This document shows positions 1 through 64,000 of a DNA stretch of 64,000 nt, piece by piece; positions within the stretch are counted from its first letter, which is position 1; each line of letters starts with the position of its first letter. The stretch lies in assembly GCA_963844845.1 (NCBI GenBank), contig CAWJPW010000008.1, forward strand, positions 192,257 through 256,256, in the 5' to 3' direction. A model generated the notes under the pieces. It was not told where the DNA came from and searched no databases. It saw only the letters and a list, made by a program, of their open reading frames with translations. Origin of the DNA: an uncultured Acidobacteriota bacterium. GTDB taxonomy: Bacteria; Acidobacteriota; Thermoanaerobaculia; Thermoanaerobaculales; Sulfomarinibacteraceae. The position numbers and the translations under genes were made by a program.

Positions 1-740
1 TACGTTCCGGCCCAGAGCACCCCGTCTGCCGCCGAGGCGGCGGTGGTGATGTTGTGGATGAGCCCGTCGTCGCGGTAGAGGTCGATCTCCATCTCGCGGT
101 CGGGGTCGTGGTAGGCAATCCAGCGCCGGCTTGCGACGTCGTACTCGAGGATGCCGCCGCCCCACGCCGCCACCCAGATGGTTCCGTCAGCCGCCTCCAC
201 GTTGTAGCACCAGATCTCCTCCATGGGAGCGTTCTTCTCGGTGAAGATCTGCCACGCACCGGTGCGCGTGTCGAGGGCGCTGATGCCGGCGGTGGTGGCG
301 GCCCACACGGTGTCTTTGTCGACCGCTACCCCGTACACGACGTCGTTGACCAGGCCGCTGTTGAACTGGGTGAACTGGTCGAAGCGGCCGCCGGTGAAGC
401 GCACCAGGCCGCCGCCCAGGGTGGCCAGCCAGACGTCCCCGGTGACCGGGCTCACGGCGATGCCGGTGACGACGTTCCAGGGCAGCCCGTCCGCCTCGGT
501 CCACGAGTGCCAGCCGCCGTTCTCGTACAGCGCGAGCCCGCCCTCGGTGCCCACCCACATCCGGTCGCCGTCGGCTGCCAACGCGAAGACATGCTCATCG
601 GGCAACCCGCCCGGACCGGCGTGGAAGCTCTCCCAGTGGGTGTAGACGTAGGGCTCGCCGGCGGGCACCGCGGGGGCGGCGGCCGCCACCACGGGAAGGA
701 GCCCCGCGGCCATCGCCAGCAGCGTTGTCACCGTCCACAT
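1..740 (-). CDS. Secreted beta-propeller sensor-like protein (two-component regulator propeller / Reg_prop-type repeats); 3' end cut by window edge
   Basis: Absent from the ORF track because it runs off the window. Reverse-complement translation from ATG at 740 gives MWTVTTLLAMAAGLLPVVAAAAPAVPAG (signal peptide), then repeats such as DGDRMWVGTEGGLALYENGGW, TGDVWLATLGGGLVRF, DTVWAATTAGISALD and DGTIWVAAWGGGILEYD. Plus-strand ORFs 54..770 and 223..645 are antisense shadows. Confidence 0.6.
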   Translation of the reverse strand, partial: MWTVTTLLAMAAGLLPVVAAAAPAVPAGEPYVYTHWESFHAGPGGLPDEHVFALAADGDRMWVGTEGGLALYENGGWHSWTEADGLPWNVVTGIAVSPVTGDVWLATLGGGLVRFTGGRFDQFTQFNSGLVNDVVYGVAVDKDTVWAATTAGISALDTRTGAWQIFTEKNAPMEEIWCYNVEAADGTIWVAAWGGGILEYDVASRRWIAYHDPDREMEIDLYRDDGLIHNITTAASAADGVLWAGT

Positions 741-756
741 CCCGGCACCTCCCGGA

Positions 757-3144
757 TCACAGGGTCTTGAGGTACTCCACCAGGTCGTTGAGCTGGTCCT
801 TGGTCATGTCGTTGGTCACCCCGTGCTGGTCGTGGGGGTTGAAGCGGGTCCAGATCTCCTCCAGCGTCGCCGCCCGCCCGTCGTGCAGGTAGGGCGCGGT
901 CTCGTAGATGTTGGTGAGGTGCGGCACGTCGAAGACGTCGTGGGTGTCGAGCTCGGAGCCGGTGCCCACCGCCACCTGCTCCCGGTTGGTGAAGTAGGGC
1001 GGGCGGTGGCAGGTGGCGCAGCGCTGGGGCTTGGGGATGGGCTTCCCCGCGTTGCCCCGGGTGCGCTCGAACAGAGCCTTGCCGCGGCGCTGAGCCGGGG
1101 TCAGGGTGTCGCCGACGCGGTGACGGTTGGGGTTGCGGGGGATGGTGCAGATGTAGCGTTCGAGAGCCGTGACCTGGTCGGGGGTGAACGGGTCGATGCG
1201 GGTGAAGAAGACCGCCAGGCGCGGACCGCACTGGCGGGCCAGGGTGGCGTTCTTGCCGGTCCACTTGAAGGGCGCGGTGTCGAGGATCCCGCGCAGGCTG
1301 CGGTTGTCCACCGGGTTGAGGCCGAGGCCGTCGGGCTCGATGTCGTAGGTGATGCCATCGACGCCGCCGTCGGGGTGGCAGGAGTGGCAGGAGAACTGTC
1401 CCTCGAAGGTCACCGCCGCGCTGTGGAAGATGCGCTCGCCGCGGCGCGCCAGGGTGAGCTCGGCCGGTCCGCCCAGCGGGATGACGGCGACGCGCGCGAG
1501 GCGCGCCGTGTCGATCACCGAAACCGCGTCGTCGAGGGCGTCGGCGACGTAGACGAAGCGGCCGTCGGGGGCCACTGCGAGCCCGCGCGGATTGTCGCCC
1601 ACCGGGATGCGGCAGGTGACGTACTCGGTGGCAAGGCCCATGTGGTCGGGCAGGACGGTCCGGCGCCGCTCGTCGGTCGCCCCCTCGACCACCGCCCGCA
1701 GGCGCGCGAGGTCGACCACCGCCACCTGATCGACGCCGCCTCCGCTGACGAAGGCGAGGCGGCCGTCCGGGGTGATGACCACGTCGGTGGGATCGGCAAA
1801 GGCCGCAGCGGGCTCGTCGAGCAGTACCTGGTCGACGCGGCCGTCGCGCCACAGGATGCCGAGCCCGTTGGTGAGCACCCAGCCCTGCACCACCCGGGTC
1901 ATGGGCACCAGGTTCTTGGTGCGGATGAGGGTGACGAGGGCGTACTCACCCCCCGGCGCCACCGCCACTCCCTGCACCAGGTTGGCATCCGGGATCATGA
2001 CGCGGGTGTCGACCATCGCCCGCGCGCTGCCCACCACCGTCACCTCGGAGCGGGAGGACTCACGGAAGCCGACGAAGTGCGAGAGGTTGTTGGTGACGAG
2101 GACACGCGCGCCGTCGGCGGTGCGGGCCACCCCCCAGGCGCCGCGGCCGGCGGCCAGCCGCTTGCGCTCACAGCCGGCGGCGAGATCGACCACCGAAATG
2201 TCGCCGGAGCCGGCATTGGCCACGAAGAGCGTGCCGCCCCCAGCGTCGGTGACGAGCCCGTGCGGCTCGTCACCCACCGGGATGGTGGCGGTCACCGCCA
2301 GGCGCGCGGTGTCCACCACCGAAACGGTGTCGTCGCCGCGGTTGGAGACCACCGCGCGGCGTCCGTCGGGGGTCAGGCAGACCCCGTGCGGCAGGGCGCC
2401 CACCGGCACCTCGGCAACCACCCGGCGAGCCCTGGTGTCCACCACCACCAGGCTGTGCGAAGCCTCGCACGCGGCGTAGAGACGGCCGCCGTCGGGGCTC
2501 ACGGCCAGGTTGAACGGGGTCTTGTAAACCACCTCGAAAGGTGCGGCCGCCGTCGCGGCCCGGATCGTCGCATCGTGCGCCGGAAGCGGGGCCGGGAGGC
2601 TTCCCGGCGGCACCGGGTGGGCGATGGCGGCGAGCGCCCGCTCGATGTCGAAGGGGCGGGACCCCAGGACCGTGGTGTGCGAGCCCTTCTCCTTGTGACA
2701 GCCCAGACAGAAGGCGGCGTCCGGCACCTCCAGCGCCGGCCTCGAGGTCACGTCGGCCTCGGCGTGGCTGGAGCCGGCGCCGTGGCAGAGCTCGCACTGG
2801 ACGCCGTCTGCCAGGCGGAAGGTGGGATCGCGCTGCCACCCCTCGGTGTCGGCGGCGGTGGCGTGGCAGCCGAGGCAGATGGGGTTGCTGAAGGGATCGC
2901 CCGGGGTTCCCGAGAGGCGCGCGATCTCCCGCGACTCCGGCCGCGCCAGCGCGGCGTAGGCGCGGGCGTGGGGGGAGCTCTGCCACGGCGTCACCGCATC
3001 GCCCTGCGCGCCGCCCAGGTGACACTGGCGGCACACCGCTACGCCCACCCACACCGCCGGCTCATCGTCCACCGCCGCAGCGGCCGGAAGCGCGGCCAGC
3101 ACCGCCGCCACGAGGGCCGCCGCCGCGCGGCGCCCAGGGCTCAC
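757..3144 (-). CDS. Fusion protein: multihaem cytochrome c + YVTN-type beta-propeller + di-haem cytochrome c peroxidase/MauG-like domain
   Basis: 795-aa ORF with signal peptide. N-terminal CxxCH motifs: CRQCH, CLGCH, CELCH, CLGCH. Central propeller repeats: LYAACEASHSLVVVD, VVSNRGDDTVSVVD, LFVANAGSGDISVVD. C-terminal peroxidase-like part: FSCHSCHPDGG ... CATCH ... APYLHDG. 4-nt overlap with the upstream gene. Confidence 0.85.
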   Translation of the reverse strand: MSPGRRAAAALVAAVLAALPAAAAVDDEPAVWVGVAVCRQCHLGGAQGDAVTPWQSSPHARAYAALARPESREIARLSGTPGDPFSNPICLGCHATAADTEGWQRDPTFRLADGVQCELCHGAGSSHAEADVTSRPALEVPDAAFCLGCHKEKGSHTTVLGSRPFDIERALAAIAHPVPPGSLPAPLPAHDATIRAATAAAPFEVVYKTPFNLAVSPDGGRLYAACEASHSLVVVDTRARRVVAEVPVGALPHGVCLTPDGRRAVVSNRGDDTVSVVDTARLAVTATIPVGDEPHGLVTDAGGGTLFVANAGSGDISVVDLAAGCERKRLAAGRGAWGVARTADGARVLVTNNLSHFVGFRESSRSEVTVVGSARAMVDTRVMIPDANLVQGVAVAPGGEYALVTLIRTKNLVPMTRVVQGWVLTNGLGILWRDGRVDQVLLDEPAAAFADPTDVVITPDGRLAFVSGGGVDQVAVVDLARLRAVVEGATDERRRTVLPDHMGLATEYVTCRIPVGDNPRGLAVAPDGRFVYVADALDDAVSVIDTARLARVAVIPLGGPAELTLARRGERIFHSAAVTFEGQFSCHSCHPDGGVDGITYDIEPDGLGLNPVDNRSLRGILDTAPFKWTGKNATLARQCGPRLAVFFTRIDPFTPDQVTALERYICTIPRNPNRHRVGDTLTPAQRRGKALFERTRGNAGKPIPKPQRCATCHRPPYFTNREQVAVGTGSELDTHDVFDVPHLTNIYETAPYLHDGRAATLEEIWTRFNPHDQHGVTNDMTKDQLNDLVEYLKTL

Positions 3145-4766
3145 CGCGCCATCTCCTTCGCCGGCTCGGTCACCACCAGCACACGGTCCGCGGCGACGTG
3201 CTCCAACGTGGTGACCAGGCCACTGGGCCAGCGCACCTCGAGACGGTCCACGGTGCGCTGTGAGCCGAGCCCGAAGTGCGCCCGCGGGTCGCTCTGCGAC
3301 AGGTAGCCGGAGGCGGCCCGGATCTCACGCATCTGGGTCACCCCCCCCGCGGTCACACGGATGCGGGCGCCGATTCCGTCGCGGTTGGAGCGCGTGCCCA
3401 CCGGGCGCACCATCAACCAGTGGCTGCGGTTGCCGCCGTCGTTGCGGAGCAGGCGCGGGCCCGCGTTGAGGTCGAGCACCAGCACGTCGAGGTCGCCGTC
3501 GTTGTCGTAGTCGCCCACCGCCGAGCCCCGGCTCACCAGCTTGACCGCCAGCGCGGGCCCCACCTGGCGGGAGACGTCGGCGAAGTGCCGGCCGTCCAGG
3601 TTGCGCAGGACGAGGTCCTCCTCGGGCTCGAGATGGTGGGCGTCGCCGTTGGCGATGAAGATGTCGAGGCGGCCGTCGCCGTCGAAGTCGAAGAGATTGC
3701 CGGACCACGAGACGTACTGACCGCACGCGGCCGCGAGGCCGGCCTGGGCGCTCTCGTCCTCGAAGCCGTGGCCGGTGTTGTGGTAGAGGCAGCCATAGCC
3801 CATGTCCGGCACCAGCACGTCCATGCGGCCGTCGTTGTCGATGTCGCCGGGCTCGGGCCCCATGGCCGAGGTCGCCTCGCCGTTCTCACCGTAGGCGGTG
3901 CCGGCGGTGAGGGCGACGTTCACGAAGGTGCCGTCGCCCCGGTTGCGGTACAGGTAGTTCTCCATGGCATCGTTGGCGACGAAGAGGTCCGGCCAGCCGT
4001 CGTCGTCCAGGTCGCAGGCGCCGACCCCCATGGCCCGCCCGGCGGGGTTGGCGATCCCGGCGGCGGCGCTCACGTCGGCGAAGGTGCCGTCACCCTGGTT
4101 GCGGTAGAGCGCGTCCGCCGTGCCCGGGTAGGAGAGCGGCCCGGGGAAACCGTCGCCGGCGTAGAAGCCGCGATACTCCGGGTCGAAGCACAGGTAGTTG
4201 CCCACGAAGAGATCGAGGTCGCCATCGCGATCGTAGTCGAAGAAGGTGCAGCCGGTGCTCCAGCGCTGGCATGCCACGCCGGCGGCGTCGGTGACGTCGC
4301 TGAAGCGCCCGCCGCCGTCGTTGCGGTAGAGCACATTGCGCCCGTAGTTGGTGACGTAGAGGTCGGTGTCGCCGTCGTTGTCGTAGTCGGCGGCGGTGCA
4401 GCCCATGCCGTAGCCGCGGTCACCCACTCCGGCGGCCGCGGTGACGTCGGTGAAGGTCCCGTCACCGTTGTTGCGGTACAGGGCGTTGGCCAGGCGGCCA
4501 TCCAGCGCCCGGCCGCGCACGTTGCTGACGCCCCTGAGGTAGCAGCCGTTCACCAGGTAGATGTCGAGGTCGCCGTCGCCGTCGTAGTCGAGGAACGCGC
4601 AGCCGGCGCCGGTGGACTCGACGATGGTGCTGAGGTCGTCGTCGCCGATGCTGTGGCTCCAGGTGATCCCCGCCGCCGCGGTGACGTCCACCAGCCGGGG
4701 CAGCGGCACCGTGGCGGCCGCGGCGACGGCGACCAGCCCGAGGAGGACGGCTCGCCACGACCTCAT
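3141..4766 (-). CDS. CRTAC1 / ASPIC-UnbV family FG-GAP (VCBS) repeat protein, secreted
   Basis: 541-aa ORF with signal peptide. Repeated Ca-binding-type motifs: DYDGDGDLD, DYDNDGDTD, DYDRDGDLD, DLDDDGWPD, DFDGDGRLD, DYDNDGDLD. C-terminal UnbV/ASPIC-like segment: NRDGIGARIRV...ASGYLSQSDPRAHFGLG. Confidence 0.85.
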   Translation of the reverse strand: MRSWRAVLLGLVAVAAAATVPLPRLVDVTAAAGITWSHSIGDDDLSTIVESTGAGCAFLDYDGDGDLDIYLVNGCYLRGVSNVRGRALDGRLANALYRNNGDGTFTDVTAAAGVGDRGYGMGCTAADYDNDGDTDLYVTNYGRNVLYRNDGGGRFSDVTDAAGVACQRWSTGCTFFDYDRDGDLDLFVGNYLCFDPEYRGFYAGDGFPGPLSYPGTADALYRNQGDGTFADVSAAAGIANPAGRAMGVGACDLDDDGWPDLFVANDAMENYLYRNRGDGTFVNVALTAGTAYGENGEATSAMGPEPGDIDNDGRMDVLVPDMGYGCLYHNTGHGFEDESAQAGLAAACGQYVSWSGNLFDFDGDGRLDIFIANGDAHHLEPEEDLVLRNLDGRHFADVSRQVGPALAVKLVSRGSAVGDYDNDGDLDVLVLDLNAGPRLLRNDGGNRSHWLMVRPVGTRSNRDGIGARIRVTAGGVTQMREIRAASGYLSQSDPRAHFGLGSQRTVDRLEVRWPSGLVTTLEHVAADRVLVVTEPAKEMAR

Positions 4767-6235
4767 GGCGCCGCCTCCGGCGGGCGGTCGGTCTCGGCGG
4801 GCGGCCGCACCAGCGGCACCGCCGGGCGCCGCAGGGCGGCCGGCAGGCGGTTGGGGGGCGCCAGCTCGCGGTCCTCGTGGCAGCCGATGCAGCCACGCCG
4901 CTCGTTGGGCATCACCCAGGTCCAGCCGGTCTGCCGCGCGACCACGCCGCCGTCGGCGTCGAGGAGCTCGAAGGCCAGCGGCACCCGCGCCGGCACCGCC
5001 ACGTGGAAGGAGCCGTCCTCGGCGAGGGGGACCTCGCCCAGCACCACCCGCCCGGGGCCTTCCGGACCCTCAGCCCCGCCCGGCCGGCCCTCGACCACGC
5101 GCAGGGTCGTGGCCGCCGCCAGACGGGCGAGGCCCGGGCGGTCACTGCGGTGGGCGCTGAGGCAGTAGAAGACGCCTGCCTCCCGGCGCCCGTCCACCAC
5201 CGACGAGCGCCCCGCCACCCGCGGATGGGGTGTCAGCTCGGCCGCCGCCAGGAGATGGGCGCCGGGGTCGGCCGCCACCCTGTAGAGGCGCGCGCCGGTA
5301 GCCGGGTCCAGCTTCCAGACCACGTACGGAGCGTCGCCCCCCAACCGCCGGAACGAGGCGAGCAGGGAGCCGTCCGCCAGTGGCAGGGGGCTTGCCCAGG
5401 CGCCGTCGCCACCGCCGACCACCAACCGGTGCCCGTGGAGGGGTCGGCGAAGCCGCACCGCCGCCAGGTCGCCGCCGCCCAGGAGCCCGGGGGCCTCGGA
5501 CTCCACCAGCCACGCCCAACCGTCGGACCCCACGCGCACCGCGTGGACGAAGCGCGAGCCGCCGTGGGCCACTGCCCACGGCATCAGGTCGGTACCGTCA
5601 AGGTTCACCGCCATGAGCACCTGCCGGGCCGCGCCGACCTCGTCCCGGCGCCAGCTGGAGAACACGATGCGGCCGTTGGCCAGGAGATCGGGCTCGAGGT
5701 CGGAGCCCAGGTTGAAGGTGAGCGGTTGCGCCTGCCCGCCGTCGAGGGCAGCCGCAAAAACTGCCGTGGCTGGAGCGCCACTGTTCTCGTCCGGTCGCCC
5801 CGGGACGCTCGACACGTAGACGAAGCGGTCGCTCGGGTGATCGTCGTCGAGGTGGAAGATGGCGCCGGCCCAGCGTGGCGACGTGCTGTCGCCAGGCCCG
5901 TGGGTGAGCTGCTCGGGGTGTGAGCCATCCGCATCCATGCGCCAGATCTGCCACCGCTCGCCGGCCTCGCGCCGGCCCGCGAAGAGCACCTCGCGGCCGT
6001 CGAACGACACCGCCGGGTCGCGGGCGGCGGCAAAGCCCGCCGTGAGCACCCGCCCCGCACCGCCGTCCCCGGGCGACAGCCGCAGGATCTGGCAGCCGGC
6101 GCAGCCGGCGAGGTCGCTGCCCACCGGGACCCGCACGACCAGCAGGTCGGCGCCCGCCGCCGGCAGCGCGAGGGCCACGGCGAGCAGCAGAGCGCCCGCT
6201 CCGAGCGTCCGTCGGGCACGCGTCTCAGCAGCCAC
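4763..6235 (-). CDS. PD40/TolB-like beta-propeller protein with C-terminal single haem-c motif (HzsA-middle-domain-like)
   Basis: ORF 4763..6436 trimmed to in-frame GTG at 6235, where the signal peptide (RRTLGAGALLLAVALALPAAGA) begins; the longer form overlaps the preceding gene. PD40-like repeats: VSFDGREVLFAGRR..WQIWRMDADGSHPEQLT. GCIGCHEDRE near the C-terminus. Confidence 0.6.
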   Translation of the reverse strand: MAAETRARRTLGAGALLLAVALALPAAGADLLVVRVPVGSDLAGCAGCQILRLSPGDGGAGRVLTAGFAAARDPAVSFDGREVLFAGRREAGERWQIWRMDADGSHPEQLTHGPGDSTSPRWAGAIFHLDDDHPSDRFVYVSSVPGRPDENSGAPATAVFAAALDGGQAQPLTFNLGSDLEPDLLANGRIVFSSWRRDEVGAARQVLMAVNLDGTDLMPWAVAHGGSRFVHAVRVGSDGWAWLVESEAPGLLGGGDLAAVRLRRPLHGHRLVVGGGDGAWASPLPLADGSLLASFRRLGGDAPYVVWKLDPATGARLYRVAADPGAHLLAAAELTPHPRVAGRSSVVDGRREAGVFYCLSAHRSDRPGLARLAAATTLRVVEGRPGGAEGPEGPGRVVLGEVPLAEDGSFHVAVPARVPLAFELLDADGGVVARQTGWTWVMPNERRGCIGCHEDRELAPPNRLPAALRRPAVPLVRPPAETDRPPEAAP

Positions 6236-7373
6236 CGGCGGGCTCCCTCGCAGGCTGCACTGCTGTGGCGTCGAGCTCGAAGAGGAGCTCGTCGCGGCAC
6301 ACGTCACCCGCCACGGTGACCATCGGCACGCTCTCCAGGCCGCGGCGGCGCAGTACCGCGGCGAGGGACGCCCCGTCGGCGGGCCGCTTGACGAAGGCGG
6401 TTGCCTGGCATACGTCGCCGAGGCTCGCTCCCGCACCGGCCAGCAGTGCCGCCACCGTGTCGAGGGTGCACTCCACCTGGGCGGTGAAATCGCCCGGGTG
6501 GCACGATGCCCCGGCCGCGTCGATGGCCGCCGTCCCCGAGACCAGCAGATAGCGACAGCTCGCCGAGGCGACCGCGAGCCCGCGAGAGAACGCAGACCCG
6601 TAGTCCGGCGCCTCGTTCTGGCATGGGTTGACCAGGCGCTCGACGCGGTGCTGGTGGCCGGCCCGCGGCCGCGCGGCCACCAGGTCGAGCGTGCACCACC
6701 CGCCCCGCAGCCCGCGCCCGCGAATGCCGGTGCTGGCCGGTATGCGCGGCGCCGACGTCCCGTTGAGCACCCCGAAGCGCCGGTAGGCGTCGTTGCGGAC
6801 CCGGTTGAAGCCGTCGTACCAGTCGAGGATGCGGTCGAGGTAGAACCAGGTACGCAGCACGTCCGCGAAGGTGAAACCGCTGGCCGCCATCATGTCGGCG
6901 GCGAGCTCGAGCACCGCTGCCGCCTCGCCCACGGGGGTGCGGCATCCCTCGTCCACCAGGAGGCGGCCGACATCCGAGAGACCCAGGTAGGTGGCCTCGT
7001 CGCCCTCCACGAGCCAGCCGCACGGCTGGCCCTGCCAGCTCAGCGGTCGCGGCGCAGAGCGTTTCCCCCGCGCCACCACCAGGTGGACGCCGGCGACACC
7101 GGCAGCGCCGCACGGCGCGCCCTCGATCCAGGTAGGTGGCACCGCGAAGGCCGGGACCACGCCGAGCGCCGCACGCCGTGCCGCCAGGCTCGCCGGAGCC
7201 GCCGCCAGCGCGCCGAAAACCCGCTCCTGGAGCACCACTGCATTCGCCGCCACGACCGCCTCGGCGAGCTCCCGGTAGGCGGCGCCCAGCACGACCGGCG
7301 AAGCCGCGTCGGGGCTCGGCGAGCTCCATGTGAGGAAACCGAGGTCTCCATTTCCCCGTGACGATGCGATCAT
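6225..7373 (-). CDS. YjgF/RidA-fold protein, chorismatase (FkbO/Hyg5/XanB2)-like
   Basis: 413-aa ORF trimmed to the second ATGATCGC start (7373), which has a purine-rich RBS; the 7466 start is GTG with no RBS. Motifs: LRTWFYLDRILDWYDGFNRVRNDAY, VSGTAAID, LFELDA. The family assignment is from remembered motifs only. Confidence 0.5.
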   Translation of the reverse strand: MIASSRGNGDLGFLTWSSPSPDAASPVVLGAAYRELAEAVVAANAVVLQERVFGALAAAPASLAARRAALGVVPAFAVPPTWIEGAPCGAAGVAGVHLVVARGKRSAPRPLSWQGQPCGWLVEGDEATYLGLSDVGRLLVDEGCRTPVGEAAAVLELAADMMAASGFTFADVLRTWFYLDRILDWYDGFNRVRNDAYRRFGVLNGTSAPRIPASTGIRGRGLRGGWCTLDLVAARPRAGHQHRVERLVNPCQNEAPDYGSAFSRGLAVASASCRYLLVSGTAAIDAAGASCHPGDFTAQVECTLDTVAALLAGAGASLGDVCQATAFVKRPADGASLAAVLRRRGLESVPMVTVAGDVCRDELLFELDATAVQPAREPAGGC

Positions 7374-7617
7374 GCGGCCCCTTCCCCCCGTCCCGAGACC
7401 GACCAAGAGCCCCTCACGCCGAGCTGACGGCGGCGCGAAAGGGGGCTCCGGCACCGAGGCGATCACGACGATGATAGTTCGACCCAGGAGCCTCTCGCAA
7501 CGAGGCGAGAATAAGTGCGAGAGATTCCTGCCATCACTGCCCCCTCGCCCATGCTACGCTCGCCGACGCCGTTGCGACGCTTTCGCCGACTACGGCCGAC
7601 CCTGGGAGGACCTCACC

Positions 7618-8601
7618 GTGTACTATGCCGCCGCCTGCCAGACCGCCTTCCCCTGCCCCAGCGCTCGCGCCGAGATCGCCGGGCGCGTGCGGCGCATGTG
7701 CGAGATCGCCGAGCACACCATCATCGGCTACGAGCCGTTCTTCGACGTCCGCCTGCTGGTCTTCCCCGAGTTCGCTCACGCGGTCCCCATCTACGACTCG
7801 GTGGCCGCCCTCAGAGACCGCCTTGCGGTGCCGCTGCCCAACGAGCACACCGACGCCTACCACCGCCTCGCCCGCCAGCATGGCTGCTTCATCCAAACAG
7901 GCACCTTCCTCGAAGCGCACCCCGACTTCCCCGACGTGGTCTTCAACACCACTGCCCTGGTCGGTCCCTCGGGCGTGCTCTCGCTCTACCGCAAGACTAA
8001 CCCCTGGATCCCCTGGGAGCTCCACGCCAGCCCCCACGACGTGCTCGAGCTCCCCGGCGACCCCTTCCCGGTGGTGGAGACGGAGATCGGCCGCCTCGGC
8101 GTAGCCATCTGCTATGACTGGCTCTTCCCCGAGGCCATCCGGCAGATCGCCGCCGCCGGTGCCGAGGTCATCGCACGCGTGTCGGCCTACATGGACCCGT
8201 GGGGCGCCACCCCGCCCATGGACTGGTGGACGCTCTTCAACCGTGCCCGCGCCGCGGAGAACACGGCCTACGTGGTGGCCGCCAACCAGGGCGCCAGCCT
8301 CGCCCAGTACCCACCCTTCAGCTGGCCCGGGGGCAGCATGGTGGTGGACTACGACGGCCGCATCCTCGCCCAGGCCGATCCCGGCGAGGGGGAGAAGGTC
8401 GTGGTGGCGCCCATCGACCTGGAGCAGCTCCGGGCGGAGCGCAATCGAAGGGTCGGTCACGACATGCGCGGCCACCTGCGCAGCGGCCTGTACACCTATC
8501 TCCACCGGCCCGGGCTCGACCCGTCCTCCGAGCACCCCATCACCGGAGCGAGCCTGCGTGCGCGGATCGCCACAGCCAAGGAGCGCCTCGAGCCGAGCTG
8601 A
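7618..8601 (+). CDS. Carbon-nitrogen hydrolase (nitrilase/aliphatic amidase superfamily)
   Basis: ORF 7330..8601 trimmed to GTG 7618, which sits 7 nt after GGAGGA (7605-7610). Catalytic triad contexts: VFPEF (Glu), LYRKTNPW (Lys), VAICYDWLFPE (Cys). Confidence 0.85.
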   Translation: MYYAAACQTAFPCPSARAEIAGRVRRMCEIAEHTIIGYEPFFDVRLLVFPEFAHAVPIYDSVAALRDRLAVPLPNEHTDAYHRLARQHGCFIQTGTFLEAHPDFPDVVFNTTALVGPSGVLSLYRKTNPWIPWELHASPHDVLELPGDPFPVVETEIGRLGVAICYDWLFPEAIRQIAAAGAEVIARVSAYMDPWGATPPMDWWTLFNRARAAENTAYVVAANQGASLAQYPPFSWPGGSMVVDYDGRILAQADPGEGEKVVVAPIDLEQLRAERNRRVGHDMRGHLRSGLYTYLHRPGLDPSSEHPITGASLRARIATAKERLEPS

Positions 8602-8663
8602 GCAGGGCTCCAGCACCGCGCGGTAGACTTGTTCGAAGGTCACCTGGCAGCCAAAGGTGAGGT

Positions 8664-11012
8664 GTGGTCATGTCCGCAAGCGATCGGCCCGGCTCGGGCC
8701 CCGCGAACACCGTGTGGGAGATTTCCCTCGCCCCCCTCGTACGCCACCGCCGCGCGGTCATCGCCACCTTTCTGGCGGTGGCCGCCGCCGTCGCTCCCGG
8801 CGCCCTCAGGCTCCAGGTGGACAACTCGCCCGAGGGCTTCTTCGTCGAGGACGCCCATGCTGTAGCCCGGTTCCGCCAGCTGGAGCTCGACTTCGGCCGC
8901 GACCGCGCGGTCCGCCTGGTGCTCACCGGCGCGGGCCTGTGGACCTCCGCCGGCCTCACCTGGCTCGCCGACCTCGAGCGCGCGGCACAGGCGCCCGGCG
9001 GGGTGTGGGCGGCGGGCGGCGTGGTCGCCCATCACCGCTGGCACCTCGAGCGCTGGCCCCCCGCCGACCCGGCCGCCTTTCATGCCCGGGTGACGGCCGA
9101 CCCGTTTGACGCCACCGCGGGTTGGGTGAGCAGCGACGGCGGGACGGCCACGGTGCTGGTCGCCCTCTACAAGCTCACGCCCGCGCGCCGCGCAGCCACG
9201 CTGGCCGCTCTCGAGGAGCTGCTGTCCCGGGCGCCACCGGGGATCACCGGCCGGATCGCGGGGCTGGCAGTGGTCAACCAGGCCCTGGACGAGGCCCAAC
9301 GACGGATGGCCTTCCGCTTCCTCCCCCTGCTGGTCCTGGTGGCGGCGGCACTGCTGGTGGTGCTCTTCCGCAGCCTCACAGGCGTCGTCCTTCCCCTCAC
9401 CCTGGTGGGGGTGTGCGAGGTCGTGCTGCTCGGGGCGATGGGGTACGCCGGCCAGCGCCTCGACATCGTGACCTCGCTGCTGACGCCCCTTGTCATGGTG
9501 ATCGCCCTGGCCACCGGGGTGCACGTGCTCGCCTACCATCGCCGGCTCCGCGCCGCCGGGCTCGATCCAGCGGCGGCGGTCCTCGCCACCTACCGGGTCA
9601 AGGCCTGGCCGGTGCTGTGGACCGGCATGACCACCTGCGTCGGCTTCGCTTCGCTGGCCCTCTCCGGCGTCCCACCGGTGCGTGCTCTGGGGCTGTGGAC
9701 CGCCTTTGCCATCGCATTCCTGACCCTGGCGGCACTCAGCCTCTACCCCGCGCTCCTGGCCACTCCAAGCGCCACTGGCGGGACCGCCCGGCCCGGCCTC
9801 GCGGATCATGTGGGCGGCTGGGGCAGGCGCTGGGCGGCGTGGGCCGTGGAGCACCGCCGGTGGGTGGCGGCGCTCTTTGCCGCCGCGGCGCTCCTCGCCG
9901 CCGTCGGGCTCCCGCGCATGTCCATCGAGAGCAACATCCTCACCTTCTTCCGACCCACCCACCCGCTCCGAGCCGAGGTGGAGGACCTCGAGGCCCGCGG
10001 GTTGGGAGTGGTGGCCGCGAGCCTCGTGCTGGAGCGCCCCGCCTCCTTCGACGACCCGACCGCTCTCGTGCGTCTGGCCGGTCTCGCCGCCGCCTTGCGG
10101 CGCGAGCCGCTGGCTTTCGGCGTGCTGAGCGCCGGCGACCTCGTCGCCGACGTGGTCGCACGTTCCCCCGAACCGGTGGCGGGCGTCGAGCCGTGGACGG
10201 CGGCGCGGGCGCGGGTGAACGCGATCCCCGACCTGCGTCGCTTTCTCGCGCTCCTGCTCACCGGGGACGGGACCCACACCCGGCTCATCCTGATGACTCC
10301 GGTGCGCGGCTTCACCGAGCTCGAACCGCTCTACCGCCGCGCCGAAGCCCTCGCACACGAGGCATTCCCGGAGGCGAAGGCATGGGTCACCGGGCAGTAC
10401 CCCCTGGTCCTGGCCGCGCAGCACTCGCTCCTTCGCACGGTCGTCCTGTCGCTCACCGCGACGTTCCTCGTGATCGCCGTGGTCCTGCGTCTACTCCTGG
10501 GCTCGGCTGCGCTCACCTGGCGGGCCGTGGTCCCCAACCTGTGGCCGGTCCTGGTGGTGCTCGGGAGCATGGGCTGGTTCGGCGTCCCGGTGGACAGCGC
10601 CACGGTGATGATCGCCGCGGTGGTCCTCGGCCTGGCGGTGGACGACACCCTGCACACCTTGGGCCATCTCCGCCACGTCATGGGTGGCACGGCCGGAGGC
10701 AGTCAGGCCGGGCAGGTCGTGGACACCCTCGCCGAGACCGCCGCCGGCCACGTGAGCACCTCCACGATTCTGGTGTTGGGGTTCGGGGTGTGCGGGCTCT
10801 CGAGCCTGCTTCCCGTGGCCCGCTTCGGCGCCCTCTCGTCGCTGGCCATCGCCGCGGCCCTGGCGGCGGACCTCCTGCTCGTACCGGCCCTGTTGGCCTC
10901 AGCGCCTGCCGCGGCGATCCAGCGCTTCGTCCGGGCGACCGGCGTCAGGCCGGCTGACGGCGGCGCAGGAGCAGCGCGCCCAACCCAAGCAGGAGTACCA
11001 CCAAAAGGGTGA
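8664..11012 (+). CDS. MMPL/RND-superfamily exporter (HpnN-like architecture)
   Basis: 782-aa ORF with two multi-TM bundles, each preceded by a large soluble loop. Typical MMPL N-terminus (RHRRAVIATFLAVAAAV...LQVDNSPEGFF). The 3' end overlaps the convergent gene by 68 nt. Confidence 0.85.
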   Translation: MVMSASDRPGSGPANTVWEISLAPLVRHRRAVIATFLAVAAAVAPGALRLQVDNSPEGFFVEDAHAVARFRQLELDFGRDRAVRLVLTGAGLWTSAGLTWLADLERAAQAPGGVWAAGGVVAHHRWHLERWPPADPAAFHARVTADPFDATAGWVSSDGGTATVLVALYKLTPARRAATLAALEELLSRAPPGITGRIAGLAVVNQALDEAQRRMAFRFLPLLVLVAAALLVVLFRSLTGVVLPLTLVGVCEVVLLGAMGYAGQRLDIVTSLLTPLVMVIALATGVHVLAYHRRLRAAGLDPAAAVLATYRVKAWPVLWTGMTTCVGFASLALSGVPPVRALGLWTAFAIAFLTLAALSLYPALLATPSATGGTARPGLADHVGGWGRRWAAWAVEHRRWVAALFAAAALLAAVGLPRMSIESNILTFFRPTHPLRAEVEDLEARGLGVVAASLVLERPASFDDPTALVRLAGLAAALRREPLAFGVLSAGDLVADVVARSPEPVAGVEPWTAARARVNAIPDLRRFLALLLTGDGTHTRLILMTPVRGFTELEPLYRRAEALAHEAFPEAKAWVTGQYPLVLAAQHSLLRTVVLSLTATFLVIAVVLRLLLGSAALTWRAVVPNLWPVLVVLGSMGWFGVPVDSATVMIAAVVLGLAVDDTLHTLGHLRHVMGGTAGGSQAGQVVDTLAETAAGHVSTSTILVLGFGVCGLSSLLPVARFGALSSLAIAAALAADLLLVPALLASAPAAAIQRFVRATGVRPADGGAGAARPTQAGVPPKG

Positions 11013-11484
11013 GACCCAGCGGGGTGAGCGCCGGGATGGCCTCGAGCTGCTGCCGCAGCAGGGCGCTCCAGCTCCCGCCGGCGCCCGCGAACGGTCCCGT
11101 TTCCACCCCGAAGGACCCGCCCCCGCCCTGGTCTCGGGAGATGTCGCCGCTGAAGTAGAGCGTGCCCAGCTGGCCGCCCATGAGGCTGCCATTGAGGACG
11201 ACCATCTGCCTCGTGCCGTCGAAGTAGCCAGAGAGGCTGGCCGCCATCTCCGCAGGACACGACGCCGGGCCCGAAACGAAGCTCTGCTGAGCGGTGCCAG
11301 AGATCTCCGTCCCGTTCTGGGTGATCATCGCCTGACCCGAGTAGTTGCACGGCAGCTCCTCGCCGGGGATGGTCACCTGACTCGTGAGGTCCCAGGTCCC
11401 GGTGAGGTCGGGCACTGTCTGGGCACCAGCGACTCCCGCAACCAGCAGCGCCACAATATACGAGATGGCTCGCGTCAGTCGCAT
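10945..11484 (-). CDS. Secreted protein with IPTL-CTERM-type C-terminal sorting signal
   Basis: 179 aa with AGGAG RBS and signal peptide MRLTRAISYIVALLVAGVAGAQT. C-terminus IPALTPLGLTLLVVLLLGLGALLLRRRQPA = motif + TM helix + Arg cluster. Confidence 0.7.
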   Translation of the reverse strand: MRLTRAISYIVALLVAGVAGAQTVPDLTGTWDLTSQVTIPGEELPCNYSGQAMITQNGTEISGTAQQSFVSGPASCPAEMAASLSGYFDGTRQMVVLNGSLMGGQLGTLYFSGDISRDQGGGGSFGVETGPFAGAGGSWSALLRQQLEAIPALTPLGLTLLVVLLLGLGALLLRRRQPA

Positions 11485-11909
11485 GATTCGCTCCTTTCCG
11501 GACGGTCGCCATCAAGTATAGGTCCTGTACCCGTAAAGAGCGAGCCCCGGAAGATCCAGCAACGACGGCGCAGGAGGCAGCCGGCGGCCTCCTGTAGCCG
11601 CGTCCGGACCAGCGCGCTGAGCTGCGTCACGACCAGGGGATCGGAGGCCGCGCTCGCCGGGTACCCGTCGGTCCGCACGGGCTCGAGCCCCACCACCTCC
11701 GCCCGGAACCACCCCCTCGTGCGGTGCACCCCCGCACCCGACCCGCCGTCGTCGTTCGCCACGTCGGAGTCGGTGGCAACGTACAGGCCGCCGCCATCCA
11801 CGGTGGTCCCACCAGCGGATGCCGCCCGCGCGAGGACAGGGCCACCGTCACGGCGGCAGTCGCCTTGCAAAGATCAAACGAGAATGCGATCATATCTCGA
11901 AGAAGACTC

Positions 11910-14900
11910 ATGACTCGGTACGTCCAGAAGCCGGGCCGGGTGGAATCGACCTGTTGTCGCCGTCGTCACCTGCAACAGTACCAACGGGCCGCATTCCGCA
12001 AGAGGGTCCCGATACGAGCCCTACTGCTGGTGCTCGCGGCGCTGATTCTCTGCACGGCGAGCGCTACCACAGAGGAGCTCCCGCCGACTGGGGGCACCAT
12101 CGCGCTCAGCGGAGACTCTCCCACCGTGTCGACCGTGGGGCTCACCACCGGAGAGCTTCTCAACGTGGTGCTCACGCCCGACGGGCTCGACCTGGCGGTG
12201 CGGGTGCTGGGACCGGCCGGACGCGAGCTGTGGGCGGCCAACGACGCACCCTCCACCACCCTCGAGGAGAAGGTCTGGCTGGTGGCGCCGGCGGCCGGCA
12301 CCTACCGCGTCGAGCTCACCTCCCACGACGGCGCACCCGGCACCGTCCACGTCGCCAGCGTCGTGCAACGTCCCGCCACCGCAGCCGACCGCCTGCGGGT
12401 TCGCGCCGAGCGTCAGCTGCAGATCGCCCGCCGAGCACTGCGCACCCGCGGCGAAGGACTCCTGGCGGACGCACGCGAGGTGCTCGACGAGGCGGCAACC
12501 AGCTTCGCCGAGCTGAGCCTGCCCCGGCGCCTGGTCACCGCGAAGCTCCTCGCCGCCATGGTGGAGCGCGTACAGGGTGACCCGGCGGCCTCGCGGGCAC
12601 GGGCCGAGGAGGCGCGCCGCGCGGCCGTGGCGGCCGACTACCCCGTGGGCGAAGGCGCGGCCCTCAACAGTCTCGCCATCGGCTGGTGGGCTTCCGGGGA
12701 CATGGAGCAGGCACACTCCGCCGCAGCGGCGGCAGTGGCGGCCTACCGGCGCGCGGGCTACCGCCTGGGCGAGGCCGAGGCGCTCAACACCGTGGGCCTC
12801 ACCGCCAGCCGGCTCGGCGACCTCGACGAGGCCGAGGAAGCCTACCGCCAGGCGGCCGGGCTCTTCACCGAGATCGGCAACCTGGGCGGCCTGCTGTACG
12901 CCCGCAACAACCTGGCGGTGGTTCGCCTGGAGCGCGGCGAGTACGACGCCGCCATCGCCACCTTCGAGGAGGTGGCCGACGCCCTTGCCGCCCGCGGCGA
13001 CGACGCCGCCCGGGCCACGGTCCTCATGAACGTCGGCTCCGTGCTCAACGATCTCGGCGACCTCGACCGCGCGCGCCGCCATTTCGAGCGGGCGCTGACA
13101 CTGCTGCACGGTCTCGGCGCACCTGCCCGGGAGGCCGCCGTCCTCACCAACCTCGGCAGCAACGCTGTGCTGGCAGGCGACAGCGACACGGCGCGCGGGG
13201 ACTACCGGCGCGCGCTGACCCTCTACCGGCAGGCCGGCGATCGCGCCGGGGAGGCCACCGCGCTGCACAGCCTGGGCGATCTCGCGCTGCGCGAGGAGCG
13301 TTTCGCCGCGGCCCGCGACACCCTCCTGGAGGCGTTGACGATCCGCCGCGAGCTCGCACTGCCCCGTGACGTCGCCTCGACGCTCACCAGCCTTGGCGAG
13401 GCCGACATCGCGCTGGCCCGGCTTCCGGCGGCGGAGGGAGAGCTCGCTGAAGCCACCACCATCACCACCACCCTCGGCGACCCCGAAGGGGAGGCGGTGG
13501 CGCGCGACCAGCTCGCCCGCCTCGCCCTCGCCCGCGGCGACCTCGCCACCGCAGCGGCGGAGGCGGATCATGCCATCGCCCTCATCGAGTCGCTGCGCGC
13601 GCGCCTCGCCAGCGATACCCTCCGCTCGACCTACCTGGGCATGCAGCGCGGGCTGTTCGAGCTGGCGGTGACGCTTGCTGTCAGGCGGGCGCGCGACGAT
13701 CCCGGCGGCGGGCACCTGGAGCGGGCCTTCGCGCTCAGCGAGCAGGCCCACGCGCGCTCGCTGCTCGATCTCCTGGCCCCCGACCGTCCCGCCATCGCCG
13801 CCGCCCTCGATCCCGCCCTCGCCGCCCGCACCGCCCGCCTCGAGCAGGACATCGCCAGGCTCCAGCGTCAGCTCATCGACCTCCGCCAGGACGAGACCCC
13901 CGATGCCAACGCCGTCACCTCCACCGAGCAGCGCTTACTGGCGACCGTGGACGAGTGGCAGTCCGCCCGCGCCGGGGCCCTCCGCAGCGGCTCTCCCCTG
14001 GTCTCCCTGCTGGATCCGCCGCTGGCGGGCACGGACCGGGTCGCCACCCTGCTGGAGCACGGCACCGTGCTGCTCGAGTACGTGGTGGGGGATGACACCT
14101 CGACACTCCTGCTGGTAGATCGCACCGGCGTGGCCGCGTTCCCGCTTCCCTCCGCCGGCGAGCTGACCCCCCTGGTGCACACCCTGCGCGACGAGCTCGC
14201 ACAACCCGCGGCGCGGGTGTCCGGAGCCTACCTGCGCGCGGCGCGCCGCCTCTTCGAGCTCCTGGTGGCGCCGGCGGCGCCCCGTCTCGAGGGCGCCGAC
14301 GAGCTCGTCATCGTGCCCGACGGCCCTCTCCACCTCCTGCCCTTCGAGGTCCTTCTCACCGCTCCCCCCCGCTCCACCGATCCCCGGCAGCTCCCCTACC
14401 TCCTGCGACAATGGCGAGTCCGCTACGCACTCTCGGCCAGCATCCTGGCCGAGCTCGCGGAACGACCCACCGGCCCCCGCCCGTGGGACCTGGTCGCGGT
14501 GGCCGATCCCGCCGGCAGCGAGGAGCCGGCGGCGGCCGGCGACGAGCGCGCCCTGCTCCTCGACGCCGGCCGGTGGCGCCAGGGCGGCCTCCCCGAGGCG
14601 CGCCGCGAGGCCGCCCGCATCGCCGGGCTCTTCCCCCCCGGGCGCACCTGCGTGCTCGAGGGTGAGGCGGCCACCGAGTCGGCGGTGAAGGGCAGTCAGG
14701 CCGTCGCCGCGGCGCGCTATCTCCACTTCGCCGCCCACGGCGTGCTCAGCAGCCGCCTCGCCACCCACAGCGGACTGGTGCTGGCGCGGGCCCCGGGAAG
14801 CGGCGACGACGGGCTCTTGCAGGCGTGGGAGGTGTACGACCTGCACCTCGACGCCGACCTCGTGGTGCTTTCCTCGTGCGGCTCGGGCCTCGGCGAGGCG

Positions 14901-15158
14901 GTGCGCGGCGAGGGTCTCGTGGGGCTCACCCAGGCCTTCCTCCAAGCCGGCGCCCACAGCATACTGGTGAGCCTGTGGAACGTCCCCGACCGCGCCGCCG
15001 CCGATCTCATGATCGACTTCTACGCCCGCCTCACCCACGCGCACGGTCACGGCGCCGCCGAGGCGCTGCGCCAGGCCAAGCTGGCTCGGTTGAAGGACCC
15101 CACCACCGCCCACCCCTCGGCCTGGGGAGCGTTTGTCCTCCACGGCGCCGCCCCGTGA
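11910..15158 (+). CDS. TPR-repeat CHAT-domain (caspase-like) protein, probably exported
   Basis: ORF 11724..15158 trimmed to ATG 11910. Hydrophobic signal-like segment IRALLLVLAALILCTASA. Many TPR-like repeats (ALNSLA, ALNTVG, ARNNLA, VLMNVG, VLTNLG, ALHSLG). C-terminal CHAT His/Cys dyad context: HFAAHGV ... LVVLSSCGSGLG. Confidence 0.85.
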   Translation: MTRYVQKPGRVESTCCRRRHLQQYQRAAFRKRVPIRALLLVLAALILCTASATTEELPPTGGTIALSGDSPTVSTVGLTTGELLNVVLTPDGLDLAVRVLGPAGRELWAANDAPSTTLEEKVWLVAPAAGTYRVELTSHDGAPGTVHVASVVQRPATAADRLRVRAERQLQIARRALRTRGEGLLADAREVLDEAATSFAELSLPRRLVTAKLLAAMVERVQGDPAASRARAEEARRAAVAADYPVGEGAALNSLAIGWWASGDMEQAHSAAAAAVAAYRRAGYRLGEAEALNTVGLTASRLGDLDEAEEAYRQAAGLFTEIGNLGGLLYARNNLAVVRLERGEYDAAIATFEEVADALAARGDDAARATVLMNVGSVLNDLGDLDRARRHFERALTLLHGLGAPAREAAVLTNLGSNAVLAGDSDTARGDYRRALTLYRQAGDRAGEATALHSLGDLALREERFAAARDTLLEALTIRRELALPRDVASTLTSLGEADIALARLPAAEGELAEATTITTTLGDPEGEAVARDQLARLALARGDLATAAAEADHAIALIESLRARLASDTLRSTYLGMQRGLFELAVTLAVRRARDDPGGGHLERAFALSEQAHARSLLDLLAPDRPAIAAALDPALAARTARLEQDIARLQRQLIDLRQDETPDANAVTSTEQRLLATVDEWQSARAGALRSGSPLVSLLDPPLAGTDRVATLLEHGTVLLEYVVGDDTSTLLLVDRTGVAAFPLPSAGELTPLVHTLRDELAQPAARVSGAYLRAARRLFELLVAPAAPRLEGADELVIVPDGPLHLLPFEVLLTAPPRSTDPRQLPYLLRQWRVRYALSASILAELAERPTGPRPWDLVAVADPAGSEEPAAAGDERALLLDAGRWRQGGLPEARREAARIAGLFPPGRTCVLEGEAATESAVKGSQAVAAARYLHFAAHGVLSSRLATHSGLVLARAPGSGDDGLLQAWEVYDLHLDADLVVLSSCGSGLGEAVRGEGLVGLTQAFLQAGAHSILVSLWNVPDRAAADLMIDFYARLTHAHGHGAAEALRQAKLARLKDPTTAHPSAWGAFVLHGAAP

Positions 15159-15182
15159 CAGATCGGAGACTCGAAGATCCAG

Positions 15183-15211
15183 AGAGCCGAGCCCGCCGGC
15201 TCCGGCTCTCG
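15183..15211. terminator. Hairpin between convergent CHAT and anti-sigma genes (possible bidirectional terminator, no U-tract)
   Basis: GAGAGCCG...CGGCTCTC stem with inner AGCC/GGCT pairs. Confidence 0.3.
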
Positions 15212-15216
15212 GCCTC

Positions 15217-16149
15217 CTACCCGAGCCCAACCGGCGTGACCTCCATCCGGTACTCCCCAACCTTCTCCCACCGCCCGTCCTTCGACGCGCCCTCCAGCAC
15301 GAGCCGGAGCTCGCCCTCACCGAGCTGCTCGGCGGGCACCACGAGGGCGATGTCGCCGTCGGGCTGAGGAGTCAGACCCGTCACCTCCCACTGCTGGCGA
15401 CCGGCACGGTCGCGCGCGGTGAGGCGGTAGCTGGTGAACGGGCGTGCGTCCTCACGTACCAGCACCAGCGAGAGGAGGCGGTCCGCGGGGACGCTGGGCA
15501 GCTCGGCGGCGGCCGGTCCGCGCAGGGTGAGCACCCCGGGCAGGAGCTCGAGCACACGCACGTCGAGGCGTGCACCGGCCTGCTCGGCAAGCCGCTGCCG
15601 AGCCGCCGCCAGCTCGCCGCGGGTGCGGGCCGCTGCCTGGGCGGCGGCGGCGATCCGGTCCTGGAGCCGGTGTGCCTCGCCCTCGAGGTTGTCGACCCGC
15701 CGGGCCAGCGCCGCCACCCGCGTGCGCGAGGCCTCCACCCCGCGGTGCATGACGACCCAGGCGATCCCGGCGAGCGCCGCCATCACCAACACCGCCGCCA
15801 CGCCGGCAAGCCAGCCCGGCCGCTGGCGCGCGGACGCCGGCGCGGGATCCTCCAGGGCGGCGAGGCCGGCCTGGGCGAGGGCGACCTCCTCGCGGCAGGA
15901 GACGCAGGTCGCCAGGTGGGTGCCCACCGCCTCCGAGGCGTCGTCGACCTCGCCGGCCGCCCACGCCGCCAGGCTCGCCGCCGACGGGTGGGCCGCGAAG
16001 ACCGAGGCCGCTGCCCGGGTGGCCTCGAGCTCGTCACGACAGGCAGCACAGCGCTCCAGGTGGCCACTCACCGCCGCCGCCTCGTCGCCCTCGAGCGTGC
16101 CGTTCAGGTGCCAGGGCAGGAGCTCGCGGACGCGGGCACACTCAATCAT
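15217..16149 (-). CDS. Anti-sigma factor with zf-HC2 motifs, single TM, extracytoplasmic C-terminal domain
   Basis: Trimmed to ATG 16149 (MIECARVRELLPWHLNG), overlapping the sigma gene stop by 8 nt. Two HxxxCxxC motifs: HLERCAACRDE and HLATCVSCREE. TM segment WLAGVAAVLVMAALAGIAWVV. Confidence 0.75.
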   Translation of the reverse strand: MIECARVRELLPWHLNGTLEGDEAAAVSGHLERCAACRDELEATRAAASVFAAHPSAASLAAWAAGEVDDASEAVGTHLATCVSCREEVALAQAGLAALEDPAPASARQRPGWLAGVAAVLVMAALAGIAWVVMHRGVEASRTRVAALARRVDNLEGEAHRLQDRIAAAAQAAARTRGELAAARQRLAEQAGARLDVRVLELLPGVLTLRGPAAAELPSVPADRLLSLVLVREDARPFTSYRLTARDRAGRQQWEVTGLTPQPDGDIALVVPAEQLGEGELRLVLEGASKDGRWEKVGEYRMEVTPVGLG

Positions 16150-16735
16150 CGTCTGGCCTCCCCTCCACCTCATGCGGCGTCGGCGGCGTCGCAACCGTTA
16201 CACGACGCCCTTCGCCCTGCCGCAGACGGGCGGCCACCTCGGCTGCACGCCGCCGGCAGCGCAGCACCCGAACCCGCAGGGCGCCCTCGCTCACCGCCAG
16301 CTCGAGGGACATCTCGCGGTAGCTGAGGCCTACCAGGATCATCTGCCAGAGCCGGCGGCACTCGGCGGGGCAGCGCCGCGCCACCTCGAGCAGGAAGAGC
16401 CGCTCCGCCGGGTCGCTCGACGGAGCCTGAGGCTCGGGGGCCGCCTCGGGATCACCGCCTTCGTGGCCGAGGCGCCGGCTGCGCGAGCGGAGGCGGTCGA
16501 TACAGGTGTGGACCACCGCCCGCCAGACATAGCCCTTGAAAGCGCCGTCCCCCCGATACCGCCCCTCGCGCACGTCGCGGAGGAGCTCGGCGAGGGCGTC
16601 CTGCACCGCATCGGCCCACTCCTCGCCGAGGCGGAAGCGGTACGGCCGCGCCGCCAGCTCGGCCCACCGCGCCACCTCGCGCGTCACGCCATGCTCGCCC
16701 GCTGCGAAGTCGATCGCCCGCTGAGCGTCGCTCAT
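16142..16735 (-). CDS. ECF-type sigma-70 family RNA polymerase sigma factor
   Basis: 197 aa. Region 2-like: DAVQDALAELLRDVREGRYRGDGAFKGYVWRAVVHTCIDRLR. Region 4 HTH-like: LSYREMSLELAVSEGALRVRVLRCRRR. Translationally coupled to the anti-sigma gene. Confidence 0.85.
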   Translation of the reverse strand: MSDAQRAIDFAAGEHGVTREVARWAELAARPYRFRLGEEWADAVQDALAELLRDVREGRYRGDGAFKGYVWRAVVHTCIDRLRSRSRRLGHEGGDPEAAPEPQAPSSDPAERLFLLEVARRCPAECRRLWQMILVGLSYREMSLELAVSEGALRVRVLRCRRRAAEVAARLRQGEGRRVTVATPPTPHEVEGRPDDD

Positions 16736-16771
16736 CCTTCGATTCTAGCCGTGGTGCTAGGATTCCGCTCG

Positions 16772-17419
16772 ATGGACACGACTCCCTCCCCCGCCGAGGT
16801 CGTGGAGCGTCTCGGCCGCCTGCGGGCGGTGGCGATCCTGCGGACGACGGTGCCGGGGGCGGCGGGGGCGGCGATGGCGGCGGCGGTGCGCGGCGGCTTC
16901 CGCGCCGTGGAGCTCACGCTGGGCACCCCCGACGCGCTCACGGTGGTCGCCGAGCTGGCCGGCCGCGAGGGCCTGCTGGTCGGCGCCGGCACCGTGCTCA
17001 CCCCCGCTGAGGCCCGCGCCGCGGTGGCGGCGGGGGCCGCCTTCCTGGTCTCGCCGGTGGTTGACGAGGCGGTCATCAGTGAGGCTGCCCGGCTCGGCGT
17101 GGCGATGATCCCCGGGGCGGCCACCCCGTCCGAGATGCTGCGCGCCCACCGCGCCGGCGCACCCCTGCAGAAGCTCTTCCCGGCGCCGGTGGACGGGCCC
17201 GGTTGGGTACGGGCGGTGCTCGGCCCGCTCCCGTTCCTGCGCATCGTCCCCACCAGCGGGGTGGACGCCGGCAACGCCGCCGCCTTCCTCGCCGCCGGCG
17301 CTCATGCGGTGGGGTTCGTGCGCCCGCTCTTCGACCCCGACGAGGTGGCCCGCGGCGACGTCGCCGCCATCGAGGCGCGAGCCAGGCGCCTCCTCGCCGC
17401 GGTGGACGCGGCCGGCTGA
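16772..17419 (+). CDS. eda: 2-dehydro-3-deoxyphosphogluconate / 4-hydroxy-2-oxoglutarate aldolase
   Basis: Real gene is the last 215 codons of ORF 15434..17419, starting at ATG 16772. Motifs: VAILRT, VELTLGTP, GAGTVLTP, FLVSP, IPGAATPSE, LQKLFPA, VPTSGV. Confidence 0.85.
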   Translation: MDTTPSPAEVVERLGRLRAVAILRTTVPGAAGAAMAAAVRGGFRAVELTLGTPDALTVVAELAGREGLLVGAGTVLTPAEARAAVAAGAAFLVSPVVDEAVISEAARLGVAMIPGAATPSEMLRAHRAGAPLQKLFPAPVDGPGWVRAVLGPLPFLRIVPTSGVDAGNAAAFLAAGAHAVGFVRPLFDPDEVARGDVAAIEARARRLLAAVDAAG

Positions 17420-17420
17420 C

Positions 17421-18200
17421 TCACCGACCGTCCGGCAGCCCGTCGACGATGAGGCTGCAGCAGGTGACGCCGCCCTCGGCCTTGGCGAGCTCGTCGGCCG
17501 GCACGGGCGTCACCGCGATCCCGCGCGCCACCAGCCGCTCCCGGGTGCGGACGAAAGCCGCCGAGTGGATCACACCACCGCCCACCAGCAGCGCGTTGGC
17601 GGCGAACGGCTCCTCCGGCGCCACCTCGATCACCTCGACCTCGCCGAAGCTCCCCGGGTCCACCCACTCGGGGTTGCAGAGCACCGTCGCGGGGCCCACC
17701 ACACCGATCGCCGTCTTGAGGTGGAGGCAGCCTTTGAGCTCCACGCCCCGCACCTCGTAGCCGAGGTCCGCCACCAGCTCGCCCAGCTGAGCGATCCCGG
17801 CCCCGTCGGAGCGGCCCGAGCGCCCCACGAAGAGCGTCCGGCCGACCCGCAGCACATCGCCACCATCGAGGGTGGCGGGGGCCTGGAGGTACCGTAGGGG
17901 CCGGTACCGGCCCAGCACCTGCGCGACCGACTCCAGCTCCGGCCGACGCGAGGCGGCCCCGGGCCGGGTGATCACCGCCGCCTCGTCAAGGACCACCGCC
18001 GCGTCCTCCACGAACACCGCGTCGGCCAGCTCCGGCGCCGTCGGCAGCCGCTCCACCGTGCAGCCGAGACGTCGTAGAGCCTCTTCATACTGGCGGTGCT
18101 GGGCCCGCGCGCGCTCGAGATCGATGGGCTTGCGCGGGAGGTGGGTGAGCTCACAGCGGACAATGGCGGGGCTCACCTGGCGGGTGAGGGCGAGGATCAT
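17421..18200 (-). CDS. Dimethylarginine dimethylaminohydrolase-like amidinotransferase-fold enzyme
   Basis: 259 aa. N-terminus RQVSPAIVRCELTHLPRKPIDLERARAQHRQYEEAL. Motifs FVEDAAVV, DGGDVLRV, HLKTA. C-terminal catalytic Cys context EGGVTCCSLIV. Confidence 0.8.
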   Translation of the reverse strand: MILALTRQVSPAIVRCELTHLPRKPIDLERARAQHRQYEEALRRLGCTVERLPTAPELADAVFVEDAAVVLDEAAVITRPGAASRRPELESVAQVLGRYRPLRYLQAPATLDGGDVLRVGRTLFVGRSGRSDGAGIAQLGELVADLGYEVRGVELKGCLHLKTAIGVVGPATVLCNPEWVDPGSFGEVEVIEVAPEEPFAANALLVGGGVIHSAAFVRTRERLVARGIAVTPVPADELAKAEGGVTCCSLIVDGLPDGR

Positions 18201-18259
18201 GTCGGCCTCCTGCCGTCATCCTACCGCGCACGGGTCAAACGTCGCGGCTGCGGTGCGCC

Positions 18260-19711
18260 TCAGCCCTCGGTGAGTGCCGTCTCCACAGCCGGCGTCGCCA
18301 ACGACAGACCCACGAAGGCGAGGATCGACACGGTAAGACCGAAGACGTTGCTGTCCAGCCCCAGTGGCAGAGGCAGACGGGAGATCTCCAGCCCCACGGT
18401 GGTGCCGCCGCCCAGGAGCATGGCCCACAGCGCCGCCCGCGAGGTGCCGCGGCTCCAGAACAGGGCCCCCACCAGCGGGACGAAGAGGCCCGAGACCATG
18501 AACGCGTACGAGTAGAGCATGAGGTTCAGGACATTCGTCATGAACGAGGCCAGCAGCAGCGCGGCGGCGCCCAGGAGGAGGGTCGCCACCTGGGAGAAGC
18601 GCAGGAAGCCCGTGCTCTCCGGGTCGAGCTCGCGGAAGTGGCCGATGATGTCGGATACCAGGTTGCCCGAGCAGGCCATCAGGCAGCTGTCGGCGGTGGA
18701 GAGGATGGCCGAGAAGTAGGCCGACATCATCACCCCCATCAGGCCCACCGGCAGCACCGTACGCAGCAGCATGGGCAGCCCGGTCTCGGGGTCGGTGGCG
18801 GAGATGTCGGCGGCGCCCAGGTAGTGGAACATTCCCTGGTCCGCGGCGACCCGGGCGAAGAGGCCGAGGGTGACGCCCATGAGCGCCATCACCGGCCACT
18901 CCAGGAGCCCGGCCACGTACCACGCCCGCTTGGCGGTGTGCTCGTCGGCGCATGCGTAGATCCGCTGGTAGAGGGTCATGCCCACGAACCAGATGGGGAT
19001 GATGGTCACCCCCCAGTTGACGATGTCCTGCCAGCTCAGGTTGGTGAAGGTGAGCATCTCGGGCCGCAGGGTAGTGACGATGGCCGACCACCCGCCGATG
19101 GCGCGGTACGACACCGGAAGGCCGACGAACACCAGCCCGCCGATGAGGACCATCCACTGCACGGTGTCGGTGTAGATCACCGCCTTCATGCCGCCGAGCA
19201 CCGTGTAGCCCACCACCACCGCGCCCATGATCAGGAGGGCGGTCTCCTGGTCGAGGTGGACGAAGGTCCCGGAGGCGAGCTTGGCGCCGGCGAGGATCTG
19301 CGAGCTGGTGAACCCGATGTAGCCGATGGCCGAGATCACGCCCGCCACCAGAGCCACCCGTCGGTCGTAGAAGTGGCTGAACACCTCGGGGAACGTGAAG
19401 GCGTTGTCGAACGCCCGGTTGCGCTTGACCTTGGGGATCAGGAGCACGGCGCTGAGCCACGCCCCCACCAGCCCGGTGAAGAGCATCCACGATCCCGACA
19501 GGCCCATGGTGAAGCCGAGTCCACCGAGACCGATGGAGAAGCCGCCGCCCACGTCGGTGGCCACCACCGACATGCCCACGTGCAGGCTGCCCATATTGCG
19601 GCCGCCCACGTAGTAGTCATCGGCGCCGGTGTTGCGCTTGAGGAAGTAGAAGCCGATGCCCAGCATGATGACCATGTAGGCACCGAAGACGATTAGGTCG
19701 ACGGGATGCAC
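18260..19711 (-). CDS. Sodium:solute symporter (SSF) family transporter
   Basis: 483 aa, about 13 TM. N-terminus FGAYMVIMLGIGFYFLKRNTGADDYYVGGRNMG is typical of SSF. Confidence 0.9.
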   Translation of the reverse strand: MHPVDLIVFGAYMVIMLGIGFYFLKRNTGADDYYVGGRNMGSLHVGMSVVATDVGGGFSIGLGGLGFTMGLSGSWMLFTGLVGAWLSAVLLIPKVKRNRAFDNAFTFPEVFSHFYDRRVALVAGVISAIGYIGFTSSQILAGAKLASGTFVHLDQETALLIMGAVVVGYTVLGGMKAVIYTDTVQWMVLIGGLVFVGLPVSYRAIGGWSAIVTTLRPEMLTFTNLSWQDIVNWGVTIIPIWFVGMTLYQRIYACADEHTAKRAWYVAGLLEWPVMALMGVTLGLFARVAADQGMFHYLGAADISATDPETGLPMLLRTVLPVGLMGVMMSAYFSAILSTADSCLMACSGNLVSDIIGHFRELDPESTGFLRFSQVATLLLGAAALLLASFMTNVLNLMLYSYAFMVSGLFVPLVGALFWSRGTSRAALWAMLLGGGTTVGLEISRLPLPLGLDSNVFGLTVSILAFVGLSLATPAVETALTEG

Positions 19712-19908
19712 CGCAATGCCCTCCCCTCCCGGGCGGCGAGCACAATCCGGCGCGCCCGAGGGACGGTGTGTATCAGGTCTCGACGAGGTTACGGCGGACG
19801 GCGCGGCGGCCGCGCCCCACGAGCTCGCGCCCGGAGCGGGTCTCAGCAGAGTTCAGGTCCGCGGTCATGGTTCCTAGGGTACACGGTCCGGCGCGGGGAG
19901 ACGGCAGC

Positions 19909-21423
19909 TCACGGCGCCACGGCGCTCCACCGCTCGGTGGTGCCGGTTTCGAAGCCGTCGAGGAAGAGCGGGCAGACCTCCGGCAGCACCGCGCGGATCC
20001 GACCGAACCCGTACGTGTTGTTGGGCACCGCACCGGGTGCGAGCCCGCCACAGGTCTCGCTGGTGGTGAGTGGCAGCGCCGCCGCCTCGATGTCGGCCTC
20101 GATGGCATCGACGTCGCCGCGCAGACCAGGGCACGCCGAGATGAGGAGCGCAGCGAGCCCGGCGACATGGGGACCAGCCATGCTTGTGCCGGAGTCGGTG
20201 GCGTAGCCCCCGCCGGGAAACGATGAGCGCACGTTCACTCCGGGAGCGACGACCTCCGGCTTGAGACGACCGCTTCCGTCCGCCGTCACCGGGCCGCGGC
20301 TCGAGAAGCTGGCAATCGTATCCGAGGAGTCCACCGCGCCGACGCTGAAGGAAGCATCGTAGATCGCCGGGGGGTCGACGACGCTGCTGCACGTCGGCCC
20401 AGAGTTGCCCGCCGACGCCACCACCACGATACCGGCGGCCCGGACGTTCTCTACCACCGTCCTGAGGATGTCGGGATCGGTGCAGCCCTCAGTGGGCGTG
20501 CAGACCCAGGAGTCGTTGATGACATCCGGGGCGAGGTCGGGACGCGGATTCTCGCCGGCGAGGTCGGTGGGCGCCAGGAAAAACTGAAAGCACTCGGCGT
20601 AGGTCGCCGGCGTGCCCGCCCCCTGGTCCATGTTGCGGCACCCGATCCAGCGCGCTCCCGGCGCCATGCCAATCTGGTTGCTGCCACCGTCGTCGCCCAC
20701 CATGGTGCCCATGGTGTGGGTGCCATGGCCATAGTCGTCGCACGGCACCGGTGAGTCGGCACCGCAGGAGCCGCCCCCGCTGTGGATCGCGTCGTGCCAG
20801 TTGTAGTCATGGCTGGCGGTGGCCCCGTTCCAGCCGCGGTAGGCGCTCTCGAGGGCAGGGTGCATCCAGTCGTAGCCGGTGTCCTGCCCGGCCAACACCA
20901 CCCCCTGCCCGGTGGGGCCCAGCGCCCACAGGTCCGGGGCGCCCACCATCGTGATATTCCACTCCACCGCCGTCGCCACCACTGGGGCGCGCTCAGCTAC
21001 CGGCTCCGCCAGGCGCACGCGCGGGTTCGCATCCAGTCGCGCGACGTCCGACCGGCGCGCCAGCGCCTCCACCAGCGCGCGGTCACCTCGCACCCACACC
21101 ATGTTCGCCACCCAGAACGCGCGGTGGGGGACGCCGCGCGCGGTGAGGAGGCGCAGCAGTGGCGTCTGGCTGCGGCCGGCCGCCGCGCGTAACCGCTCCA
21201 CCACGAGCCGGCCCCTGGCGACCTTGCCTTCGAGGCGGTCGGCAGCGCCGAGGGGGGCCTGCTCAGCGAGCACCACCAGCATCTCGGTCTGGCCGCCGCT
21301 CCCGGTGCCGTCGAGCACCGCGGGCGCCACCTTCGCGCGCCAGCCGGGCACCGCCGCCCCCGCAGTGGCGACGACAAGCGCGGCAAAAACGATGACGGTG
21401 AGGCGCAATCGCGACATCGCCAT
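19909..21423 (-). CDS. Secreted S8 (subtilisin-family) serine peptidase with propeptide
   Basis: ORF 19909..21918 trimmed to ATG 21423 (MAMSRLRLTVIVFAALVVATAGA signal peptide). Catalytic D (AGQDTGYD), H (HGTHTMGT), S (SGTSMAGPHVAG). Confidence 0.9.
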   Translation of the reverse strand: MAMSRLRLTVIVFAALVVATAGAAVPGWRAKVAPAVLDGTGSGGQTEMLVVLAEQAPLGAADRLEGKVARGRLVVERLRAAAGRSQTPLLRLLTARGVPHRAFWVANMVWVRGDRALVEALARRSDVARLDANPRVRLAEPVAERAPVVATAVEWNITMVGAPDLWALGPTGQGVVLAGQDTGYDWMHPALESAYRGWNGATASHDYNWHDAIHSGGGSCGADSPVPCDDYGHGTHTMGTMVGDDGGSNQIGMAPGARWIGCRNMDQGAGTPATYAECFQFFLAPTDLAGENPRPDLAPDVINDSWVCTPTEGCTDPDILRTVVENVRAAGIVVVASAGNSGPTCSSVVDPPAIYDASFSVGAVDSSDTIASFSSRGPVTADGSGRLKPEVVAPGVNVRSSFPGGGYATDSGTSMAGPHVAGLAALLISACPGLRGDVDAIEADIEAAALPLTTSETCGGLAPGAVPNNTYGFGRIRAVLPEVCPLFLDGFETGTTERWSAVAP

Positions 21424-21493
21424 ACGGTAGCACCTTTGCGACCCGGCGTCTCCCTCGAATCCGGTCCGAGGTCTTCGCCCTCGCGCTGCTAGA

Positions 21494-22489
21494 ATGCGCC
21501 GGATGAGCGCAGGCCGACCGACCGAGCTGGAGCGTCTGAGCGTTGTGATCGTCGTCGGCGACCGGCGCGACCGGCTCCGCGGGTGCCTCGAGGGCCTCCT
21601 GGAGCAGAGCGACGAAGCCGAGCTCGAGATTCTGGTGCAGGATCTCGGGAGCCCGTCCGCGCCGCCGGTGCCGTTCGCCGGCCACCCTGCGGTTCGCGTC
21701 ACCGAGCTGGGGTCTGCGACCTCCTTCGCCGCCGCCCGCACCGCCGGCATTCGTACGGCTCGAGGCGACGTCGTGGCCTTCGTCGAGGAGCACGTCCAGG
21801 TGTGCCCGGGCTGGGCCCGCGCGCTGCTCGAGGCGCACGGGCGCGGCTGGGACGGTGTCGGCCCGCGGGTGGAGAACGGCAACCCGGGGCTCGGCCGCGC
21901 CGATCTCACCGGGATCATGAGCTACGGCCGGTTCGCGCACCAGGTACGGGAAGAGGAGACCCAGCTCATCCCCGGCCAGAACTCCTCCTACCGCCGCGAG
22001 GTCCTGCTCGCTCTCGGTGACGACCTCGAGCGCCTGCTGGCCTCCGACAACGCCCTCATCCAGCGCCTCGTCGCCGACGGTCACCGCCTCGCCATCGTGC
22101 CCACTGCGCGCATCCGCCACCTCAACGAGGGCACCCTCGGCAGCGTCGTCCGCGGTTATTTCCTCTACCACCGCCTCTACGGCCACCTGCGCGCCGCCGA
22201 GCGCTCATGGCCGTGGTGGCGGCGGCTGGCGTACGTGGTGCTGACGCCGGTGATCCCTCTCTACTACCTCGCTCACACCCAGGCCTTCCTCGCCCGCCAC
22301 AACCCCCCGCTGCGGCGGACCCTGCTGCGCGGCGCCCACCTGGTGTACCTCGCCCAGCTCGCCGGTGCCACGGGCCAGGCGGTGGGGCTGCTCCTGGGCC
22401 CCGGCAACGCCGAGGCGGCATTCACCCGCTACGAGTGCACCGAGGAGAGACCCCTGCCGGCGGCGGAGAGCGCGGGCCATGCCGCCTGA
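21494..22489 (+). CDS. Glycosyltransferase family 2-like
   Basis: 331 aa. LSVVIVVGDRRDRLRGCLEGLLEQS..LEILVQD; C-terminal membrane-associated part. Overlaps the next GT2 by 11 nt. Confidence 0.7.
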   Translation: MRRMSAGRPTELERLSVVIVVGDRRDRLRGCLEGLLEQSDEAELEILVQDLGSPSAPPVPFAGHPAVRVTELGSATSFAAARTAGIRTARGDVVAFVEEHVQVCPGWARALLEAHGRGWDGVGPRVENGNPGLGRADLTGIMSYGRFAHQVREEETQLIPGQNSSYRREVLLALGDDLERLLASDNALIQRLVADGHRLAIVPTARIRHLNEGTLGSVVRGYFLYHRLYGHLRAAERSWPWWRRLAYVVLTPVIPLYYLAHTQAFLARHNPPLRRTLLRGAHLVYLAQLAGATGQAVGLLLGPGNAEAAFTRYECTEERPLPAAESAGHAA

Positions 22490-23402
22490 GCTCTCGGTGG
22501 TGATACCGGCCTATCGCTCGACCGCGACCCTGGGCGGCTGCCTGACGGCGTTGCGCGGCCAGGATCACCCCTCCTTCGAGGTGGTGGTGGTGGACTCGAG
22601 CCCCGACGACGCGAGCACCCGCATGGTCCAGGAGGGCTTTCCGGAGGTGCGCTTCGAGCACTCGACTCGGCGCCTCCTGCCGCACGAGGCCCGCAACCGC
22701 GCGGTGGACCTCGCCGGGGGACAGCTCCTCGTCTTCACCGATCCCGACATCTACCCGCATCCCGGCTGGCTCACGGCCCTCGTTACCGCCCATGCCCGCC
22801 ACGGAGGACTGGTCTCCGGCGCCTTGACCTGTCACGGAGGGCGCTGGTTGGACGTCGGCATCCACCTGTGCAAGTTCAGTAAGTGGTTGCCGGGCGGCAG
22901 CGTGAGGCCGGTCGACATGGGCCCCACCGCAGCCCTGCTCTGCCCGCGGAGGGTGTACGACGAGCTTGGCGGCTTCCGCGGCGACCACTTTCTCGGCGAT
23001 GCGTTGTTCAGCTGGGAGGCGCGGCGGCGCGGACACACGGTTTGGCTGGTGCCCGGTGCGGTGGCCGAGCACCACCACGTCGAGGGCTTCCTGGGCTTTC
23101 TTCGCGAGCGTCTGACCCGGGGTGTACTCTTCGGAAGCCTCCGGATGGAGTGGGAGCGGTTTGGGCGTGCCAGAGCCCTCGCTCTGATCCTCGGCTCGAT
23201 CCTGCCCCTGCGCCTGGCCAGCAATCTCGCCCACTGCGCCCGGCACAGCCTGCGGGGCCACCGCTTCGGCGACTTTCTCATCACACTGCCGGTGGTGACC
23301 GCCGGGTTTCAGGCGTCGCTCCTGGGCGAGGCCTGGGGCTGTGCCCGCAGCCTCGCGCGCCGCGCCCGCCGAGAGGTCACCGGCCCTCGTGAGGCCGGCT
23401 GA
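22479..23402 (+). CDS. Glycosyltransferase family 2
   Basis: Trimmed to ATG 22479. LSVVIPAYRSTATLGGCLTALRGQDHPSFEVVVVDSSPDD ... LLVFTDPD. Confidence 0.85.
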   Translation: MPPELSVVIPAYRSTATLGGCLTALRGQDHPSFEVVVVDSSPDDASTRMVQEGFPEVRFEHSTRRLLPHEARNRAVDLAGGQLLVFTDPDIYPHPGWLTALVTAHARHGGLVSGALTCHGGRWLDVGIHLCKFSKWLPGGSVRPVDMGPTAALLCPRRVYDELGGFRGDHFLGDALFSWEARRRGHTVWLVPGAVAEHHHVEGFLGFLRERLTRGVLFGSLRMEWERFGRARALALILGSILPLRLASNLAHCARHSLRGHRFGDFLITLPVVTAGFQASLLGEAWGCARSLARRARREVTGPREAG

Positions 23403-23404
23403 CG

Positions 23405-24619
23405 ATGACCGACCCGCTCCGCGTCCTGGTGGTCGCCACCAAGCCGCCCTGGCCGCCGGTGGGCGGCGGCAACGCCATTCTCCACAGCCTCCTCGAGGCC
23501 CTCGCCGCGCGCGGCGTCGCCCTCACCGTGCTGGCGCCTACCGGCTCCGTCCCCGTCAGCGGAGACGAACCCGGCTACCAGCTGCACACGGTCTCCGCGG
23601 CACCGGCGGGCTGGCTGAGGGCCGGGGCCGCCCTTCTCACCGGCGCCTCCGTGACCATGACGCGCTACCGTCTCGAGCCCCTGGCGGCGGCGGTGGAGAG
23701 GCTGGTGTCCGAGCTCGAGCCGGACGTCATCCACCTCGAGCAGGTGCAGCTGGCGTGGCTCATTCCCCTCTTCGCCGGGCGCACACCGGTCCTCCTGCGG
23801 CAGCAGAATGTGGAGTCCGACCTGACTCGGCGCTACGCGCGGATCTGCTCGCCGCTCACCTCCCTGCTTCTGGGCCTCGAGGCACGCCGCCTGGCCCGAG
23901 CTGAGGCGCACGCCTGCGCTGCTGCCGACCTGGTGGCGGCGATCTCGGAGCACGACGCCGCCGCCCTCGCGGCCATGGCCCCCGGCGCCCGGATTCGCGT
24001 CCTGCCGCCGGCCTGGGCTCCCACCGTCCCGCTGCAGCCACCGCCTCGCTTAGCGGGCGACCCTCCGATCGTCTGCCTGGGTTCCTTCGACTGGCGCCCC
24101 AACCGCGACGGCGCGCTGTGGTTCCTCCGCCGCGTCTGGCCGCGAGTGGCCGAGGCCCTCCCCGGCGCGGTGCTCCACCTCGCCGGACCCGGCTCGTCGA
24201 GCCTACGACCCGCCGGGACCCGCGTCACCCGTCACGGCCTCGTGGCCTCGCCCTCCGAGCTGGCCGACCCGCGGGCAGTGGTGGTCGCGCCGGTGCGCGT
24301 CGCTTCCGGCATCCGCGTCCGCCTCCTCGAGGCCTGGTCCTTCGGCGTACCCGCGGTCACCACCAGCCAGGGCGGCGCCGGTCTCGTGGAGGACGACGGC
24401 GACGGCGCGCTCCTGGCCGACGACCCCGCAGCCTTTGCCGCCGCCGTGGTCCGGCTTGGACGCGAGCCCGCCCTGCGCCGCGCCCTGGCGGAGCGAGGAC
24501 GTCAACGCCTGGCGGAGTTTGCCGCACCGGCGGTGGCCGAGCGCGCGCTCGAGCTCTATGCCGAGGCGGCCGGTCTCGTGGTGGGCGCCACTCAACCGCG
24601 GCGGGCCCGCAGCAGCTGA
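23405..24619 (+). CDS. Glycosyltransferase family 4 (GT-B fold)
   Basis: 404 aa. LRVLVVATKPPWPPVGGGN; C-terminal GIRVRLLEAWSFGVPAVTT (E-x7-E-like region). Confidence 0.85.
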   Translation: MTDPLRVLVVATKPPWPPVGGGNAILHSLLEALAARGVALTVLAPTGSVPVSGDEPGYQLHTVSAAPAGWLRAGAALLTGASVTMTRYRLEPLAAAVERLVSELEPDVIHLEQVQLAWLIPLFAGRTPVLLRQQNVESDLTRRYARICSPLTSLLLGLEARRLARAEAHACAAADLVAAISEHDAAALAAMAPGARIRVLPPAWAPTVPLQPPPRLAGDPPIVCLGSFDWRPNRDGALWFLRRVWPRVAEALPGAVLHLAGPGSSSLRPAGTRVTRHGLVASPSELADPRAVVVAPVRVASGIRVRLLEAWSFGVPAVTTSQGGAGLVEDDGDGALLADDPAAFAAAVVRLGREPALRRALAERGRQRLAEFAAPAVAERALELYAEAAGLVVGATQPRRARSS

Positions 24620-26079
24620 CCCAGCGAGCCGCCGGAGCGGTGCCACAACAGGGCGGCACCGAGCCCGCCCGCCGCCGCAGCGGCCACCGCCGACCAACTC
24701 CCCGGCAGCTCCCTGCCGGCGACGGCCGCCGCCCCGACCAGCACGAGCGCGGTCGCCACCACGCCCGGAGCCGAAGCGCCAAAACCTCCCAGCCGAACGC
24801 GCCGACGCAGCAGCAGAGCCAGAACCACCAGCCGCCCCACCACCGCCAGGGCGAGCCCGGCGGCGGTTCCCAGGGCCCCAAAGCAGACGGTGAGCAGCGC
24901 CATGGCCGCGCCTCCGGCGACCAGCACGCCGGTCCGCAGCAGGGCCACGGTACGAGCGTGGCCCGCCGCCACCAGGGTGAGGTCCTGGTAGCCGAGGAGA
25001 GACTCGGCAAGAAAGGAGAGCGCCAGCACGCGGAGGACCTCTCCGGCCGGCAGGTAGGGAACGCCTGCCAGGAGCACCACCAGCTGCTGCGGTACCGCCA
25101 GGCACATGCTCAACGGCAGCCACACCAGCGCCAGGGTGAGAAGGCGGGCGTGATGGTAGGCGCCGGCCAACGCACGCTCATCACCACGCCGATGCGCCGC
25201 CGAGGCCATGGGCAGGTAGCCGTGCGCGCCCGCCGCCCCGAGCATCCGCAGCGCCCGGAGCAGGCCCTTGGCGATACCGTAGAAACCGACCTGCGCCGGG
25301 CTCGCCAACAGCCCCACCACGCCCATGTCGAGCCACTGGTCGGTCTGGCCGAGGACCTCGAGGACCGCGAACGGGCGTAGCGAGCCCACCAGACCGCGGT
25401 CGCGCCGCCGCCGCCCGCGCCCGAACCAGCCCCGGCGAACCGCGTGGAGGGCGAAGAGGCCTTCGGCCGCCACGCTGCCGGCGGCGAAGGCCAGAGCGAA
25501 GACCAGCACTGAGCCGCCCGCCAGGGCGGCGAGCGCCACCGCGGCGGCACGCAGCAGCCCACCGCCGCCGTCACGCAGCAGAGCACGGCCGGCAACCTCG
25601 CCAAAACCGCGGCAGGCGCCCAGCACCGCGAGCCCCACCGGCAGAGCCAATGCCACCGGCCACACCCCGAGCAACCCCCATCCCAACAGGCCCCACGCCG
25701 GCGGCAGCAGCCCGGCCGCCTCGACCATGGCGAGCCCGGCCGCGGCCAGCGCCACCGCGGCGCCGCCACCCACTGCCGCGGCCACGAGCAGGGCGGTGCG
25801 GGCACTGGCCTGGGCCTCCTCCTCGGCTCCGGCGGCGCGCAAGGCTGCCACCCGGTGCGCGGTGGCGGGGTTCAGACCGAGGCTGGCGATACCGCCCAGC
25901 GCCGAGGCCAGCGCCACCGCCAGCAGCAGCATGCCGAGCTCGGCCGGCGCCAGTGCGCGGGCCATGATGACCCGGGCGAGGAGGGTCCCCACCAGGGCGG
26001 CAACGCTGCCGGCGACCACCGCCAGGGTGGAGCCGACGAGGTCCTGGCTTCCGCGGGCTCCGTCGCCGGTCTCAGGCAC
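24592..26079 (-). CDS. Polysaccharide flippase (MOP/Wzx-like) membrane protein
   Basis: ORF 24592..26163 trimmed to GTG 26079 (8-nt overlap with the czcD stop). About 12-14 TM, Ala/Leu/Gly-rich. The start is uncertain. Confidence 0.65.
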   Translation of the reverse strand: MPETGDGARGSQDLVGSTLAVVAGSVAALVGTLLARVIMARALAPAELGMLLLAVALASALGGIASLGLNPATAHRVAALRAAGAEEEAQASARTALLVAAAVGGGAAVALAAAGLAMVEAAGLLPPAWGLLGWGLLGVWPVALALPVGLAVLGACRGFGEVAGRALLRDGGGGLLRAAAVALAALAGGSVLVFALAFAAGSVAAEGLFALHAVRRGWFGRGRRRRDRGLVGSLRPFAVLEVLGQTDQWLDMGVVGLLASPAQVGFYGIAKGLLRALRMLGAAGAHGYLPMASAAHRRGDERALAGAYHHARLLTLALVWLPLSMCLAVPQQLVVLLAGVPYLPAGEVLRVLALSFLAESLLGYQDLTLVAAGHARTVALLRTGVLVAGGAAMALLTVCFGALGTAAGLALAVVGRLVVLALLLRRRVRLGGFGASAPGVVATALVLVGAAAVAGRELPGSWSAVAAAAAGGLGAALLWHRSGGSLGQLLRARRG

Positions 26080-26980
26080 GGGGCGCCGAGCCGCACTGGA
26101 TCTGGTGCAGGGCGGTGCGAGGTTCCACCTGGATGGTGGAGTGCCCGATGGCGAACTCCTCATCCAAGGTCGAGCGCAGACGGACGAGGAGGTCGGGGGG
26201 CGCCTCCGGACCGGCTACCACGTGGGCCGAGAGGGCCACGAACCCCGAGGTAATGGTCCACACGTGGAGGTCGTGGACGCCGTCCACCCCGCGCACCCGG
26301 GTGAGCGCTGCCGCCACCTCGTCGAGGTCGATGTGCGAGGGGGTCCCCTCCATGAGCACGTTGACCGCCTCTCTGAGCAAGCCCCACGACGAGAGCAGGA
26401 CCAGGGCCCCGATGAGCACCGAGGCCAGCGGGTCCGCCCACCCCCAGCCGAACGCCCAGATGAGCGCGCCGGCGGCCATCGCCTGCACGCTGCCCAGGGT
26501 GTCAGCGAGAACGTGGAGCCAGACCCCACGCACATTGAGGTTGTCCTCACGCCCGCCGTGCAGGATTGAGAGGCTCACGAGGTTGACCACGAGCCCGCCC
26601 GCGGCCACCGCCAGCATCGGTCCGCCCTGCACCGCGTGGGGGGTGTGGAAGCGCTGCCAGGCCTCCACGAAGATGAACACCGAGATCGCCACCAGGGTGC
26701 CGGCGTTGGCCAGAGCGGCGAGGATCTCGGCACGGTGGTAGCCGAAGGTGCGCCGCGCCGAGTGCGGCCGGCGGGCGAGGCGCACGGCGACCAGCGAGAG
26801 TGCGAGGGCGCCGGCATCCGAGAACATGTGCCCGGCGTCGGCGAGCAGCGCCAGGGAGCCGGTGAGCCAGCCGCCGACGATCTCCGCTGCCATGTAGGTG
26901 AGCGCGAGGGCCAGCGTCGCCCCCAGCCGGCGCGTGTTCCGGGCTCCAGCCTCCTCGTTGGCGTGGGCGTGGCTCGCCAC
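26072..26980 (-). CDS. czcD: Cation diffusion facilitator (Zn/Co/Cd efflux) transporter
   Basis: 302 aa, GTG start with GGAGGAG RBS. His-rich N-terminus MASHAHANEE. Motifs LLADAGHMFSD, FGYHRAEIL, HVLADTLGS. C-terminal cytoplasmic domain with HDLHVW. Confidence 0.9.
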   Translation of the reverse strand: MASHAHANEEAGARNTRRLGATLALALTYMAAEIVGGWLTGSLALLADAGHMFSDAGALALSLVAVRLARRPHSARRTFGYHRAEILAALANAGTLVAISVFIFVEAWQRFHTPHAVQGGPMLAVAAGGLVVNLVSLSILHGGREDNLNVRGVWLHVLADTLGSVQAMAAGALIWAFGWGWADPLASVLIGALVLLSSWGLLREAVNVLMEGTPSHIDLDEVAAALTRVRGVDGVHDLHVWTITSGFVALSAHVVAGPEAPPDLLVRLRSTLDEEFAIGHSTIQVEPRTALHQIQCGSAPRA

Positions 26981-26998
26981 CTCGCTCCTCCGGCCCCC

Positions 26999-27026
26999 AT
27001 TGTGCGCGAAACGTCCCGACGTTCAA
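26999..27026 (-). promoter_or_regulatory. Putative czcD promoter with palindromic operator in the spacer
   Basis: Minus strand reads TTGAAC-GTCGGGACGTTTCGCG-CACAAT. The spacer contains a perfect 6-2-6 inverted repeat, AACGTC GG GACGTT (27009-27022). Confidence 0.4.
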
Positions 27027-27049
27027 AGGACCGGAGGTCCCAAGGCGCC

Positions 27050-27432
27050 GAACCTCGGCCCCGGTCGCGGCGCCGGCCCCGGACACCGCGTCGGCTCCTG
27101 ATGCTCCCAACCCCGGCTCCCGGGCGGCGGCCTTGCCGCCGCCCGTCGGCGCGGCCCCGGGGGCGGCAACGGCACACGCAGGCAGACGGCAGCACGGCCG
27201 TCCCCGGGCCCTGCGCCGAGTCGCCTCCCTGGTCGCTCGGAGCAAGTACTCCGAACGCCAAGGGCCGTGGGAGCCCCCCATGACGTTTCCCGCGAACGCC
27301 CTCCCGGCGAGGAAGCGCTCCCGGGAAAGCGTCATGGACGGCACGCCCGCCGGAGGACACCTTCTCCGGAGGACACCTGCTCCGCGGCGGTATCGGACGC
27401 GGCCGCGGTCCCCGTCCCGGCCCCGGACGCTG
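27050..27432 (+). repeat. Repeat family 1, copy 1 (core about 27098-27390), structured non-coding element
   Basis: Block-wise identity with 33086-33357 (minus) and 63297-63570 (plus). Frame-breaking indels between copies; hairpins conserved with compensatory changes; flanked by GGNCCN-type hexamer runs. Confidence 0.8.
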
Positions 27433-27569
27433 TCAATGGCACCGGCGCGCGGACGTGCCGACCGGGGACCTCCTCCGACCTTGCCAGGAGGAGACCGGGC
27501 GTGCGAGACTACCCGCGCTCGACGATGGCGAGAAGCGACTGCCGCGCAGGCGCATGGGACACATACGGG

Positions 27570-29249
27570 ATGACACGAGTACTCCACGCCGTAGCCGCCA
27601 CGGCCCTCCTGGCCGGGCTACTCTTCATGACCGCCGGCTGCCGACCGGGTGCAGGCACGCAGGTCGGTATCGCCCCACCCGACGACAGCCTCGAGCAGGG
27701 CGATACCCGCCACGAGGCCCTCGCCGATGCGGACGTCGGCAAGTGGATCACGGTTTGCGAGCCGGAGGCCTGCTTCAACGGCTATACGCTCGCGCTCTTC
27801 CGCCGCCGGATCCCCATGCTGGTCGACCTCAACGGTCGGATCGTGCACTCATGGCCTCGAGTCCGCGCGGTGGCGCGTACCCGGCTCAACCCGGACGGAA
27901 CCCTCACGGTCGACGGTGTCGACAACTACCTCAAGGAGTACTCGTGGGGCGGCCGGCTCGACTGGTACTACCGCCCGGCCAACGAGGAGGATCTCCTCCA
28001 CCACGACTTCTTTCGTCTCGCCAACGGCAACTACCTGCTCCTCCTACACGAGGCACCGGGTCGGCTCGACAAGCTGATCGAGGTCGACCGCTCGAAGCGG
28101 GTGGTGTGGTCGTGGCGGATTGCCGACCACCTCGGCGTCGACTTACCGCAGGCCGATCGCTCGTCGCACGACCCGACCCACTGCAACTCGGTGCAGGAGC
28201 TACCGCCCAACCCGCACTTCGCCGCCGGCGACGAGCGCTTCCGCCCCGGCAACATCCTGGTAAGCGCGCGCAACCTCAACTGCATCTTCGTCATCGACCG
28301 TGAGACCGGCAAGGTGGCCTGGCGCTACGAGGACAGCCTCGACTACCAGCACGAGGCCCGCATGATCGCCTCCGGAAACGTGGGAGAAGGCCTCATCGTC
28401 GTCTTCGATAACGGCTACAACAACCGCGAGGCCTACCGGCGATCATCGGTCCTCGCCATCGACCCGGTGGAGCGCCGCGTGGTGTGGCGCTACGCCGCCG
28501 ATGGGTTCTTCTCCTCGGTCGCCGGCACCGCCCAGCCGCTACCCAACGGCAACGCGCTGATCAGCTCGAGCCAGGGCGGGCGCATCTTCGAGATCACGAC
28601 CCAGGGGCACGTCGTGTGGCAGCTCGAGCCGCCCTACCTGCCCATGCGCGCGCGCCGCTACCCGGCGGACTACTGTCCGCAGCTCGAGCGCCTCAAGCCC
28701 CAGCCCCTCCACGCCGTCGCCCGCTCCGACACGCGCCCGTTCATCGACCAGGAGCTGTACGCCTACACCCTCCCCGAGGAGCACCAGACGATCAGGGACT
28801 TCCACGGCAAGACCCGGAGGCTGGTACGGGAGCCCTCGAGCTGCCGCGTGCTGTGGCTGCCCCCCAGGCCGCAGATGGTCCTCGCCTACGGTCTCGACGC
28901 GGGACCGTTGGGGCCCGCCAGCGTGAAGGGTCTCTTCCGCGCCACCCTCGAGCCGCTCGCCGGAGGCAGGCTTCGGGTGCTGCTCGACGACGAGGTCGAC
29001 TCGTCCGATCAGGAGCTCTGGCGGGAGCGCAGCATCCTTCTCGACGGTCTCGGCTACCAGAAGGTCCGGCTCTGCCTGGACGCCCGTTGGGAGGGCGACC
29101 TCGGCGAGCGGCAAGGCGACCGCATCGTACGCTGGCAGAGCCCGTGGGTCGGCAGCCGGGTCAAGCCCAAGCCGACGCCGGAGCCCGAGCTCGACCGCGA
29201 GCGCAAGCTCCGCGCCCAGCAGCTCAAGACCATCGGCTACCTGCAGTAG
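27570..29249 (+). CDS. Arylsulfotransferase (ASST/Arylsulfotran_2)-like beta-propeller lipoprotein
   Basis: ORF 27267..29249 trimmed to ATG 27570 (MTRVLHAVAATALLAGLLFMTAGC lipobox). Motifs: HHDFFRLANGNYLLL, THCNSVQ, NILVSARNLNCIFVIDRETGKVAWRY, VVFDNG. Extra C-terminal region of about 200 aa ending QQLKTIGYLQ. Confidence 0.7.
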   Translation: MTRVLHAVAATALLAGLLFMTAGCRPGAGTQVGIAPPDDSLEQGDTRHEALADADVGKWITVCEPEACFNGYTLALFRRRIPMLVDLNGRIVHSWPRVRAVARTRLNPDGTLTVDGVDNYLKEYSWGGRLDWYYRPANEEDLLHHDFFRLANGNYLLLLHEAPGRLDKLIEVDRSKRVVWSWRIADHLGVDLPQADRSSHDPTHCNSVQELPPNPHFAAGDERFRPGNILVSARNLNCIFVIDRETGKVAWRYEDSLDYQHEARMIASGNVGEGLIVVFDNGYNNREAYRRSSVLAIDPVERRVVWRYAADGFFSSVAGTAQPLPNGNALISSSQGGRIFEITTQGHVVWQLEPPYLPMRARRYPADYCPQLERLKPQPLHAVARSDTRPFIDQELYAYTLPEEHQTIRDFHGKTRRLVREPSSCRVLWLPPRPQMVLAYGLDAGPLGPASVKGLFRATLEPLAGGRLRVLLDDEVDSSDQELWRERSILLDGLGYQKVRLCLDARWEGDLGERQGDRIVRWQSPWVGSRVKPKPTPEPELDRERKLRAQQLKTIGYLQ

Positions 29250-29270
29250 GAATGTGGCGGCTGGTTCGCG

Positions 29271-31760
29271 CTAGAGGTAGCCCAGCGTCTTGAGCCGCTG
29301 GCGCTCCTCGTCACTGAGCGTGCGCTGCGGAACGGGCGTGCCCCGCTCCGCAGCCGCCGCGCCCACCAACGCCTCGAGCTCGCGGGCGAGCGCCTCGGTG
29401 CGGTCACGGTGCTCCCCCGCGAGGTTCTCGTGCTCGCCGGGGTCGCGGCCGAGATCGTAGAGCTCCTCCCGCCCCGCGGGCAGGCTGAGGATGTACTTCT
29501 CGTTCCCCACCAGCAGGCCGCGCCGGTCCACCGCGGCCTCGGGTCGGTAGGTCGCCAGCAGCACCGGCGGCGACGGCTCGTGCGCGGCGCCGAGCATGAG
29601 GGGGGTGAGGTCGCGCCCGCGCCGGGTCCCGAGGTCGTCGAGGCGCAGCAGCCGATCGACGGTGGGCAGCAGGTCGAGGTGGGAGACGACGTCCGGCACC
29701 ACCGTCCCGGCCGGCAGCGTGCCGGGGAAGGAGACGATCAGCGGAACGTGGACCTGCGCCTCGTAGAGCTGATCCACGTGCGCCATCTGCACGTGGTCGC
29801 CCAGACCCTCGCCGTGGTCGGCGGTGAGCACGACGAGGGTATGGTCGAGGAGGCCGCCGGCGCGCAAACGCTCCATGAGGAGGCCGAGCTGGCGGTCGGC
29901 GTACTCCACCTCGCGGCCGTAGGCCGCCCGCTTCTCCGCCTTCGTGTGCTTCTCCTCGCACACGAAGCGAAGCTGAGCGGTGACCGGACCGCCGGTCGGG
30001 TTCTTCAGGGTCACCGCCACCGGCGGGCGCGCGAGCAGCGCCGGGTTGCGCGGGTTGACCGTGCCGGTGGACCAGCCTGCGCCGGGCGCCATCGCAATCT
30101 CCGGCGGGTCGACCGAAACGTAGCGGAAGCTCAGCGGCCGCTCCTGCCGCGGCCCCGCAGGGAGCAGCATGAGGCGGTTCGACCCGGGCCTCAGCTCGAG
30201 GTCGAGGGTCACCATGCGCCCGTCGGCGTGGAAGCTCCCGACGGGCCGGCCGTCGAGGCGGACACCCACCTCGGGGTAGGCCTCGTCCGGCGGTGCGTAG
30301 GGCTCGTGCGGATCGCTGTAATGGACCCAGAGGAAGAAAGGCTCGGCGGGCTCGGCGTCGAGCCAGGCGAAGACCTCCCGGTTGACCTCGCCGGCATCCT
30401 TCCACCAGTCCGCTCCGAAGCGGTCGCCGTAGCTGTCGAAGCCCTGGGCGATGCCGTAGGTGGCCGAGAGAACGCCGAGGCTGACGAAGCCGGCGGTGGC
30501 GCGGTAGTTGTCCCGCAGCACCTCGGCCAGCGTGAGCTCCCTGGAGGGCAGGAGGCCGCCGTTGTTATGAACCCCGTGCTCGGCGGGCACCTCGGAGGTG
30601 AACATGGTGGAGTGGCTCGGCAGGGTGATGGGAATGTGGCTGTACGCCCGTGCGAAGCGCACCCCCGAGGCCGCCAGGGCGTCCATGTTCGGCGTCGACG
30701 TGCTTCCCCCGTAGCACGAGAGGTGGTCGGCGCGTAGCGTGTCCACAACCACGAGCAGCAGGTTGGTCCGTGCGTCGACCCGGGCGGCGTCGGCGAAAAG
30801 CCGCGGCCGGCGCCACCACACGGCCTCGCCCGGCGATGCGCCCCGGAGCCGGAGCACCACCTCGACCCGCTGACCGGCGAGGGGTCCGAGCGCGATCCGC
30901 CAGCGCTTGCGGGGCAGGTGGCCCAACGGCGCCTCGGCGACCAGCTGCTCGCCCCGCTCCCGGTGGCGCACCCACACCTGGGCGCGACCTTCCCGGGAGG
31001 CCGGGCCCCCGGCCGGAGCCACGCCGATCTCGAGAGACCCCCGAGGCGGTACCAGGAGGGGGAAGGCCACCTCCGTACCGCTCGCCTGCACGAAGCCGTC
31101 GTCCCGGCGCACGGGATCGGGCGCCGCTGCTGCGCCCGGGACCGCCAGATCGACGGCATAGAAGGCGGCAGCCAGGGGCCGGGTGTCCGACGACCCCGGG
31201 ATCCGGTCGGCCGGGCGCTCCGCCCAGGCAAAGTCGAAGCGCAGGTGACGGTCAGGGCCGAGAAGCTCTTCGGGCACCGGCAGCCGGTAGGTGGCGAGCT
31301 CGGGACCCACCGTCACGTCGCCGAGGACGCCATCGCCCAGCGCCACGTGCACGACCTGCGGCGGCGCCCCCTGGTACGCGAACGCCCGGCAGGTGAAGGC
31401 GAGCTCCACGCCCGGGGCTCGAATGACCCGGGCCGCCACCTCGGCGGTGGTCCCGATGGCCCAGGCGAAGCCGCGCCCGAGCGTCGGGTCGGACTCGAGC
31501 TCGCTCCAGCCCACCCCGAGCAGCTCGCGGTCGCCGGGGGTGCTGAAGCGGACGTGCTCCTCGGTGCGGCGGACCACCGCCTGGTCGAGGCGCCGGTCGA
31601 GGCGGAGCACCTCCGCGAGGCCCTGCGACGGCACCGCGTCGGCCGCGACCCGAGTCGCCGGTCGGAGCCCGAGAGTCGCCTCGCCCCGCCCGCCACAGCC
31701 TCCCGCCGCCAGCAGCAACGTGACGGCGAGGATGACAGACCAGAGACGGCGCACGGCCAT
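29271..31760 (-). CDS. Sulfatase-fold (alkaline phosphatase superfamily) hydrolase/transferase lipoprotein with large N-terminal domain
   Basis: ORF 29271..31781; likely start MAVRRLWSVILAVTLLLAAGGC (31760). Motifs: LLLVVVDTLRADHLSCYG, SHIPITLPSHSTMFTS (Thr at the nucleophile position), LTADHGE. Ends RQRLKTLGYL. Confidence 0.85.
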   Translation of the reverse strand: MAVRRLWSVILAVTLLLAAGGCGGRGEATLGLRPATRVAADAVPSQGLAEVLRLDRRLDQAVVRRTEEHVRFSTPGDRELLGVGWSELESDPTLGRGFAWAIGTTAEVAARVIRAPGVELAFTCRAFAYQGAPPQVVHVALGDGVLGDVTVGPELATYRLPVPEELLGPDRHLRFDFAWAERPADRIPGSSDTRPLAAAFYAVDLAVPGAAAAPDPVRRDDGFVQASGTEVAFPLLVPPRGSLEIGVAPAGGPASREGRAQVWVRHRERGEQLVAEAPLGHLPRKRWRIALGPLAGQRVEVVLRLRGASPGEAVWWRRPRLFADAARVDARTNLLLVVVDTLRADHLSCYGGSTSTPNMDALAASGVRFARAYSHIPITLPSHSTMFTSEVPAEHGVHNNGGLLPSRELTLAEVLRDNYRATAGFVSLGVLSATYGIAQGFDSYGDRFGADWWKDAGEVNREVFAWLDAEPAEPFFLWVHYSDPHEPYAPPDEAYPEVGVRLDGRPVGSFHADGRMVTLDLELRPGSNRLMLLPAGPRQERPLSFRYVSVDPPEIAMAPGAGWSTGTVNPRNPALLARPPVAVTLKNPTGGPVTAQLRFVCEEKHTKAEKRAAYGREVEYADRQLGLLMERLRAGGLLDHTLVVLTADHGEGLGDHVQMAHVDQLYEAQVHVPLIVSFPGTLPAGTVVPDVVSHLDLLPTVDRLLRLDDLGTRRGRDLTPLMLGAAHEPSPPVLLATYRPEAAVDRRGLLVGNEKYILSLPAGREELYDLGRDPGEHENLAGEHRDRTEALARELEALVGAAAAERGTPVPQRTLSDEERQRLKTLGYL

Positions 31761-31790
31761 GGCGCCCGAGTATACGCCCACGGGCGTACC

Positions 31791-32981
31791 TCACCCGCCG
31801 TCGGCGACGGCCGCGCCCAGGCGTTGGGCCAGTGCCGCGGCGGCCTCCGGCCAGCCAGGCGGTGGGGTCGCCACTGCGGAGACCCTTACCCAACCGGGGG
31901 CGCCGAAGTCCTCGCCGGGCCAGAGGCCGACGCCGTGGCGCCGGGCGAGGCGCACACACCACTCTCGCGACGTGCCGACCCCGGCGCGCTTCAGCAGCGG
32001 CCCGATGTCGCACCACAGGTAGAAGCCACCCTGCGGCATCGCGGCGGTCAGGCCGGCGGCGGCGAGGGCGGCGCGGACCCCGGCCAAGCGCTCGCGCACC
32101 GCCGCGCGGGCGGCTTCGCGGTACGCCTCGGGCACCTCGGGCAGCCGCACCAGGGCGCGCTGGACGTGGGTGTTGGGCGGGTTGAGGACCTGCGCCTGGA
32201 AGCCCGCCACCCGCGCGACCATCGACGGGTCGGCGGCAACCCAGCCCACCCGCCAGCCACAGGCGGCGTAGCTCTTGGACGCAGAGCGCAGCTGCACCAC
32301 GGTGTCGAGGGTCGGGTCGAACCGGGCCGGCAGGGTGTCGCTGCCGGACGCGAAGCGGAAGGCCTCGTATGCCTCGTCGCTCACTAGACGAAGGCCGTGC
32401 TCGCGGCACAGCTCGACCAGAGAGCGCGCTTGCTCACCGGTGAGCGTGGCGCCGTCGGGGTTGGCCGGTGAGGATAGCACCAGCGCCCTGGTGCGCGGGG
32501 TGATCGCCCGCGCGAGCCGCCCGGGTTCCCAGTCGAACCGCCCGCCCGGCTGCTGCACGCCCACCGCTCGCGCGCCCAGCAACCGCGCCACCGCCGGGTA
32601 GGCCGGGTAGCATGGCACCGGGTGGAGGAGCTCGTCGCCGGGAGCGAGGATGGCGCCGAGCACCGCCAGGATACCGGCCTTGGCGCCGTGGGTGACCATC
32701 AGCTGGGCGGGCGCCAGGGCCTGGCCCTCGCGGCGGTGCGCCTCGACGAGCGCGTCACGCAGCGCCGGTAGCCCCAGCGGCGGAGCATAGTCGCGGGCCG
32801 GCTCCAACGCCGCTTCGCGCAACGCCGCGGCGAGTTCGTCGGGCGCCGCGAAGCACGGCGTGCCCACCAGCCAGGCGTGCGGCGTTCCGGCGAACTCCGC
32901 CAGCGCCGCGACCACGTCGTCGACGGCGCGCGACGCCAGCGCCGGCAACCGCCCGGGGGATGGGGAGCCATCGGGTGTCAT
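31791..32981 (-). CDS. Class I/II pyridoxal-phosphate-dependent aminotransferase
   Basis: ORF 31791..33071 trimmed to ATG 32981, because the longer form runs into the repeat element. PLP-Lys motif RSASKSYAACGWRVGW; LSSPANPDG. Confidence 0.85.
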   Translation of the reverse strand: MTPDGSPSPGRLPALASRAVDDVVAALAEFAGTPHAWLVGTPCFAAPDELAAALREAALEPARDYAPPLGLPALRDALVEAHRREGQALAPAQLMVTHGAKAGILAVLGAILAPGDELLHPVPCYPAYPAVARLLGARAVGVQQPGGRFDWEPGRLARAITPRTRALVLSSPANPDGATLTGEQARSLVELCREHGLRLVSDEAYEAFRFASGSDTLPARFDPTLDTVVQLRSASKSYAACGWRVGWVAADPSMVARVAGFQAQVLNPPNTHVQRALVRLPEVPEAYREAARAAVRERLAGVRAALAAAGLTAAMPQGGFYLWCDIGPLLKRAGVGTSREWCVRLARRHGVGLWPGEDFGAPGWVRVSAVATPPPGWPEAAAALAQRLGAAVADGG

Positions 32982-33035
32982 CGGCGATCGAGTGTATCGT
33001 TCAAACGTTCGAACGTCTCCCCCGCCCGGGCCGTA

Positions 33036-33450
33036 GGCAGGGTCTGCGTCCGGGACCGGGGCCGGGGCCACGACCGGGGCCGCGGCCGCCCCGGAGCAGG
33101 TGCCCTCCGGCGGACGTGCCGTCCATGACGTTCTGCCAGGAGCGCCTCTTCACACGGAGCGCGTCTGCGGCAAACGTCATGGGGGGCAATCACGGCCCTT
33201 GGCGCCCGGAGAAGTGGCCCCGAACGACCAGGCAGGCGACTCGGCGCAGGGGCCCGGGGGCGGCCGTGCTGCCGTCTGCCTCCTCGTGCCGTTGCCGCCC
33301 CCGGGGCCGCGCCGACGGGCGGCGGAGCCGCCCGGGAGCCGGTGTCGGGAGCATCAGCGACCGGCGCGGTGGCCGGGGCCGCGACCGTGGGCCGCGACCG
33401 CGGCCGGGGCCGGTACCGGGGCCTGGGCCGCGGCCGGGACCGTCAACCGG
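33036..33450 (-). repeat. Repeat family 1, copy 2 (core about 33086-33357, inverted orientation)
   Basis: The reverse complement aligns block-by-block with copies 1 and 3. One hairpin uses three G-U pairs that exist only in this orientation. Confidence 0.8.
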
Positions 33451-33487
33451 TGCCGCGTCCGGATCGGCGGCTCCGCCGTGACCTTCT

Positions 33488-34621
33488 CTACTCGCCACCC
33501 CGGATCCCGAACTCCTCCAGCACCTTCGCGGTGTGCTCGCCGAGCCGCGGCGCGGGGCGTGACGGCGTCCGGCCCAGCGACGGGAGCCACGGCCCCGGAA
33601 CCTCGACCGTGGCGCCGCCGGGGGCGGTCGCCTCCTCGAGCAGGCCGGCGGCGCGGAAGTAGGGCTCCGCCCGGGCGGCGTCGAGGTCGTTGACCGGGGT
33701 CACCGGCAGACCGCGCTCCGCGGCGGCGCCCAGCCAGTGCTCGGCGGGGGCGCCGGCGAAGGCGGCCGCCACCTCGCGTGCGGCCCGCTCGCCCTCGGGG
33801 CCGAGGTCGAGGCCGGCGCCGGCGAGGTGGCGAAGCCCCAGCAGCTCCACCAGGCCGACCCAGAGCTTGGGCTCCAGGGCGGCCACCGCCACCCGCCCAC
33901 CGTCAGCGCACGCGTAGAGGCGATAGCTGGGGCAGCGGCCGCTCAGCAGGGTCGCGGCGACGCTGTCGCCACCGGCGGCCCGATCCGCCCAGGGCCAGGT
34001 GAGGAACGGCAGCGGCGCCGCGGCCAGGGGCTGCTCCACTACGCTCCCGACGCCGCTGCGGTGGCGCTCGAGCAGCGCGGCCAGCACCGCGCTGGCGGCG
34101 AGGAGGCCCGCGGCGACGTCAGCGAGGAGGATGTGGGGCAGTGCGCCGCCGGGCACGAGGTCGAGGACCCCGGCCATGGCGGTGAAGTTGAGGTCATGGC
34201 CGACCCGCCCGGCCCACCCGGGAGCGCGGCCGAAGCCGGACAGCGAGCACCACACCAGGCCGGGGTTGAGGGCGGCGAGGCGCTCGCGGCCGAGGCCCCA
34301 CCGCGCCATCGTACCGGGGCGGAAGCTCTCCACCAGCACGTCGGCGCCCTTGGCCAGTCGGCGCACCGCCGCCGCTCCCCCGGGCGAGCGCAGATCGAGG
34401 CCCAGCGACTCGGCGCCGCGATAGCAGGCGACGAACCCGGCGCCGGTGTTCCCCACCAGCGGCGGGGTGTGGCGGAAGGGGTCGCCGGCGACCGGGTCCT
34501 CGACCTTGAGAACCCGCGCGCCGAGGTCGAGGAGCTGGCGCGCCAGCACCGCCCCGGGCAGCATGCGCGAGAGGTCGAGGACCACGAGGCCCTGGAGGGG
34601 AGCCGCGTCAGCGCCCGTCAC
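33488..34621 (-). CDS. Family III CoA-transferase (CaiB/BaiF / alpha-methylacyl-CoA racemase-like)
   Basis: 377 aa. LQGLVVLDLSRMLPGAVLARQLLDLGARVLKVE; 4-nt overlap with the upstream ACAD gene. Confidence 0.85.
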   Translation of the reverse strand: MTGADAAPLQGLVVLDLSRMLPGAVLARQLLDLGARVLKVEDPVAGDPFRHTPPLVGNTGAGFVACYRGAESLGLDLRSPGGAAAVRRLAKGADVLVESFRPGTMARWGLGRERLAALNPGLVWCSLSGFGRAPGWAGRVGHDLNFTAMAGVLDLVPGGALPHILLADVAAGLLAASAVLAALLERHRSGVGSVVEQPLAAAPLPFLTWPWADRAAGGDSVAATLLSGRCPSYRLYACADGGRVAVAALEPKLWVGLVELLGLRHLAGAGLDLGPEGERAAREVAAAFAGAPAEHWLGAAAERGLPVTPVNDLDAARAEPYFRAAGLLEEATAPGGATVEVPGPWLPSLGRTPSRPAPRLGEHTAKVLEEFGIRGGE

Positions 34622-36219
34622 GAGCTCTCCCTCGCCGGCTCGAAGACCTTGACGTAGCGCATCATCTGAGCGATGTCCGAGACCTTGACCTTGCCCATCA
34701 TGAAGGCCACCTGGGGGTTCACCGCGCCGCTCTCGATGCCGACGTAGGTGCCCGCCGACATGCGTACGAGGCAGTCAGGCTCACCGGCGAGGCCGGGCGC
34801 GACCGTGCATCCGCCGTCGGCGATGCGCACCGTCCACTCGCAAGGCTCGGCTCCTTTCAGTACGAAGTGGAAGGTGGCGCGCCAGCCCTCGCGGCGCTCG
34901 GGCCGGAAGCGCCGGGGCAGCGAGCGGATGAGGTCCTCAGCTGTTGCCGGAGGCGCCGCCTCCGCCGCGGGCTCGCTCGCCACCGGCGGCTCCGACGCGA
35001 CGGCTGCGGCGGTCGCCGCGGGTGCCCGCTCCACGGGAAGCCGCGCGGAGCGCCCCGCCGCCGGTGCCGGCGGACCGCCCTCGATCATGACCCGAGCGAT
35101 GATCTCGCGCATGATTTCCGAGGTCCCGGCGACGATGGTGCCGGCGCGGGCGTCGCGGAAGAAGCGCGCCAGCGGGTACTCCTCCATGAAGCCGTAGCCG
35201 CCGAAGCACTGCAGGCACTCGTCGGCGGCGCGCTGGGCGAGGCGTGTCGCCACCAGCTTGGCCATGGCGCACTCGGCCACCGCGGGCAGCTGGTGCTCGA
35301 GACGCCAGGCGGCGTGGTAGGCGAGCTGGCGGGCGGCCTCGTTCTCGGCGGCGAGCCCGGCGAGGCGGTGGGTGAGCACCTGGTAGCGATCGAGCCGTCG
35401 GCCGAACACCTCGCGCTGGCCGAGGTAGGCCAGCGTACGCTCCAGGCAGAGCTCCACCGAGCCCACCGAGATGGCGGCGCTCACCAGGCGCTCCAGCTGG
35501 AACGCCTCCATGAGGTAGTAGAAACCCATGTTCTCCTCGCCCACCAGGCGGTCAGCGGGGACGCGGACGCCGACGAAGGCGAGCTCGGCGGTATCCGAGG
35601 CGTGCCACCCCAGCTTGGCCAGGCGACGGGTCACGGAGACGCCGGGGGTGTCGGTGTCCACCACCAGCAGCGAGATCCCCCCGGGGCCCGCCTCGCCGGT
35701 GCGCACCGCCAGGGTCACGAAGTCGCCGTCGGCGCCGTTGGTGATGAAGGTCTTGGCGCCGTCGACGACCCATTGGTCACCGTCGCGCACCGCCCGGGTG
35801 GTGAGGGCCGCGACATCGGAGCCGGTGTCGGGCTCGGTGACGCCCAGCGCGCCGATCCGCTCGCCCGCGACCGAGGGCGCGAGGTAGCGCTGCTTGAGCA
35901 CCTCGGAGCCGAAGCGGGCGATGTGGGCGGTGGCCATGAACTGCTGCACCCCCACCGCGGCGCAGAACCCGCCCATGAGGGAGCGCGGCAGCTCCTCCAG
36001 CAGCACCACCGCCGAGAAGAGATCGGCCCCGGCGCCGCCGTAGGCCTCGGGCTGGGTGACTCCCAGCAACCCCAGCTCACCCATGCGCCTGAAGATCGAG
36101 CGGGGAATCCGTCCCGCCGCCTCCCACGCATCGGCGAGCGGCGCCACCTCCCGCTCCACGAACCGCCGCACCTCGGCCCGGAACAGCTGATGCTCGTCGT
36201 TCAGATAGATCGACTCCAC
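34618..36219 (-). CDS. Acyl-CoA dehydrogenase fused to C-terminal SCP2 sterol-carrier domain
   Basis: 533 aa, GTG start after GGGAGGAG. ACAD motifs: GALGVTEPDTGSDVA, FGGYGFMEEYPLARFFRDAR. Ala/Pro linker, then SCP2-like FHFVLKG...NPQVAFMMGKVKVSD. Confidence 0.9.
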   Translation of the reverse strand: MESIYLNDEHQLFRAEVRRFVEREVAPLADAWEAAGRIPRSIFRRMGELGLLGVTQPEAYGGAGADLFSAVVLLEELPRSLMGGFCAAVGVQQFMATAHIARFGSEVLKQRYLAPSVAGERIGALGVTEPDTGSDVAALTTRAVRDGDQWVVDGAKTFITNGADGDFVTLAVRTGEAGPGGISLLVVDTDTPGVSVTRRLAKLGWHASDTAELAFVGVRVPADRLVGEENMGFYYLMEAFQLERLVSAAISVGSVELCLERTLAYLGQREVFGRRLDRYQVLTHRLAGLAAENEAARQLAYHAAWRLEHQLPAVAECAMAKLVATRLAQRAADECLQCFGGYGFMEEYPLARFFRDARAGTIVAGTSEIMREIIARVMIEGGPPAPAAGRSARLPVERAPAATAAAVASEPPVASEPAAEAAPPATAEDLIRSLPRRFRPERREGWRATFHFVLKGAEPCEWTVRIADGGCTVAPGLAGEPDCLVRMSAGTYVGIESGAVNPQVAFMMGKVKVSDIAQMMRYVKVFEPARESS

Positions 36220-36608
36220 GTCTCCTCCCGTTCAGATCAAGCCAGCGGGGCGTGGCCAGATGCCTGCCCGGCGACCGTGCGGCCCCAACCTGGCTCCGAT
36301 CGCCGCGACAACCCGCTCCCTCATTCTCCTTACCTCCGCCCCTCGGAGAGCGTGCTCAGCGCAGCTGGGCGCGCTCTCCGAGGGTGGCTGGGTGGGGGGC
36401 AGCGGGGCGGGACCCACCCGCGATTTGAGGGCCCGCTCTGAGCACCGGCGAACCCTCCCCGCTGCGGCCAGTACCTGTGCGGGCGCCGACACGGCGAAGC
36501 CGCGTAGGCTGCGGCGGCTGCCTTCGGGGGCAGGCTCGCGGGCACACGGAGGCAGACGGTGCAGCCGTGGCCGCGAAGCGGCTGGCGCCCGCACCGGAGA
36601 ACCGATGC

Positions 36609-38369
36609 TCACCGGTACATCTCCTCGATCAGCTCGCGGTAGCGCTCCTCGATGACGCGACGTCGGGGCTTGAGCGTCACGGTGAGCTCGCCGCCCTCGG
36701 GGGTGAAGTCCGGCTCGACGACGGAAAACCGCTTGACCTGCTCGAATCGGGCCAGCTCCTGGTTGACGGCATCGACCTCCGCCTCCACCAGCCGCCGCAG
36801 CTCAGGGTCGTCAGACCGCGCCTGCTCCAGCTCCGGGTGGACAGCCTCCAGCGCTATCCGGTCGACGGTGAGGAGTGCCACGAGGTAGCGGCGGCGGTCA
36901 CCGTGGACCACGCAGTTGGAGACCAACGGGCGGCGCCGCAGCAGGCTCTCCAGCTTCTGCGGCGCGACGTTCTTGCCGCCGGCGGTGATGATGAGCTCCT
37001 TCTTGCGGTCGGTGATGTAGTAGTAGCCGTCATCGTCCCGCCGGCCGATGTCACCGGTGCGGTAGAAGCCATCGGCAGTGAATGCCTCGGCGGTCTCCTC
37101 GGGGCTGTCAAGGTAGCCGGAGAACACCATGGGCCCGCGCACCTCCAGCTCGCCGTCGGCGGCGATGCGCACCTCGGCGCCGGGCAGGGGCCGGCCCACC
37201 GAGCCCAGCCGGTAGGCCGGCGGCGAGTTCCAGGTGACGGGGGCGCAGGTCTCGGTGGCTCCCCAGCCCTCGCACACCAGCAGACCGGCGCCGTGGAAAA
37301 AGCGCGCCACCTCGGGGTCGAGCGGCGCTCCGCCCGAGACAAAGAAGCGCAGGCGACCGCCCACCGCGGCGCGCAGGCGACGCAGCACCAGGAGGTCGGC
37401 GAGGCGGTGGCGCAGCGCCAGGGCCGGGCCCGGCGGGAGACCGCGCTCACGCCGGCAGCTGACCTTTGCGGCCACCGCCGCGGCCCATTCAACGAGGGCC
37501 CGGGCCGGCCGGCCGCGGGCCGCCGCCTGCGCCAGGACGCGGGCGTGGATCTTCTCGAACACCCGCGGCACGGCGACTGCGAAGCTCGGCCTGACGGTGC
37601 GGAGGTCCTCGGCCACCGTCTCCAGGCTGCGGGCGTAGGCGATGGTGCGGCCGAGGTAAAGGGGAAGGAAGTGGCCGGCGACCCGCTCGAGGGCGTGGGC
37701 GAGGGGCAGGAAGCTGAGGTTGACCTCGAGGTCCGAGAGGTCGCCGGCCATCTCGAGGATCGCCTCGATCACCGCCAGAAGGTTGCCGTGGGTGAGCACG
37801 ACACCCTTGGGCCGGCCGGTGGTCCCCGAGGTGTAGACCACGGCGAACGGGGTGTCCCGCTCGGCGGCGAGACCGTGCGCCACCGCCTGGCCGCGGGCCG
37901 CCGCGTCGGCTGACTCCTCGAGCACAGCCAGGGTGACACAGGGATCGGCGGGCGCCGGGCCGTCGAGGACCACGAGGTGCTCCAGCGCCGGCAGACGCCC
38001 ACGCAGCGCCAGCACCTTCTCGGCGAGCGCCTCGTTCTCGGCGAAGACGACCCGACAGCGGCTATGACCGAGGATGAAGGCGGTCTCGTCCGGAGGCAGG
38101 GTGGCGTACACCGACACCACCATCGCTCCTGCCGCGAGGCTACCGAGGTCGGCGAGAGCCCACTCGGGCCGGTTCTCGGAGACGATGGCGACGCGGTCGC
38201 CGCCGCCGACCCCGAGCCCGGCGAGGCCCCCGGCCACCGCCCGCACTCGCTCGCGGACGACCGCCCACGGGAGCTCCTGCCACGACCCGCCCCGGAAGAA
38301 GCGAAGACACGCCCGGTGCGGATGGCGCGCCGCGTTGTCGAGGACGACCTGCGTGATGTTCCGGTACAT
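36609..38369 (-). CDS. Long-chain fatty acid--CoA ligase (AMP-forming)
   Basis: ORF 36609..38468 trimmed to ATG 38369 (MYRNITQVVLDNAARHP). Motifs: VYTSGTTGRPKGV, GWGATE, YRTGDIGRRDDDGYYYITDRKKELI. Confidence 0.9.
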   Translation of the reverse strand: MYRNITQVVLDNAARHPHRACLRFFRGGSWQELPWAVVRERVRAVAGGLAGLGVGGGDRVAIVSENRPEWALADLGSLAAGAMVVSVYATLPPDETAFILGHSRCRVVFAENEALAEKVLALRGRLPALEHLVVLDGPAPADPCVTLAVLEESADAAARGQAVAHGLAAERDTPFAVVYTSGTTGRPKGVVLTHGNLLAVIEAILEMAGDLSDLEVNLSFLPLAHALERVAGHFLPLYLGRTIAYARSLETVAEDLRTVRPSFAVAVPRVFEKIHARVLAQAAARGRPARALVEWAAAVAAKVSCRRERGLPPGPALALRHRLADLLVLRRLRAAVGGRLRFFVSGGAPLDPEVARFFHGAGLLVCEGWGATETCAPVTWNSPPAYRLGSVGRPLPGAEVRIAADGELEVRGPMVFSGYLDSPEETAEAFTADGFYRTGDIGRRDDDGYYYITDRKKELIITAGGKNVAPQKLESLLRRRPLVSNCVVHGDRRRYLVALLTVDRIALEAVHPELEQARSDDPELRRLVEAEVDAVNQELARFEQVKRFSVVEPDFTPEGGELTVTLKPRRRVIEERYRELIEEMYR

Positions 38370-38387
38370 TCCCCTTCCCGACCCCCA

Positions 38388-38416
38388 GATTCGAAGATTC
38401 AAGGATTCAAAGATGA
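38388..38416 (-). promoter_or_regulatory. AT-rich triple motif (ATCTTTGAATC CTTGAATC TTCGAATC on the minus strand), 18 nt upstream of the fatty-acid CoA ligase start
   Basis: Plus strand GATTCGAAGATTCAAGGATTCAAAGATGA. Complementary to the motif pair at 38559-38597. Confidence 0.5.
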
Positions 38417-38558
38417 CCCCACCCACCCCGTCCGCACCCGACACGACGTTGCAGGAGGAGAGTGTCAAGACCTTGGAGGAGCTCTGGCGCGCATCTTCGT
38501 ACCGGAGCCTCCCACCACAACCCGCTTCCTCTGGATCTGCGGCATCATTGTACGGCCT

Positions 38559-38597
38559 TAATCTTTGAATCTTTATATCTTACCATCTTTGAATCAC
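38559..38597 (-). promoter_or_regulatory. Two direct GATTCAAAGAT 11-mers flanking a TATAAA box (minus strand)
   Basis: Minus strand reads GTGATTCAAAGAT-GGTAAGATATAAA-GATTCAAAGAT-TAAGG. GC is far below the window average. Confidence 0.5.
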
Positions 38598-38606
38598 GGC
38601 ATTCGG

Positions 38607-40736
38607 TCACCGGTAGAACCTCTCGCCCTTCCTGGCGGCGTCGGCCAGGACCGGCGCCGGCCGGAAGCGCTCGCCGAGCCGATCCGCCAGCTCCTCCAAA
38701 CGGGCCACCACGACCGCCGCTCCCACTGCGTCCACGTGGTGAAACGGGCCCCCGCGGAAGGGCGGGAAACCGAGGCCGAGAACCGCGCCGGCATCGCCGT
38801 CGCGGGGCGAAGCGATCACCCCCTCGCCCAGGCAGTGGGCCGCCTCGTTGACCTGGAGCAGGGCCACCCGATCGCGCATCTCGGCGGCATCCACCTCGCG
38901 CCGCTCGGCGCCGCCCAGCAGCTCGTAGACGTCCGGGTTGGGCTGCTTCTTTCCCTTCTTCGGATAGCGGTAGAAGCCGTGCCGGTTCTTGCGCCCGGCG
39001 TAGCCGGCCTCGGCCAAACGCGGGAGCGCGTCGGAGGCGCCGAGACCGCGGTGGGCGAAGGCCTTGCCGAGATCCCTGGCGACATGAGCACCGACGTCGA
39101 TACCCACCTCGTCCACCAGGGCCACCGGACCCACCGGGTAGCCGAAGTCCTTGAGCGCCCGGTCCACCGCCTCGATGCGCGCACCCTCCTCGAGCAGCAG
39201 CATCGCCTCGTTGAGGGCCGGCGCGAGAATCCGGGTGGTGTAGAAGCCGGGGCCGTCCCTGACGACGATGACCGCCTTGCCCTGGGCCGCGCCGAAGGCG
39301 TGGGCGGTGGCCAGCGCCCAGGGGGCGGTGGCTTCGGCCGCGACGATCTCCAGCAACGGCATCTTGGGCACCGGCGAGAAGTAGTGCATCCCCAGCACCC
39401 GCTCGGGATGGCGCGCCTGTGCGGCGATCTCGTGGATGGGCAGCGCCGAGGTGTTGGTGGCGAACACCGCGTCGGCGGCGATCACCGCTTCGGTCTCGGC
39501 GAGGACCCGACGCTTGAGCTCGAGATCCTCGAACACCGCCTCCACCACCAGGTCGCAGCCGGCGAGGTCGGCCACATCCAGGGTGGGGTGGAGTCGGGAC
39601 CGGCGCACGTCGCGGTCGGAGCCGTAGATCGCGCCGGAACGCGCCTGCCTGGCCAGGCCCTGCTCCACCGTGCGCACCGCCCCTCCCAGCGACCTCTCGT
39701 CGATGTCGCGCACCACCACCGGGCAGCGCCCCAGCGACACCGACGCGATACCGGCGCCCATGAAGCCCGCGCCCAGCACGCCCAGGCGACGCACCGGCCG
39801 GCCCCCCTCGGGGGCCTTCTTGAGCTCGTTCATGGCATGGAAGAGCCCCACCAGCGAGCGGCTCTCGGAGCTCATCACCAGCTCGCCGAAGTGGCGCGCC
39901 TCGCACTCGAGGCCGCGGTCGAGCCCACCGGCGAGACCGGCTTCGACGCACTCGAGGATGGCCGGGGGCGCCGGGTAGAGGCCACGGGTGCGGCCCGCCA
40001 CCCGCTCGCGCGCCTTCTTCAGCACCATTCTCCGCACCGGCCCGAAGCCGGCCAGGCGGTCCACCAGTGAGCGCTCTGCGCGGCGCGGCTTCAAGCTGCC
40101 GTCGAGCAGCCGCCGCGCCACCCGCACTCCGGACTCGGCGATGCCGCCGGGGGTTGTCACCGCGTCCACCAGACCCATGCGCAGGGCCTTTCGAGCCCGC
40201 ACCCGCTTGCCGGTGAGCATCAGCTCCAACGCCTGGGTGAGCCCCACCCGGCTGGGCAGACGCTGGGTGCCCCCCCCGGCAGGGAGAAGGCCGAGCTGGA
40301 CCTCGGGCAGCCCGAGCACCGTGGCGGGGTCGTTCGCTGCGAGAATGAAGTGGCAGGCCATCGCCACCTCGAAGCCACCGCCGAGGGCGGCGCCGTGCAC
40401 CGCCGCCACCACCGGCTTGGGCGACTCGGCGAGACGCCGGAGCATGGCGTTGCCCTCGCGGGAGAGCCGTGCCGGCTGCTCTGCGCTGGTCATGCCGGCG
40501 AGCACGTCGAGGTCGGCACCGGCGATGAAGGTGTCGGGCTTGGCCGACACCAGCACCAACGCCCGCACCCGGTCGTCGTCGAGGAGGCGGGCGGCGGTGG
40601 CGTCGAACTCCTCCAGCAGCTCGGGCGACAGGGTGTTGACCTTCTTGCCCGGGCAGTCCAGCGTCACCACCGCGATCCCGCCCTCCTCCATGGTGATCCG
40701 CACCGCGTCCATTGCGCCCTCCCCGCGCCCGCTCAC
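38607..40736 (-). CDS. fadJ: Fatty-acid oxidation complex alpha subunit (enoyl-CoA hydratase / 3-hydroxyacyl-CoA dehydrogenase)
   Basis: 709 aa. Crotonase part: AAVHGAALGGGFEVAMAC. NAD-binding: LGVLGAGFMGAGIA. Follows the thiolase gene with a 4-nt overlap (fadI-fadJ order). Confidence 0.9.
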   Translation of the reverse strand: MSGRGEGAMDAVRITMEEGGIAVVTLDCPGKKVNTLSPELLEEFDATAARLLDDDRVRALVLVSAKPDTFIAGADLDVLAGMTSAEQPARLSREGNAMLRRLAESPKPVVAAVHGAALGGGFEVAMACHFILAANDPATVLGLPEVQLGLLPAGGGTQRLPSRVGLTQALELMLTGKRVRARKALRMGLVDAVTTPGGIAESGVRVARRLLDGSLKPRRAERSLVDRLAGFGPVRRMVLKKARERVAGRTRGLYPAPPAILECVEAGLAGGLDRGLECEARHFGELVMSSESRSLVGLFHAMNELKKAPEGGRPVRRLGVLGAGFMGAGIASVSLGRCPVVVRDIDERSLGGAVRTVEQGLARQARSGAIYGSDRDVRRSRLHPTLDVADLAGCDLVVEAVFEDLELKRRVLAETEAVIAADAVFATNTSALPIHEIAAQARHPERVLGMHYFSPVPKMPLLEIVAAEATAPWALATAHAFGAAQGKAVIVVRDGPGFYTTRILAPALNEAMLLLEEGARIEAVDRALKDFGYPVGPVALVDEVGIDVGAHVARDLGKAFAHRGLGASDALPRLAEAGYAGRKNRHGFYRYPKKGKKQPNPDVYELLGGAERREVDAAEMRDRVALLQVNEAAHCLGEGVIASPRDGDAGAVLGLGFPPFRGGPFHHVDAVGAAVVVARLEELADRLGERFRPAPVLADAARKGERFYR

Positions 40737-42031
40737 GGGCGCTCCAGCACGAGGCCGATGCCGAGGCCGCCGGCGGCACAGGCCGCCACGACGCCCCAGC
40801 GGGCCCCCTCGTGCTGCATCCGGTGGCTGCAGGTGATGACCAGGCGGGCGCCGGTGGCGCCGAAGGGATGCCCCACCGAGAGCGACCCGCCCCAGGCGTT
40901 GAGGCGCTCCCGGTCCACCCGCCCCACCGGCCGCTCACGGCCCAGCCGCTCGCGGCAGAAGGCCTCGTCCTCCAGCAGCTTGAGCACCGCCAGGACCTGC
41001 CCCGCGAAGGCCTCGTGCAGCTCGATGACGCCGACGTCGTCGAGCTCGAGGCCGGCAGCGGCGAGGGCGCGGGGAAGGGTGAGGGCGGGGCCGACCAGGA
41101 GCTCCTCGCGGGGCGGCTGCGCCGAGATGGCCGCCGTTCTGAGAGCTGCCAGGGGCTCGTATCCCAGCCGCGCCGCAGCCTCCTCGCTCATGAGGAGCAG
41201 GGCGCTGCCGCCATCGGTGAGGAACGAGCTGTTGCCGGCGGTGACGGTGCCGAGCCTGCGGTCGAAGGCCGGTCTGAGCGCGGCGAGCTTGTCGAGAGTG
41301 CTGTCGCCGCGGATGCCGTTGTCCTCGGCCATCCGGTGCGGCCCCGGCGCCACGAAGACCGGCTCGATCTGACGCGCCAGCAGCCCGGCCGTCGTGGCTT
41401 CGGCGGCGCGACGGTGAGAGGAAAGAGCGTACTCGTCCTGAGCCTCACGGGCGATACCGAGGCGCTTGGTGAGGCGCTCGGCGTTCTCGCCCATCGCCTC
41501 GCCGGTGGAGAACTCGGCGATGGCCATGGCCTCGGGCAGCAGGTCACGTGCCTTGAGCCCGCGCAGGAGCTTGAGGTAGCCGGCGACTCCCTTGGCCTTC
41601 TGCGCCGCCATCAGGCGCTTGCGCACCGGCCGGCGGAAGCGGATGGGGACATCGGAGAGGGTCTCGGCCCCGGCCGCGATGGCCACGTCCGCCATGCCGG
41701 AGGCGATGGCGCGGCCGCAGTCCAGGGTGGCCTGCAGCGAGGAGACGCAGGCCATGGTCACGGTCCACGCCGGGCAGCTCGCCGGCAGGCCCGCCCCGAG
41801 AGCGACCTCGCGGCCGAGGTTCGAGGTCTGGGGATCGGCGATCACCCGGCCCATCACCAGCAACCCGACCTCTCCCGGGTCGATGCGGCTGCGGTGGAGA
41901 AGGCCTGCCACCGCCATGCGCCCGAGGTCGTAGTCGCTGAGGTCGATGAGCTCGGTGCCCGAGCGGCAGAACGGCGTGCGGCAGCCGTCCACCACCAGCA
42001 CGGGCCGACGAAAGGTCTCGGTGCCTGGCAT
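40733..42031 (-). CDS. fadI: Acetyl-CoA C-acyltransferase (3-ketoacyl-CoA thiolase)
   Basis: ORF 40733..42175 (TTG start) trimmed to ATG 42031 (MPGTETFRRPVLVVDGCRTPF). Motifs: TVTMACVSSLQA (active Cys), NAWGGSLSVGHPFGATG, ACAAGGLG. Confidence 0.9.
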   Translation of the reverse strand: MPGTETFRRPVLVVDGCRTPFCRSGTELIDLSDYDLGRMAVAGLLHRSRIDPGEVGLLVMGRVIADPQTSNLGREVALGAGLPASCPAWTVTMACVSSLQATLDCGRAIASGMADVAIAAGAETLSDVPIRFRRPVRKRLMAAQKAKGVAGYLKLLRGLKARDLLPEAMAIAEFSTGEAMGENAERLTKRLGIAREAQDEYALSSHRRAAEATTAGLLARQIEPVFVAPGPHRMAEDNGIRGDSTLDKLAALRPAFDRRLGTVTAGNSSFLTDGGSALLLMSEEAAARLGYEPLAALRTAAISAQPPREELLVGPALTLPRALAAAGLELDDVGVIELHEAFAGQVLAVLKLLEDEAFCRERLGRERPVGRVDRERLNAWGGSLSVGHPFGATGARLVITCSHRMQHEGARWGVVAACAAGGLGIGLVLERP

Positions 42032-42231
42032 GGCCTGGGTCCTCCCCTCCGGATACTCGACGATCGCCCGACGCCCACGCGGACGCCGACGACGAGGCCT
42101 CAGGATCATCTGGTCATACAAGAAGACGTAACACCTGTCGATGCTCATGTCAAGCAAAACGACTCCTTGATTCAATAATTTATCCCGTGATCACTTGGCC
42201 GAAAGTGGTCGTTCCTGGTACCCTCTTGGAG

Positions 42232-42996
42232 ATGAAGTCAGACCAGTTTTTCGGCATTCCGCCGGTGGCCCCGCGCGGCACCATGGCGCAGCGGGTGGCG
42301 GAGCACCTCGCCCGCCTCATCGCCGACGGCACCCTGGCGCCGGGCGACCGGCTGCCGGGAGAACCCGAGCTGGCTCGGCGCCTGGGGGTGAGCCGCCCCA
42401 CCCTGCGCGAGGCCCTGGGCATGCTGCACGCGCGCCGCCTGGTGGAGGTCCGGCCCCGCTCGGGCACGTTCGTGGCCAGCGCGCTCCCCGCCGAGGCGGT
42501 GGGCGCGGTCCTCGAGCTGGTCACCGTCGATCCCACCAAGATCTGGGAGCTCCTGGAGATCCGTCGCTTGGTGGACGGCGAGGTCGCGGCTCTTGCGGCC
42601 CGGCGTCGCACGCCGTCCGACCTCGCCCGCCTGGAGGAGCTGGCCACCTCGGTGGCCTCCTTCGCCGGCGACGCCCTGGTACGCCGCGAGGAAGGCGGCC
42701 GTGCCTACGCACGGTTCTTCGCCCACCTCGCTCGGGCCACCCACAACACACTCCTCGCCCACCTGGTGGAGTCCGTGTTCCGGACGCTGCGGAGCGCTCT
42801 CCCCTACAGCCGCGCACGCCTCGCCTCCCAGGCTTCCGCCGGCGACACCATCCGTACCCAGCTACTGATGATCATGGAGGCAGTGGCCGCCGGGGACCCC
42901 GATGCCGCCCGTGCGTGCACCGTGACGCACCTGGACTTCGTCGAGCGGGCCCTGCGCGGGCTCGGCAATCCGCACCGGCCCGAGGGCGTATCATGA
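42232..42996 (+). CDS. GntR-family (FadR/FCD subfamily) transcriptional regulator
   Basis: Trimmed to ATG 42232. HTH: LAPGDRLPGEPELARRLGVSRPTLREALGMLHARRLVEVRPRSGTFV. All-helical C-terminal domain. Divergent from the fad operon. Confidence 0.85.
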   Translation: MKSDQFFGIPPVAPRGTMAQRVAEHLARLIADGTLAPGDRLPGEPELARRLGVSRPTLREALGMLHARRLVEVRPRSGTFVASALPAEAVGAVLELVTVDPTKIWELLEIRRLVDGEVAALAARRRTPSDLARLEELATSVASFAGDALVRREEGGRAYARFFAHLARATHNTLLAHLVESVFRTLRSALPYSRARLASQASAGDTIRTQLLMIMEAVAAGDPDAARACTVTHLDFVERALRGLGNPHRPEGVS

Positions 42997-43025
42997 GACC
43001 ACCTTGACGAGTCGACGGAACTCCC

Positions 43026-45830
43026 ATGGGTGAGCGGGACGACGGGAACCGAAGCTCTGCCGGCACTCAGGACGACACCACCCGCTCGTGGCCGGGTGAG
43101 TCTGCGCCCGCTCCGGCGCCGGCGCCGGCCCCGGGGGTCCTTCTGGGCGGCCGCTTCATGCTGCTCAGCGAACTGGGCCGAGGCGGCAGCGGCCGCGTGT
43201 TCGCCGCCACCGACACCTCGGTGGGCCAGAAGGTGGCGCTCAAGGTCTTCCACGCCGAGGTTGTCGACGAGCGCGCCCGTGAGCGGCTGCGCCGGGAGGT
43301 GCGTGCCGCCCGTCCCGGCCATCCCAACGCGGTCACCATGTTCGAGCTCCACGACGTCGCCGGCCGGCCGGTCCTCAGCATGGAGCTGGTGGAGGGCAAA
43401 AGCCTGCGCGAGCTGCTGACCGAGCACGAGCGTCTCTCCGTCCCCGAGACGATCGCGCTCATCGGCCAGGTGGCCGCCGCCCTCGCGCACTTCCACGAGC
43501 GGGGGCTGGTGCACCGTGACGTCAAACCCGGCAACATCCTCGTCACGTCGGACGGCACTGCCAAGCTCTGCGACATGGGGCTCATGCGCCCGCTCGAGCA
43601 CGGCCTCACCGTGACCTTTGCCGACACGGTGGTCGGCACCCCCGCCTACATGGCTCCGGAGCAGGCGAGCGGCAGTGAGCTGGGCACCGCAGCCGACGTG
43701 TACGCCCTCGGGCTCACCCTCTTCCAGTGCCTCACCGGCGACATCCCGCTGGTGGAGAGCACCGCGGTGGCGACCGTCGTCCGCCGCCAGCACGAGCGGG
43801 CCCCATGGGTGCGGCGCGAGTGCCCGTGGTGCCCGCCGTGGCTGTGCCGCCTGGTACACCAGATGCTCGACCGCGACCCGGCCCGTCGTCCCAGCGCCGC
43901 CGAGGTGACCGCAGCCCTCGCCAGCGGCAACGTCCGCCGGCGCATCCGCTGGGGATGGGTCGCGGCGACGGGGGCCCTGGTGCTGGCCGGCGGGGCCGCG
44001 GTCGTCGGCATGCAGGCCCTCGAGGTGGGCCGGGCGGTACGCATGGAGGTCGTCGACTCCGGCATCCGAGGCGTGGACGCCCACGGCGCCACCGCCTGGC
44101 AGGTGGAGCTGCCGGCCGCGCCCAGCCAGGTGCTCCAGGTTGACCTCACCGGCGACGGCGAGCCCGAGCTGGTGGCCGCCGTCGACCTGGTCGACCGCTC
44201 CGACGAGCGCTCCTCACCGCCGCCCGCCTCGGAGATCGTGGCAGTGACCCGCAGCGGTCGGGTCGTCACCCGCGCCCAACCTCGATCTCTCGTGGGCAGG
44301 TGGGCCTACCCCTACCCCGTGCACCTCGTACCGCAGCTCAAGGCCATAGACCTCGACGGCGATGGCCGTCCGGAGCTGGTGGCGGTGTGCCGGCAGGCCA
44401 ACTTCTACCCCACCGCGGTTCTCGTCTACTGGCCGCGCTGGGACCACTGGGAGGATCTGCTGCACCACTCGGGATACGTCATCGACGTGACCACGGTGGC
44501 GAGCTCGCCGCCCACGATACGTCTGGTGGCGTTCAACAACCGTCTGGGCATGGCCACGGTGGTGGGCGAAGTGGAGATCACTCCGCCGGGCGAGCGCGCG
44601 GCGACCCTTGAGGTGACCCCTCTGTGGTCCCCGGAGACCGGAGTCAAGTCGTCGTTGCTGGCGCGCTGGCGGCTCTACGTCCCCGTCGGTGAGGGGCGCC
44701 TTGCCAGGCCGGTTCACATCGACGTCACACCCGACGGCGGCACGCTGGTGACCACGGGGGCCGGCACCCTCCGGCTGGACGCCCACGGCAACCCCTGGGA
44801 GAGCCCCAACCGGGGCCGCGACCTGCGCGAGCTGCGCATGTGGTTCGTCGACCGGATCGCCGAGCTCAGCAGCGGCTACGGGCTGCCCGCCGCCGAATCG
44901 GTGGAGGCTTTCCAGAACCGCGTAAAGGAGCAGGCTGCCCCGCTTCTCGTCGAGGACCCCTACGCCGCGATCCTCGCCGTGAAGACCGCACGGCGGCTTG
45001 CGCAGGTGGGTGCCCTCGGCCGCGGCATGGCGCTCCTCGAGGCTGCGCGCCCGGGTGTCCGGAGCTTCGACGAGGTACGCTACCGACTCATCCACCTGGA
45101 GGCCCTCGACCGCCGCCTCGACGCCGCCCTCGGGACTGCCGAGGACCTCTTCCGCACCGGGGTGACCTCACGTGCCGACTTCGATACGTCGGTGCTCGCC
45201 ATGCGGATCGCCATCGAGGCCAGGGACGCTGCGGACGTCGCCCTGGCCATCTCCCGCATCGTCAACCAGCAGGCCACCAGGCTCCCCTATCCCGGCATGG
45301 AGACCGCCCTCTGGGCCCGCGCCCACCTGTGGTGGGACGAGGCGACCGAGCTCGACACGCGCGTGCAGTCGTGGCCGTTGGCCCCGGCAGGAGTGGCGGT
45401 GGCGTGCCTGGCGCGGTGGCGGCTCGGGCGGACCGCAGCCGAGGACCTCGGCCTCATGTCACGCGCGGTCGCCAACGATCTTGACGCGGAAACCGAGATC
45501 GCGCTCGCCGCGGCCGCCGTGGAGCTCGCGCTGGACCGCCCCCGCGACGCACTCGCTCGTCTCGAGGCCGTCTCCGCCGCTCTCGAACCCCTCGCCCGCG
45601 ACAACTTCGAGCAGCACCAGCTCATGGACCTCTGCCACGCCCTCCACGTCCGCGCCCTCGCCGCCGCCGGCGAGCGGCGCCACGCCCAGGTCGAGGGCAC
45701 ACGGCTGCTGAGAACGCTGACGCCCGGGCTGCTCCCCGCTCACCTTGTCGAGGAGATGCTCTCGCGGAGCCGCGATCTGCTGGCGGACGACGCCGGCACC
45801 GGCCCACCCGCCGTGATCCCGGCTTCCTGA
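43026..45830 (+). CDS. Ser/Thr protein kinase with TM segment, FG-GAP-like and helical-repeat extracytoplasmic region
   Basis: 934 aa. Kinase motifs: [38 protein letters not shown]: [18 protein letters not shown]. Later [16 protein letters not shown] and [14 protein letters not shown]. Confidence 0.85.
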
Positions 45831-45876
45831 ACCGCGGCCAGGCCGCGGCCACCACACCGGGCGGTATAGTGGAGCC

Positions 45877-46287
45877 ATGGCACCTCAGGAACCACAGGTG
45901 GCTGACGAAGCGGCCGAGCGGGCCCGACGCGCCGCCGCGGCGGTCGGGGTACCCGCCGCGCGCCGGCACGTCCTGCTGTGCTGCGACCAGAGCGTACCGA
46001 AGTGCTGCGAGCGGGAGCGCTCACTGGCGTCGTGGTCGTACCTCAAGGCGCGCCTCCGCGAGCTCGGCCTCTCCGAGACGGGCGGCGTCCTGCGCACCAA
46101 GGTCAACTGCCTGCGGGTCTGCACGGACGGCCCCATCGCCGTGGTCTACCCCGAGGGCGCCTGGTACCACTCGTGCACCCCGGTGGTGCTCGAGCGGATC
46201 ATCCAGGAGCACCTGGTCGGCGGCGAGATCGTGGAGGAGTACTGCTTCGCGGTGCGGCCGCTGGAGCCCGCCCATCCCAACCGGTGA
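45877..46287 (+). CDS. Thioredoxin-like [2Fe-2S] ferredoxin-domain protein
   Basis: 136 aa. Cys clusters [14 protein letters not shown] and [21 protein letters not shown]. Confidence 0.7.
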
Positions 46288-46390
46288 TGAGGTTCCCCCT
46301 CCCGCCCATCCACAACCAGCATTCGTGGCCTGGCGACACCCCCACGGTTATTAGGACAGGCTGCAGCAGCGAGTAGGACGAGACCTCGAC

Positions 46391-46575
46391 GATTCCCAAG
46401 TCCGAGCAGCTCGTCGAGCTTCGTCGCGAGACCGCGGAGGTGCCTGTCAGCGTGGTGATCCGAACAAGGCGGACCCAGAGGCGCAGCAGCGCTCCGTCGA
46501 GGACTCCGCCGCCGGGAGGAGCGCCGCGATGGCAGGTGCATCCGCGGGCGCAGGAGATGCTCGGCGAGGTGCCCG
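46391..46575 (+). repeat. Repeat family 2, copy A (about 175-nt structured element)
   Basis: Aligns with 56205-56392, 63594-63735 and 63826-64000. Shared core: CTTCGTCGCGAGACCGCGGAGG...GGTGATyCGAmCAAGG...GCCGCCGGGAGrAGCGCC. Confidence 0.8.
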
Positions 46576-46577
46576 GG

Positions 46578-46844
46578 CTACGCCACCGCCCAGATGAGGC
46601 CGCCGATCACCGCCAGGGGGATGAGCAGGATGAGCCCCACGACCAGGGCGATCGGGCCGAGGACGGCCAGCAGCACTCCGCCCACCACCAGCAGGAACAG
46701 CCCTTTGAGCAGAACCAGGCCGAGCCACAGCGGGAGCAGCGCCAGCTTGAAGATGAGCTTGAGCAGCGTCCCCAGCAGAACCACCACCCCCACCACGAGG
46801 CCGATGGCCATGAGCACCGCGAAGATCCCGAAAAGCTCGAACAT
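46578..46844 (-). CDS. Small hydrophobic membrane protein (about 88 aa, 3 TM)
   Basis: ORF 46578..46892 trimmed to ATG 46844, preceded by GGAGG. MFELFGIFAVLMAIGLVVGVVVLLG... Confidence 0.6.
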   Translation of the reverse strand: MFELFGIFAVLMAIGLVVGVVVLLGTLLKLIFKLALLPLWLGLVLLKGLFLLVVGGVLLAVLGPIALVVGLILLIPLAVIGGLIWAVA

Positions 46845-47091
46845 GCTCGCCTCCAACCGTGTATACGCAGCCACCCCCACCCGAGTTCCCACTCGGGCCT
46901 CCGCTCCTGGTGTCTCAGACGCTCAGCACGGGCCTCCGGGTGGCAGGGTCCGTGCTCTTCTCACCCATGCCATCCCATTTCCAGAGCAATCGGACGCAGC
47001 CGCGGAGAGTCCGCGCGCCGCCACCGCCGCGGCATCGCCCGCCTCGGCACATCGGACGATCTCAATTGCATCCGTTTCCAGCGCCCGCCGC

Positions 47092-47484
47092 CTAGCGCCT
47101 CATGATTGAGTCGAGGATGAGCATGAACGCGGCCTGCTGCTCCGGCTCCGCCTTCTCGATCACCGCGAGACAGCCGGTGTCGTCGAAGGCCTCGTGCAGG
47201 CGGTCGGCGGGATGAGCGGAGGTGATGATCACCCGCTTGAGGTTGACGCCGCGGCGGCGCGCCTCCTCGAGCACGGCACGACCGTCGAGGCCCGGCATCT
47301 CCCAGTCGAGGAGCATGAGGTGGATGTCGGGGCCGAGGCGGGACACCGCCAGGGTTGGATCGGAGTAGGTCTCCACCGCGGCCCGCTCCCCGTAGCGGTC
47401 ATCCATCAGCGCCCGCCACACCGCGCACTGCAGGGGCGAGTCGTCCACCACGACCACACGGCGCGCCCGTTCGGTGCTCATCAC
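47092..47484 (-). CDS. Single-domain response regulator (CheY-like receiver)
   Basis: 130 aa. VVVVDDSP, phospho-acceptor context HLMLLDWEMPGLDG, VIITSAH. Confidence 0.85.
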   Translation of the reverse strand: MMSTERARRVVVVDDSPLQCAVWRALMDDRYGERAAVETYSDPTLAVSRLGPDIHLMLLDWEMPGLDGRAVLEEARRRGVNLKRVIITSAHPADRLHEAFDDTGCLAVIEKAEPEQQAAFMLILDSIMRR

Positions 47485-47571
47485 CGCAGCGAGGTTAGCA
47501 GATTCCCAGCCGCCGCAGGAGTGGAACTTCCCCGCAGCAGATGGCTCTCACCCCGATGAGAGGAGGCCCTC

Positions 47572-48372
47572 ATGCGAATCCCCAACGCGTCGCTGCTCGT
47601 CATCGCTCTCTCGCTCCCGATGGCGCTGCCCGTGCCACCAGCCGCAGCCGCCGACGCTGGAGCCCTCGCCGTGGAGATCCTGGTGGACGGACGGCCGCTG
47701 GCGGAGTATGCCGCCCGCGGCACGACCTACGTCGAAGCCCTGGCCGGGCGCGAGTACTCGCTGCGCCTGCGCAACCACAGCGGTGGGCGTCTCGCCGTGG
47801 CCCTGGCGGTGGACGGCCTCAACTCCATCGACGCCCGCGCCGGGACCGCCTGGAGTGCCTCCAAGTGGGTGCTGGGCCCATGGCAGAGCGTCACCATCGA
47901 CGGCTGGCAGACGTCGTCGGCCACCGCCCGCCGCTTCGTCTTCACCACCGAGGAGCGCTCCTACGGCGCCTGGCTCGGTCATACCCGCGATCTCGGCCTG
48001 ATCACCGCGGTGGCCTTCCGCGAGCGCCCGCTTCCCCCACCGCGCCCCTGGGCCGCCGGCGAGAGCCGCGGCGAGGGCTCGCGCCGCCAGGAGAAGGTCG
48101 GCGGCAGCGCCGGAGCTCCCGCGCCCCAGCTTTCCGAGGACATGGCCGCCACCGGCATCGGCCGCCAGGTGGACAACCCGGTACGGCGGGTCCAGCTGGA
48201 GCTCGACCCGGATCCGGTGGCCAGCGTGCGCCTGCGCTACGAGTACCGGCCCGAGCTGGTGCGTCTGGGAGTCCTCCCGCTCCCACCCCGCCCCGATCCC
48301 CTCGCCCGAAGGGAGTCGGCGCAGGGCTTCTCCGGCCTGAGGTTCGCTCCGGATCCCTACTCCTCCCGTTGA
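47572..48372 (+). CDS. Conserved secreted protein of unknown function
   Basis: 266 aa, RBS GAGAGGAGG, signal peptide MRIPNASLLVIALSLPMALPVPPAAAA. Core: YSLRLRNHSGGRLAVALAVDGLNSID...GWQTSSATARRFVFTTEERSYG...ITAVAFRE. Confidence 0.6.
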   Translation: MRIPNASLLVIALSLPMALPVPPAAAADAGALAVEILVDGRPLAEYAARGTTYVEALAGREYSLRLRNHSGGRLAVALAVDGLNSIDARAGTAWSASKWVLGPWQSVTIDGWQTSSATARRFVFTTEERSYGAWLGHTRDLGLITAVAFRERPLPPPRPWAAGESRGEGSRRQEKVGGSAGAPAPQLSEDMAATGIGRQVDNPVRRVQLELDPDPVASVRLRYEYRPELVRLGVLPLPPRPDPLARRESAQGFSGLRFAPDPYSSR

Positions 48373-48426
48373 TCCTGTTGCCGGCCCCGGGCGGAGTGGT
48401 CTACCCTCCGCCCGGGGGTCTGAACC

Positions 48427-49683
48427 ATGCGCTTTTCCCAGGTTCTCGACGAGGAGTGGCGCCCCGCGCTGGGCTGCACCGAGCCGGCCAGCATTGCCTG
48501 GGCGGCGGCGTGTGCTGCGGCTCAGGTCAGCGGCCCGGCAGAGCGCGTGCACCTGGCGTGCGACCCGCGCATGTACAAGAACTGCTTCGCGGTTGGCATC
48601 CCCTACTCCGGCCACCGGGTGGGGATCCGTTGGGCCGCCGCTCTCGGCGCCCTGCTAGCGGACCCCGAGGCCAGGCTCGAACTCTTCCGCGGCATCACCC
48701 CTGAGACCCTCGCCGGTGCCCACAGCCTGCTCGAGACCGAGGCAGTGACGGTGGAGGTGAATGCCGATCACGACGCGCTGTGGGTTGACTGTACGGTCAC
48801 GGGCGCCGGCGGCCGCGGCCGCGCGGTGCTGGCCGAGGCGCACACCCGCCTGGTGCGGCTGGAGCGTGACGGCGTCGAGCAGCCCTTGCCGGCGCCCCCC
48901 GCAGGGTTTGCCGGTCCCGATCTGCGCACCCGTCTGACCGCAGCCTCTCTCGCCGAGCTCATCGCGCTGGCGAAGAGCCTCGACGTCGACGACCGCGCTC
49001 GCCTGCGCCACGGCATCGCCTGCAACCTCGCCATCGCCGAGCACGGCCTCGGGCTCCTGCCACCGCCGTTCCTCGCGCGCGGCGGCGACGACCCCCTCCA
49101 CCGCATCGGTCAGCGCGTGTGCGCCGGGGTCTACGCCCGCATGTGGGGCGAGGATCTGGTTGTCGTCTCCCTGGCCGGCTCCGGCAACAAGGGAATCGTG
49201 TGCTCGGTGCCCCTCGCCCTGTGGGGGGACCACCTGGGCGTCGCTCTCGAGCGCGTGGAGGAAGCGCTCGCCTTGGCCTGCGTGCTCACATCGGTCGCCA
49301 CCGCCCATCTGGGCACCCTGTCAGCCATGTGCGGCTCGGCCAACGCCGCCGGCATCGGCCTCGCCGCCGGTCTGGTCCTGCTCGAGGGGGGCGGCGAGAA
49401 CGAGGTCTCGCTGGCAGTCAGCAACATGGTCGGCAACCTCACCGGCATGATCTGCGACGGGGCCAAGATCGGCTGCGCCCTCAAGGGGATGAGCGCAGTG
49501 GACGCGGCCTTCCGCGCGGCCTCTCTGGCGCTCTCGGGCCTCGGCATTCCCGCCACCGACGGCATCGTCGGCGCCGACGGGCTCGCCTCGCTGCGCAACC
49601 TGGCGCGCATCGCCGGGCCCGGCATGGCATCAACCGAGCCCGAGATCCTCGGGATCATGCGCGCGAAGATGACCTCAGCGTAG
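48427..49683 (+). CDS. cyuA: UPF0597/YhaM-family protein (L-cysteine desulfidase CyuA-like, serine dehydratase alpha-like fold)
   Basis: 418 aa. The N-terminal signature EEWRPALGCTEPASIAWAAA matches the YhaM ALGCTEP motif; GSGNKG is also present. Confidence 0.75.
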   Translation: MRFSQVLDEEWRPALGCTEPASIAWAAACAAAQVSGPAERVHLACDPRMYKNCFAVGIPYSGHRVGIRWAAALGALLADPEARLELFRGITPETLAGAHSLLETEAVTVEVNADHDALWVDCTVTGAGGRGRAVLAEAHTRLVRLERDGVEQPLPAPPAGFAGPDLRTRLTAASLAELIALAKSLDVDDRARLRHGIACNLAIAEHGLGLLPPPFLARGGDDPLHRIGQRVCAGVYARMWGEDLVVVSLAGSGNKGIVCSVPLALWGDHLGVALERVEEALALACVLTSVATAHLGTLSAMCGSANAAGIGLAAGLVLLEGGGENEVSLAVSNMVGNLTGMICDGAKIGCALKGMSAVDAAFRAASLALSGLGIPATDGIVGADGLASLRNLARIAGPGMASTEPEILGIMRAKMTSA

Positions 49684-51732
49684 TACGGACAGCAGGTCCG
49701 AGGCCTCACCCACCAGCGCCTTCTCCACCTTGTCGGCGACGTTCAGGTGAGTGTACTCGATGACCTCCGAGTAGCGAGGGCCCAATGGAGTGGCGCCGGC
49801 CACGTCGTATGCCTGCACCGTCACCCGCGCCTGAAACACCGTGCCGTAGCGTCCCATGTAGCGCACCTGACGCTCGCCGAGGTACTCGACCTGGGCGAGC
49901 ACCAGCGCCGCGGTCTCGCCGCGCAGCTGCCCGATGGCGTCGCCCGGGGAGAGCCGGGACGGGCCGCCGAGGCCGCCGTCGTCCATCAGCTCCACCCCGC
50001 CGCCGCCCAGGCGCTTCTCCAGGAAGCTGCGGACCTCGCCGGCGAGCAGAGGCTCACCGGTGACCACCAGCGCGGTGCCGTGCGCCGGGGCCGGCGCCGG
50101 CGCCGGCGCAGCCTCAGCGCGGGGCGCTACCCGCCGGGGCGCGGGCCCGGCCCGGCGGCCGCTGTCCGTGGCCGCTCGCTCGCCGCCTCCAGGAGTGGAC
50201 GACGCGGCCACCTGCAGACCGGCGGGTGGCGGCGCGCTCGCCGCCTGGGCCCCGGCCGAGGCCGTTTGCGAGCCCCCCTGCATGTCGCCCGACCCACCCC
50301 CGGGCACAGGCTCCACGCCCTGAGCAGAGGAGCCCGCCGGGGCGGCCGCCACCGGCTCCGCCGCCGAGCTGTCGCTGCTCTCCGCCCAGCTGCCGCCCGC
50401 CACCTCGACCTGGTCGGAAGGCATGGACTGGGCGGTGCCCTCGGCTGACGCAACCCGGCTTGCGCCGAATGCGGCGCGGGCCATCTGGACGCCACGACCC
50501 AACAGCCCGGTGCGCCAGGCGACCACGCCGGCGAGTCCGAGGAGACCGACGCCCACCACTACCAGGATGAGCACCACCATGAGCATCCGGCTACGGCCGC
50601 TACCGGCCTGGGGCGGCGGAGCCCCCACCATCGGCGCGTCGGCCACCAAGGGCGCCTCGATGGGCGCCTCGTCGGGCCATGGCGCACCGCCGGCCTCGGG
50701 GCTGTCCGGGCTGGGCGGCAGCGGCGGAGGCGGCGGCACGGCGGTCGTCCCACCAGCCGCTCCGACAGGCGCCGTGCTCCCCGGCGAGCTGCCGACGCCG
50801 CTCTCCACGGCCATCGTGGGCGAGGTGTTGAGCGCCTGGGCATCGGCCGGCGGCGGCGGGGCCGGAGGAGCCATCACCACTGCCCCCCCGGTCGCGGGCT
50901 CGCGCCGGCCACCGGTGGAGTCGAGGTAGTCTTCCACGGCATCCACCAGCTCGTGCGCGTCGGGGTAGCGCTGCTCGCGGTCCTTGGCCATCATTCGCGC
51001 GAGGATCGCCCGCACACGCTCGTCCACATCAGGGTTGAGCTCGCTCACCGGTGGCGGCTCCTCCTCCGCGATCTTTCTGATCAGAGCCAGTGGGCTGTCG
51101 GCGCGGAACGGCGCGGTGCCGGTGAGCATCTCGAAGTAGGTGACGCCGAGGGAGTAGATGTCGGTGCGGCAGTCGAGATCGCTGTCGAGGCATTGCTCGG
51201 GCGAAAGGTACCCCGGCGTGCCCATGAACATCCCGCTCATGGTCAGCCGACTCGCCGCATCAGGCATGAGGGCGAGACCGAAGTCAGCTATCTTGAGCAG
51301 GTTGCCATCACTCAGGATGAGGTTGGCCGGCTTGATGTCGCGATGAATGACGCCCTGGTCGTGGGCAGCCGCGAGCCCCGAGGCCGCCTGCAGGATCAGG
51401 CGCGTCGCGCGCGGCGGGACCATGCGCCCGTCGCTCCTGAGCAGCTGCTGCAGGCTCCTGCCCGACACGTACTCCATGACGAAGTACTGCTTGCCCGCAT
51501 CCTCGCCGATGAAGTAGATCTGCACGATGTTGGGGTGGCTGAGCTTGGCGGCGCTCTGCGCCTCGCGCACGAAGCGGGTGACGTAGTCGGGGTCCTGCGA
51601 GAGGTGCTCACCCAGCACCTTGATGGCGACGAAGCGGTTGAGCGACTCCTCGTGCGCCTTGTAGACGACCCCCATCCCACCCCGCCCCAGCTCAGCGACG
51701 ATGCGGTAGTGGCCGATCATCTCCTCACTCAT
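49675..51732 (-). CDS. Ser/Thr protein kinase with Pro-rich linker, TM segment and unassigned C-terminal domain
   Basis: 685 aa. Kinase motifs: LGRGGMGVVYKA, VAIKVL, HRDIKPANLIL, DFGLA, GTPGYLSPE. TM: MLMVVLILVVVGVGLLGLAGVVAW. Confidence 0.85.
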   Translation of the reverse strand: MSEEMIGHYRIVAELGRGGMGVVYKAHEESLNRFVAIKVLGEHLSQDPDYVTRFVREAQSAAKLSHPNIVQIYFIGEDAGKQYFVMEYVSGRSLQQLLRSDGRMVPPRATRLILQAASGLAAAHDQGVIHRDIKPANLILSDGNLLKIADFGLALMPDAASRLTMSGMFMGTPGYLSPEQCLDSDLDCRTDIYSLGVTYFEMLTGTAPFRADSPLALIRKIAEEEPPPVSELNPDVDERVRAILARMMAKDREQRYPDAHELVDAVEDYLDSTGGRREPATGGAVVMAPPAPPPPADAQALNTSPTMAVESGVGSSPGSTAPVGAAGGTTAVPPPPPLPPSPDSPEAGGAPWPDEAPIEAPLVADAPMVGAPPPQAGSGRSRMLMVVLILVVVGVGLLGLAGVVAWRTGLLGRGVQMARAAFGASRVASAEGTAQSMPSDQVEVAGGSWAESSDSSAAEPVAAAPAGSSAQGVEPVPGGGSGDMQGGSQTASAGAQAASAPPPAGLQVAASSTPGGGERAATDSGRRAGPAPRRVAPRAEAAPAPAPAPAHGTALVVTGEPLLAGEVRSFLEKRLGGGGVELMDDGGLGGPSRLSPGDAIGQLRGETAALVLAQVEYLGERQVRYMGRYGTVFQARVTVQAYDVAGATPLGPRYSEVIEYTHLNVADKVEKALVGEASDLLSVLR

Positions 51733-51887
51733 AGTGCCTCCTCCGGCGCCGGGCGCCGGCCGTCTGTTTGAGCCGAAGTCTCCTGCTCATGCTAGCACGC
51801 AGGCACTCCCCCAAACGCCGCGGATGTGGCCTCCGTAAAGTGGGTGGACGACGACACGGATGATCGTCGGACAACCTCCTTCCCTTC

Positions 51888-51916
51888 AGCCCCGTGACAA
51901 CGGGGCTTCTCTTTTT
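51888..51916 (+). terminator. Intrinsic-terminator-like hairpin + T-tract, 64 nt upstream of nadE (possible attenuator)
   Basis: AGCCCCG TGACAA CGGGGCT followed by TCTCTTTTT. There is no plus-strand gene upstream. Confidence 0.5.
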
Positions 51917-51979
51917 GCCCCCGACCGCGGAATACTGGGGAGCCGCGTGACCCTCTTCGGGGTCAGGGAGGAGCGACGC

Positions 51980-53677
51980 ATGCGGATCGCCATCGCCCAG
52001 CTCGACCTCACCATCGGGGCCTTCGTCGCCAACCTGGAGCAGATCCGGGAGGCGGCCGCCGCCGCTCGTCGCGCCGGCGCCGATCTGCTGGTGCTGTCGG
52101 AGCTGGTCACCACCGGCTACCCCCCCCGCGACCTCCTCGAGCGCGACGACTTCGTGGACGAGAACCTGCGTCAGCTGGAGCGCATCGCCGCGCTCTCGGA
52201 CGAGCGCCTCGGGATCGTGGCAGGTTACGTGGAGCGCAACCGCTCGGGAATCGGAAGGCCGCTTTACAACGCCGCCGCCCTGTGCCACAGCGGCCGGGTG
52301 GCCGATCGGGTGATCAAGAGCCTGCTACCCAGCTACGACGTGTTCGACGAGGACCGCTACTTCGAGCCCGGAACCGAGGTCCATCCGGTGGAGTTCCGGG
52401 GGGTGGCGCTGGGCATCACAATCTGCGAGGACGTCTGGAACGACCCCGATTTCTGGCCGCGTCGGCGCTATCACCGCGACCCGGTGGGCGAGCTGGTGAC
52501 CCAGGGCGCCCGTCTCCTGCTCAACATCTCCGCCTCGCCGTTCAGCCTCGGCAAAGGCCGTCTGCGCCGCGACATGATCGCCCAGGAGGCGGCCAAGCAC
52601 AGGCGCTACTTCTTCACGGTCAACCAGGTGGGAGCCAACGACGAGCTCGTGTTCGACGGGCACTCCCTCGGTGTCGACCCCACCGGGAAGGTGGTCCTGC
52701 GGGCGCATGACTTCGCCCCCGACTTCCTGGTCTACGACGTGCCCGAGGCCGTCCTCACCGCGTCGGACCCAGGCCCAACCCCCGGTGAGACCGGCTCGCT
52801 CCGCGAGGTCGCCGGGTCGCGGGCCGAGGAGGCCTACGACGCCCTCGTCCTTGGCCTCGCCGACTACACCCGAAAGTGTGGCTTCGACCGGGTCGTGCTG
52901 GGTCTGTCGGGGGGGATCGACTCGTCGCTCACCGCGACGGTGGCGGTGGACGCCCTGGGCTCCGGCGCCGTCCTCGGGGTCGCTCTGCCGAGCCGCTACT
53001 CCTCCGACCACAGCCTGCGAGACGCCCGCGCTCTCGCCGAAAGCCTCGGCATCGACTACCTCGAGGTCCCCATCGATCCCGTCTTCCAGGCCTACCTCGA
53101 CGCACTCGAGCCGATCTTTCAGGGGCGCGACACCGACGTCACCGAGGAGAACATCCAGGCCCGGGTACGCGGCAACATCCTCATGGCGCTCTCCAACAAG
53201 GAGGGCCGACTTCTCCTCACCACCGGCAACAAGTCCGAGCTGGCGGTCGGCTACTGCACCCTGTACGGCGACATGAGCGGCGGTCTGGCGGTGATCTCGG
53301 ACGTGCCCAAGATGTTGGTGTACGAGCTGGCGCGCTGGGCCAACCGCGAGCGCGAGCGGATTCCGGACGCGGTGTTCCAGAAGCCACCCTCGGCCGAGCT
53401 CCGCGCCGACCAGACCGACCAGGACTCACTGCCGCCGTACGACGTCCTCGACCGCATCGTCGAGGCCTACGTCGAGCACAACCGCAGCGTTGCGGATATG
53501 GTGAGCGAGGGCCTACCGCGCGAGATGGTCAAGGAGATCGCGCTCCTCATCGACCGCAACGAGTACAAGCGGCGCCAGGCGGCGCCCGGAATTCGCATCA
53601 CCAGCAAGGCCTTCGGGTCCGGCCGAAGGTACCCCATCGCCGCGGTGTACCGGGATCTCCACGAGCGGCAGGATTAG
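51980..53677 (+). CDS. nadE: Glutamine-dependent NAD+ synthetase
   Basis: ORF 51860..53677 trimmed to ATG 51980 after GGGAGGAG. N-terminal CN-hydrolase domain: MRIAIAQLDL, LSEL, ITICEDVW. C-terminal ATP-pyrophosphatase motif: VLGLSGGIDSS. Confidence 0.9.
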   Translation: MRIAIAQLDLTIGAFVANLEQIREAAAAARRAGADLLVLSELVTTGYPPRDLLERDDFVDENLRQLERIAALSDERLGIVAGYVERNRSGIGRPLYNAAALCHSGRVADRVIKSLLPSYDVFDEDRYFEPGTEVHPVEFRGVALGITICEDVWNDPDFWPRRRYHRDPVGELVTQGARLLLNISASPFSLGKGRLRRDMIAQEAAKHRRYFFTVNQVGANDELVFDGHSLGVDPTGKVVLRAHDFAPDFLVYDVPEAVLTASDPGPTPGETGSLREVAGSRAEEAYDALVLGLADYTRKCGFDRVVLGLSGGIDSSLTATVAVDALGSGAVLGVALPSRYSSDHSLRDARALAESLGIDYLEVPIDPVFQAYLDALEPIFQGRDTDVTEENIQARVRGNILMALSNKEGRLLLTTGNKSELAVGYCTLYGDMSGGLAVISDVPKMLVYELARWANRERERIPDAVFQKPPSAELRADQTDQDSLPPYDVLDRIVEAYVEHNRSVADMVSEGLPREMVKEIALLIDRNEYKRRQAAPGIRITSKAFGSGRRYPIAAVYRDLHERQD

Positions 53678-53750
53678 CCGAAACCTACTGTGCTGCGTTG
53701 CGTGACGGCCTGGCGTTGGCGAGAGTGGGGGGCCTTCGAGTCGCCAAGGG

Positions 53751-54545
53751 TCACGGGCGCGCGGGGGCCCGCATCGCCTCGATGGAGGAGCGGGTTCGCT
53801 CGAGCAGCTCGTTGACGCTCTCCTTGCCCATGCCGTCGGTGGCGATGGGCTCGCCGACCACCACCTCGAGAACGCCGCTGCGGGAGCGCCACTCGCCCTT
53901 GGCGAGGAGACGGCGGCTGCCGTTGACCGCCACCGGCAGGATCGGTACCTGCGCGTCCACCGCCAGGTGAAAGCCACCCTTCTTGAATGGCAGCATCTCG
54001 TCGCTGGGGGAACGGGTCCCCTCGGCGAACACCAGGACCCGACGCCCGGCCCGCACCACCTCGGCCGCAGCCGCCATCTGCTGGTGGGAGCGCTCGCGGT
54101 CCCGACGATCCACCGGCAACAGCCCAAGGCGCACGATCGCCGGACCGAACATGGGGATGCGCGTGAGCTCGCGTTTGACCACGAAGTACGCAGGGTGAGG
54201 CAGGGCCACGGCAAGGGCGGGCCCATCGAAGTGGCTGGCGTGGTTGGAGACGATCACGTACGAGCCGTCGCGCGGCACGTGCTCGAGACCACATACCCGC
54301 AGGCGCACGCCACACACCAGAAGGAGCAGTCGGCTCCACGCCCGCGTGAGGGGATAGGTGATCCGGTGCAGCCCCAGCATCGCGGCGACGATCACCGAGC
54401 TCGTCACCACCAGGGTCGCCAACGTCATTACGGGGTAGATGAGCAGCCAGCGCAGGCGCACCGCGTCACTGTATCGGCGCACGCCGGCCAGACGCAACCA
54501 CGGCGGGCTCGGGGCGCGGCCGCTCAGTGCTTCCTCAACACCCAT
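53751..54545 (-). CDS. plsC: 1-acyl-sn-glycerol-3-phosphate acyltransferase
   Basis: 264 aa. NHASHFD (HX4D), FAEGTRS, N-terminal TM. The start is uncertain, as this form overlaps the upstream gene by 22 nt. Confidence 0.8.
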   Translation of the reverse strand: MGVEEALSGRAPSPPWLRLAGVRRYSDAVRLRWLLIYPVMTLATLVVTSSVIVAAMLGLHRITYPLTRAWSRLLLLVCGVRLRVCGLEHVPRDGSYVIVSNHASHFDGPALAVALPHPAYFVVKRELTRIPMFGPAIVRLGLLPVDRRDRERSHQQMAAAAEVVRAGRRVLVFAEGTRSPSDEMLPFKKGGFHLAVDAQVPILPVAVNGSRRLLAKGEWRSRSGVLEVVVGEPIATDGMGKESVNELLERTRSSIEAMRAPARP

Positions 54546-55201
54546 CGATTCAACAGCTTCACCGCGCCGGCCAGCTCCCGCGCGAGTGGGTGGTCGCCCA
54601 GCCTCTCACCGATGCGCTCTGCAAGGCCGCGGTAGTACCACATCTGCCGCTGTGGGGCGGCGTTGAACCTCCCCCAGACCGCATCCACGCGTTCGCTGGC
54701 GGCGAGGTCTCCCAGCAACGACAGCAGGTTGTGCAGGGCGTCCGCCGCCTTGACGAGAACCGCGTCCACCGGAATGCTGTCGAGGCCCTCCAGCTGCTCG
54801 CGCTTGCGCACCTCCCAGGTGGCACTGGCCTCCTCGTCGCGTCGCTTGTTCTCGGTGACGGCGCGCACAATCTCGAGCACCTCCGGGCCGGCGGCCTCGA
54901 GGATCACCGCCTCACCGTCGGGGGCCGGCACATCCTCGAGGAAGTCGTGCAGGAGGGCCGCCGCGAGCACGGTATCGGGCGCGCCCAGCCGGGCCAGGAT
55001 GCAGGCTGTGCCCATGAGGTGGGTGACGTAGGGCACACAGGTTGCCGGCAGCAGCGGGCCGTCACGCGCGCAGTCGGGCGCCCCCCCCTTGCGGAACTGC
55101 CGGTAGTGCCCACGCGCCGCCAATCTCAGCGCCGACTCCAGCAAGGGGGAGTACAGGCGGTGCTCTGACCCTGCGAACGGATTCTGTTCGGCCTCTTCCA
55201 T
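54524..55201 (-). CDS. HD-domain phosphohydrolase (RelA/SpoT-type (p)ppGpp hydrolase-like)
   Basis: Trimmed to ATG 55201. RLAARGHYRQFRKGG...PYVTHLMGTACILARLG...AALLHDFLEDV. Confidence 0.7.
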   Translation of the reverse strand: MEEAEQNPFAGSEHRLYSPLLESALRLAARGHYRQFRKGGAPDCARDGPLLPATCVPYVTHLMGTACILARLGAPDTVLAAALLHDFLEDVPAPDGEAVILEAAGPEVLEIVRAVTENKRRDEEASATWEVRKREQLEGLDSIPVDAVLVKAADALHNLLSLLGDLAASERVDAVWGRFNAAPQRQMWYYRGLAERIGERLGDHPLARELAGAVKLLNRWVLRKH

Positions 55202-55268
55202 GGTCGACCTTCGAATTGTACCGTGCATCATCGTGTTACGTCACGGTAAGATCGCCACGGGAGGTTCC

Positions 55269-56039
55269 ATGCGCTCGATTCTCGTCGCCTTCACCTGTGC
55301 GTCGCTCCTCGCCACCGGTGCCGTTGCCCAGTCGCTGGGACCGGGCGGGAACATCCCGGTGGTCGCCAACCTACCTGGCGTGGCCGGTACGTTCTGGCGC
55401 TCGGACGTGATCGTGACCAACGCGAGCGACACCAGCACCTCGGTGATGCTCAAGCTGCTTCCGGAGATCCGCGACGGCGCCACGACCTTCACCGCCAAGC
55501 TGATCGGCCCCCTGGACCTCCCCGCCCGCAGCCAGCTCAATCTCCCCAACGTGGTGCAGAGCCGCTTCGGCCTCATCGACGCCAAGGGCTCCCTTCAGAT
55601 CTACACGACCAACGGCGTGCCGGTGGCCCTGGCCTCGCGCACCTACACCTACGACCGCGACAGCGGCGGCAGCTACGGGCAGGAGGTCAGCGGCATCCTC
55701 GCGGCCAAGCAGGCGTGGGTTGCCGGGGTGGAGCACGACGGCCTCTATCGAACCAACATCGGCATCGTATGGCTGTGGGACACCCCGGTGCAGTTCACCG
55801 TGACCGTGTTCAAGGCGGACGGAAGCGAGGCGGGCTCGGGCGTCGTCGCCTTTCCTGAGGCCGGCCTGCAGCAGAAGAGCCTGGAGGCGTTCGGGGTCGG
55901 CACGCTGATCGACGGCTACGTGGTCATCTCCAGCTCGGACCCCGACGCCATCTGGTACGCCTACGGCTCCCGGGTCGACCAGACATCCGGCGACGCGGTC
56001 TACCGCCCCGCCAAGAGCCTCGCCACCGACCTTCCATAG
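55269..56039 (+). CDS. Secreted protein of unknown function
   Basis: Trimmed to ATG 55269 after GGGAGG. Signal peptide MRSILVAFTCASLLATGAVAQ. Motif GVAGTFWRSDVIVTN. Confidence 0.6.
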   Translation: MRSILVAFTCASLLATGAVAQSLGPGGNIPVVANLPGVAGTFWRSDVIVTNASDTSTSVMLKLLPEIRDGATTFTAKLIGPLDLPARSQLNLPNVVQSRFGLIDAKGSLQIYTTNGVPVALASRTYTYDRDSGGSYGQEVSGILAAKQAWVAGVEHDGLYRTNIGIVWLWDTPVQFTVTVFKADGSEAGSGVVAFPEAGLQQKSLEAFGVGTLIDGYVVISSSDPDAIWYAYGSRVDQTSGDAVYRPAKSLATDLP

Positions 56040-56204
56040 CCGCTGCGGCACTGTTCGCGGGCGCACCCGCATCCGACCGGGAACCCGGAAGCCCTCCAAA
56101 GCAGCTGCCGGCAGCTCCCCTTCGTCGCCCGATCTCTCGATGACCCCCATCGCAACGACGACCACCAGCGACTTCTCCAGGCCGAAGCCCGTCCTCCCGT
56201 CACC

Positions 56205-56392
56205 CGTCGAGCCCCCATGTCTCGCCAGTCTTCGTCGCGAGACCGCGGAGGTGCCCATCAGCATGGTGATTCGACCAAGGAGCCGCCGCAGGCGTAGCAG
56301 CGCTACGTCGAGGACGGCGCCGCCGGGAGAAGCGCCGCGATGGCGGGTGCATCCGCGGTCGCAGCAGAAGACTGGCGAGACATGGGGGCGAC
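56205..56392 (+). repeat. Repeat family 2, copy B (complete, closed by a perfect 22-bp stem)
   Basis: CCCCCATGTCTCGCCAGTCTTC (56212-56233) is the exact reverse complement of GAAGACTGGCGAGACATGGGGG (56367-56388). Inner stem: GACCGCGGA/TCCGCGGTC. Confidence 0.85.
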
Positions 56393-56446
56393 TGGTAGAA
56401 TCCCGGGCCGACCGGGTGGTTCTCGCCACCCCGGGAGGTCCTGCCC

Positions 56447-57343
56447 ATGCCCGCGCGATCACTCCTCGACCACATCGGCAACACCCCGCTGCTGCGCCTG
56501 CAGCGAATGGTCCCCGAGAAGAGCGCCGCGGTGCTCCTCAAGATGGAGGCGTGGAATCCATCCGGTTCCCTCAAGGACCGGATCGTCAGGTACATCCTCG
56601 AGGACGCCGAGGCGTCCGGGGCACTCCGCCCGGAGCAGGTCATCACCGATGCCTCGTCGGGGAACACCGGCATCGCGCTGGCCATGGTGGCGGCGGTCAA
56701 GGGCTACCGCACGCGCATCTACATGCCGGAGACCAAGTCCATCGAGCGCCGCAAAATCATGCAGGCATGGGGCACCGAGCTGGTACTCACCACCGGGGCG
56801 GATCAGAACTCGCACATCTGGGCGGTGGAGGAGGCGGTGCGGAGCGATCCGGGGCTCTTCTACCTCAACCAGAACGGCAATTCCGGCAACTGGCGGGCCC
56901 ATTACCACGGCACCGGCGAGGAGCTCATGGCGCAGACCGGGGGGCGGCTCGACTGCTTCATCGCCGGAGTGGGGACCGGTGGCGTCCTCATGGGCGTCGG
57001 CCGACGCGTCCGCGACGCCGGCCTGACCACTCGTGTGGTCGCGGTGGAGCCGAGTGACGCACACTCGCGCATCGAGGGCCTGCTGCACTTCGACGGCACC
57101 TACGTGCCTCCGATCTGGGACGAGTCCCTGGTGGACGAGCGCCTCCCGGTCGCGGACGCCAACGCCATCGCCACCGCCCGGCGCCTGGCCCGCGAGGAGG
57201 GCATCTTCTGCGGCATCTCCACCGGCGCGACCCTCTTCGTAGCTCTCGCTGAAGCCGCCCGCCTGGGCCCGGGGCACACGGTGGTAGCTGTGGCCGGCGA
57301 CCGCGGCGAGCGCTACCTGTCGACCCCACTGGTGGAGGGCTGA
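56447..57343 (+). CDS. Cysteine synthase (O-acetylserine sulfhydrylase family, PLP-dependent)
   Basis: 298 aa, RBS GGGAGG. IGNTPLLRL, PLP-Lys NPSGSLKDR, SSGNTGIALA. Confidence 0.9.
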   Translation: MPARSLLDHIGNTPLLRLQRMVPEKSAAVLLKMEAWNPSGSLKDRIVRYILEDAEASGALRPEQVITDASSGNTGIALAMVAAVKGYRTRIYMPETKSIERRKIMQAWGTELVLTTGADQNSHIWAVEEAVRSDPGLFYLNQNGNSGNWRAHYHGTGEELMAQTGGRLDCFIAGVGTGGVLMGVGRRVRDAGLTTRVVAVEPSDAHSRIEGLLHFDGTYVPPIWDESLVDERLPVADANAIATARRLAREEGIFCGISTGATLFVALAEAARLGPGHTVVAVAGDRGERYLSTPLVEG

Positions 57344-57361
57344 AGCGGCCGCCTTTACGCC

Positions 57362-57390
57362 TTGACACACTCCGACGGGGCGCTACATAT
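57362..57390 (+). promoter_or_regulatory. Sigma-70-like promoter (TTGACA - 16/17 nt - TACATAT)
   Basis: A consensus -35 hexamer at 57362-57367 and an AT-rich -10 at 57384-57390, both rare in this GC context. Begins 19 nt after the cysteine synthase stop. Confidence 0.45.
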
Positions 57391-57396
57391 TGGTGA

Positions 57397-57511
57397 TGTC
57401 AGCTGATCGCGGGCGTTACACGGACCTGGCAGCCGCGAGAATAACTGCAAAGGTCCGGGCGGGCACACCCGCCATCACGAAATCCCGCATCCGCGGGATT
57501 TCGTATTTTTT
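57397..57511 (+). ncRNA. Candidate small RNA (about 115 nt) or 3'-UTR/leader element ending in an intrinsic terminator
   Basis: Bounded by the promoter above and the terminator at 57479-57511. Rod-like pairing: GTGATG/CATCAC, GCGGG/CCCGC, GGACCT/AGGTCC, GCAG/CTGC. Confidence 0.35.
57479..57511 (+). terminator. Rho-independent terminator
   Basis: GAAATCCCGC ATCC GCGGGATTTC followed by GTATTTTTT. Confidence 0.8.
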
Positions 57512-57675
57512 CTCGAGAAGGAGCAGGGGCTCCGCGGGGCCGGCGACCCGTCACATCGGGAGCTCCCCCAGCGGCACCAGCTCAGCGCCTTCCGAGTCAA
57601 CGCTGGGGGCGTGGATGGGCGGGGGAACCTCGTCACGTCATCACCCGAATGGCTCGTCCCTGGTACTGTGTCCCC

Positions 57676-58260
57676 ATGAGCTCCGAAGCCCACGTGCGCT
57701 GGTCGGAGGCGCGCCGGGCGGAGCGCCGGCAGCGACGCCTGAAGCGGTACCGCGCCGGGCTGCGTCCATTCGCCATCGCTGCTCACGAGATCACCAAGGA
57801 GCACAACGTCGGCTCCCTGGTCCGCACGGCCCACGCGGCGGCGGCGCGGGAGGTGCTCCTGGTGGGCGAGCGCGATTGGAACGTGGAGGCTGCGCGCACC
57901 GCCGAGCTCTACACCGAGATCGTCCAGCTGCCCGACTCCCGAGCCCTCCTGGCCCACATCGTCGACCTCGGCTACCAGCTGGTGGCGGTGGAGCTCGACG
58001 AGCGCGCGGTGAGCCTGTTCGAGACCCGCTACCCGGAGCGGCCGTGCTTCCTCATGGGCGCCGAACTGGGTGGTCTGCCGGAGGAGCTCTTGGCTGCCGC
58101 CAAGCTGGTCGTGCAGATCCCGCAGTGGGGCCTGGTGCCGTGCCTCAATCTCGCAGTCGCCGGCTCCATCGTGGTGTACGACTACCTGGCCAAGCTGCAA
58201 CGTGACGACGCCCTGGATCGGCCCAGCGGCGGCCTGCCCGAAGGGCCCTCCGAGGGGTGA
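57676..58260 (+). CDS. TrmH/SpoU-family RNA 2'-O-methyltransferase
   Basis: Trimmed to ATG 57676. HNVGSLVRTA, FLMGAELGGLP, IPQWGLVPCLNLAVAGSIVVYD. Confidence 0.8.
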   Translation: MSSEAHVRWSEARRAERRQRRLKRYRAGLRPFAIAAHEITKEHNVGSLVRTAHAAAAREVLLVGERDWNVEAARTAELYTEIVQLPDSRALLAHIVDLGYQLVAVELDERAVSLFETRYPERPCFLMGAELGGLPEELLAAAKLVVQIPQWGLVPCLNLAVAGSIVVYDYLAKLQRDDALDRPSGGLPEGPSEG

Positions 58261-58321
58261 TCCGGCTTTCTTGTCATCGACTCAAATGACTGCTAGAGTT
58301 ATGCGTCCTGAGGAGGCGATC

Positions 58322-58891
58322 ATGAGGCGAACAAACGTGCTCTTCATCGTGGTTCTGGCGTCCCTGGGCGTCCTCGCGACGGCCTGCTCGACGCGCAAGC
58401 CCGTCGCCACCGCGGCGCCCGCCGTCGCGCCGGCGCCACAGCCAACCCCCACCCCCATGGCCGAGGAACAGGTCGCTGCGCCCAGCAACGAGCCGGTGCC
58501 CTCGGTGGAGGTACATGAGGAGCTCCCGCAGGACCTCCAGGAGCTCAACCGCCGCGGCTACCTCAAGGACGTCTTCTTCGCCACCGACGAGTACGACCTC
58601 ACGGCGGAGGCGCGCGAGACCCTGGCCGCCGACGCCGACTGGCTGCGCAAGCACCCCACCGTCAGGATCCTCATCGAGGGCCATGCCGACGAGCGCAACA
58701 CCCGCGAGTACAACCTCGCCCTGGGCGAGCGCCGGGCCGCGGCCGCCCAGCACTACCTCGTCTCGCTGGGCATCGACGCCTCCCGCATCCGGACCATCAG
58801 CTACGGCGAGGAGCGGCCCTTCGCCGTGGGGCACGACGAAGCCGCGTGGCAGCTCAACCGCCGCTCGCACTTCGTCATCGTCGCCCGCTAG
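58322..58891 (+). CDS. pal: Peptidoglycan-associated lipoprotein
   Basis: ORF 58070..58891 trimmed to ATG 58322 after GAGGAGG. Lipobox LGVLATAC. OmpA-like: ILIEGHADERNTREYNLALGERRAAA...NRRSHF. Confidence 0.9.
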   Translation: MRRTNVLFIVVLASLGVLATACSTRKPVATAAPAVAPAPQPTPTPMAEEQVAAPSNEPVPSVEVHEELPQDLQELNRRGYLKDVFFATDEYDLTAEARETLAADADWLRKHPTVRILIEGHADERNTREYNLALGERRAAAAQHYLVSLGIDASRIRTISYGEERPFAVGHDEAAWQLNRRSHFVIVAR

Positions 58892-58900
58892 GAGGCCGCC

Positions 58901-59755
58901 GTGCGCGCCTGGCTCCCTCTCGTCCTCATCCTGCCCCTGGCCGCCTGTACCACCCAGGAGGACATGGCACTCCTGCACCGGGAGATCACCGACGTCCAGC
59001 GCCAGGTCCAGCAGATGCAACAGCAAACCCTCGACAAGTCCGACCTGGCATCGATGAACCAGCGGCTCCAGGAGCAGACCGACAAGACCCTGCGCTCCAA
59101 CGCCGACCTGGGCCTCCGGGTGGACAAGCTCCAGGAGCAGATCGAGGCGCTCCACGCCAGCCTCGAGCTGACCACCCGCCAGCTTTCGAGCATCGCCCAG
59201 GAGCTGGCCGCGGCGCGTGCGGGCATAGCTGGCCGGCCGACGCTGCCACCGGTGACGGTAGCGCCCAACCCCGGCGCCGCGCCGGGGTCGTCCCCCGGCA
59301 ACGCAGCCGCTCCCCAGCCCGGCGAAGGCGAGGGCGCCACAGCAGCGTCACCCGGCACCGAGACCTCGAGCACACCGGAGGAGCTCTACCGCAGCGCCTA
59401 CGAGGACTACATGCGCGGCAACTACGACCTCGCCGCCCAGGGCTTTGCGGAGTACCTCCGCCGTTTCCCCGGAAGCGACCTCGCCGACAACGCCCAGTAC
59501 TGGATCGGCGAGTGTTATGATGCGCAGGACAAGGAGCAGGAGGCCCTCGAGGCCTTCTCGCAGGTTTTGGAGAAGTACCCCGCCAGCGACAAGGCGGCGG
59601 CTGCCCAGCTCAAAAAGGGGCTGGTCTACCTGAAGATGGGGGACCAGGGGCAGGCCGTGGTCAATCTTCAGTACGTGGTCTACGAGCACCCCGGCACCAA
59701 GGAGGCCGACCTCGCCCGCGAAAAGCTGAAGTCGCTGGGCATCACCATCCGCTAG
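58901..59755 (+). CDS. cpoB: Tol-Pal system protein YbgF/CpoB
   Basis: 284 aa, GTG start. Lipoprotein-like signal LPLAAC, N-terminal coiled coil (QRQVQQMQQQ...), C-terminal TPR part (YRSAYEDYMRGNYDLAAQGFAEYLRRFPGSDLADNAQYWIGECY). Confidence 0.85.
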   Translation: MRAWLPLVLILPLAACTTQEDMALLHREITDVQRQVQQMQQQTLDKSDLASMNQRLQEQTDKTLRSNADLGLRVDKLQEQIEALHASLELTTRQLSSIAQELAAARAGIAGRPTLPPVTVAPNPGAAPGSSPGNAAAPQPGEGEGATAASPGTETSSTPEELYRSAYEDYMRGNYDLAAQGFAEYLRRFPGSDLADNAQYWIGECYDAQDKEQEALEAFSQVLEKYPASDKAAAAQLKKGLVYLKMGDQGQAVVNLQYVVYEHPGTKEADLAREKLKSLGITIR

Positions 59756-59807
59756 GAAAGGCCCCAAAGGGGCGCTTGACCTGGACGAGCCAAGGAGACC
59801 GGAGAGT

Positions 59808-60098
59808 ATGGCGACGATCAAGGGAACCAAGAAGCAGGCGCGCAAGCGGCACCGGCAGTCGCTGGAGCGTCGGATGCGCAACAAGGCGGTGCGCACCCGC
59901 GTGCGCAGCCAGATCCGCAGGATGCGCGAGGCCATCGCCGCCGGCGACGCCGAGCAGGTGAAGCAGCTGCTGCCCGAGACCATGTCGGTCATCGACGTGG
60001 GCTGGCGCAAGGGCGTGATCCACCGCAACACCGCGTCGCGCTACAAGGCGCGCGTCACGCGTCAGGCCCAGGCGGTTCTGGCGGCCAAGGACGCGTAG
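59808..60098 (+). CDS. rpsT: 30S ribosomal protein S20
   Basis: 96 aa. MATIKGTKKQARKRHRQSLERRMRNKAVRTRVRS...IHRNTASRYKARV. Confidence 0.9.
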   Translation: MATIKGTKKQARKRHRQSLERRMRNKAVRTRVRSQIRRMREAIAAGDAEQVKQLLPETMSVIDVGWRKGVIHRNTASRYKARVTRQAQAVLAAKDA

Positions 60099-60102
60099 AG
60101 TC

Positions 60103-61011
60103 ATGGCTGGCGCGCTGCTCACCACCTCCATCGAGCAGGGGCGGCTGGTGAGCCGCGGCAAGGTTCGCGACATCTACGCGACCGACGACGCGCTGATCCT
60201 GGTCGCCACCGACCGGATCAGCGCGTTCGACTGCGTGCTTTCACCAGGCGTCCCCGGCCGAGGCGTGATCCTCACCCAGCTGTCCAACTTCTGGTTCCGG
60301 CGATTCGCGGCGAGCGTGCCCAACCATCTTCTCGCCACCCGCTTGGAGGACTTCCCCGAGCCGTTTCGCTCGCACCCGGAGCTCGCCGGACGAAGCGTGC
60401 TGGCCCAACGCCTGGAGCCGATCCCGGTGGAGTGTGTGGCACGGGGCTACCTGGCGGGATCTGGCTGGAAGGAATACCTGGCGTCGGGCCGGGTGTGCGG
60501 CATCCCGCTCCCTGCGGACCTCCGCGAGTCCGACCGCCTTCCCGAGCCCATCTTCACCCCGGCCACCAAGGCCACGACCGGTCACGACGAGAACATCGCC
60601 TTCGACCGGATGGTGGAGATCGTCGGCAGCGACACCGCCGAGGCCCTGCGGAGTCTGACCCTGCGCCTGTATCGCGAGGCCGCCGAGTACGCCGCCGAGC
60701 GCGGCATCCTCATCGCCGACACCAAGTTCGAGTTCGGCTTCGACCGCTCGCGCCGGATCGTGTGGATGGACGAGGCCCTCACCCCGGACTCCTCTCGTTT
60801 CTGGCCGGCGGACGCCTACCAACCGGGGCGCTCCCAGCCCTCGTTTGACAAGCAGTTCGTCCGCGACTGGCTTGAGGAGAGCGACTGGGACAAGACCCCA
60901 CCGGCGCCCCATCTCCCCGATGAGGTGGTAGACGGAACCCTCGATCGGTACCGGCAGGCATACCGGCTGCTCACCGGCGAGGACGTCGAGGCGGCGCCTC
61001 CAGCGAGCTGA
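60103..61011 (+). CDS. purC: Phosphoribosylaminoimidazole-succinocarboxamide synthase
   Basis: 302 aa. GKVRDIY, ATDRISAFD, IADTKFEFG. Confidence 0.9.
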   Translation: MAGALLTTSIEQGRLVSRGKVRDIYATDDALILVATDRISAFDCVLSPGVPGRGVILTQLSNFWFRRFAASVPNHLLATRLEDFPEPFRSHPELAGRSVLAQRLEPIPVECVARGYLAGSGWKEYLASGRVCGIPLPADLRESDRLPEPIFTPATKATTGHDENIAFDRMVEIVGSDTAEALRSLTLRLYREAAEYAAERGILIADTKFEFGFDRSRRIVWMDEALTPDSSRFWPADAYQPGRSQPSFDKQFVRDWLEESDWDKTPPAPHLPDEVVDGTLDRYRQAYRLLTGEDVEAAPPAS

Positions 61012-61038
61012 TTCCATTCTTTCGGAGGAGCGAGGAGC

Positions 61039-63123
61039 ATGACGATTCCCACCGCGAACCTGCGTAACGTGGCCCTCATCGGCCACTCCGACACCGGCAA
61101 GACCAGCCTGGTGTCGGCGCTTCTCTTCGACAGCGGCACTTTGAACCGCTTCGCCAAGGTCGACGACGGTCACGCCGTCACCGACTTCGACGAGGACGAG
61201 GTGGAGCGCAAGATCACCATCAACACCGCGCTCGCCCACTTCGAGCACCGCGGCGTCAAGGTCAACCTCATCGACACCCCCGGTTACAGCATCTTCACCA
61301 CCGACGCCGTCCAAGGGCTGCGGGTGGCCGACACCGCGCTCATGATGGTGTCGGCGGTGTCCGGCATCGAGGTGCAGACGGAGAAGCTGTGGCGGGTGGC
61401 GGCCGACAACGGCCTGCCCTGCCTCGTCGGCGTCAACCTCATGGACCGCGACCGCGCGTCCTTCCAGCGTACCGTCGATGCGCTGCAGAAGAAGTTTGGG
61501 CGCGAGGTCATCGCGCTGCAGCTGCCCATCGGCGAGGAGAGCAGCTTCACGGGCGTGGTCGATCTCGTGAGCGGCACGGCCACGACCTGGCCCCACGACG
61601 AGAGCGGCACCGCGACGCAGGGTGAGATCCCGGCCGACATGGCCGACGCCGTGTCCGCCGCCCGCGAAGCCCTCATGGAGATGGTGGCCGAGCAGGACGA
61701 GCAGCTCATGGAGGCATACCTCGAGGCCGGCGAGCTGGAGGGCGAGAGCTTCCGCAAGGGCCTTGCGAAGGCCATCCGCAGCCGTGGCCTGTTCCCGGTG
61801 TTCGCCCTGGCGGCGGGCAAGAACATGGCGGTGCAACCCCTCATGGACGCCTTCGTCGACCTGGTGCCCGCCCCCGACTGGCGGCCGGTGCCCGTACGTA
61901 CCCCCGCCGGTGAGGAGCTCGAGCTGGACGTGGCCGACGGCGAGCCGCTGGCGGCCTACGTCTTCAAGACCTTCTCGGACCCCTACGCCGGACGCATCTC
62001 GCTGATGCGCCTGTTCACCGGCGCCCTCACCCCGGATGCCTCGGCCGTCAACCCCGAACGCGATGTCACCGAGCGCTTCGGCGGTCTCTCGGTGATGCAG
62101 GGGAAGGAGCTCCAGCAGGTCGAAGGTCTGGCGGCAGGCGACCTGGCGGCGGTGCCCAAGCTCAAGGAGACGCATACCGGCGACAGCCTCGCCGCGGCCA
62201 ACCGCCTGGTGATCGTCCCCGCCGCGCACATCCCCGAGCCAGCCATCAGCTTCGCCTTGGAGCCCAAGTCCAAGGGCGACGAGGACAAGCTCTTCTCGGC
62301 CCTGGCACGGATCCGGGACGAAGACCCCACCATCTCGGTGGGCCGCGATCCCCAGACCCACGAGCTGCTCATCTCGGGCGCCGGCCAGCTCCACGTGGAG
62401 GTGGTGGTGGGCCGCCTCAAGAAGCGCTACAAGGTCGACGTGGTGCTGCACCAGCCCAAGGTGCCCTACCGCGAGACCCTCACCGCCACCGCGGAGGCCA
62501 CCGCCCGCCACAAGAAGCAGACCGGTGGCCACGGCCAGTTCGCAGAGTGCAAGATCCGCCTCGAGCCGCAGGCACGCGGCGAAGGCTACGAGTTCCTGGA
62601 CAAGATCTTCGGCGGCTCCATCTCGCAAGGCTACCGGCCGGCGGTGGACAAGGGTATCCAGGAGGCCGCGGCGCGTGGCTTCCTCGCCGGGTACCCGGTG
62701 GTGGACTTCAAGGTCGTGCTCCTGGATGGTAAGGAGCACCCGGTGGACTCTTCGGAGATGGCCTTCAAGATCGCCGGCCGCAAGGCCTTCCGCGAGTGCA
62801 TGAAGAACGCTCGTCCGACCATGCTCGAGCCGATCATGCGGGTGGACGTCTATACCCCGGACGAGTTCATGGGCGACGTCATGGGCGACCTCAACTCCCG
62901 CCGCGGCCGCGTGCAGGGAATGGACACGGAGGAGGGAACCACCACCATCCGCTCCCTGGTGCCGCTGGCCGAGGTGCTCACCTACGCTCCCACCCTGCGC
63001 TCCATCACCGGCGGCCGCGCCGACTACCACATGGAAGCCTCGCACTATGACGAGGTTCCCAAGCAGCTCCAGGAGAAGATCATCGCCGCCTCGAAGCTCG
63101 AAGAGGAAGAAGAGGACGAGTAG
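61039..63123 (+). CDS. fusA: Elongation factor G family GTPase
   Basis: 694 aa. G1 GHSDTGKTS, G3 DTPGY, NLMD. Domain IV/V motifs: HKKQTGGHGQF, GRADYHMEASHYDEVP. May be an EF-G paralogue. Confidence 0.85.
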   Translation: MTIPTANLRNVALIGHSDTGKTSLVSALLFDSGTLNRFAKVDDGHAVTDFDEDEVERKITINTALAHFEHRGVKVNLIDTPGYSIFTTDAVQGLRVADTALMMVSAVSGIEVQTEKLWRVAADNGLPCLVGVNLMDRDRASFQRTVDALQKKFGREVIALQLPIGEESSFTGVVDLVSGTATTWPHDESGTATQGEIPADMADAVSAAREALMEMVAEQDEQLMEAYLEAGELEGESFRKGLAKAIRSRGLFPVFALAAGKNMAVQPLMDAFVDLVPAPDWRPVPVRTPAGEELELDVADGEPLAAYVFKTFSDPYAGRISLMRLFTGALTPDASAVNPERDVTERFGGLSVMQGKELQQVEGLAAGDLAAVPKLKETHTGDSLAAANRLVIVPAAHIPEPAISFALEPKSKGDEDKLFSALARIRDEDPTISVGRDPQTHELLISGAGQLHVEVVVGRLKKRYKVDVVLHQPKVPYRETLTATAEATARHKKQTGGHGQFAECKIRLEPQARGEGYEFLDKIFGGSISQGYRPAVDKGIQEAAARGFLAGYPVVDFKVVLLDGKEHPVDSSEMAFKIAGRKAFRECMKNARPTMLEPIMRVDVYTPDEFMGDVMGDLNSRRGRVQGMDTEEGTTTIRSLVPLAEVLTYAPTLRSITGGRADYHMEASHYDEVPKQLQEKIIAASKLEEEEEDE

Positions 63124-63164
63124 CTCCTGCCGCGAGCACGACCGCAGAGCGAAGAGACGCAAGA

Positions 63165-63193
63165 GGGCCCGGCGCAACGCGCCGGGCCCTTTT
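63165..63193 (+). terminator. Rho-independent terminator of the EF-G gene
   Basis: GGGCCCGGCGC AAC GCGCCGGGCCC followed by TTTT. Confidence 0.8.
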
Positions 63194-63247
63194 CAGCTCG
63201 TGCGGCGGACCGTTGAGGAAGGACGGAGCCCGAGGCCGGCTGCCCCT

Positions 63248-63575
63248 CCGGTCCCGGTCCCGGTCACGGTCACGGCCGCGGCCACCGCCCCGGTTGCTGA
63301 TGCTCCCGACACCGGCTCCCGGGCGGCACAGCCGCCGGGCGGCGCGGTCTCGGGGGCGGCAGCGGCACCGGCTGGGAGACGGCAGCGAGGCCGCCCCCGG
63401 GCCCCGGCGCCGAGTCGCCTGCGTCGTCGTTCGAGGGCACTAATCCGAGCGGAGTACCCGCGGATTGCCACCCATGGCATTTCCCGCAGGGGCGCTTCGA
63501 GTGAGAAGACGTTCCCGGGAAGATGCCATGGGTGGCACGTCCCGCCGAGGGAGACCTGCTCCGGGGCGGCCTCGG
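63248..63575 (+). repeat. Repeat family 1, copy 3 (core about 63297-63570)
   Basis: Aligns with copies 1 and 2. 5' flank is a hexamer run: CCGGTCCCGGTCCCGGTCACGGTCACGG. Hairpin CATGGCATTTCCCG/CGGGAA(G)ATGCCATG carries two compensatory pair changes relative to copy 1. Confidence 0.8.
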
Positions 63576-63593
63576 CCTCCTGTCTCCTCCCAT

Positions 63594-63735
63594 CTCACAA
63601 GCCCGCGGGTCTCGGTGATCTTCGTCGCGAGACCGCGGAGGCGCCGGTCAGCGTGGTGATCCGACCAAGGCGGAACCGGAGGCGTAGCCCAGCTACGTCG
63701 CAGGCAGCGCCGCCGGGAGAAGCGCCACAATGGCC
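63594..63735 (+). repeat. Repeat family 2, copy C (3'-truncated or diverged)
   Basis: Shares GGGTCTCGGTGATCTTCGTCGCGAGACCGCGGAGG...GGTGATCCGACCAAGG...GCCGCCGGGAGAAGCGCC, then loses similarity. Confidence 0.7.
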
Positions 63736-63825
63736 TCCTCCGCCCCCGGCATCGCCCTCACAGGAAGGACCGGCGTCCTCCGAGTCCCCGGACCACCTCC
63801 CTCGTCCCCCTCCTCCTCTCCCCCC

Positions 63826-64000
63826 GGTTCCCAAGCCCGCGGGTCTCGCCGGGCTTCGTCGCGAGACCGCAGAGCCGCCTGTCAGGGTGGTGATTCGACC
63901 AAGGCTGCGCCGAGGCGTAGCCCAGCTACGTCGCAGGCGCAGCCGCCGGGAGAAGCGCCGCCCTGACTGGTGGATCTGCGGTCGCAGCAGACGACCGGCG
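63826..64000 (+). repeat. Repeat family 2, copy D (runs off the window end)
   Basis: The inner stem has a compensatory change (GACCGCAGA/TCTGCGGTC versus GACCGCGGA/TCCGCGGTC in copy B). The closing stem is only partly visible before the window ends. Confidence 0.75.

Follow-up and report, generated by a model that had tools for sequence, protein, structure and literature searches.

Two families of structured intergenic repeats form a composite locus downstream of fusA in an uncultured Acidobacteriota bacterium

INTRODUCTION

What occupies the DNA downstream of fusA, the gene for elongation factor G (EF-G), at the end of the 64,000-nucleotide stretch analysed here (the window)? The original prediction for this region described a composite of repeats without a credible coding sequence and offered two explanations, an insertion hotspot or a modular non-coding locus. 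The present analysis demonstrates that the locus is a genuine mosaic of structured intergenic repeats from two families, designated F1 and F2. The repeats are probably of an ordinary kind, with a putative role, in a poorly sampled Acidobacteriota-like genome. If the assignment is true, they are two previously undescribed structured intergenic repeat families in a lineage whose nearest sequenced EF-G is only 78% identical.

RESULTS

Layout of the locus and its coding potential

The fusA gene (61039-63123, + strand) is followed by an intrinsic terminator at 63165-63193 (+), in which a stem (63165-63175 paired with 63179-63189) with a 3-nt loop precedes a UUUU tail. The stem has 11 G-C pairs, or 15 pairs as folded with flanking A-U and G-U, and an MFE of -34.6 kcal/mol (z=-4.5). 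The structure fits a GC-rich hairpin plus U-tract with 4 U, although, having UUUU only, it fails the rule of the terminator scan, which asks for at least 5 T. The clean terminator originally placed after EF-G was thus borne out. Beyond it, the window's final ~800 bases contain one F1 copy and then two F2 copies in tandem, every element on the + strand. Re-checking showed that every item first listed exists, at a level well past chance, with the coordinates and orientation given correctly. All F1 and F2 copies in the window are intergenic. The other F1 copies lie at 27 and 33 kb, the other F2 copies at 46 and 56 kb. The locus is, as first described, a composite of two independent families in the same orientation. 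The whole 796 nt of the locus folds far better than shuffled sequences (z=-6.2).

One + frame runs without a stop through 267 codons of 63200-64000, and a peptide motif, LRRETAE.PV.VVIRPR, is repeated in F2 copies A-C; both speak for a real protein-coding gene. However, GC content by codon position is flat at the locus (0.75/0.73/0.72, vs 0.68/0.42/0.92 in EF-G), codon bias is absent from the open frame, and indels between copies, in F1 too, break the reading frame, with a 1-nt deletion in F2 copy D causing a frameshift. The translation has zero homologues among 5.8 billion proteins, a search that also gave no F1 or F2 copies by way of mis-called ORFs, and no Pfam domain was found in the peptide. 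The original claim that the final 750 bp hold no credible coding sequence is therefore upheld, and the one open frame that spans the region is not a real gene, having neither bias nor homologue. An array of the CRISPR or integron type fares no better, and we regard gene and array alike as barely credible. CRISPR arrays consist of near-identical direct repeats of 21-48 nt with unique spacers of similar length, whereas the locus has units of ~234 nt containing 185-nt hairpins that are 77-87% identical, with two units only and the others 7-10 kb off, which agrees with the earlier statement that this is not a CRISPR array. Integron attC sites are imperfect palindromes of 57-141 nt with R''/R' sites (RYYYAAC ... 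GTTRRRY), located at the 3' end of promoterless cassettes with intI adjacent. No R''/R' core motifs were found at the ends of F2 copies A and B, no integrase is present in the window, and housekeeping operons (S20, purC, fusA) lie between the copies.

The F1 family

F1 is a multi-hairpin repeat of about 360-400 nt, and an nhmmer profile built from its copies found three of them in the 64 kb (E 1e-101 to 2e-108). Copy 1 (F1-1; 27046-27448, +) separates two divergent genes, one for cation efflux (26072-26980, -) and one for an arylsulfotransferase-like lipoprotein (~27570-29249, +). Copy 2 (F1-2; 33021-33417, -) has a CoA-transferase gene (33488-34621, -) on one side and an aminotransferase-sulfatase operon (~32981-29274, -) on the other. 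Copy 3 (F1-3) spans about 63210/63244-63600 (+; nhmmer 63244-63600, E=1e-101). F1-1 and F1-2 are inverted relative to each other on either side of three genes, and these copies, 2/2 of those assessable, are upstream of co-directional genes, one of them in a divergent region and with the strand of F1 ambiguous.

In F1-3, 87.6% of the pairs are retained, vs 79.6% under neutral decay. The best-supported helix is helix 11 (63466-63537, +), a hairpin of ~33 bp with arms 90% complementary (z=-7.2), where the changes in 28 pairs include 4 that are compensatory and 6 that are one-sided. Covariation in F1 is mostly confined to one helix, and the antisense strand folds better in 2/3 copies.

The 5' boundary of F1-3 is a hexamer array (CCGGTC/ACGGTC/GCGGCC; 63248-63294, +; TRF period 6, 4.7 copies, 95% matches). 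It had been reported as a separate microsatellite, but every F1 copy has an array at that position (the equivalent arrays of the other copies are at 27056-27095, 33050-33088 and 33371-33442), and it is part of F1. F1-1 and F1-2 carry hexamer arrays at the 3' end too, and F1 is bounded by quasi-palindromic arrays of the CCGGNC type. Similar arrays flank other cassettes in the closest relative, and the relative L002 has CGGTCA/GACACG arrays. A cassette in L002 was considered as a relative of F1 and rejected, as its Avd-like protein and non-coding parts do not really resemble F1 apart from the hexamers. A complementarity between CTCCCGGGCGGC of F1 and GCCGCCGGGAG of F2 was judged unremarkable in DNA of 72% GC.

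The F2 family

The F2 unit (~185 nt) is a single long foldback hairpin with strong covariation. Four copies were found in the 64 kb with an nhmmer profile built from the copies (E 1e-50 to 4e-59), and a covariance-model scan of the 64 kb with filters off returned the same four at 130-185 bits, the next match scoring 21 bits. Beyond the copies described here, nhmmer with the F1 and F2 profiles gave only self-antisense matches at E<0.1. F2-A (46384-46583, +) lies between convergent genes (45877-46287, +, and 46578-46892, -), 8 nt from a stop codon of one of them. F2-B (56194-56399, +) lies between a gene at 55200-56039 (+) and a gene for a PLP-dependent enzyme (56447-57343, +). The remaining two are F2-C (63584-63772, +; nhmmer E=1.5e-50) and F2-D (63818-64000, +, ending at the window edge; nhmmer E=7e-53). 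F2-B, F2-C and F2-D are thus downstream of + genes and F2-A is between convergent genes. A rule placing F2 downstream of a co-directional gene is based on 2-3 informative loci.

The F2 alignment contains 59 pairs, with 90% of the cells paired and both-sided changes in 11 pairs, compared with 4.4+-1.6 in shuffles (0/500 as high) and 0-3 in slid controls. Reading of the sequence indicates that the stem is lengthened in F2-A and F2-B by further covarying pairs. F2-D folds with an MFE of -101 kcal/mol (z=-7.7). A local P1 hairpin (GGTCTCG/CGAGACC) was rejected as the native pairing, as it is the distal closing stem that covaries. In F2-A, F2-B and F2-D, the sense RNA folds better than the antisense by 15.9-24.9 kcal/mol. 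G-U cells outnumber A-C cells by 26 to 5, an asymmetry that a single-stranded DNA hairpin would show as well.

The F2 copies are 71-79% identical overall and are therefore old, and folding has nevertheless been retained. F2-A, F2-B and F2-D keep 95-97% of their pairing at 9-13 substitutions, where neutral decay predicts 85-89% (F2-D, 96.6% of pairs vs 86%), and the observed pairing was matched in 5/5000, 140/5000 and 1/5000 simulations for A, B and D, respectively, the structures and the inferred ancestor being built from the same few sequences as those tested. These results demonstrate that the hairpin fold is preserved by selection in A, B and D. No variation was seen over 21 nt of the 5' arm, CTTCGTCGCGAGACCGCRGAG, or in two internal loops, GGTGATYCGAMCAAGG and GCCGCCGGGAGRAGCGCC. 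This exceeds what a generic stabiliser hairpin would need and hints at a specific protein or RNA partner.

Duplication of F2-C and F2-D

The spacing between F2-C and F2-D was measured as 233-234 nt, close to the ~232 nt originally claimed. F2-C had been called truncated, but its 3'-terminal GGACCGGCG is present and its 5' arm is intact; instead, ~30 nt of its 3' arm are scrambled. F2-D does run to the window edge as had been stated and is nearly complete, only the final ~10-20 nt of the closing stem being cut off by the edge. C and D are 87% identical over the first 125 nt, vs 76-80% in other F2 pairs, and have a common 5' flank. Being each other's nearest copies and sharing that flank, they arose by a local tandem duplication, not by two separate insertions as an insertion hotspot would have it. 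The two have since fared differently. F2-C scores 129.9 bits against the covariance model, vs 180-185 in the other copies (181.4 for F2-D), and retains 74% of its pairs, equal to the neutral expectation of 73%. F2-C is thus decaying neutrally, while F2-D is under structural constraint.

Transcription signals and C-rich tracts

A scan of the window for sigma-70-type signals found no promoter-like site inside the F1 and F2 copies or ahead of them and no terminator-like site within any copy. No U-tract follows the hairpin of F2-A or F2-B, and F2 therefore lacks the GC hairpin with immediate U-tract that makes an intrinsic terminator; likewise, neither family has the promoter and terminator of its own that mark an independent small RNA. 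The same scan did find a small RNA at 57362-57512 in the window, with a TTGACA-N18-CATATT promoter and a canonical terminator. This RNA is 86% conserved in a distant relative, and F2 is not in that relative.

A C-rich, G-poor tract resembling a rut site precedes 3/4 F2 copies, the tract of F2-A being weak and distant. By composition only, (C-G)/(C+G) upstream of F2 is 0.40 for B (with ~110 nt of C-rich sequence), 0.36 for C, 0.51 for D (63735-63834) and 0.19 for A. The tract leading into F2-C (63570-63600, +) stands in place of the 3' hexamer array of F1-1 and F1-2. The polypyrimidine tract upstream of F2-D (63774-63833, +) ties for the most C-rich 60 nt of the window, with an excess of C over G of 28 vs a window mean of 1.6 (sd 6.9). 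The tracts 5' of B, C and D are rich in CCUCC and differ among copies in length and sequence. A -10-like TAGAAT was read from the sequence between F2-B and the PLP-enzyme gene.

Distribution in databases and relatives

Among all data searched, F1 and F2 are known from this window alone. Rfam 15 gave no family at gathering score in the whole window, and for 63100-64000 at E<=10 no match was better than E=0.37 and none was meaningful, the matches listed being miRNA, CRISPR-repeat, snoRNA, lncRNA and sRNA models. A pattern for the F2 core found one chance match in GTDB genomes, inside a coding region, and core patterns of F1 and F2 had zero matches in JGI metagenomes. In IMG/VR, two patterns gave zero matches and one 18-mer gave 10, of which 0/10 fit the F2 covariance model. 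A blastn search of the locus against plasmids and phages returned no match.

Three sets of relatives share the gene order OmpA-YfiO/TPR-S20-SAICAR synthase (purC)-fusA. In each of the three sets the sequence 3' of fusA is different, with a spacer of 84-465 nt without F1 or F2, and in the syntenic loci L002-L008 nhmmer and the covariance model detected only the hexamer arrays of L002 and L003, the F1 and F2 cores being absent. The proposed comparison of synteny thus gave a block kept up to fusA and a variable downstream region in which the elements are absent; from these sequences, the position downstream of fusA is a synteny breakpoint. It lends indirect support to the insertion hotspot that had been suggested, except that the F2 pair, as a duplication, does not count as two insertions.

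DISCUSSION

Our preferred reading, to which we give a probability of roughly 0.45, is that F1 and F2 are structured intergenic repeat modules restricted to the lineage, which act in cis as RNA. They would be of the ERIC, BOX and BIME kind, a functional class and not a homologous family: both are multi-copy, intergenic and non-coding, and a conserved stable structure of the transcribed strand is found in F2 and partly in F1. The repeats would have spread by duplication or recombination and been retained since the transcribed strand must fold. F2 would be co-transcribed with the upstream gene and work in cis as a 3'-end module, which at this locus assumes transcription past the fusA terminator into F1 and F2. 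Rho may load on the C-rich tract upstream of F2, a suggestion drawn from base composition; the very stable hairpin would then serve as a pause site or as a barrier to exonucleases, fixing and shielding the 3' end of the message and insulating the gene next to it. F1, the ~400-nt multi-hairpin module, sits in promoter-proximal intergenic DNA. Points against this reading are the invariant segments of F2, the better antisense folding in two F1 copies and the concentration of F1 covariation in one helix. One F1 and one F2 unit (C-rich tract plus hairpin) presumably came to rest 3' of the fusA terminator, at the synteny breakpoint, after which the F2 unit was duplicated in tandem, with D constrained and C decaying.

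Several known systems resemble the repeats in part. ERIC/IRU elements are enterobacterial intergenic repeat units, imperfect palindromes of 127-168 bp. Like F2, they are dispersed, intergenic, non-coding and of similar size, fold as transcripts into a single long imperfect hairpin, come without a transposase and have moderately diverged copies. Unlike them, F2 belongs to another phylum, has no sequence similarity to them, is longer (~185 nt), GC-rich and strongly strand-asymmetric, and carries a C-rich tract on its 5' side as well as internal loops that do not vary. The BOX elements of Streptococcus pneumoniae and the REP-BIME mosaics of E. coli fold into stable structures in the UTRs of RNAs and influence how nearby transcripts terminate or how stable they are. 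They too are mosaics of different short modules at one intergenic site with a tandem internal module, but F1 and F2, at about 400 and 185 nt, exceed those modules several-fold and have no known RAYT or other cognate enzyme. A rut region is a C-rich, G-poor and unstructured stretch of ~70-80 nt upstream of the termination zone. By analogy, F2 may be likened to Rho-dependent terminators with protective 3' stem-loops, which share the C-rich, G-poor tract, the stable hairpin without a U-tract, the position at the 3' end of transcription units and the high-GC genome. To our knowledge, such terminators are not normally members of repeat families, and the 185-nt hairpin of conserved sequence in F2 is far beyond what one would need.

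The repeats may instead be non-autonomous mobile DNA recognised as single-stranded hairpins, either PATE/REPIN-like or IS91/Helitron-like with unlike ends, which we consider unlikely but worth taking seriously. In that case F1 would mark the left end and F2 the right, F1-3 with F2-C would make up an element without cargo, and the remaining copies would be solo ends; the mobilising enzyme would be encoded elsewhere in the genome. MITEs, PATEs and REPINs are, like F1 and F2, short, non-coding, multi-copy, hairpin-forming, intergenic and lineage-specific, and the dispersal and strand specificity of the hairpins, the absence of homologues from more distant relatives and the synteny breakpoint are all consistent with mobility. 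So are the direct junction of F1 with F2 at this locus only, the inverted pair F1-1/F1-2 enclosing three genes, and the bounding of F1 by arrays of a kind that also surrounds other inserted cassettes in the closest relative. However, the 64 kb contain no transposase, integrase or HUH gene. MITEs have terminal inverted repeats and a target-site duplication, whereas the flanks of F2-A and F2-B have no direct duplication, the arms of the F2 foldback are inverted repeats by definition and the F1 ends are low-complexity hexamer arrays. REP and REPIN elements are imperfect palindromes of 20-40 nt with a conserved 5' tetranucleotide, arranged in inverted pairs and accompanied by a RAYT gene, whereas those here measure 185 and 400 nt in a window without a Y1 transposase domain. 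The copies, 20-30% diverged, do not look like a recent burst, and compensatory change keeps their structure above the neutral expectation. The orientation of F1-2, inverted with respect to F1-1 and F1-3 in one stretch of chromosome, fits local gene direction better than replication direction, and C and D arose by local duplication.

The other RNA-level explanations differ in which partner the structure would serve. Cis-regulatory leaders are improbable. The arylsulfotransferase-like and aminotransferase-sulfatase operons would share F1 as an extended structured 5' leader that resembles a riboswitch or binds a protein, and F1-3 with the tandem F2 copies would control a gene past 64000. Two convergent operons, possibly linked in function through their sulfatase and sulfotransferase-like enzymes, each have an F1 copy (F1-1 or F1-2) 40-120 nt ahead of their first gene and in the same direction; structure is retained, and F2-B is upstream of the PLP-enzyme gene. 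Yet that gene is separated from F2-B by the TAGAAT, and F2-A, between convergent genes, has no co-directional downstream gene and is not in a 5'-UTR as a riboswitch would be. In addition, the strand of F1 is ambiguous, neither a terminator nor an SD-sequestering helix that could act as expression platform was identified, and there is no match to an Rfam family or described aptamer and nothing similar in the loci fetched from relatives. Tandem genes for a family of trans-acting small RNAs, comparable to PrrF1/2, OmrA/B and LhrC, are slightly less probable still. In such RNAs the C-rich tracts would act as anti-Shine-Dalgarno seeds and the hairpin would confer stability, consistent with the tandem arrangement, the strand-specific conserved structure with invariant loops and the single-stranded CCUCC-rich tracts 5' of B, C and D. 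This explanation is at odds with the lack of a promoter-like site or U-tract terminator at any copy, with the variability of the tracts, and with the RNA at 57362-57512, which has both signals and distant conservation that F2 does not share. We doubt even more strongly that F1+F2+F2 is a single large modular ncRNA of at least 800 nt, in the OLE/GOLLD/ROOL size class, with solo domains elsewhere. The fold of the 796 nt, the single orientation of the modules and the absence of coding potential favour it, but the modules are found independently elsewhere, module C decays neutrally, a promoter was not found and the whole is not conserved in relatives. Resemblances to sigma-54, ANTAR, k-turn, T-box and Y-RNA elements were compared by eye, and none fitted.

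There is also a small chance that F1 and F2 are undescribed functional structured RNA classes in a deep uncultured Acidobacteriota lineage. Judging from the sequence, GGUGAUYCGAMCAAGG opposite GCCGCCGGGAGRAGCGCC would form, with the invariant 5' arm, a specific protein or ligand site. The Acidobacteria RNAs and large ncRNAs of Rfam (Acido-1, Acido-Lenti-1, nadA, OLE, GOLLD, ROOL, HEARO, 6S and others) are also structured, non-coding and covarying, but no Rfam 15 family reaches its gathering score in the window. Alternatively, and within the same small chance, F1 may belong, as a member without an ORF, to a system of cassettes with hexamer arrays at their ends, which in the closest relative carries Avd-like four-helix-bundle genes; if true, this would be a novel type of mobile or recombining cassette with flanking arrays.

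Under the preferred reading of cis-acting repeat modules, F2 is a good candidate for the study of U-tract-free mRNA 3'-end formation and protection in high-GC bacteria. It also provides a clean test case, with old diverged copies, compensatory change on one strand and, in C, a neutral neighbour as internal control. In high-GC genomes such regions hold long open frames, with a risk of gene mis-annotation.

Two families of intergenic repeats

Repeat searches, alignments and profile searches agreed on two non-coding repeat families, F1 and F2, confirming the original prediction that both are real. F1 is represented by copies F1-1 (27046-27448, + strand), F1-2 (33021-33417, − strand) and F1-3 (63244-63600, + strand), and F2 by the + strand copies F2-A (46384-46583), F2-B (56194-56399), F2-C (63584-63772) and F2-D (63818-64000), with nhmmer E values of 1e-50 to 2e-108. 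No additional copies were found in the 64-kb window by nhmmer, and a filter-free covariance-model scan scored the four F2 copies at 130-185 bits and the next-ranked match at 21 bits. F1-3, F2-C and F2-D follow the EF-G gene (fusA, 61039-63123), whose terminator hairpin (63165-63193) has 11 G-C pairs (15 as folded) and a UUUU tail. The hexamer array (63248-63294) and the two C-rich tracts described there are present, and the F2-C to F2-D spacing was borne out at 233-234 nt. The array, listed originally as a separate item, belongs to F1, in which it occupies the same position in every copy; F2-C, described as truncated, keeps its 3′ terminus but has a scrambled stretch of about 30 nt in the 3′ arm. 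F2-D is nearly complete at the window edge. The locus is real and well structured.

The claim that the locus holds no credible coding sequence also stood. GC content at codon positions 1-3 is about 0.68/0.42/0.92 in real genes here and 0.75/0.73/0.72 in 63200-64000, the remaining F1 and F2 copies being just as flat. Frame 0 of the + strand of 63200-64000 runs without a stop for 267 codons and past the window edge, showing no codon bias; its translation matched nothing in 5.8 billion proteins and no Pfam family, and the frame is broken between copies by indels (a 1-nt deletion in F2-D, 1-nt indels in F1). Such a frame is a high-GC artefact of the type that gene callers may label a hypothetical protein. 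The genes adjoining F1 begin downstream of it: the start beside F1-1 was placed at about 27570 (lipoprotein signal peptide MTRVLH...) and that of the aminotransferase beside F1-2 (MTPDG...) at about 32981.

No relatives of F1 or F2 were found in Rfam (Rfam 15), among plasmids and phages, or in the syntenic loci of related genomes. Exact-pattern scans of GTDB genomes, JGI metagenomes and IMG/VR also returned none, an absence that holds at the sensitivity of an exact match to 18-29 specified bases, at which diverged copies are missed. By these comparisons, the repeats match no family in Rfam 15 or the other searched collections.

Structure and constraint of F2

F2 folds back on itself as one extended hairpin. 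RNAalifold gave 59 pairs with 90% of cells paired and 11 pairs changed on both sides, compared to 4.4±1.6 in shuffled controls (0/500 shuffles reach the observed 11) and 0-3 in slid-partner controls. Covariation extends to the closing stem, which reads GTCGAGC/GCTCGGC in F2-A, GCCAGTC/GACTGGC in F2-B and GCCGGGC/GACCGGC in F2-D, and in F2-A and F2-B, as read from the sequence, this stem reaches 8-9 positions further into the flanks, with an extension that differs between the two (CCGAGCAG/GUGCCCGG versus CCCCCAUGU/ACAUGGGGG). Invariant are 21 nt of the 5′ arm and the opposed internal-loop regions GGTGATYCGAMCAAGG and GCCGCCGGGAGRAGCGCC. Such loops suggest that F2 has a specific partner, something a generic stabiliser could do without. 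In F2-A, F2-B and F2-D the + strand RNA folds more stably than its complement, by 15.9-24.9 kcal/mol, and there are 26 G-U versus 5 A-C cells; the predicted fold is strand-specific.

In a simple neutral-decay simulation (5000 runs), the same number of substitutions was placed at random on the inferred ancestral F2 hairpin. F2-A kept 95% of its pairs against 85% under neutrality (observed value reached in 5/5000 simulations), F2-B 95% against 89% (140/5000) and F2-D 97% against 86% (1/5000), whereas F2-C kept 74% against 73% (2200/5000). These comparisons suggest that F2-A, F2-B and F2-D are structurally constrained and that F2-C is a decaying duplicate; because the structure was derived from the same sequences, the tests are supportive rather than definitive.

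Genomic context and interpretation

All seven copies are intergenic. F2-B, F2-C and F2-D lie downstream of + strand genes, and F2-A occupies the gap between two convergent genes, its end lying 8 nt from the stop codon of one of them; nothing at E≤1 came back for the unannotated neighbours of either F2-A or F2-B. C-rich, G-poor tracts precede F2-B, F2-C and F2-D, and the one before F2-D shares the top rank for C content among the window's 60-mers. Scans of the window found neither a sigma-70-like promoter nor a U-tract terminator at any copy. The same scans do detect an apparently unannotated small-RNA gene at 57362-57512 (+), between a PLP-enzyme gene and SpoU. In this gene TTGACA-N18-CATATT is combined with a body of roughly 110 nt and a canonical terminator, ACGAAATCCCGCATCCGCGGGATTTCGT plus TTTTTT. 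Over 101 nt the gene shares 86% identity with positions 3136-3233 of L002, the locus of the closest relative (78% EF-G identity), and it had no Rfam family (best istR, 19.6 bits, with the terminator alone aligned). L002, which keeps this small RNA, lacks F1 and F2.

F1 and F2 are best explained as structured intergenic repeat modules, lineage-specific as far as searched, and on this reading fall in the same class as the ERIC/IRU, BOX and REP-BIME elements. The locus most likely adds a further example to an already known type of element and does not represent a new type of system. F2 may serve as a cis-acting RNA 3′-end module, possibly Rho-linked, a role suggested by its strand asymmetry and the pairing retained across old copies, by its location after co-directional genes, and by the lack of its own promoter or U-tract together with a rut-like upstream tract. 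The chief competing reading, a less probable one, is a non-autonomous mobile element that is recognised in its single-stranded DNA form and has F1 and F2 for unlike ends; the age of the copies, the absence of target duplications and the way in which F1-2 is oriented argue against it, and the 64-kb window contains no gene for a transposase, integrase, RT or HUH protein. Independent small-RNA genes are disfavoured, since the gene at 57362-57512 has both signals and conservation and F1 and F2 have neither. Readings as a trans small RNA, a leader or riboswitch, or a single large RNA each fail at least one test and are possible for F1.

Origin of the locus

F2-C and F2-D are the closest F2 pair (87% over the first 125 nt versus 76-80% for other pairs) and both carry the 5′ flank CAAGCCCGCGGGTCTCG together with a C-rich leader; they arose by local tandem duplication, the duplicated unit being a C-rich tract plus hairpin. 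F1-3 lacks a 3′ hexamer array, and its end passes directly into the C-rich leader of F2-C. In relatives whose EF-G is 75-78% identical, the OmpA-YfiO-S20-purC-fusA block is conserved, but what lies beyond fusA changes from case to case (ACBP/PPK2, FHA-GGDEF or, on the opposite strand, an unknown 525-aa gene), which places the repeats at a synteny breakpoint. The synteny comparison proposed with the original prediction found F1 and F2 absent from the relatives' post-fusA spacers (84-465 nt), with varying neighbours.

F1 and its flanking operons

F1 is a series of GC-rich hairpins bounded by hexamer arrays; F1-1 and F1-2 carry a second array at the 3′ end, able to pair with the 5′ array as a closing stem. 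Helix 11 (63466-63537) is the only well-supported F1 helix: among its 28 pairs, 4 show compensatory and 6 one-sided changes, and it has 94% of cells paired and z=-7.2. Covariation overall is modest (8 pairs versus 3.7±1.4 in shuffles), and in F1-1 and F1-2 the antisense strand folds better. Each of these two copies lies upstream of, and points toward, one of two convergent operons, which hold an arylsulfotransferase-like lipoprotein gene and an aminotransferase plus sulfatase (836 aa) pair. Together they make an inverted pair of 400-nt repeats, 75-87% complementary by segment, that encloses about 5.6 kb; possible explanations are co-regulation, a composite-transposon-like unit or an inversion substrate. 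Palindromic GAACGT/ACGTTC motifs adjoin these operons at 32997-33016 (the perfect palindrome ACGTTCGAACGT, immediately upstream of the aminotransferase start) and 27004-27030 (GAAACGTC-CC-GACGTTCA, upstream of F1-1). These motifs resemble operator sites, but their number in the window does not exceed chance (2 found, 1.2 expected).

Long degenerate hexamer arrays (CGGTCA, GACACG, GACCCT; 10-14 units each) also occur in L002 at 680-2840, and in the relative locus L003 at 60-1000. Those of L002 flank two tandem cassettes, each encoding a 116-aa PF05635 four-helix-bundle protein (23S rRNA IVP family); PF05635 is also the Avd family of diversity-generating retroelements. A conserved 166-nt stretch precedes each PF05635 gene. 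F1 in the window is bounded by the same hexamer type, which suggests that such arrays may be a lineage-specific class of cassette boundaries. PF05635 is named in a review of diversity-generating retroelements (PMC10053308).

Genomic setting

The window (G+C about 72%) has ordinary chromosomal gene content, including glycosyltransferases, a beta-oxidation cluster, Ser/Thr kinases, NAD synthase and the block SpoU-OmpA-YfiO/TPR-S20-SAICAR synthase (purC)-EF-G. Its source appears to be a sparsely sampled Acidobacteriota-like lineage, isolated in current databases, since EF-G had a single 100% match, on the source's own 1.02-Mb contig, the next best was 78% identical (5.8 billion clustered proteins) and the named matches, at about 72%, were Thermoanaerobaculales/Acidobacteriota. 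Three large secreted-type proteins are encoded side by side at 760-6436 (−): a cytochrome c554/beta-propeller/di-haem peroxidase-like protein (795 aa), an FG-GAP/ASPIC repeat protein of 541 aa, with internal coding repeats that explain the repeat families D4-D7, and a protein of 557 aa that combines a hydrazine-synthase-alpha middle domain (PF18582, E=3e-19) with a PD40 repeat. In and near the gap between an acyl-CoA synthetase gene and a FadB-like beta-oxidation gene lie two AT-rich octamer arrays in opposite orientations, AGATTCAA x3.5 and AATCTTTG x4.5 (38387-38414 and 38560-38600), which are conspicuous against the 72% GC genome and could be regulator binding sites.
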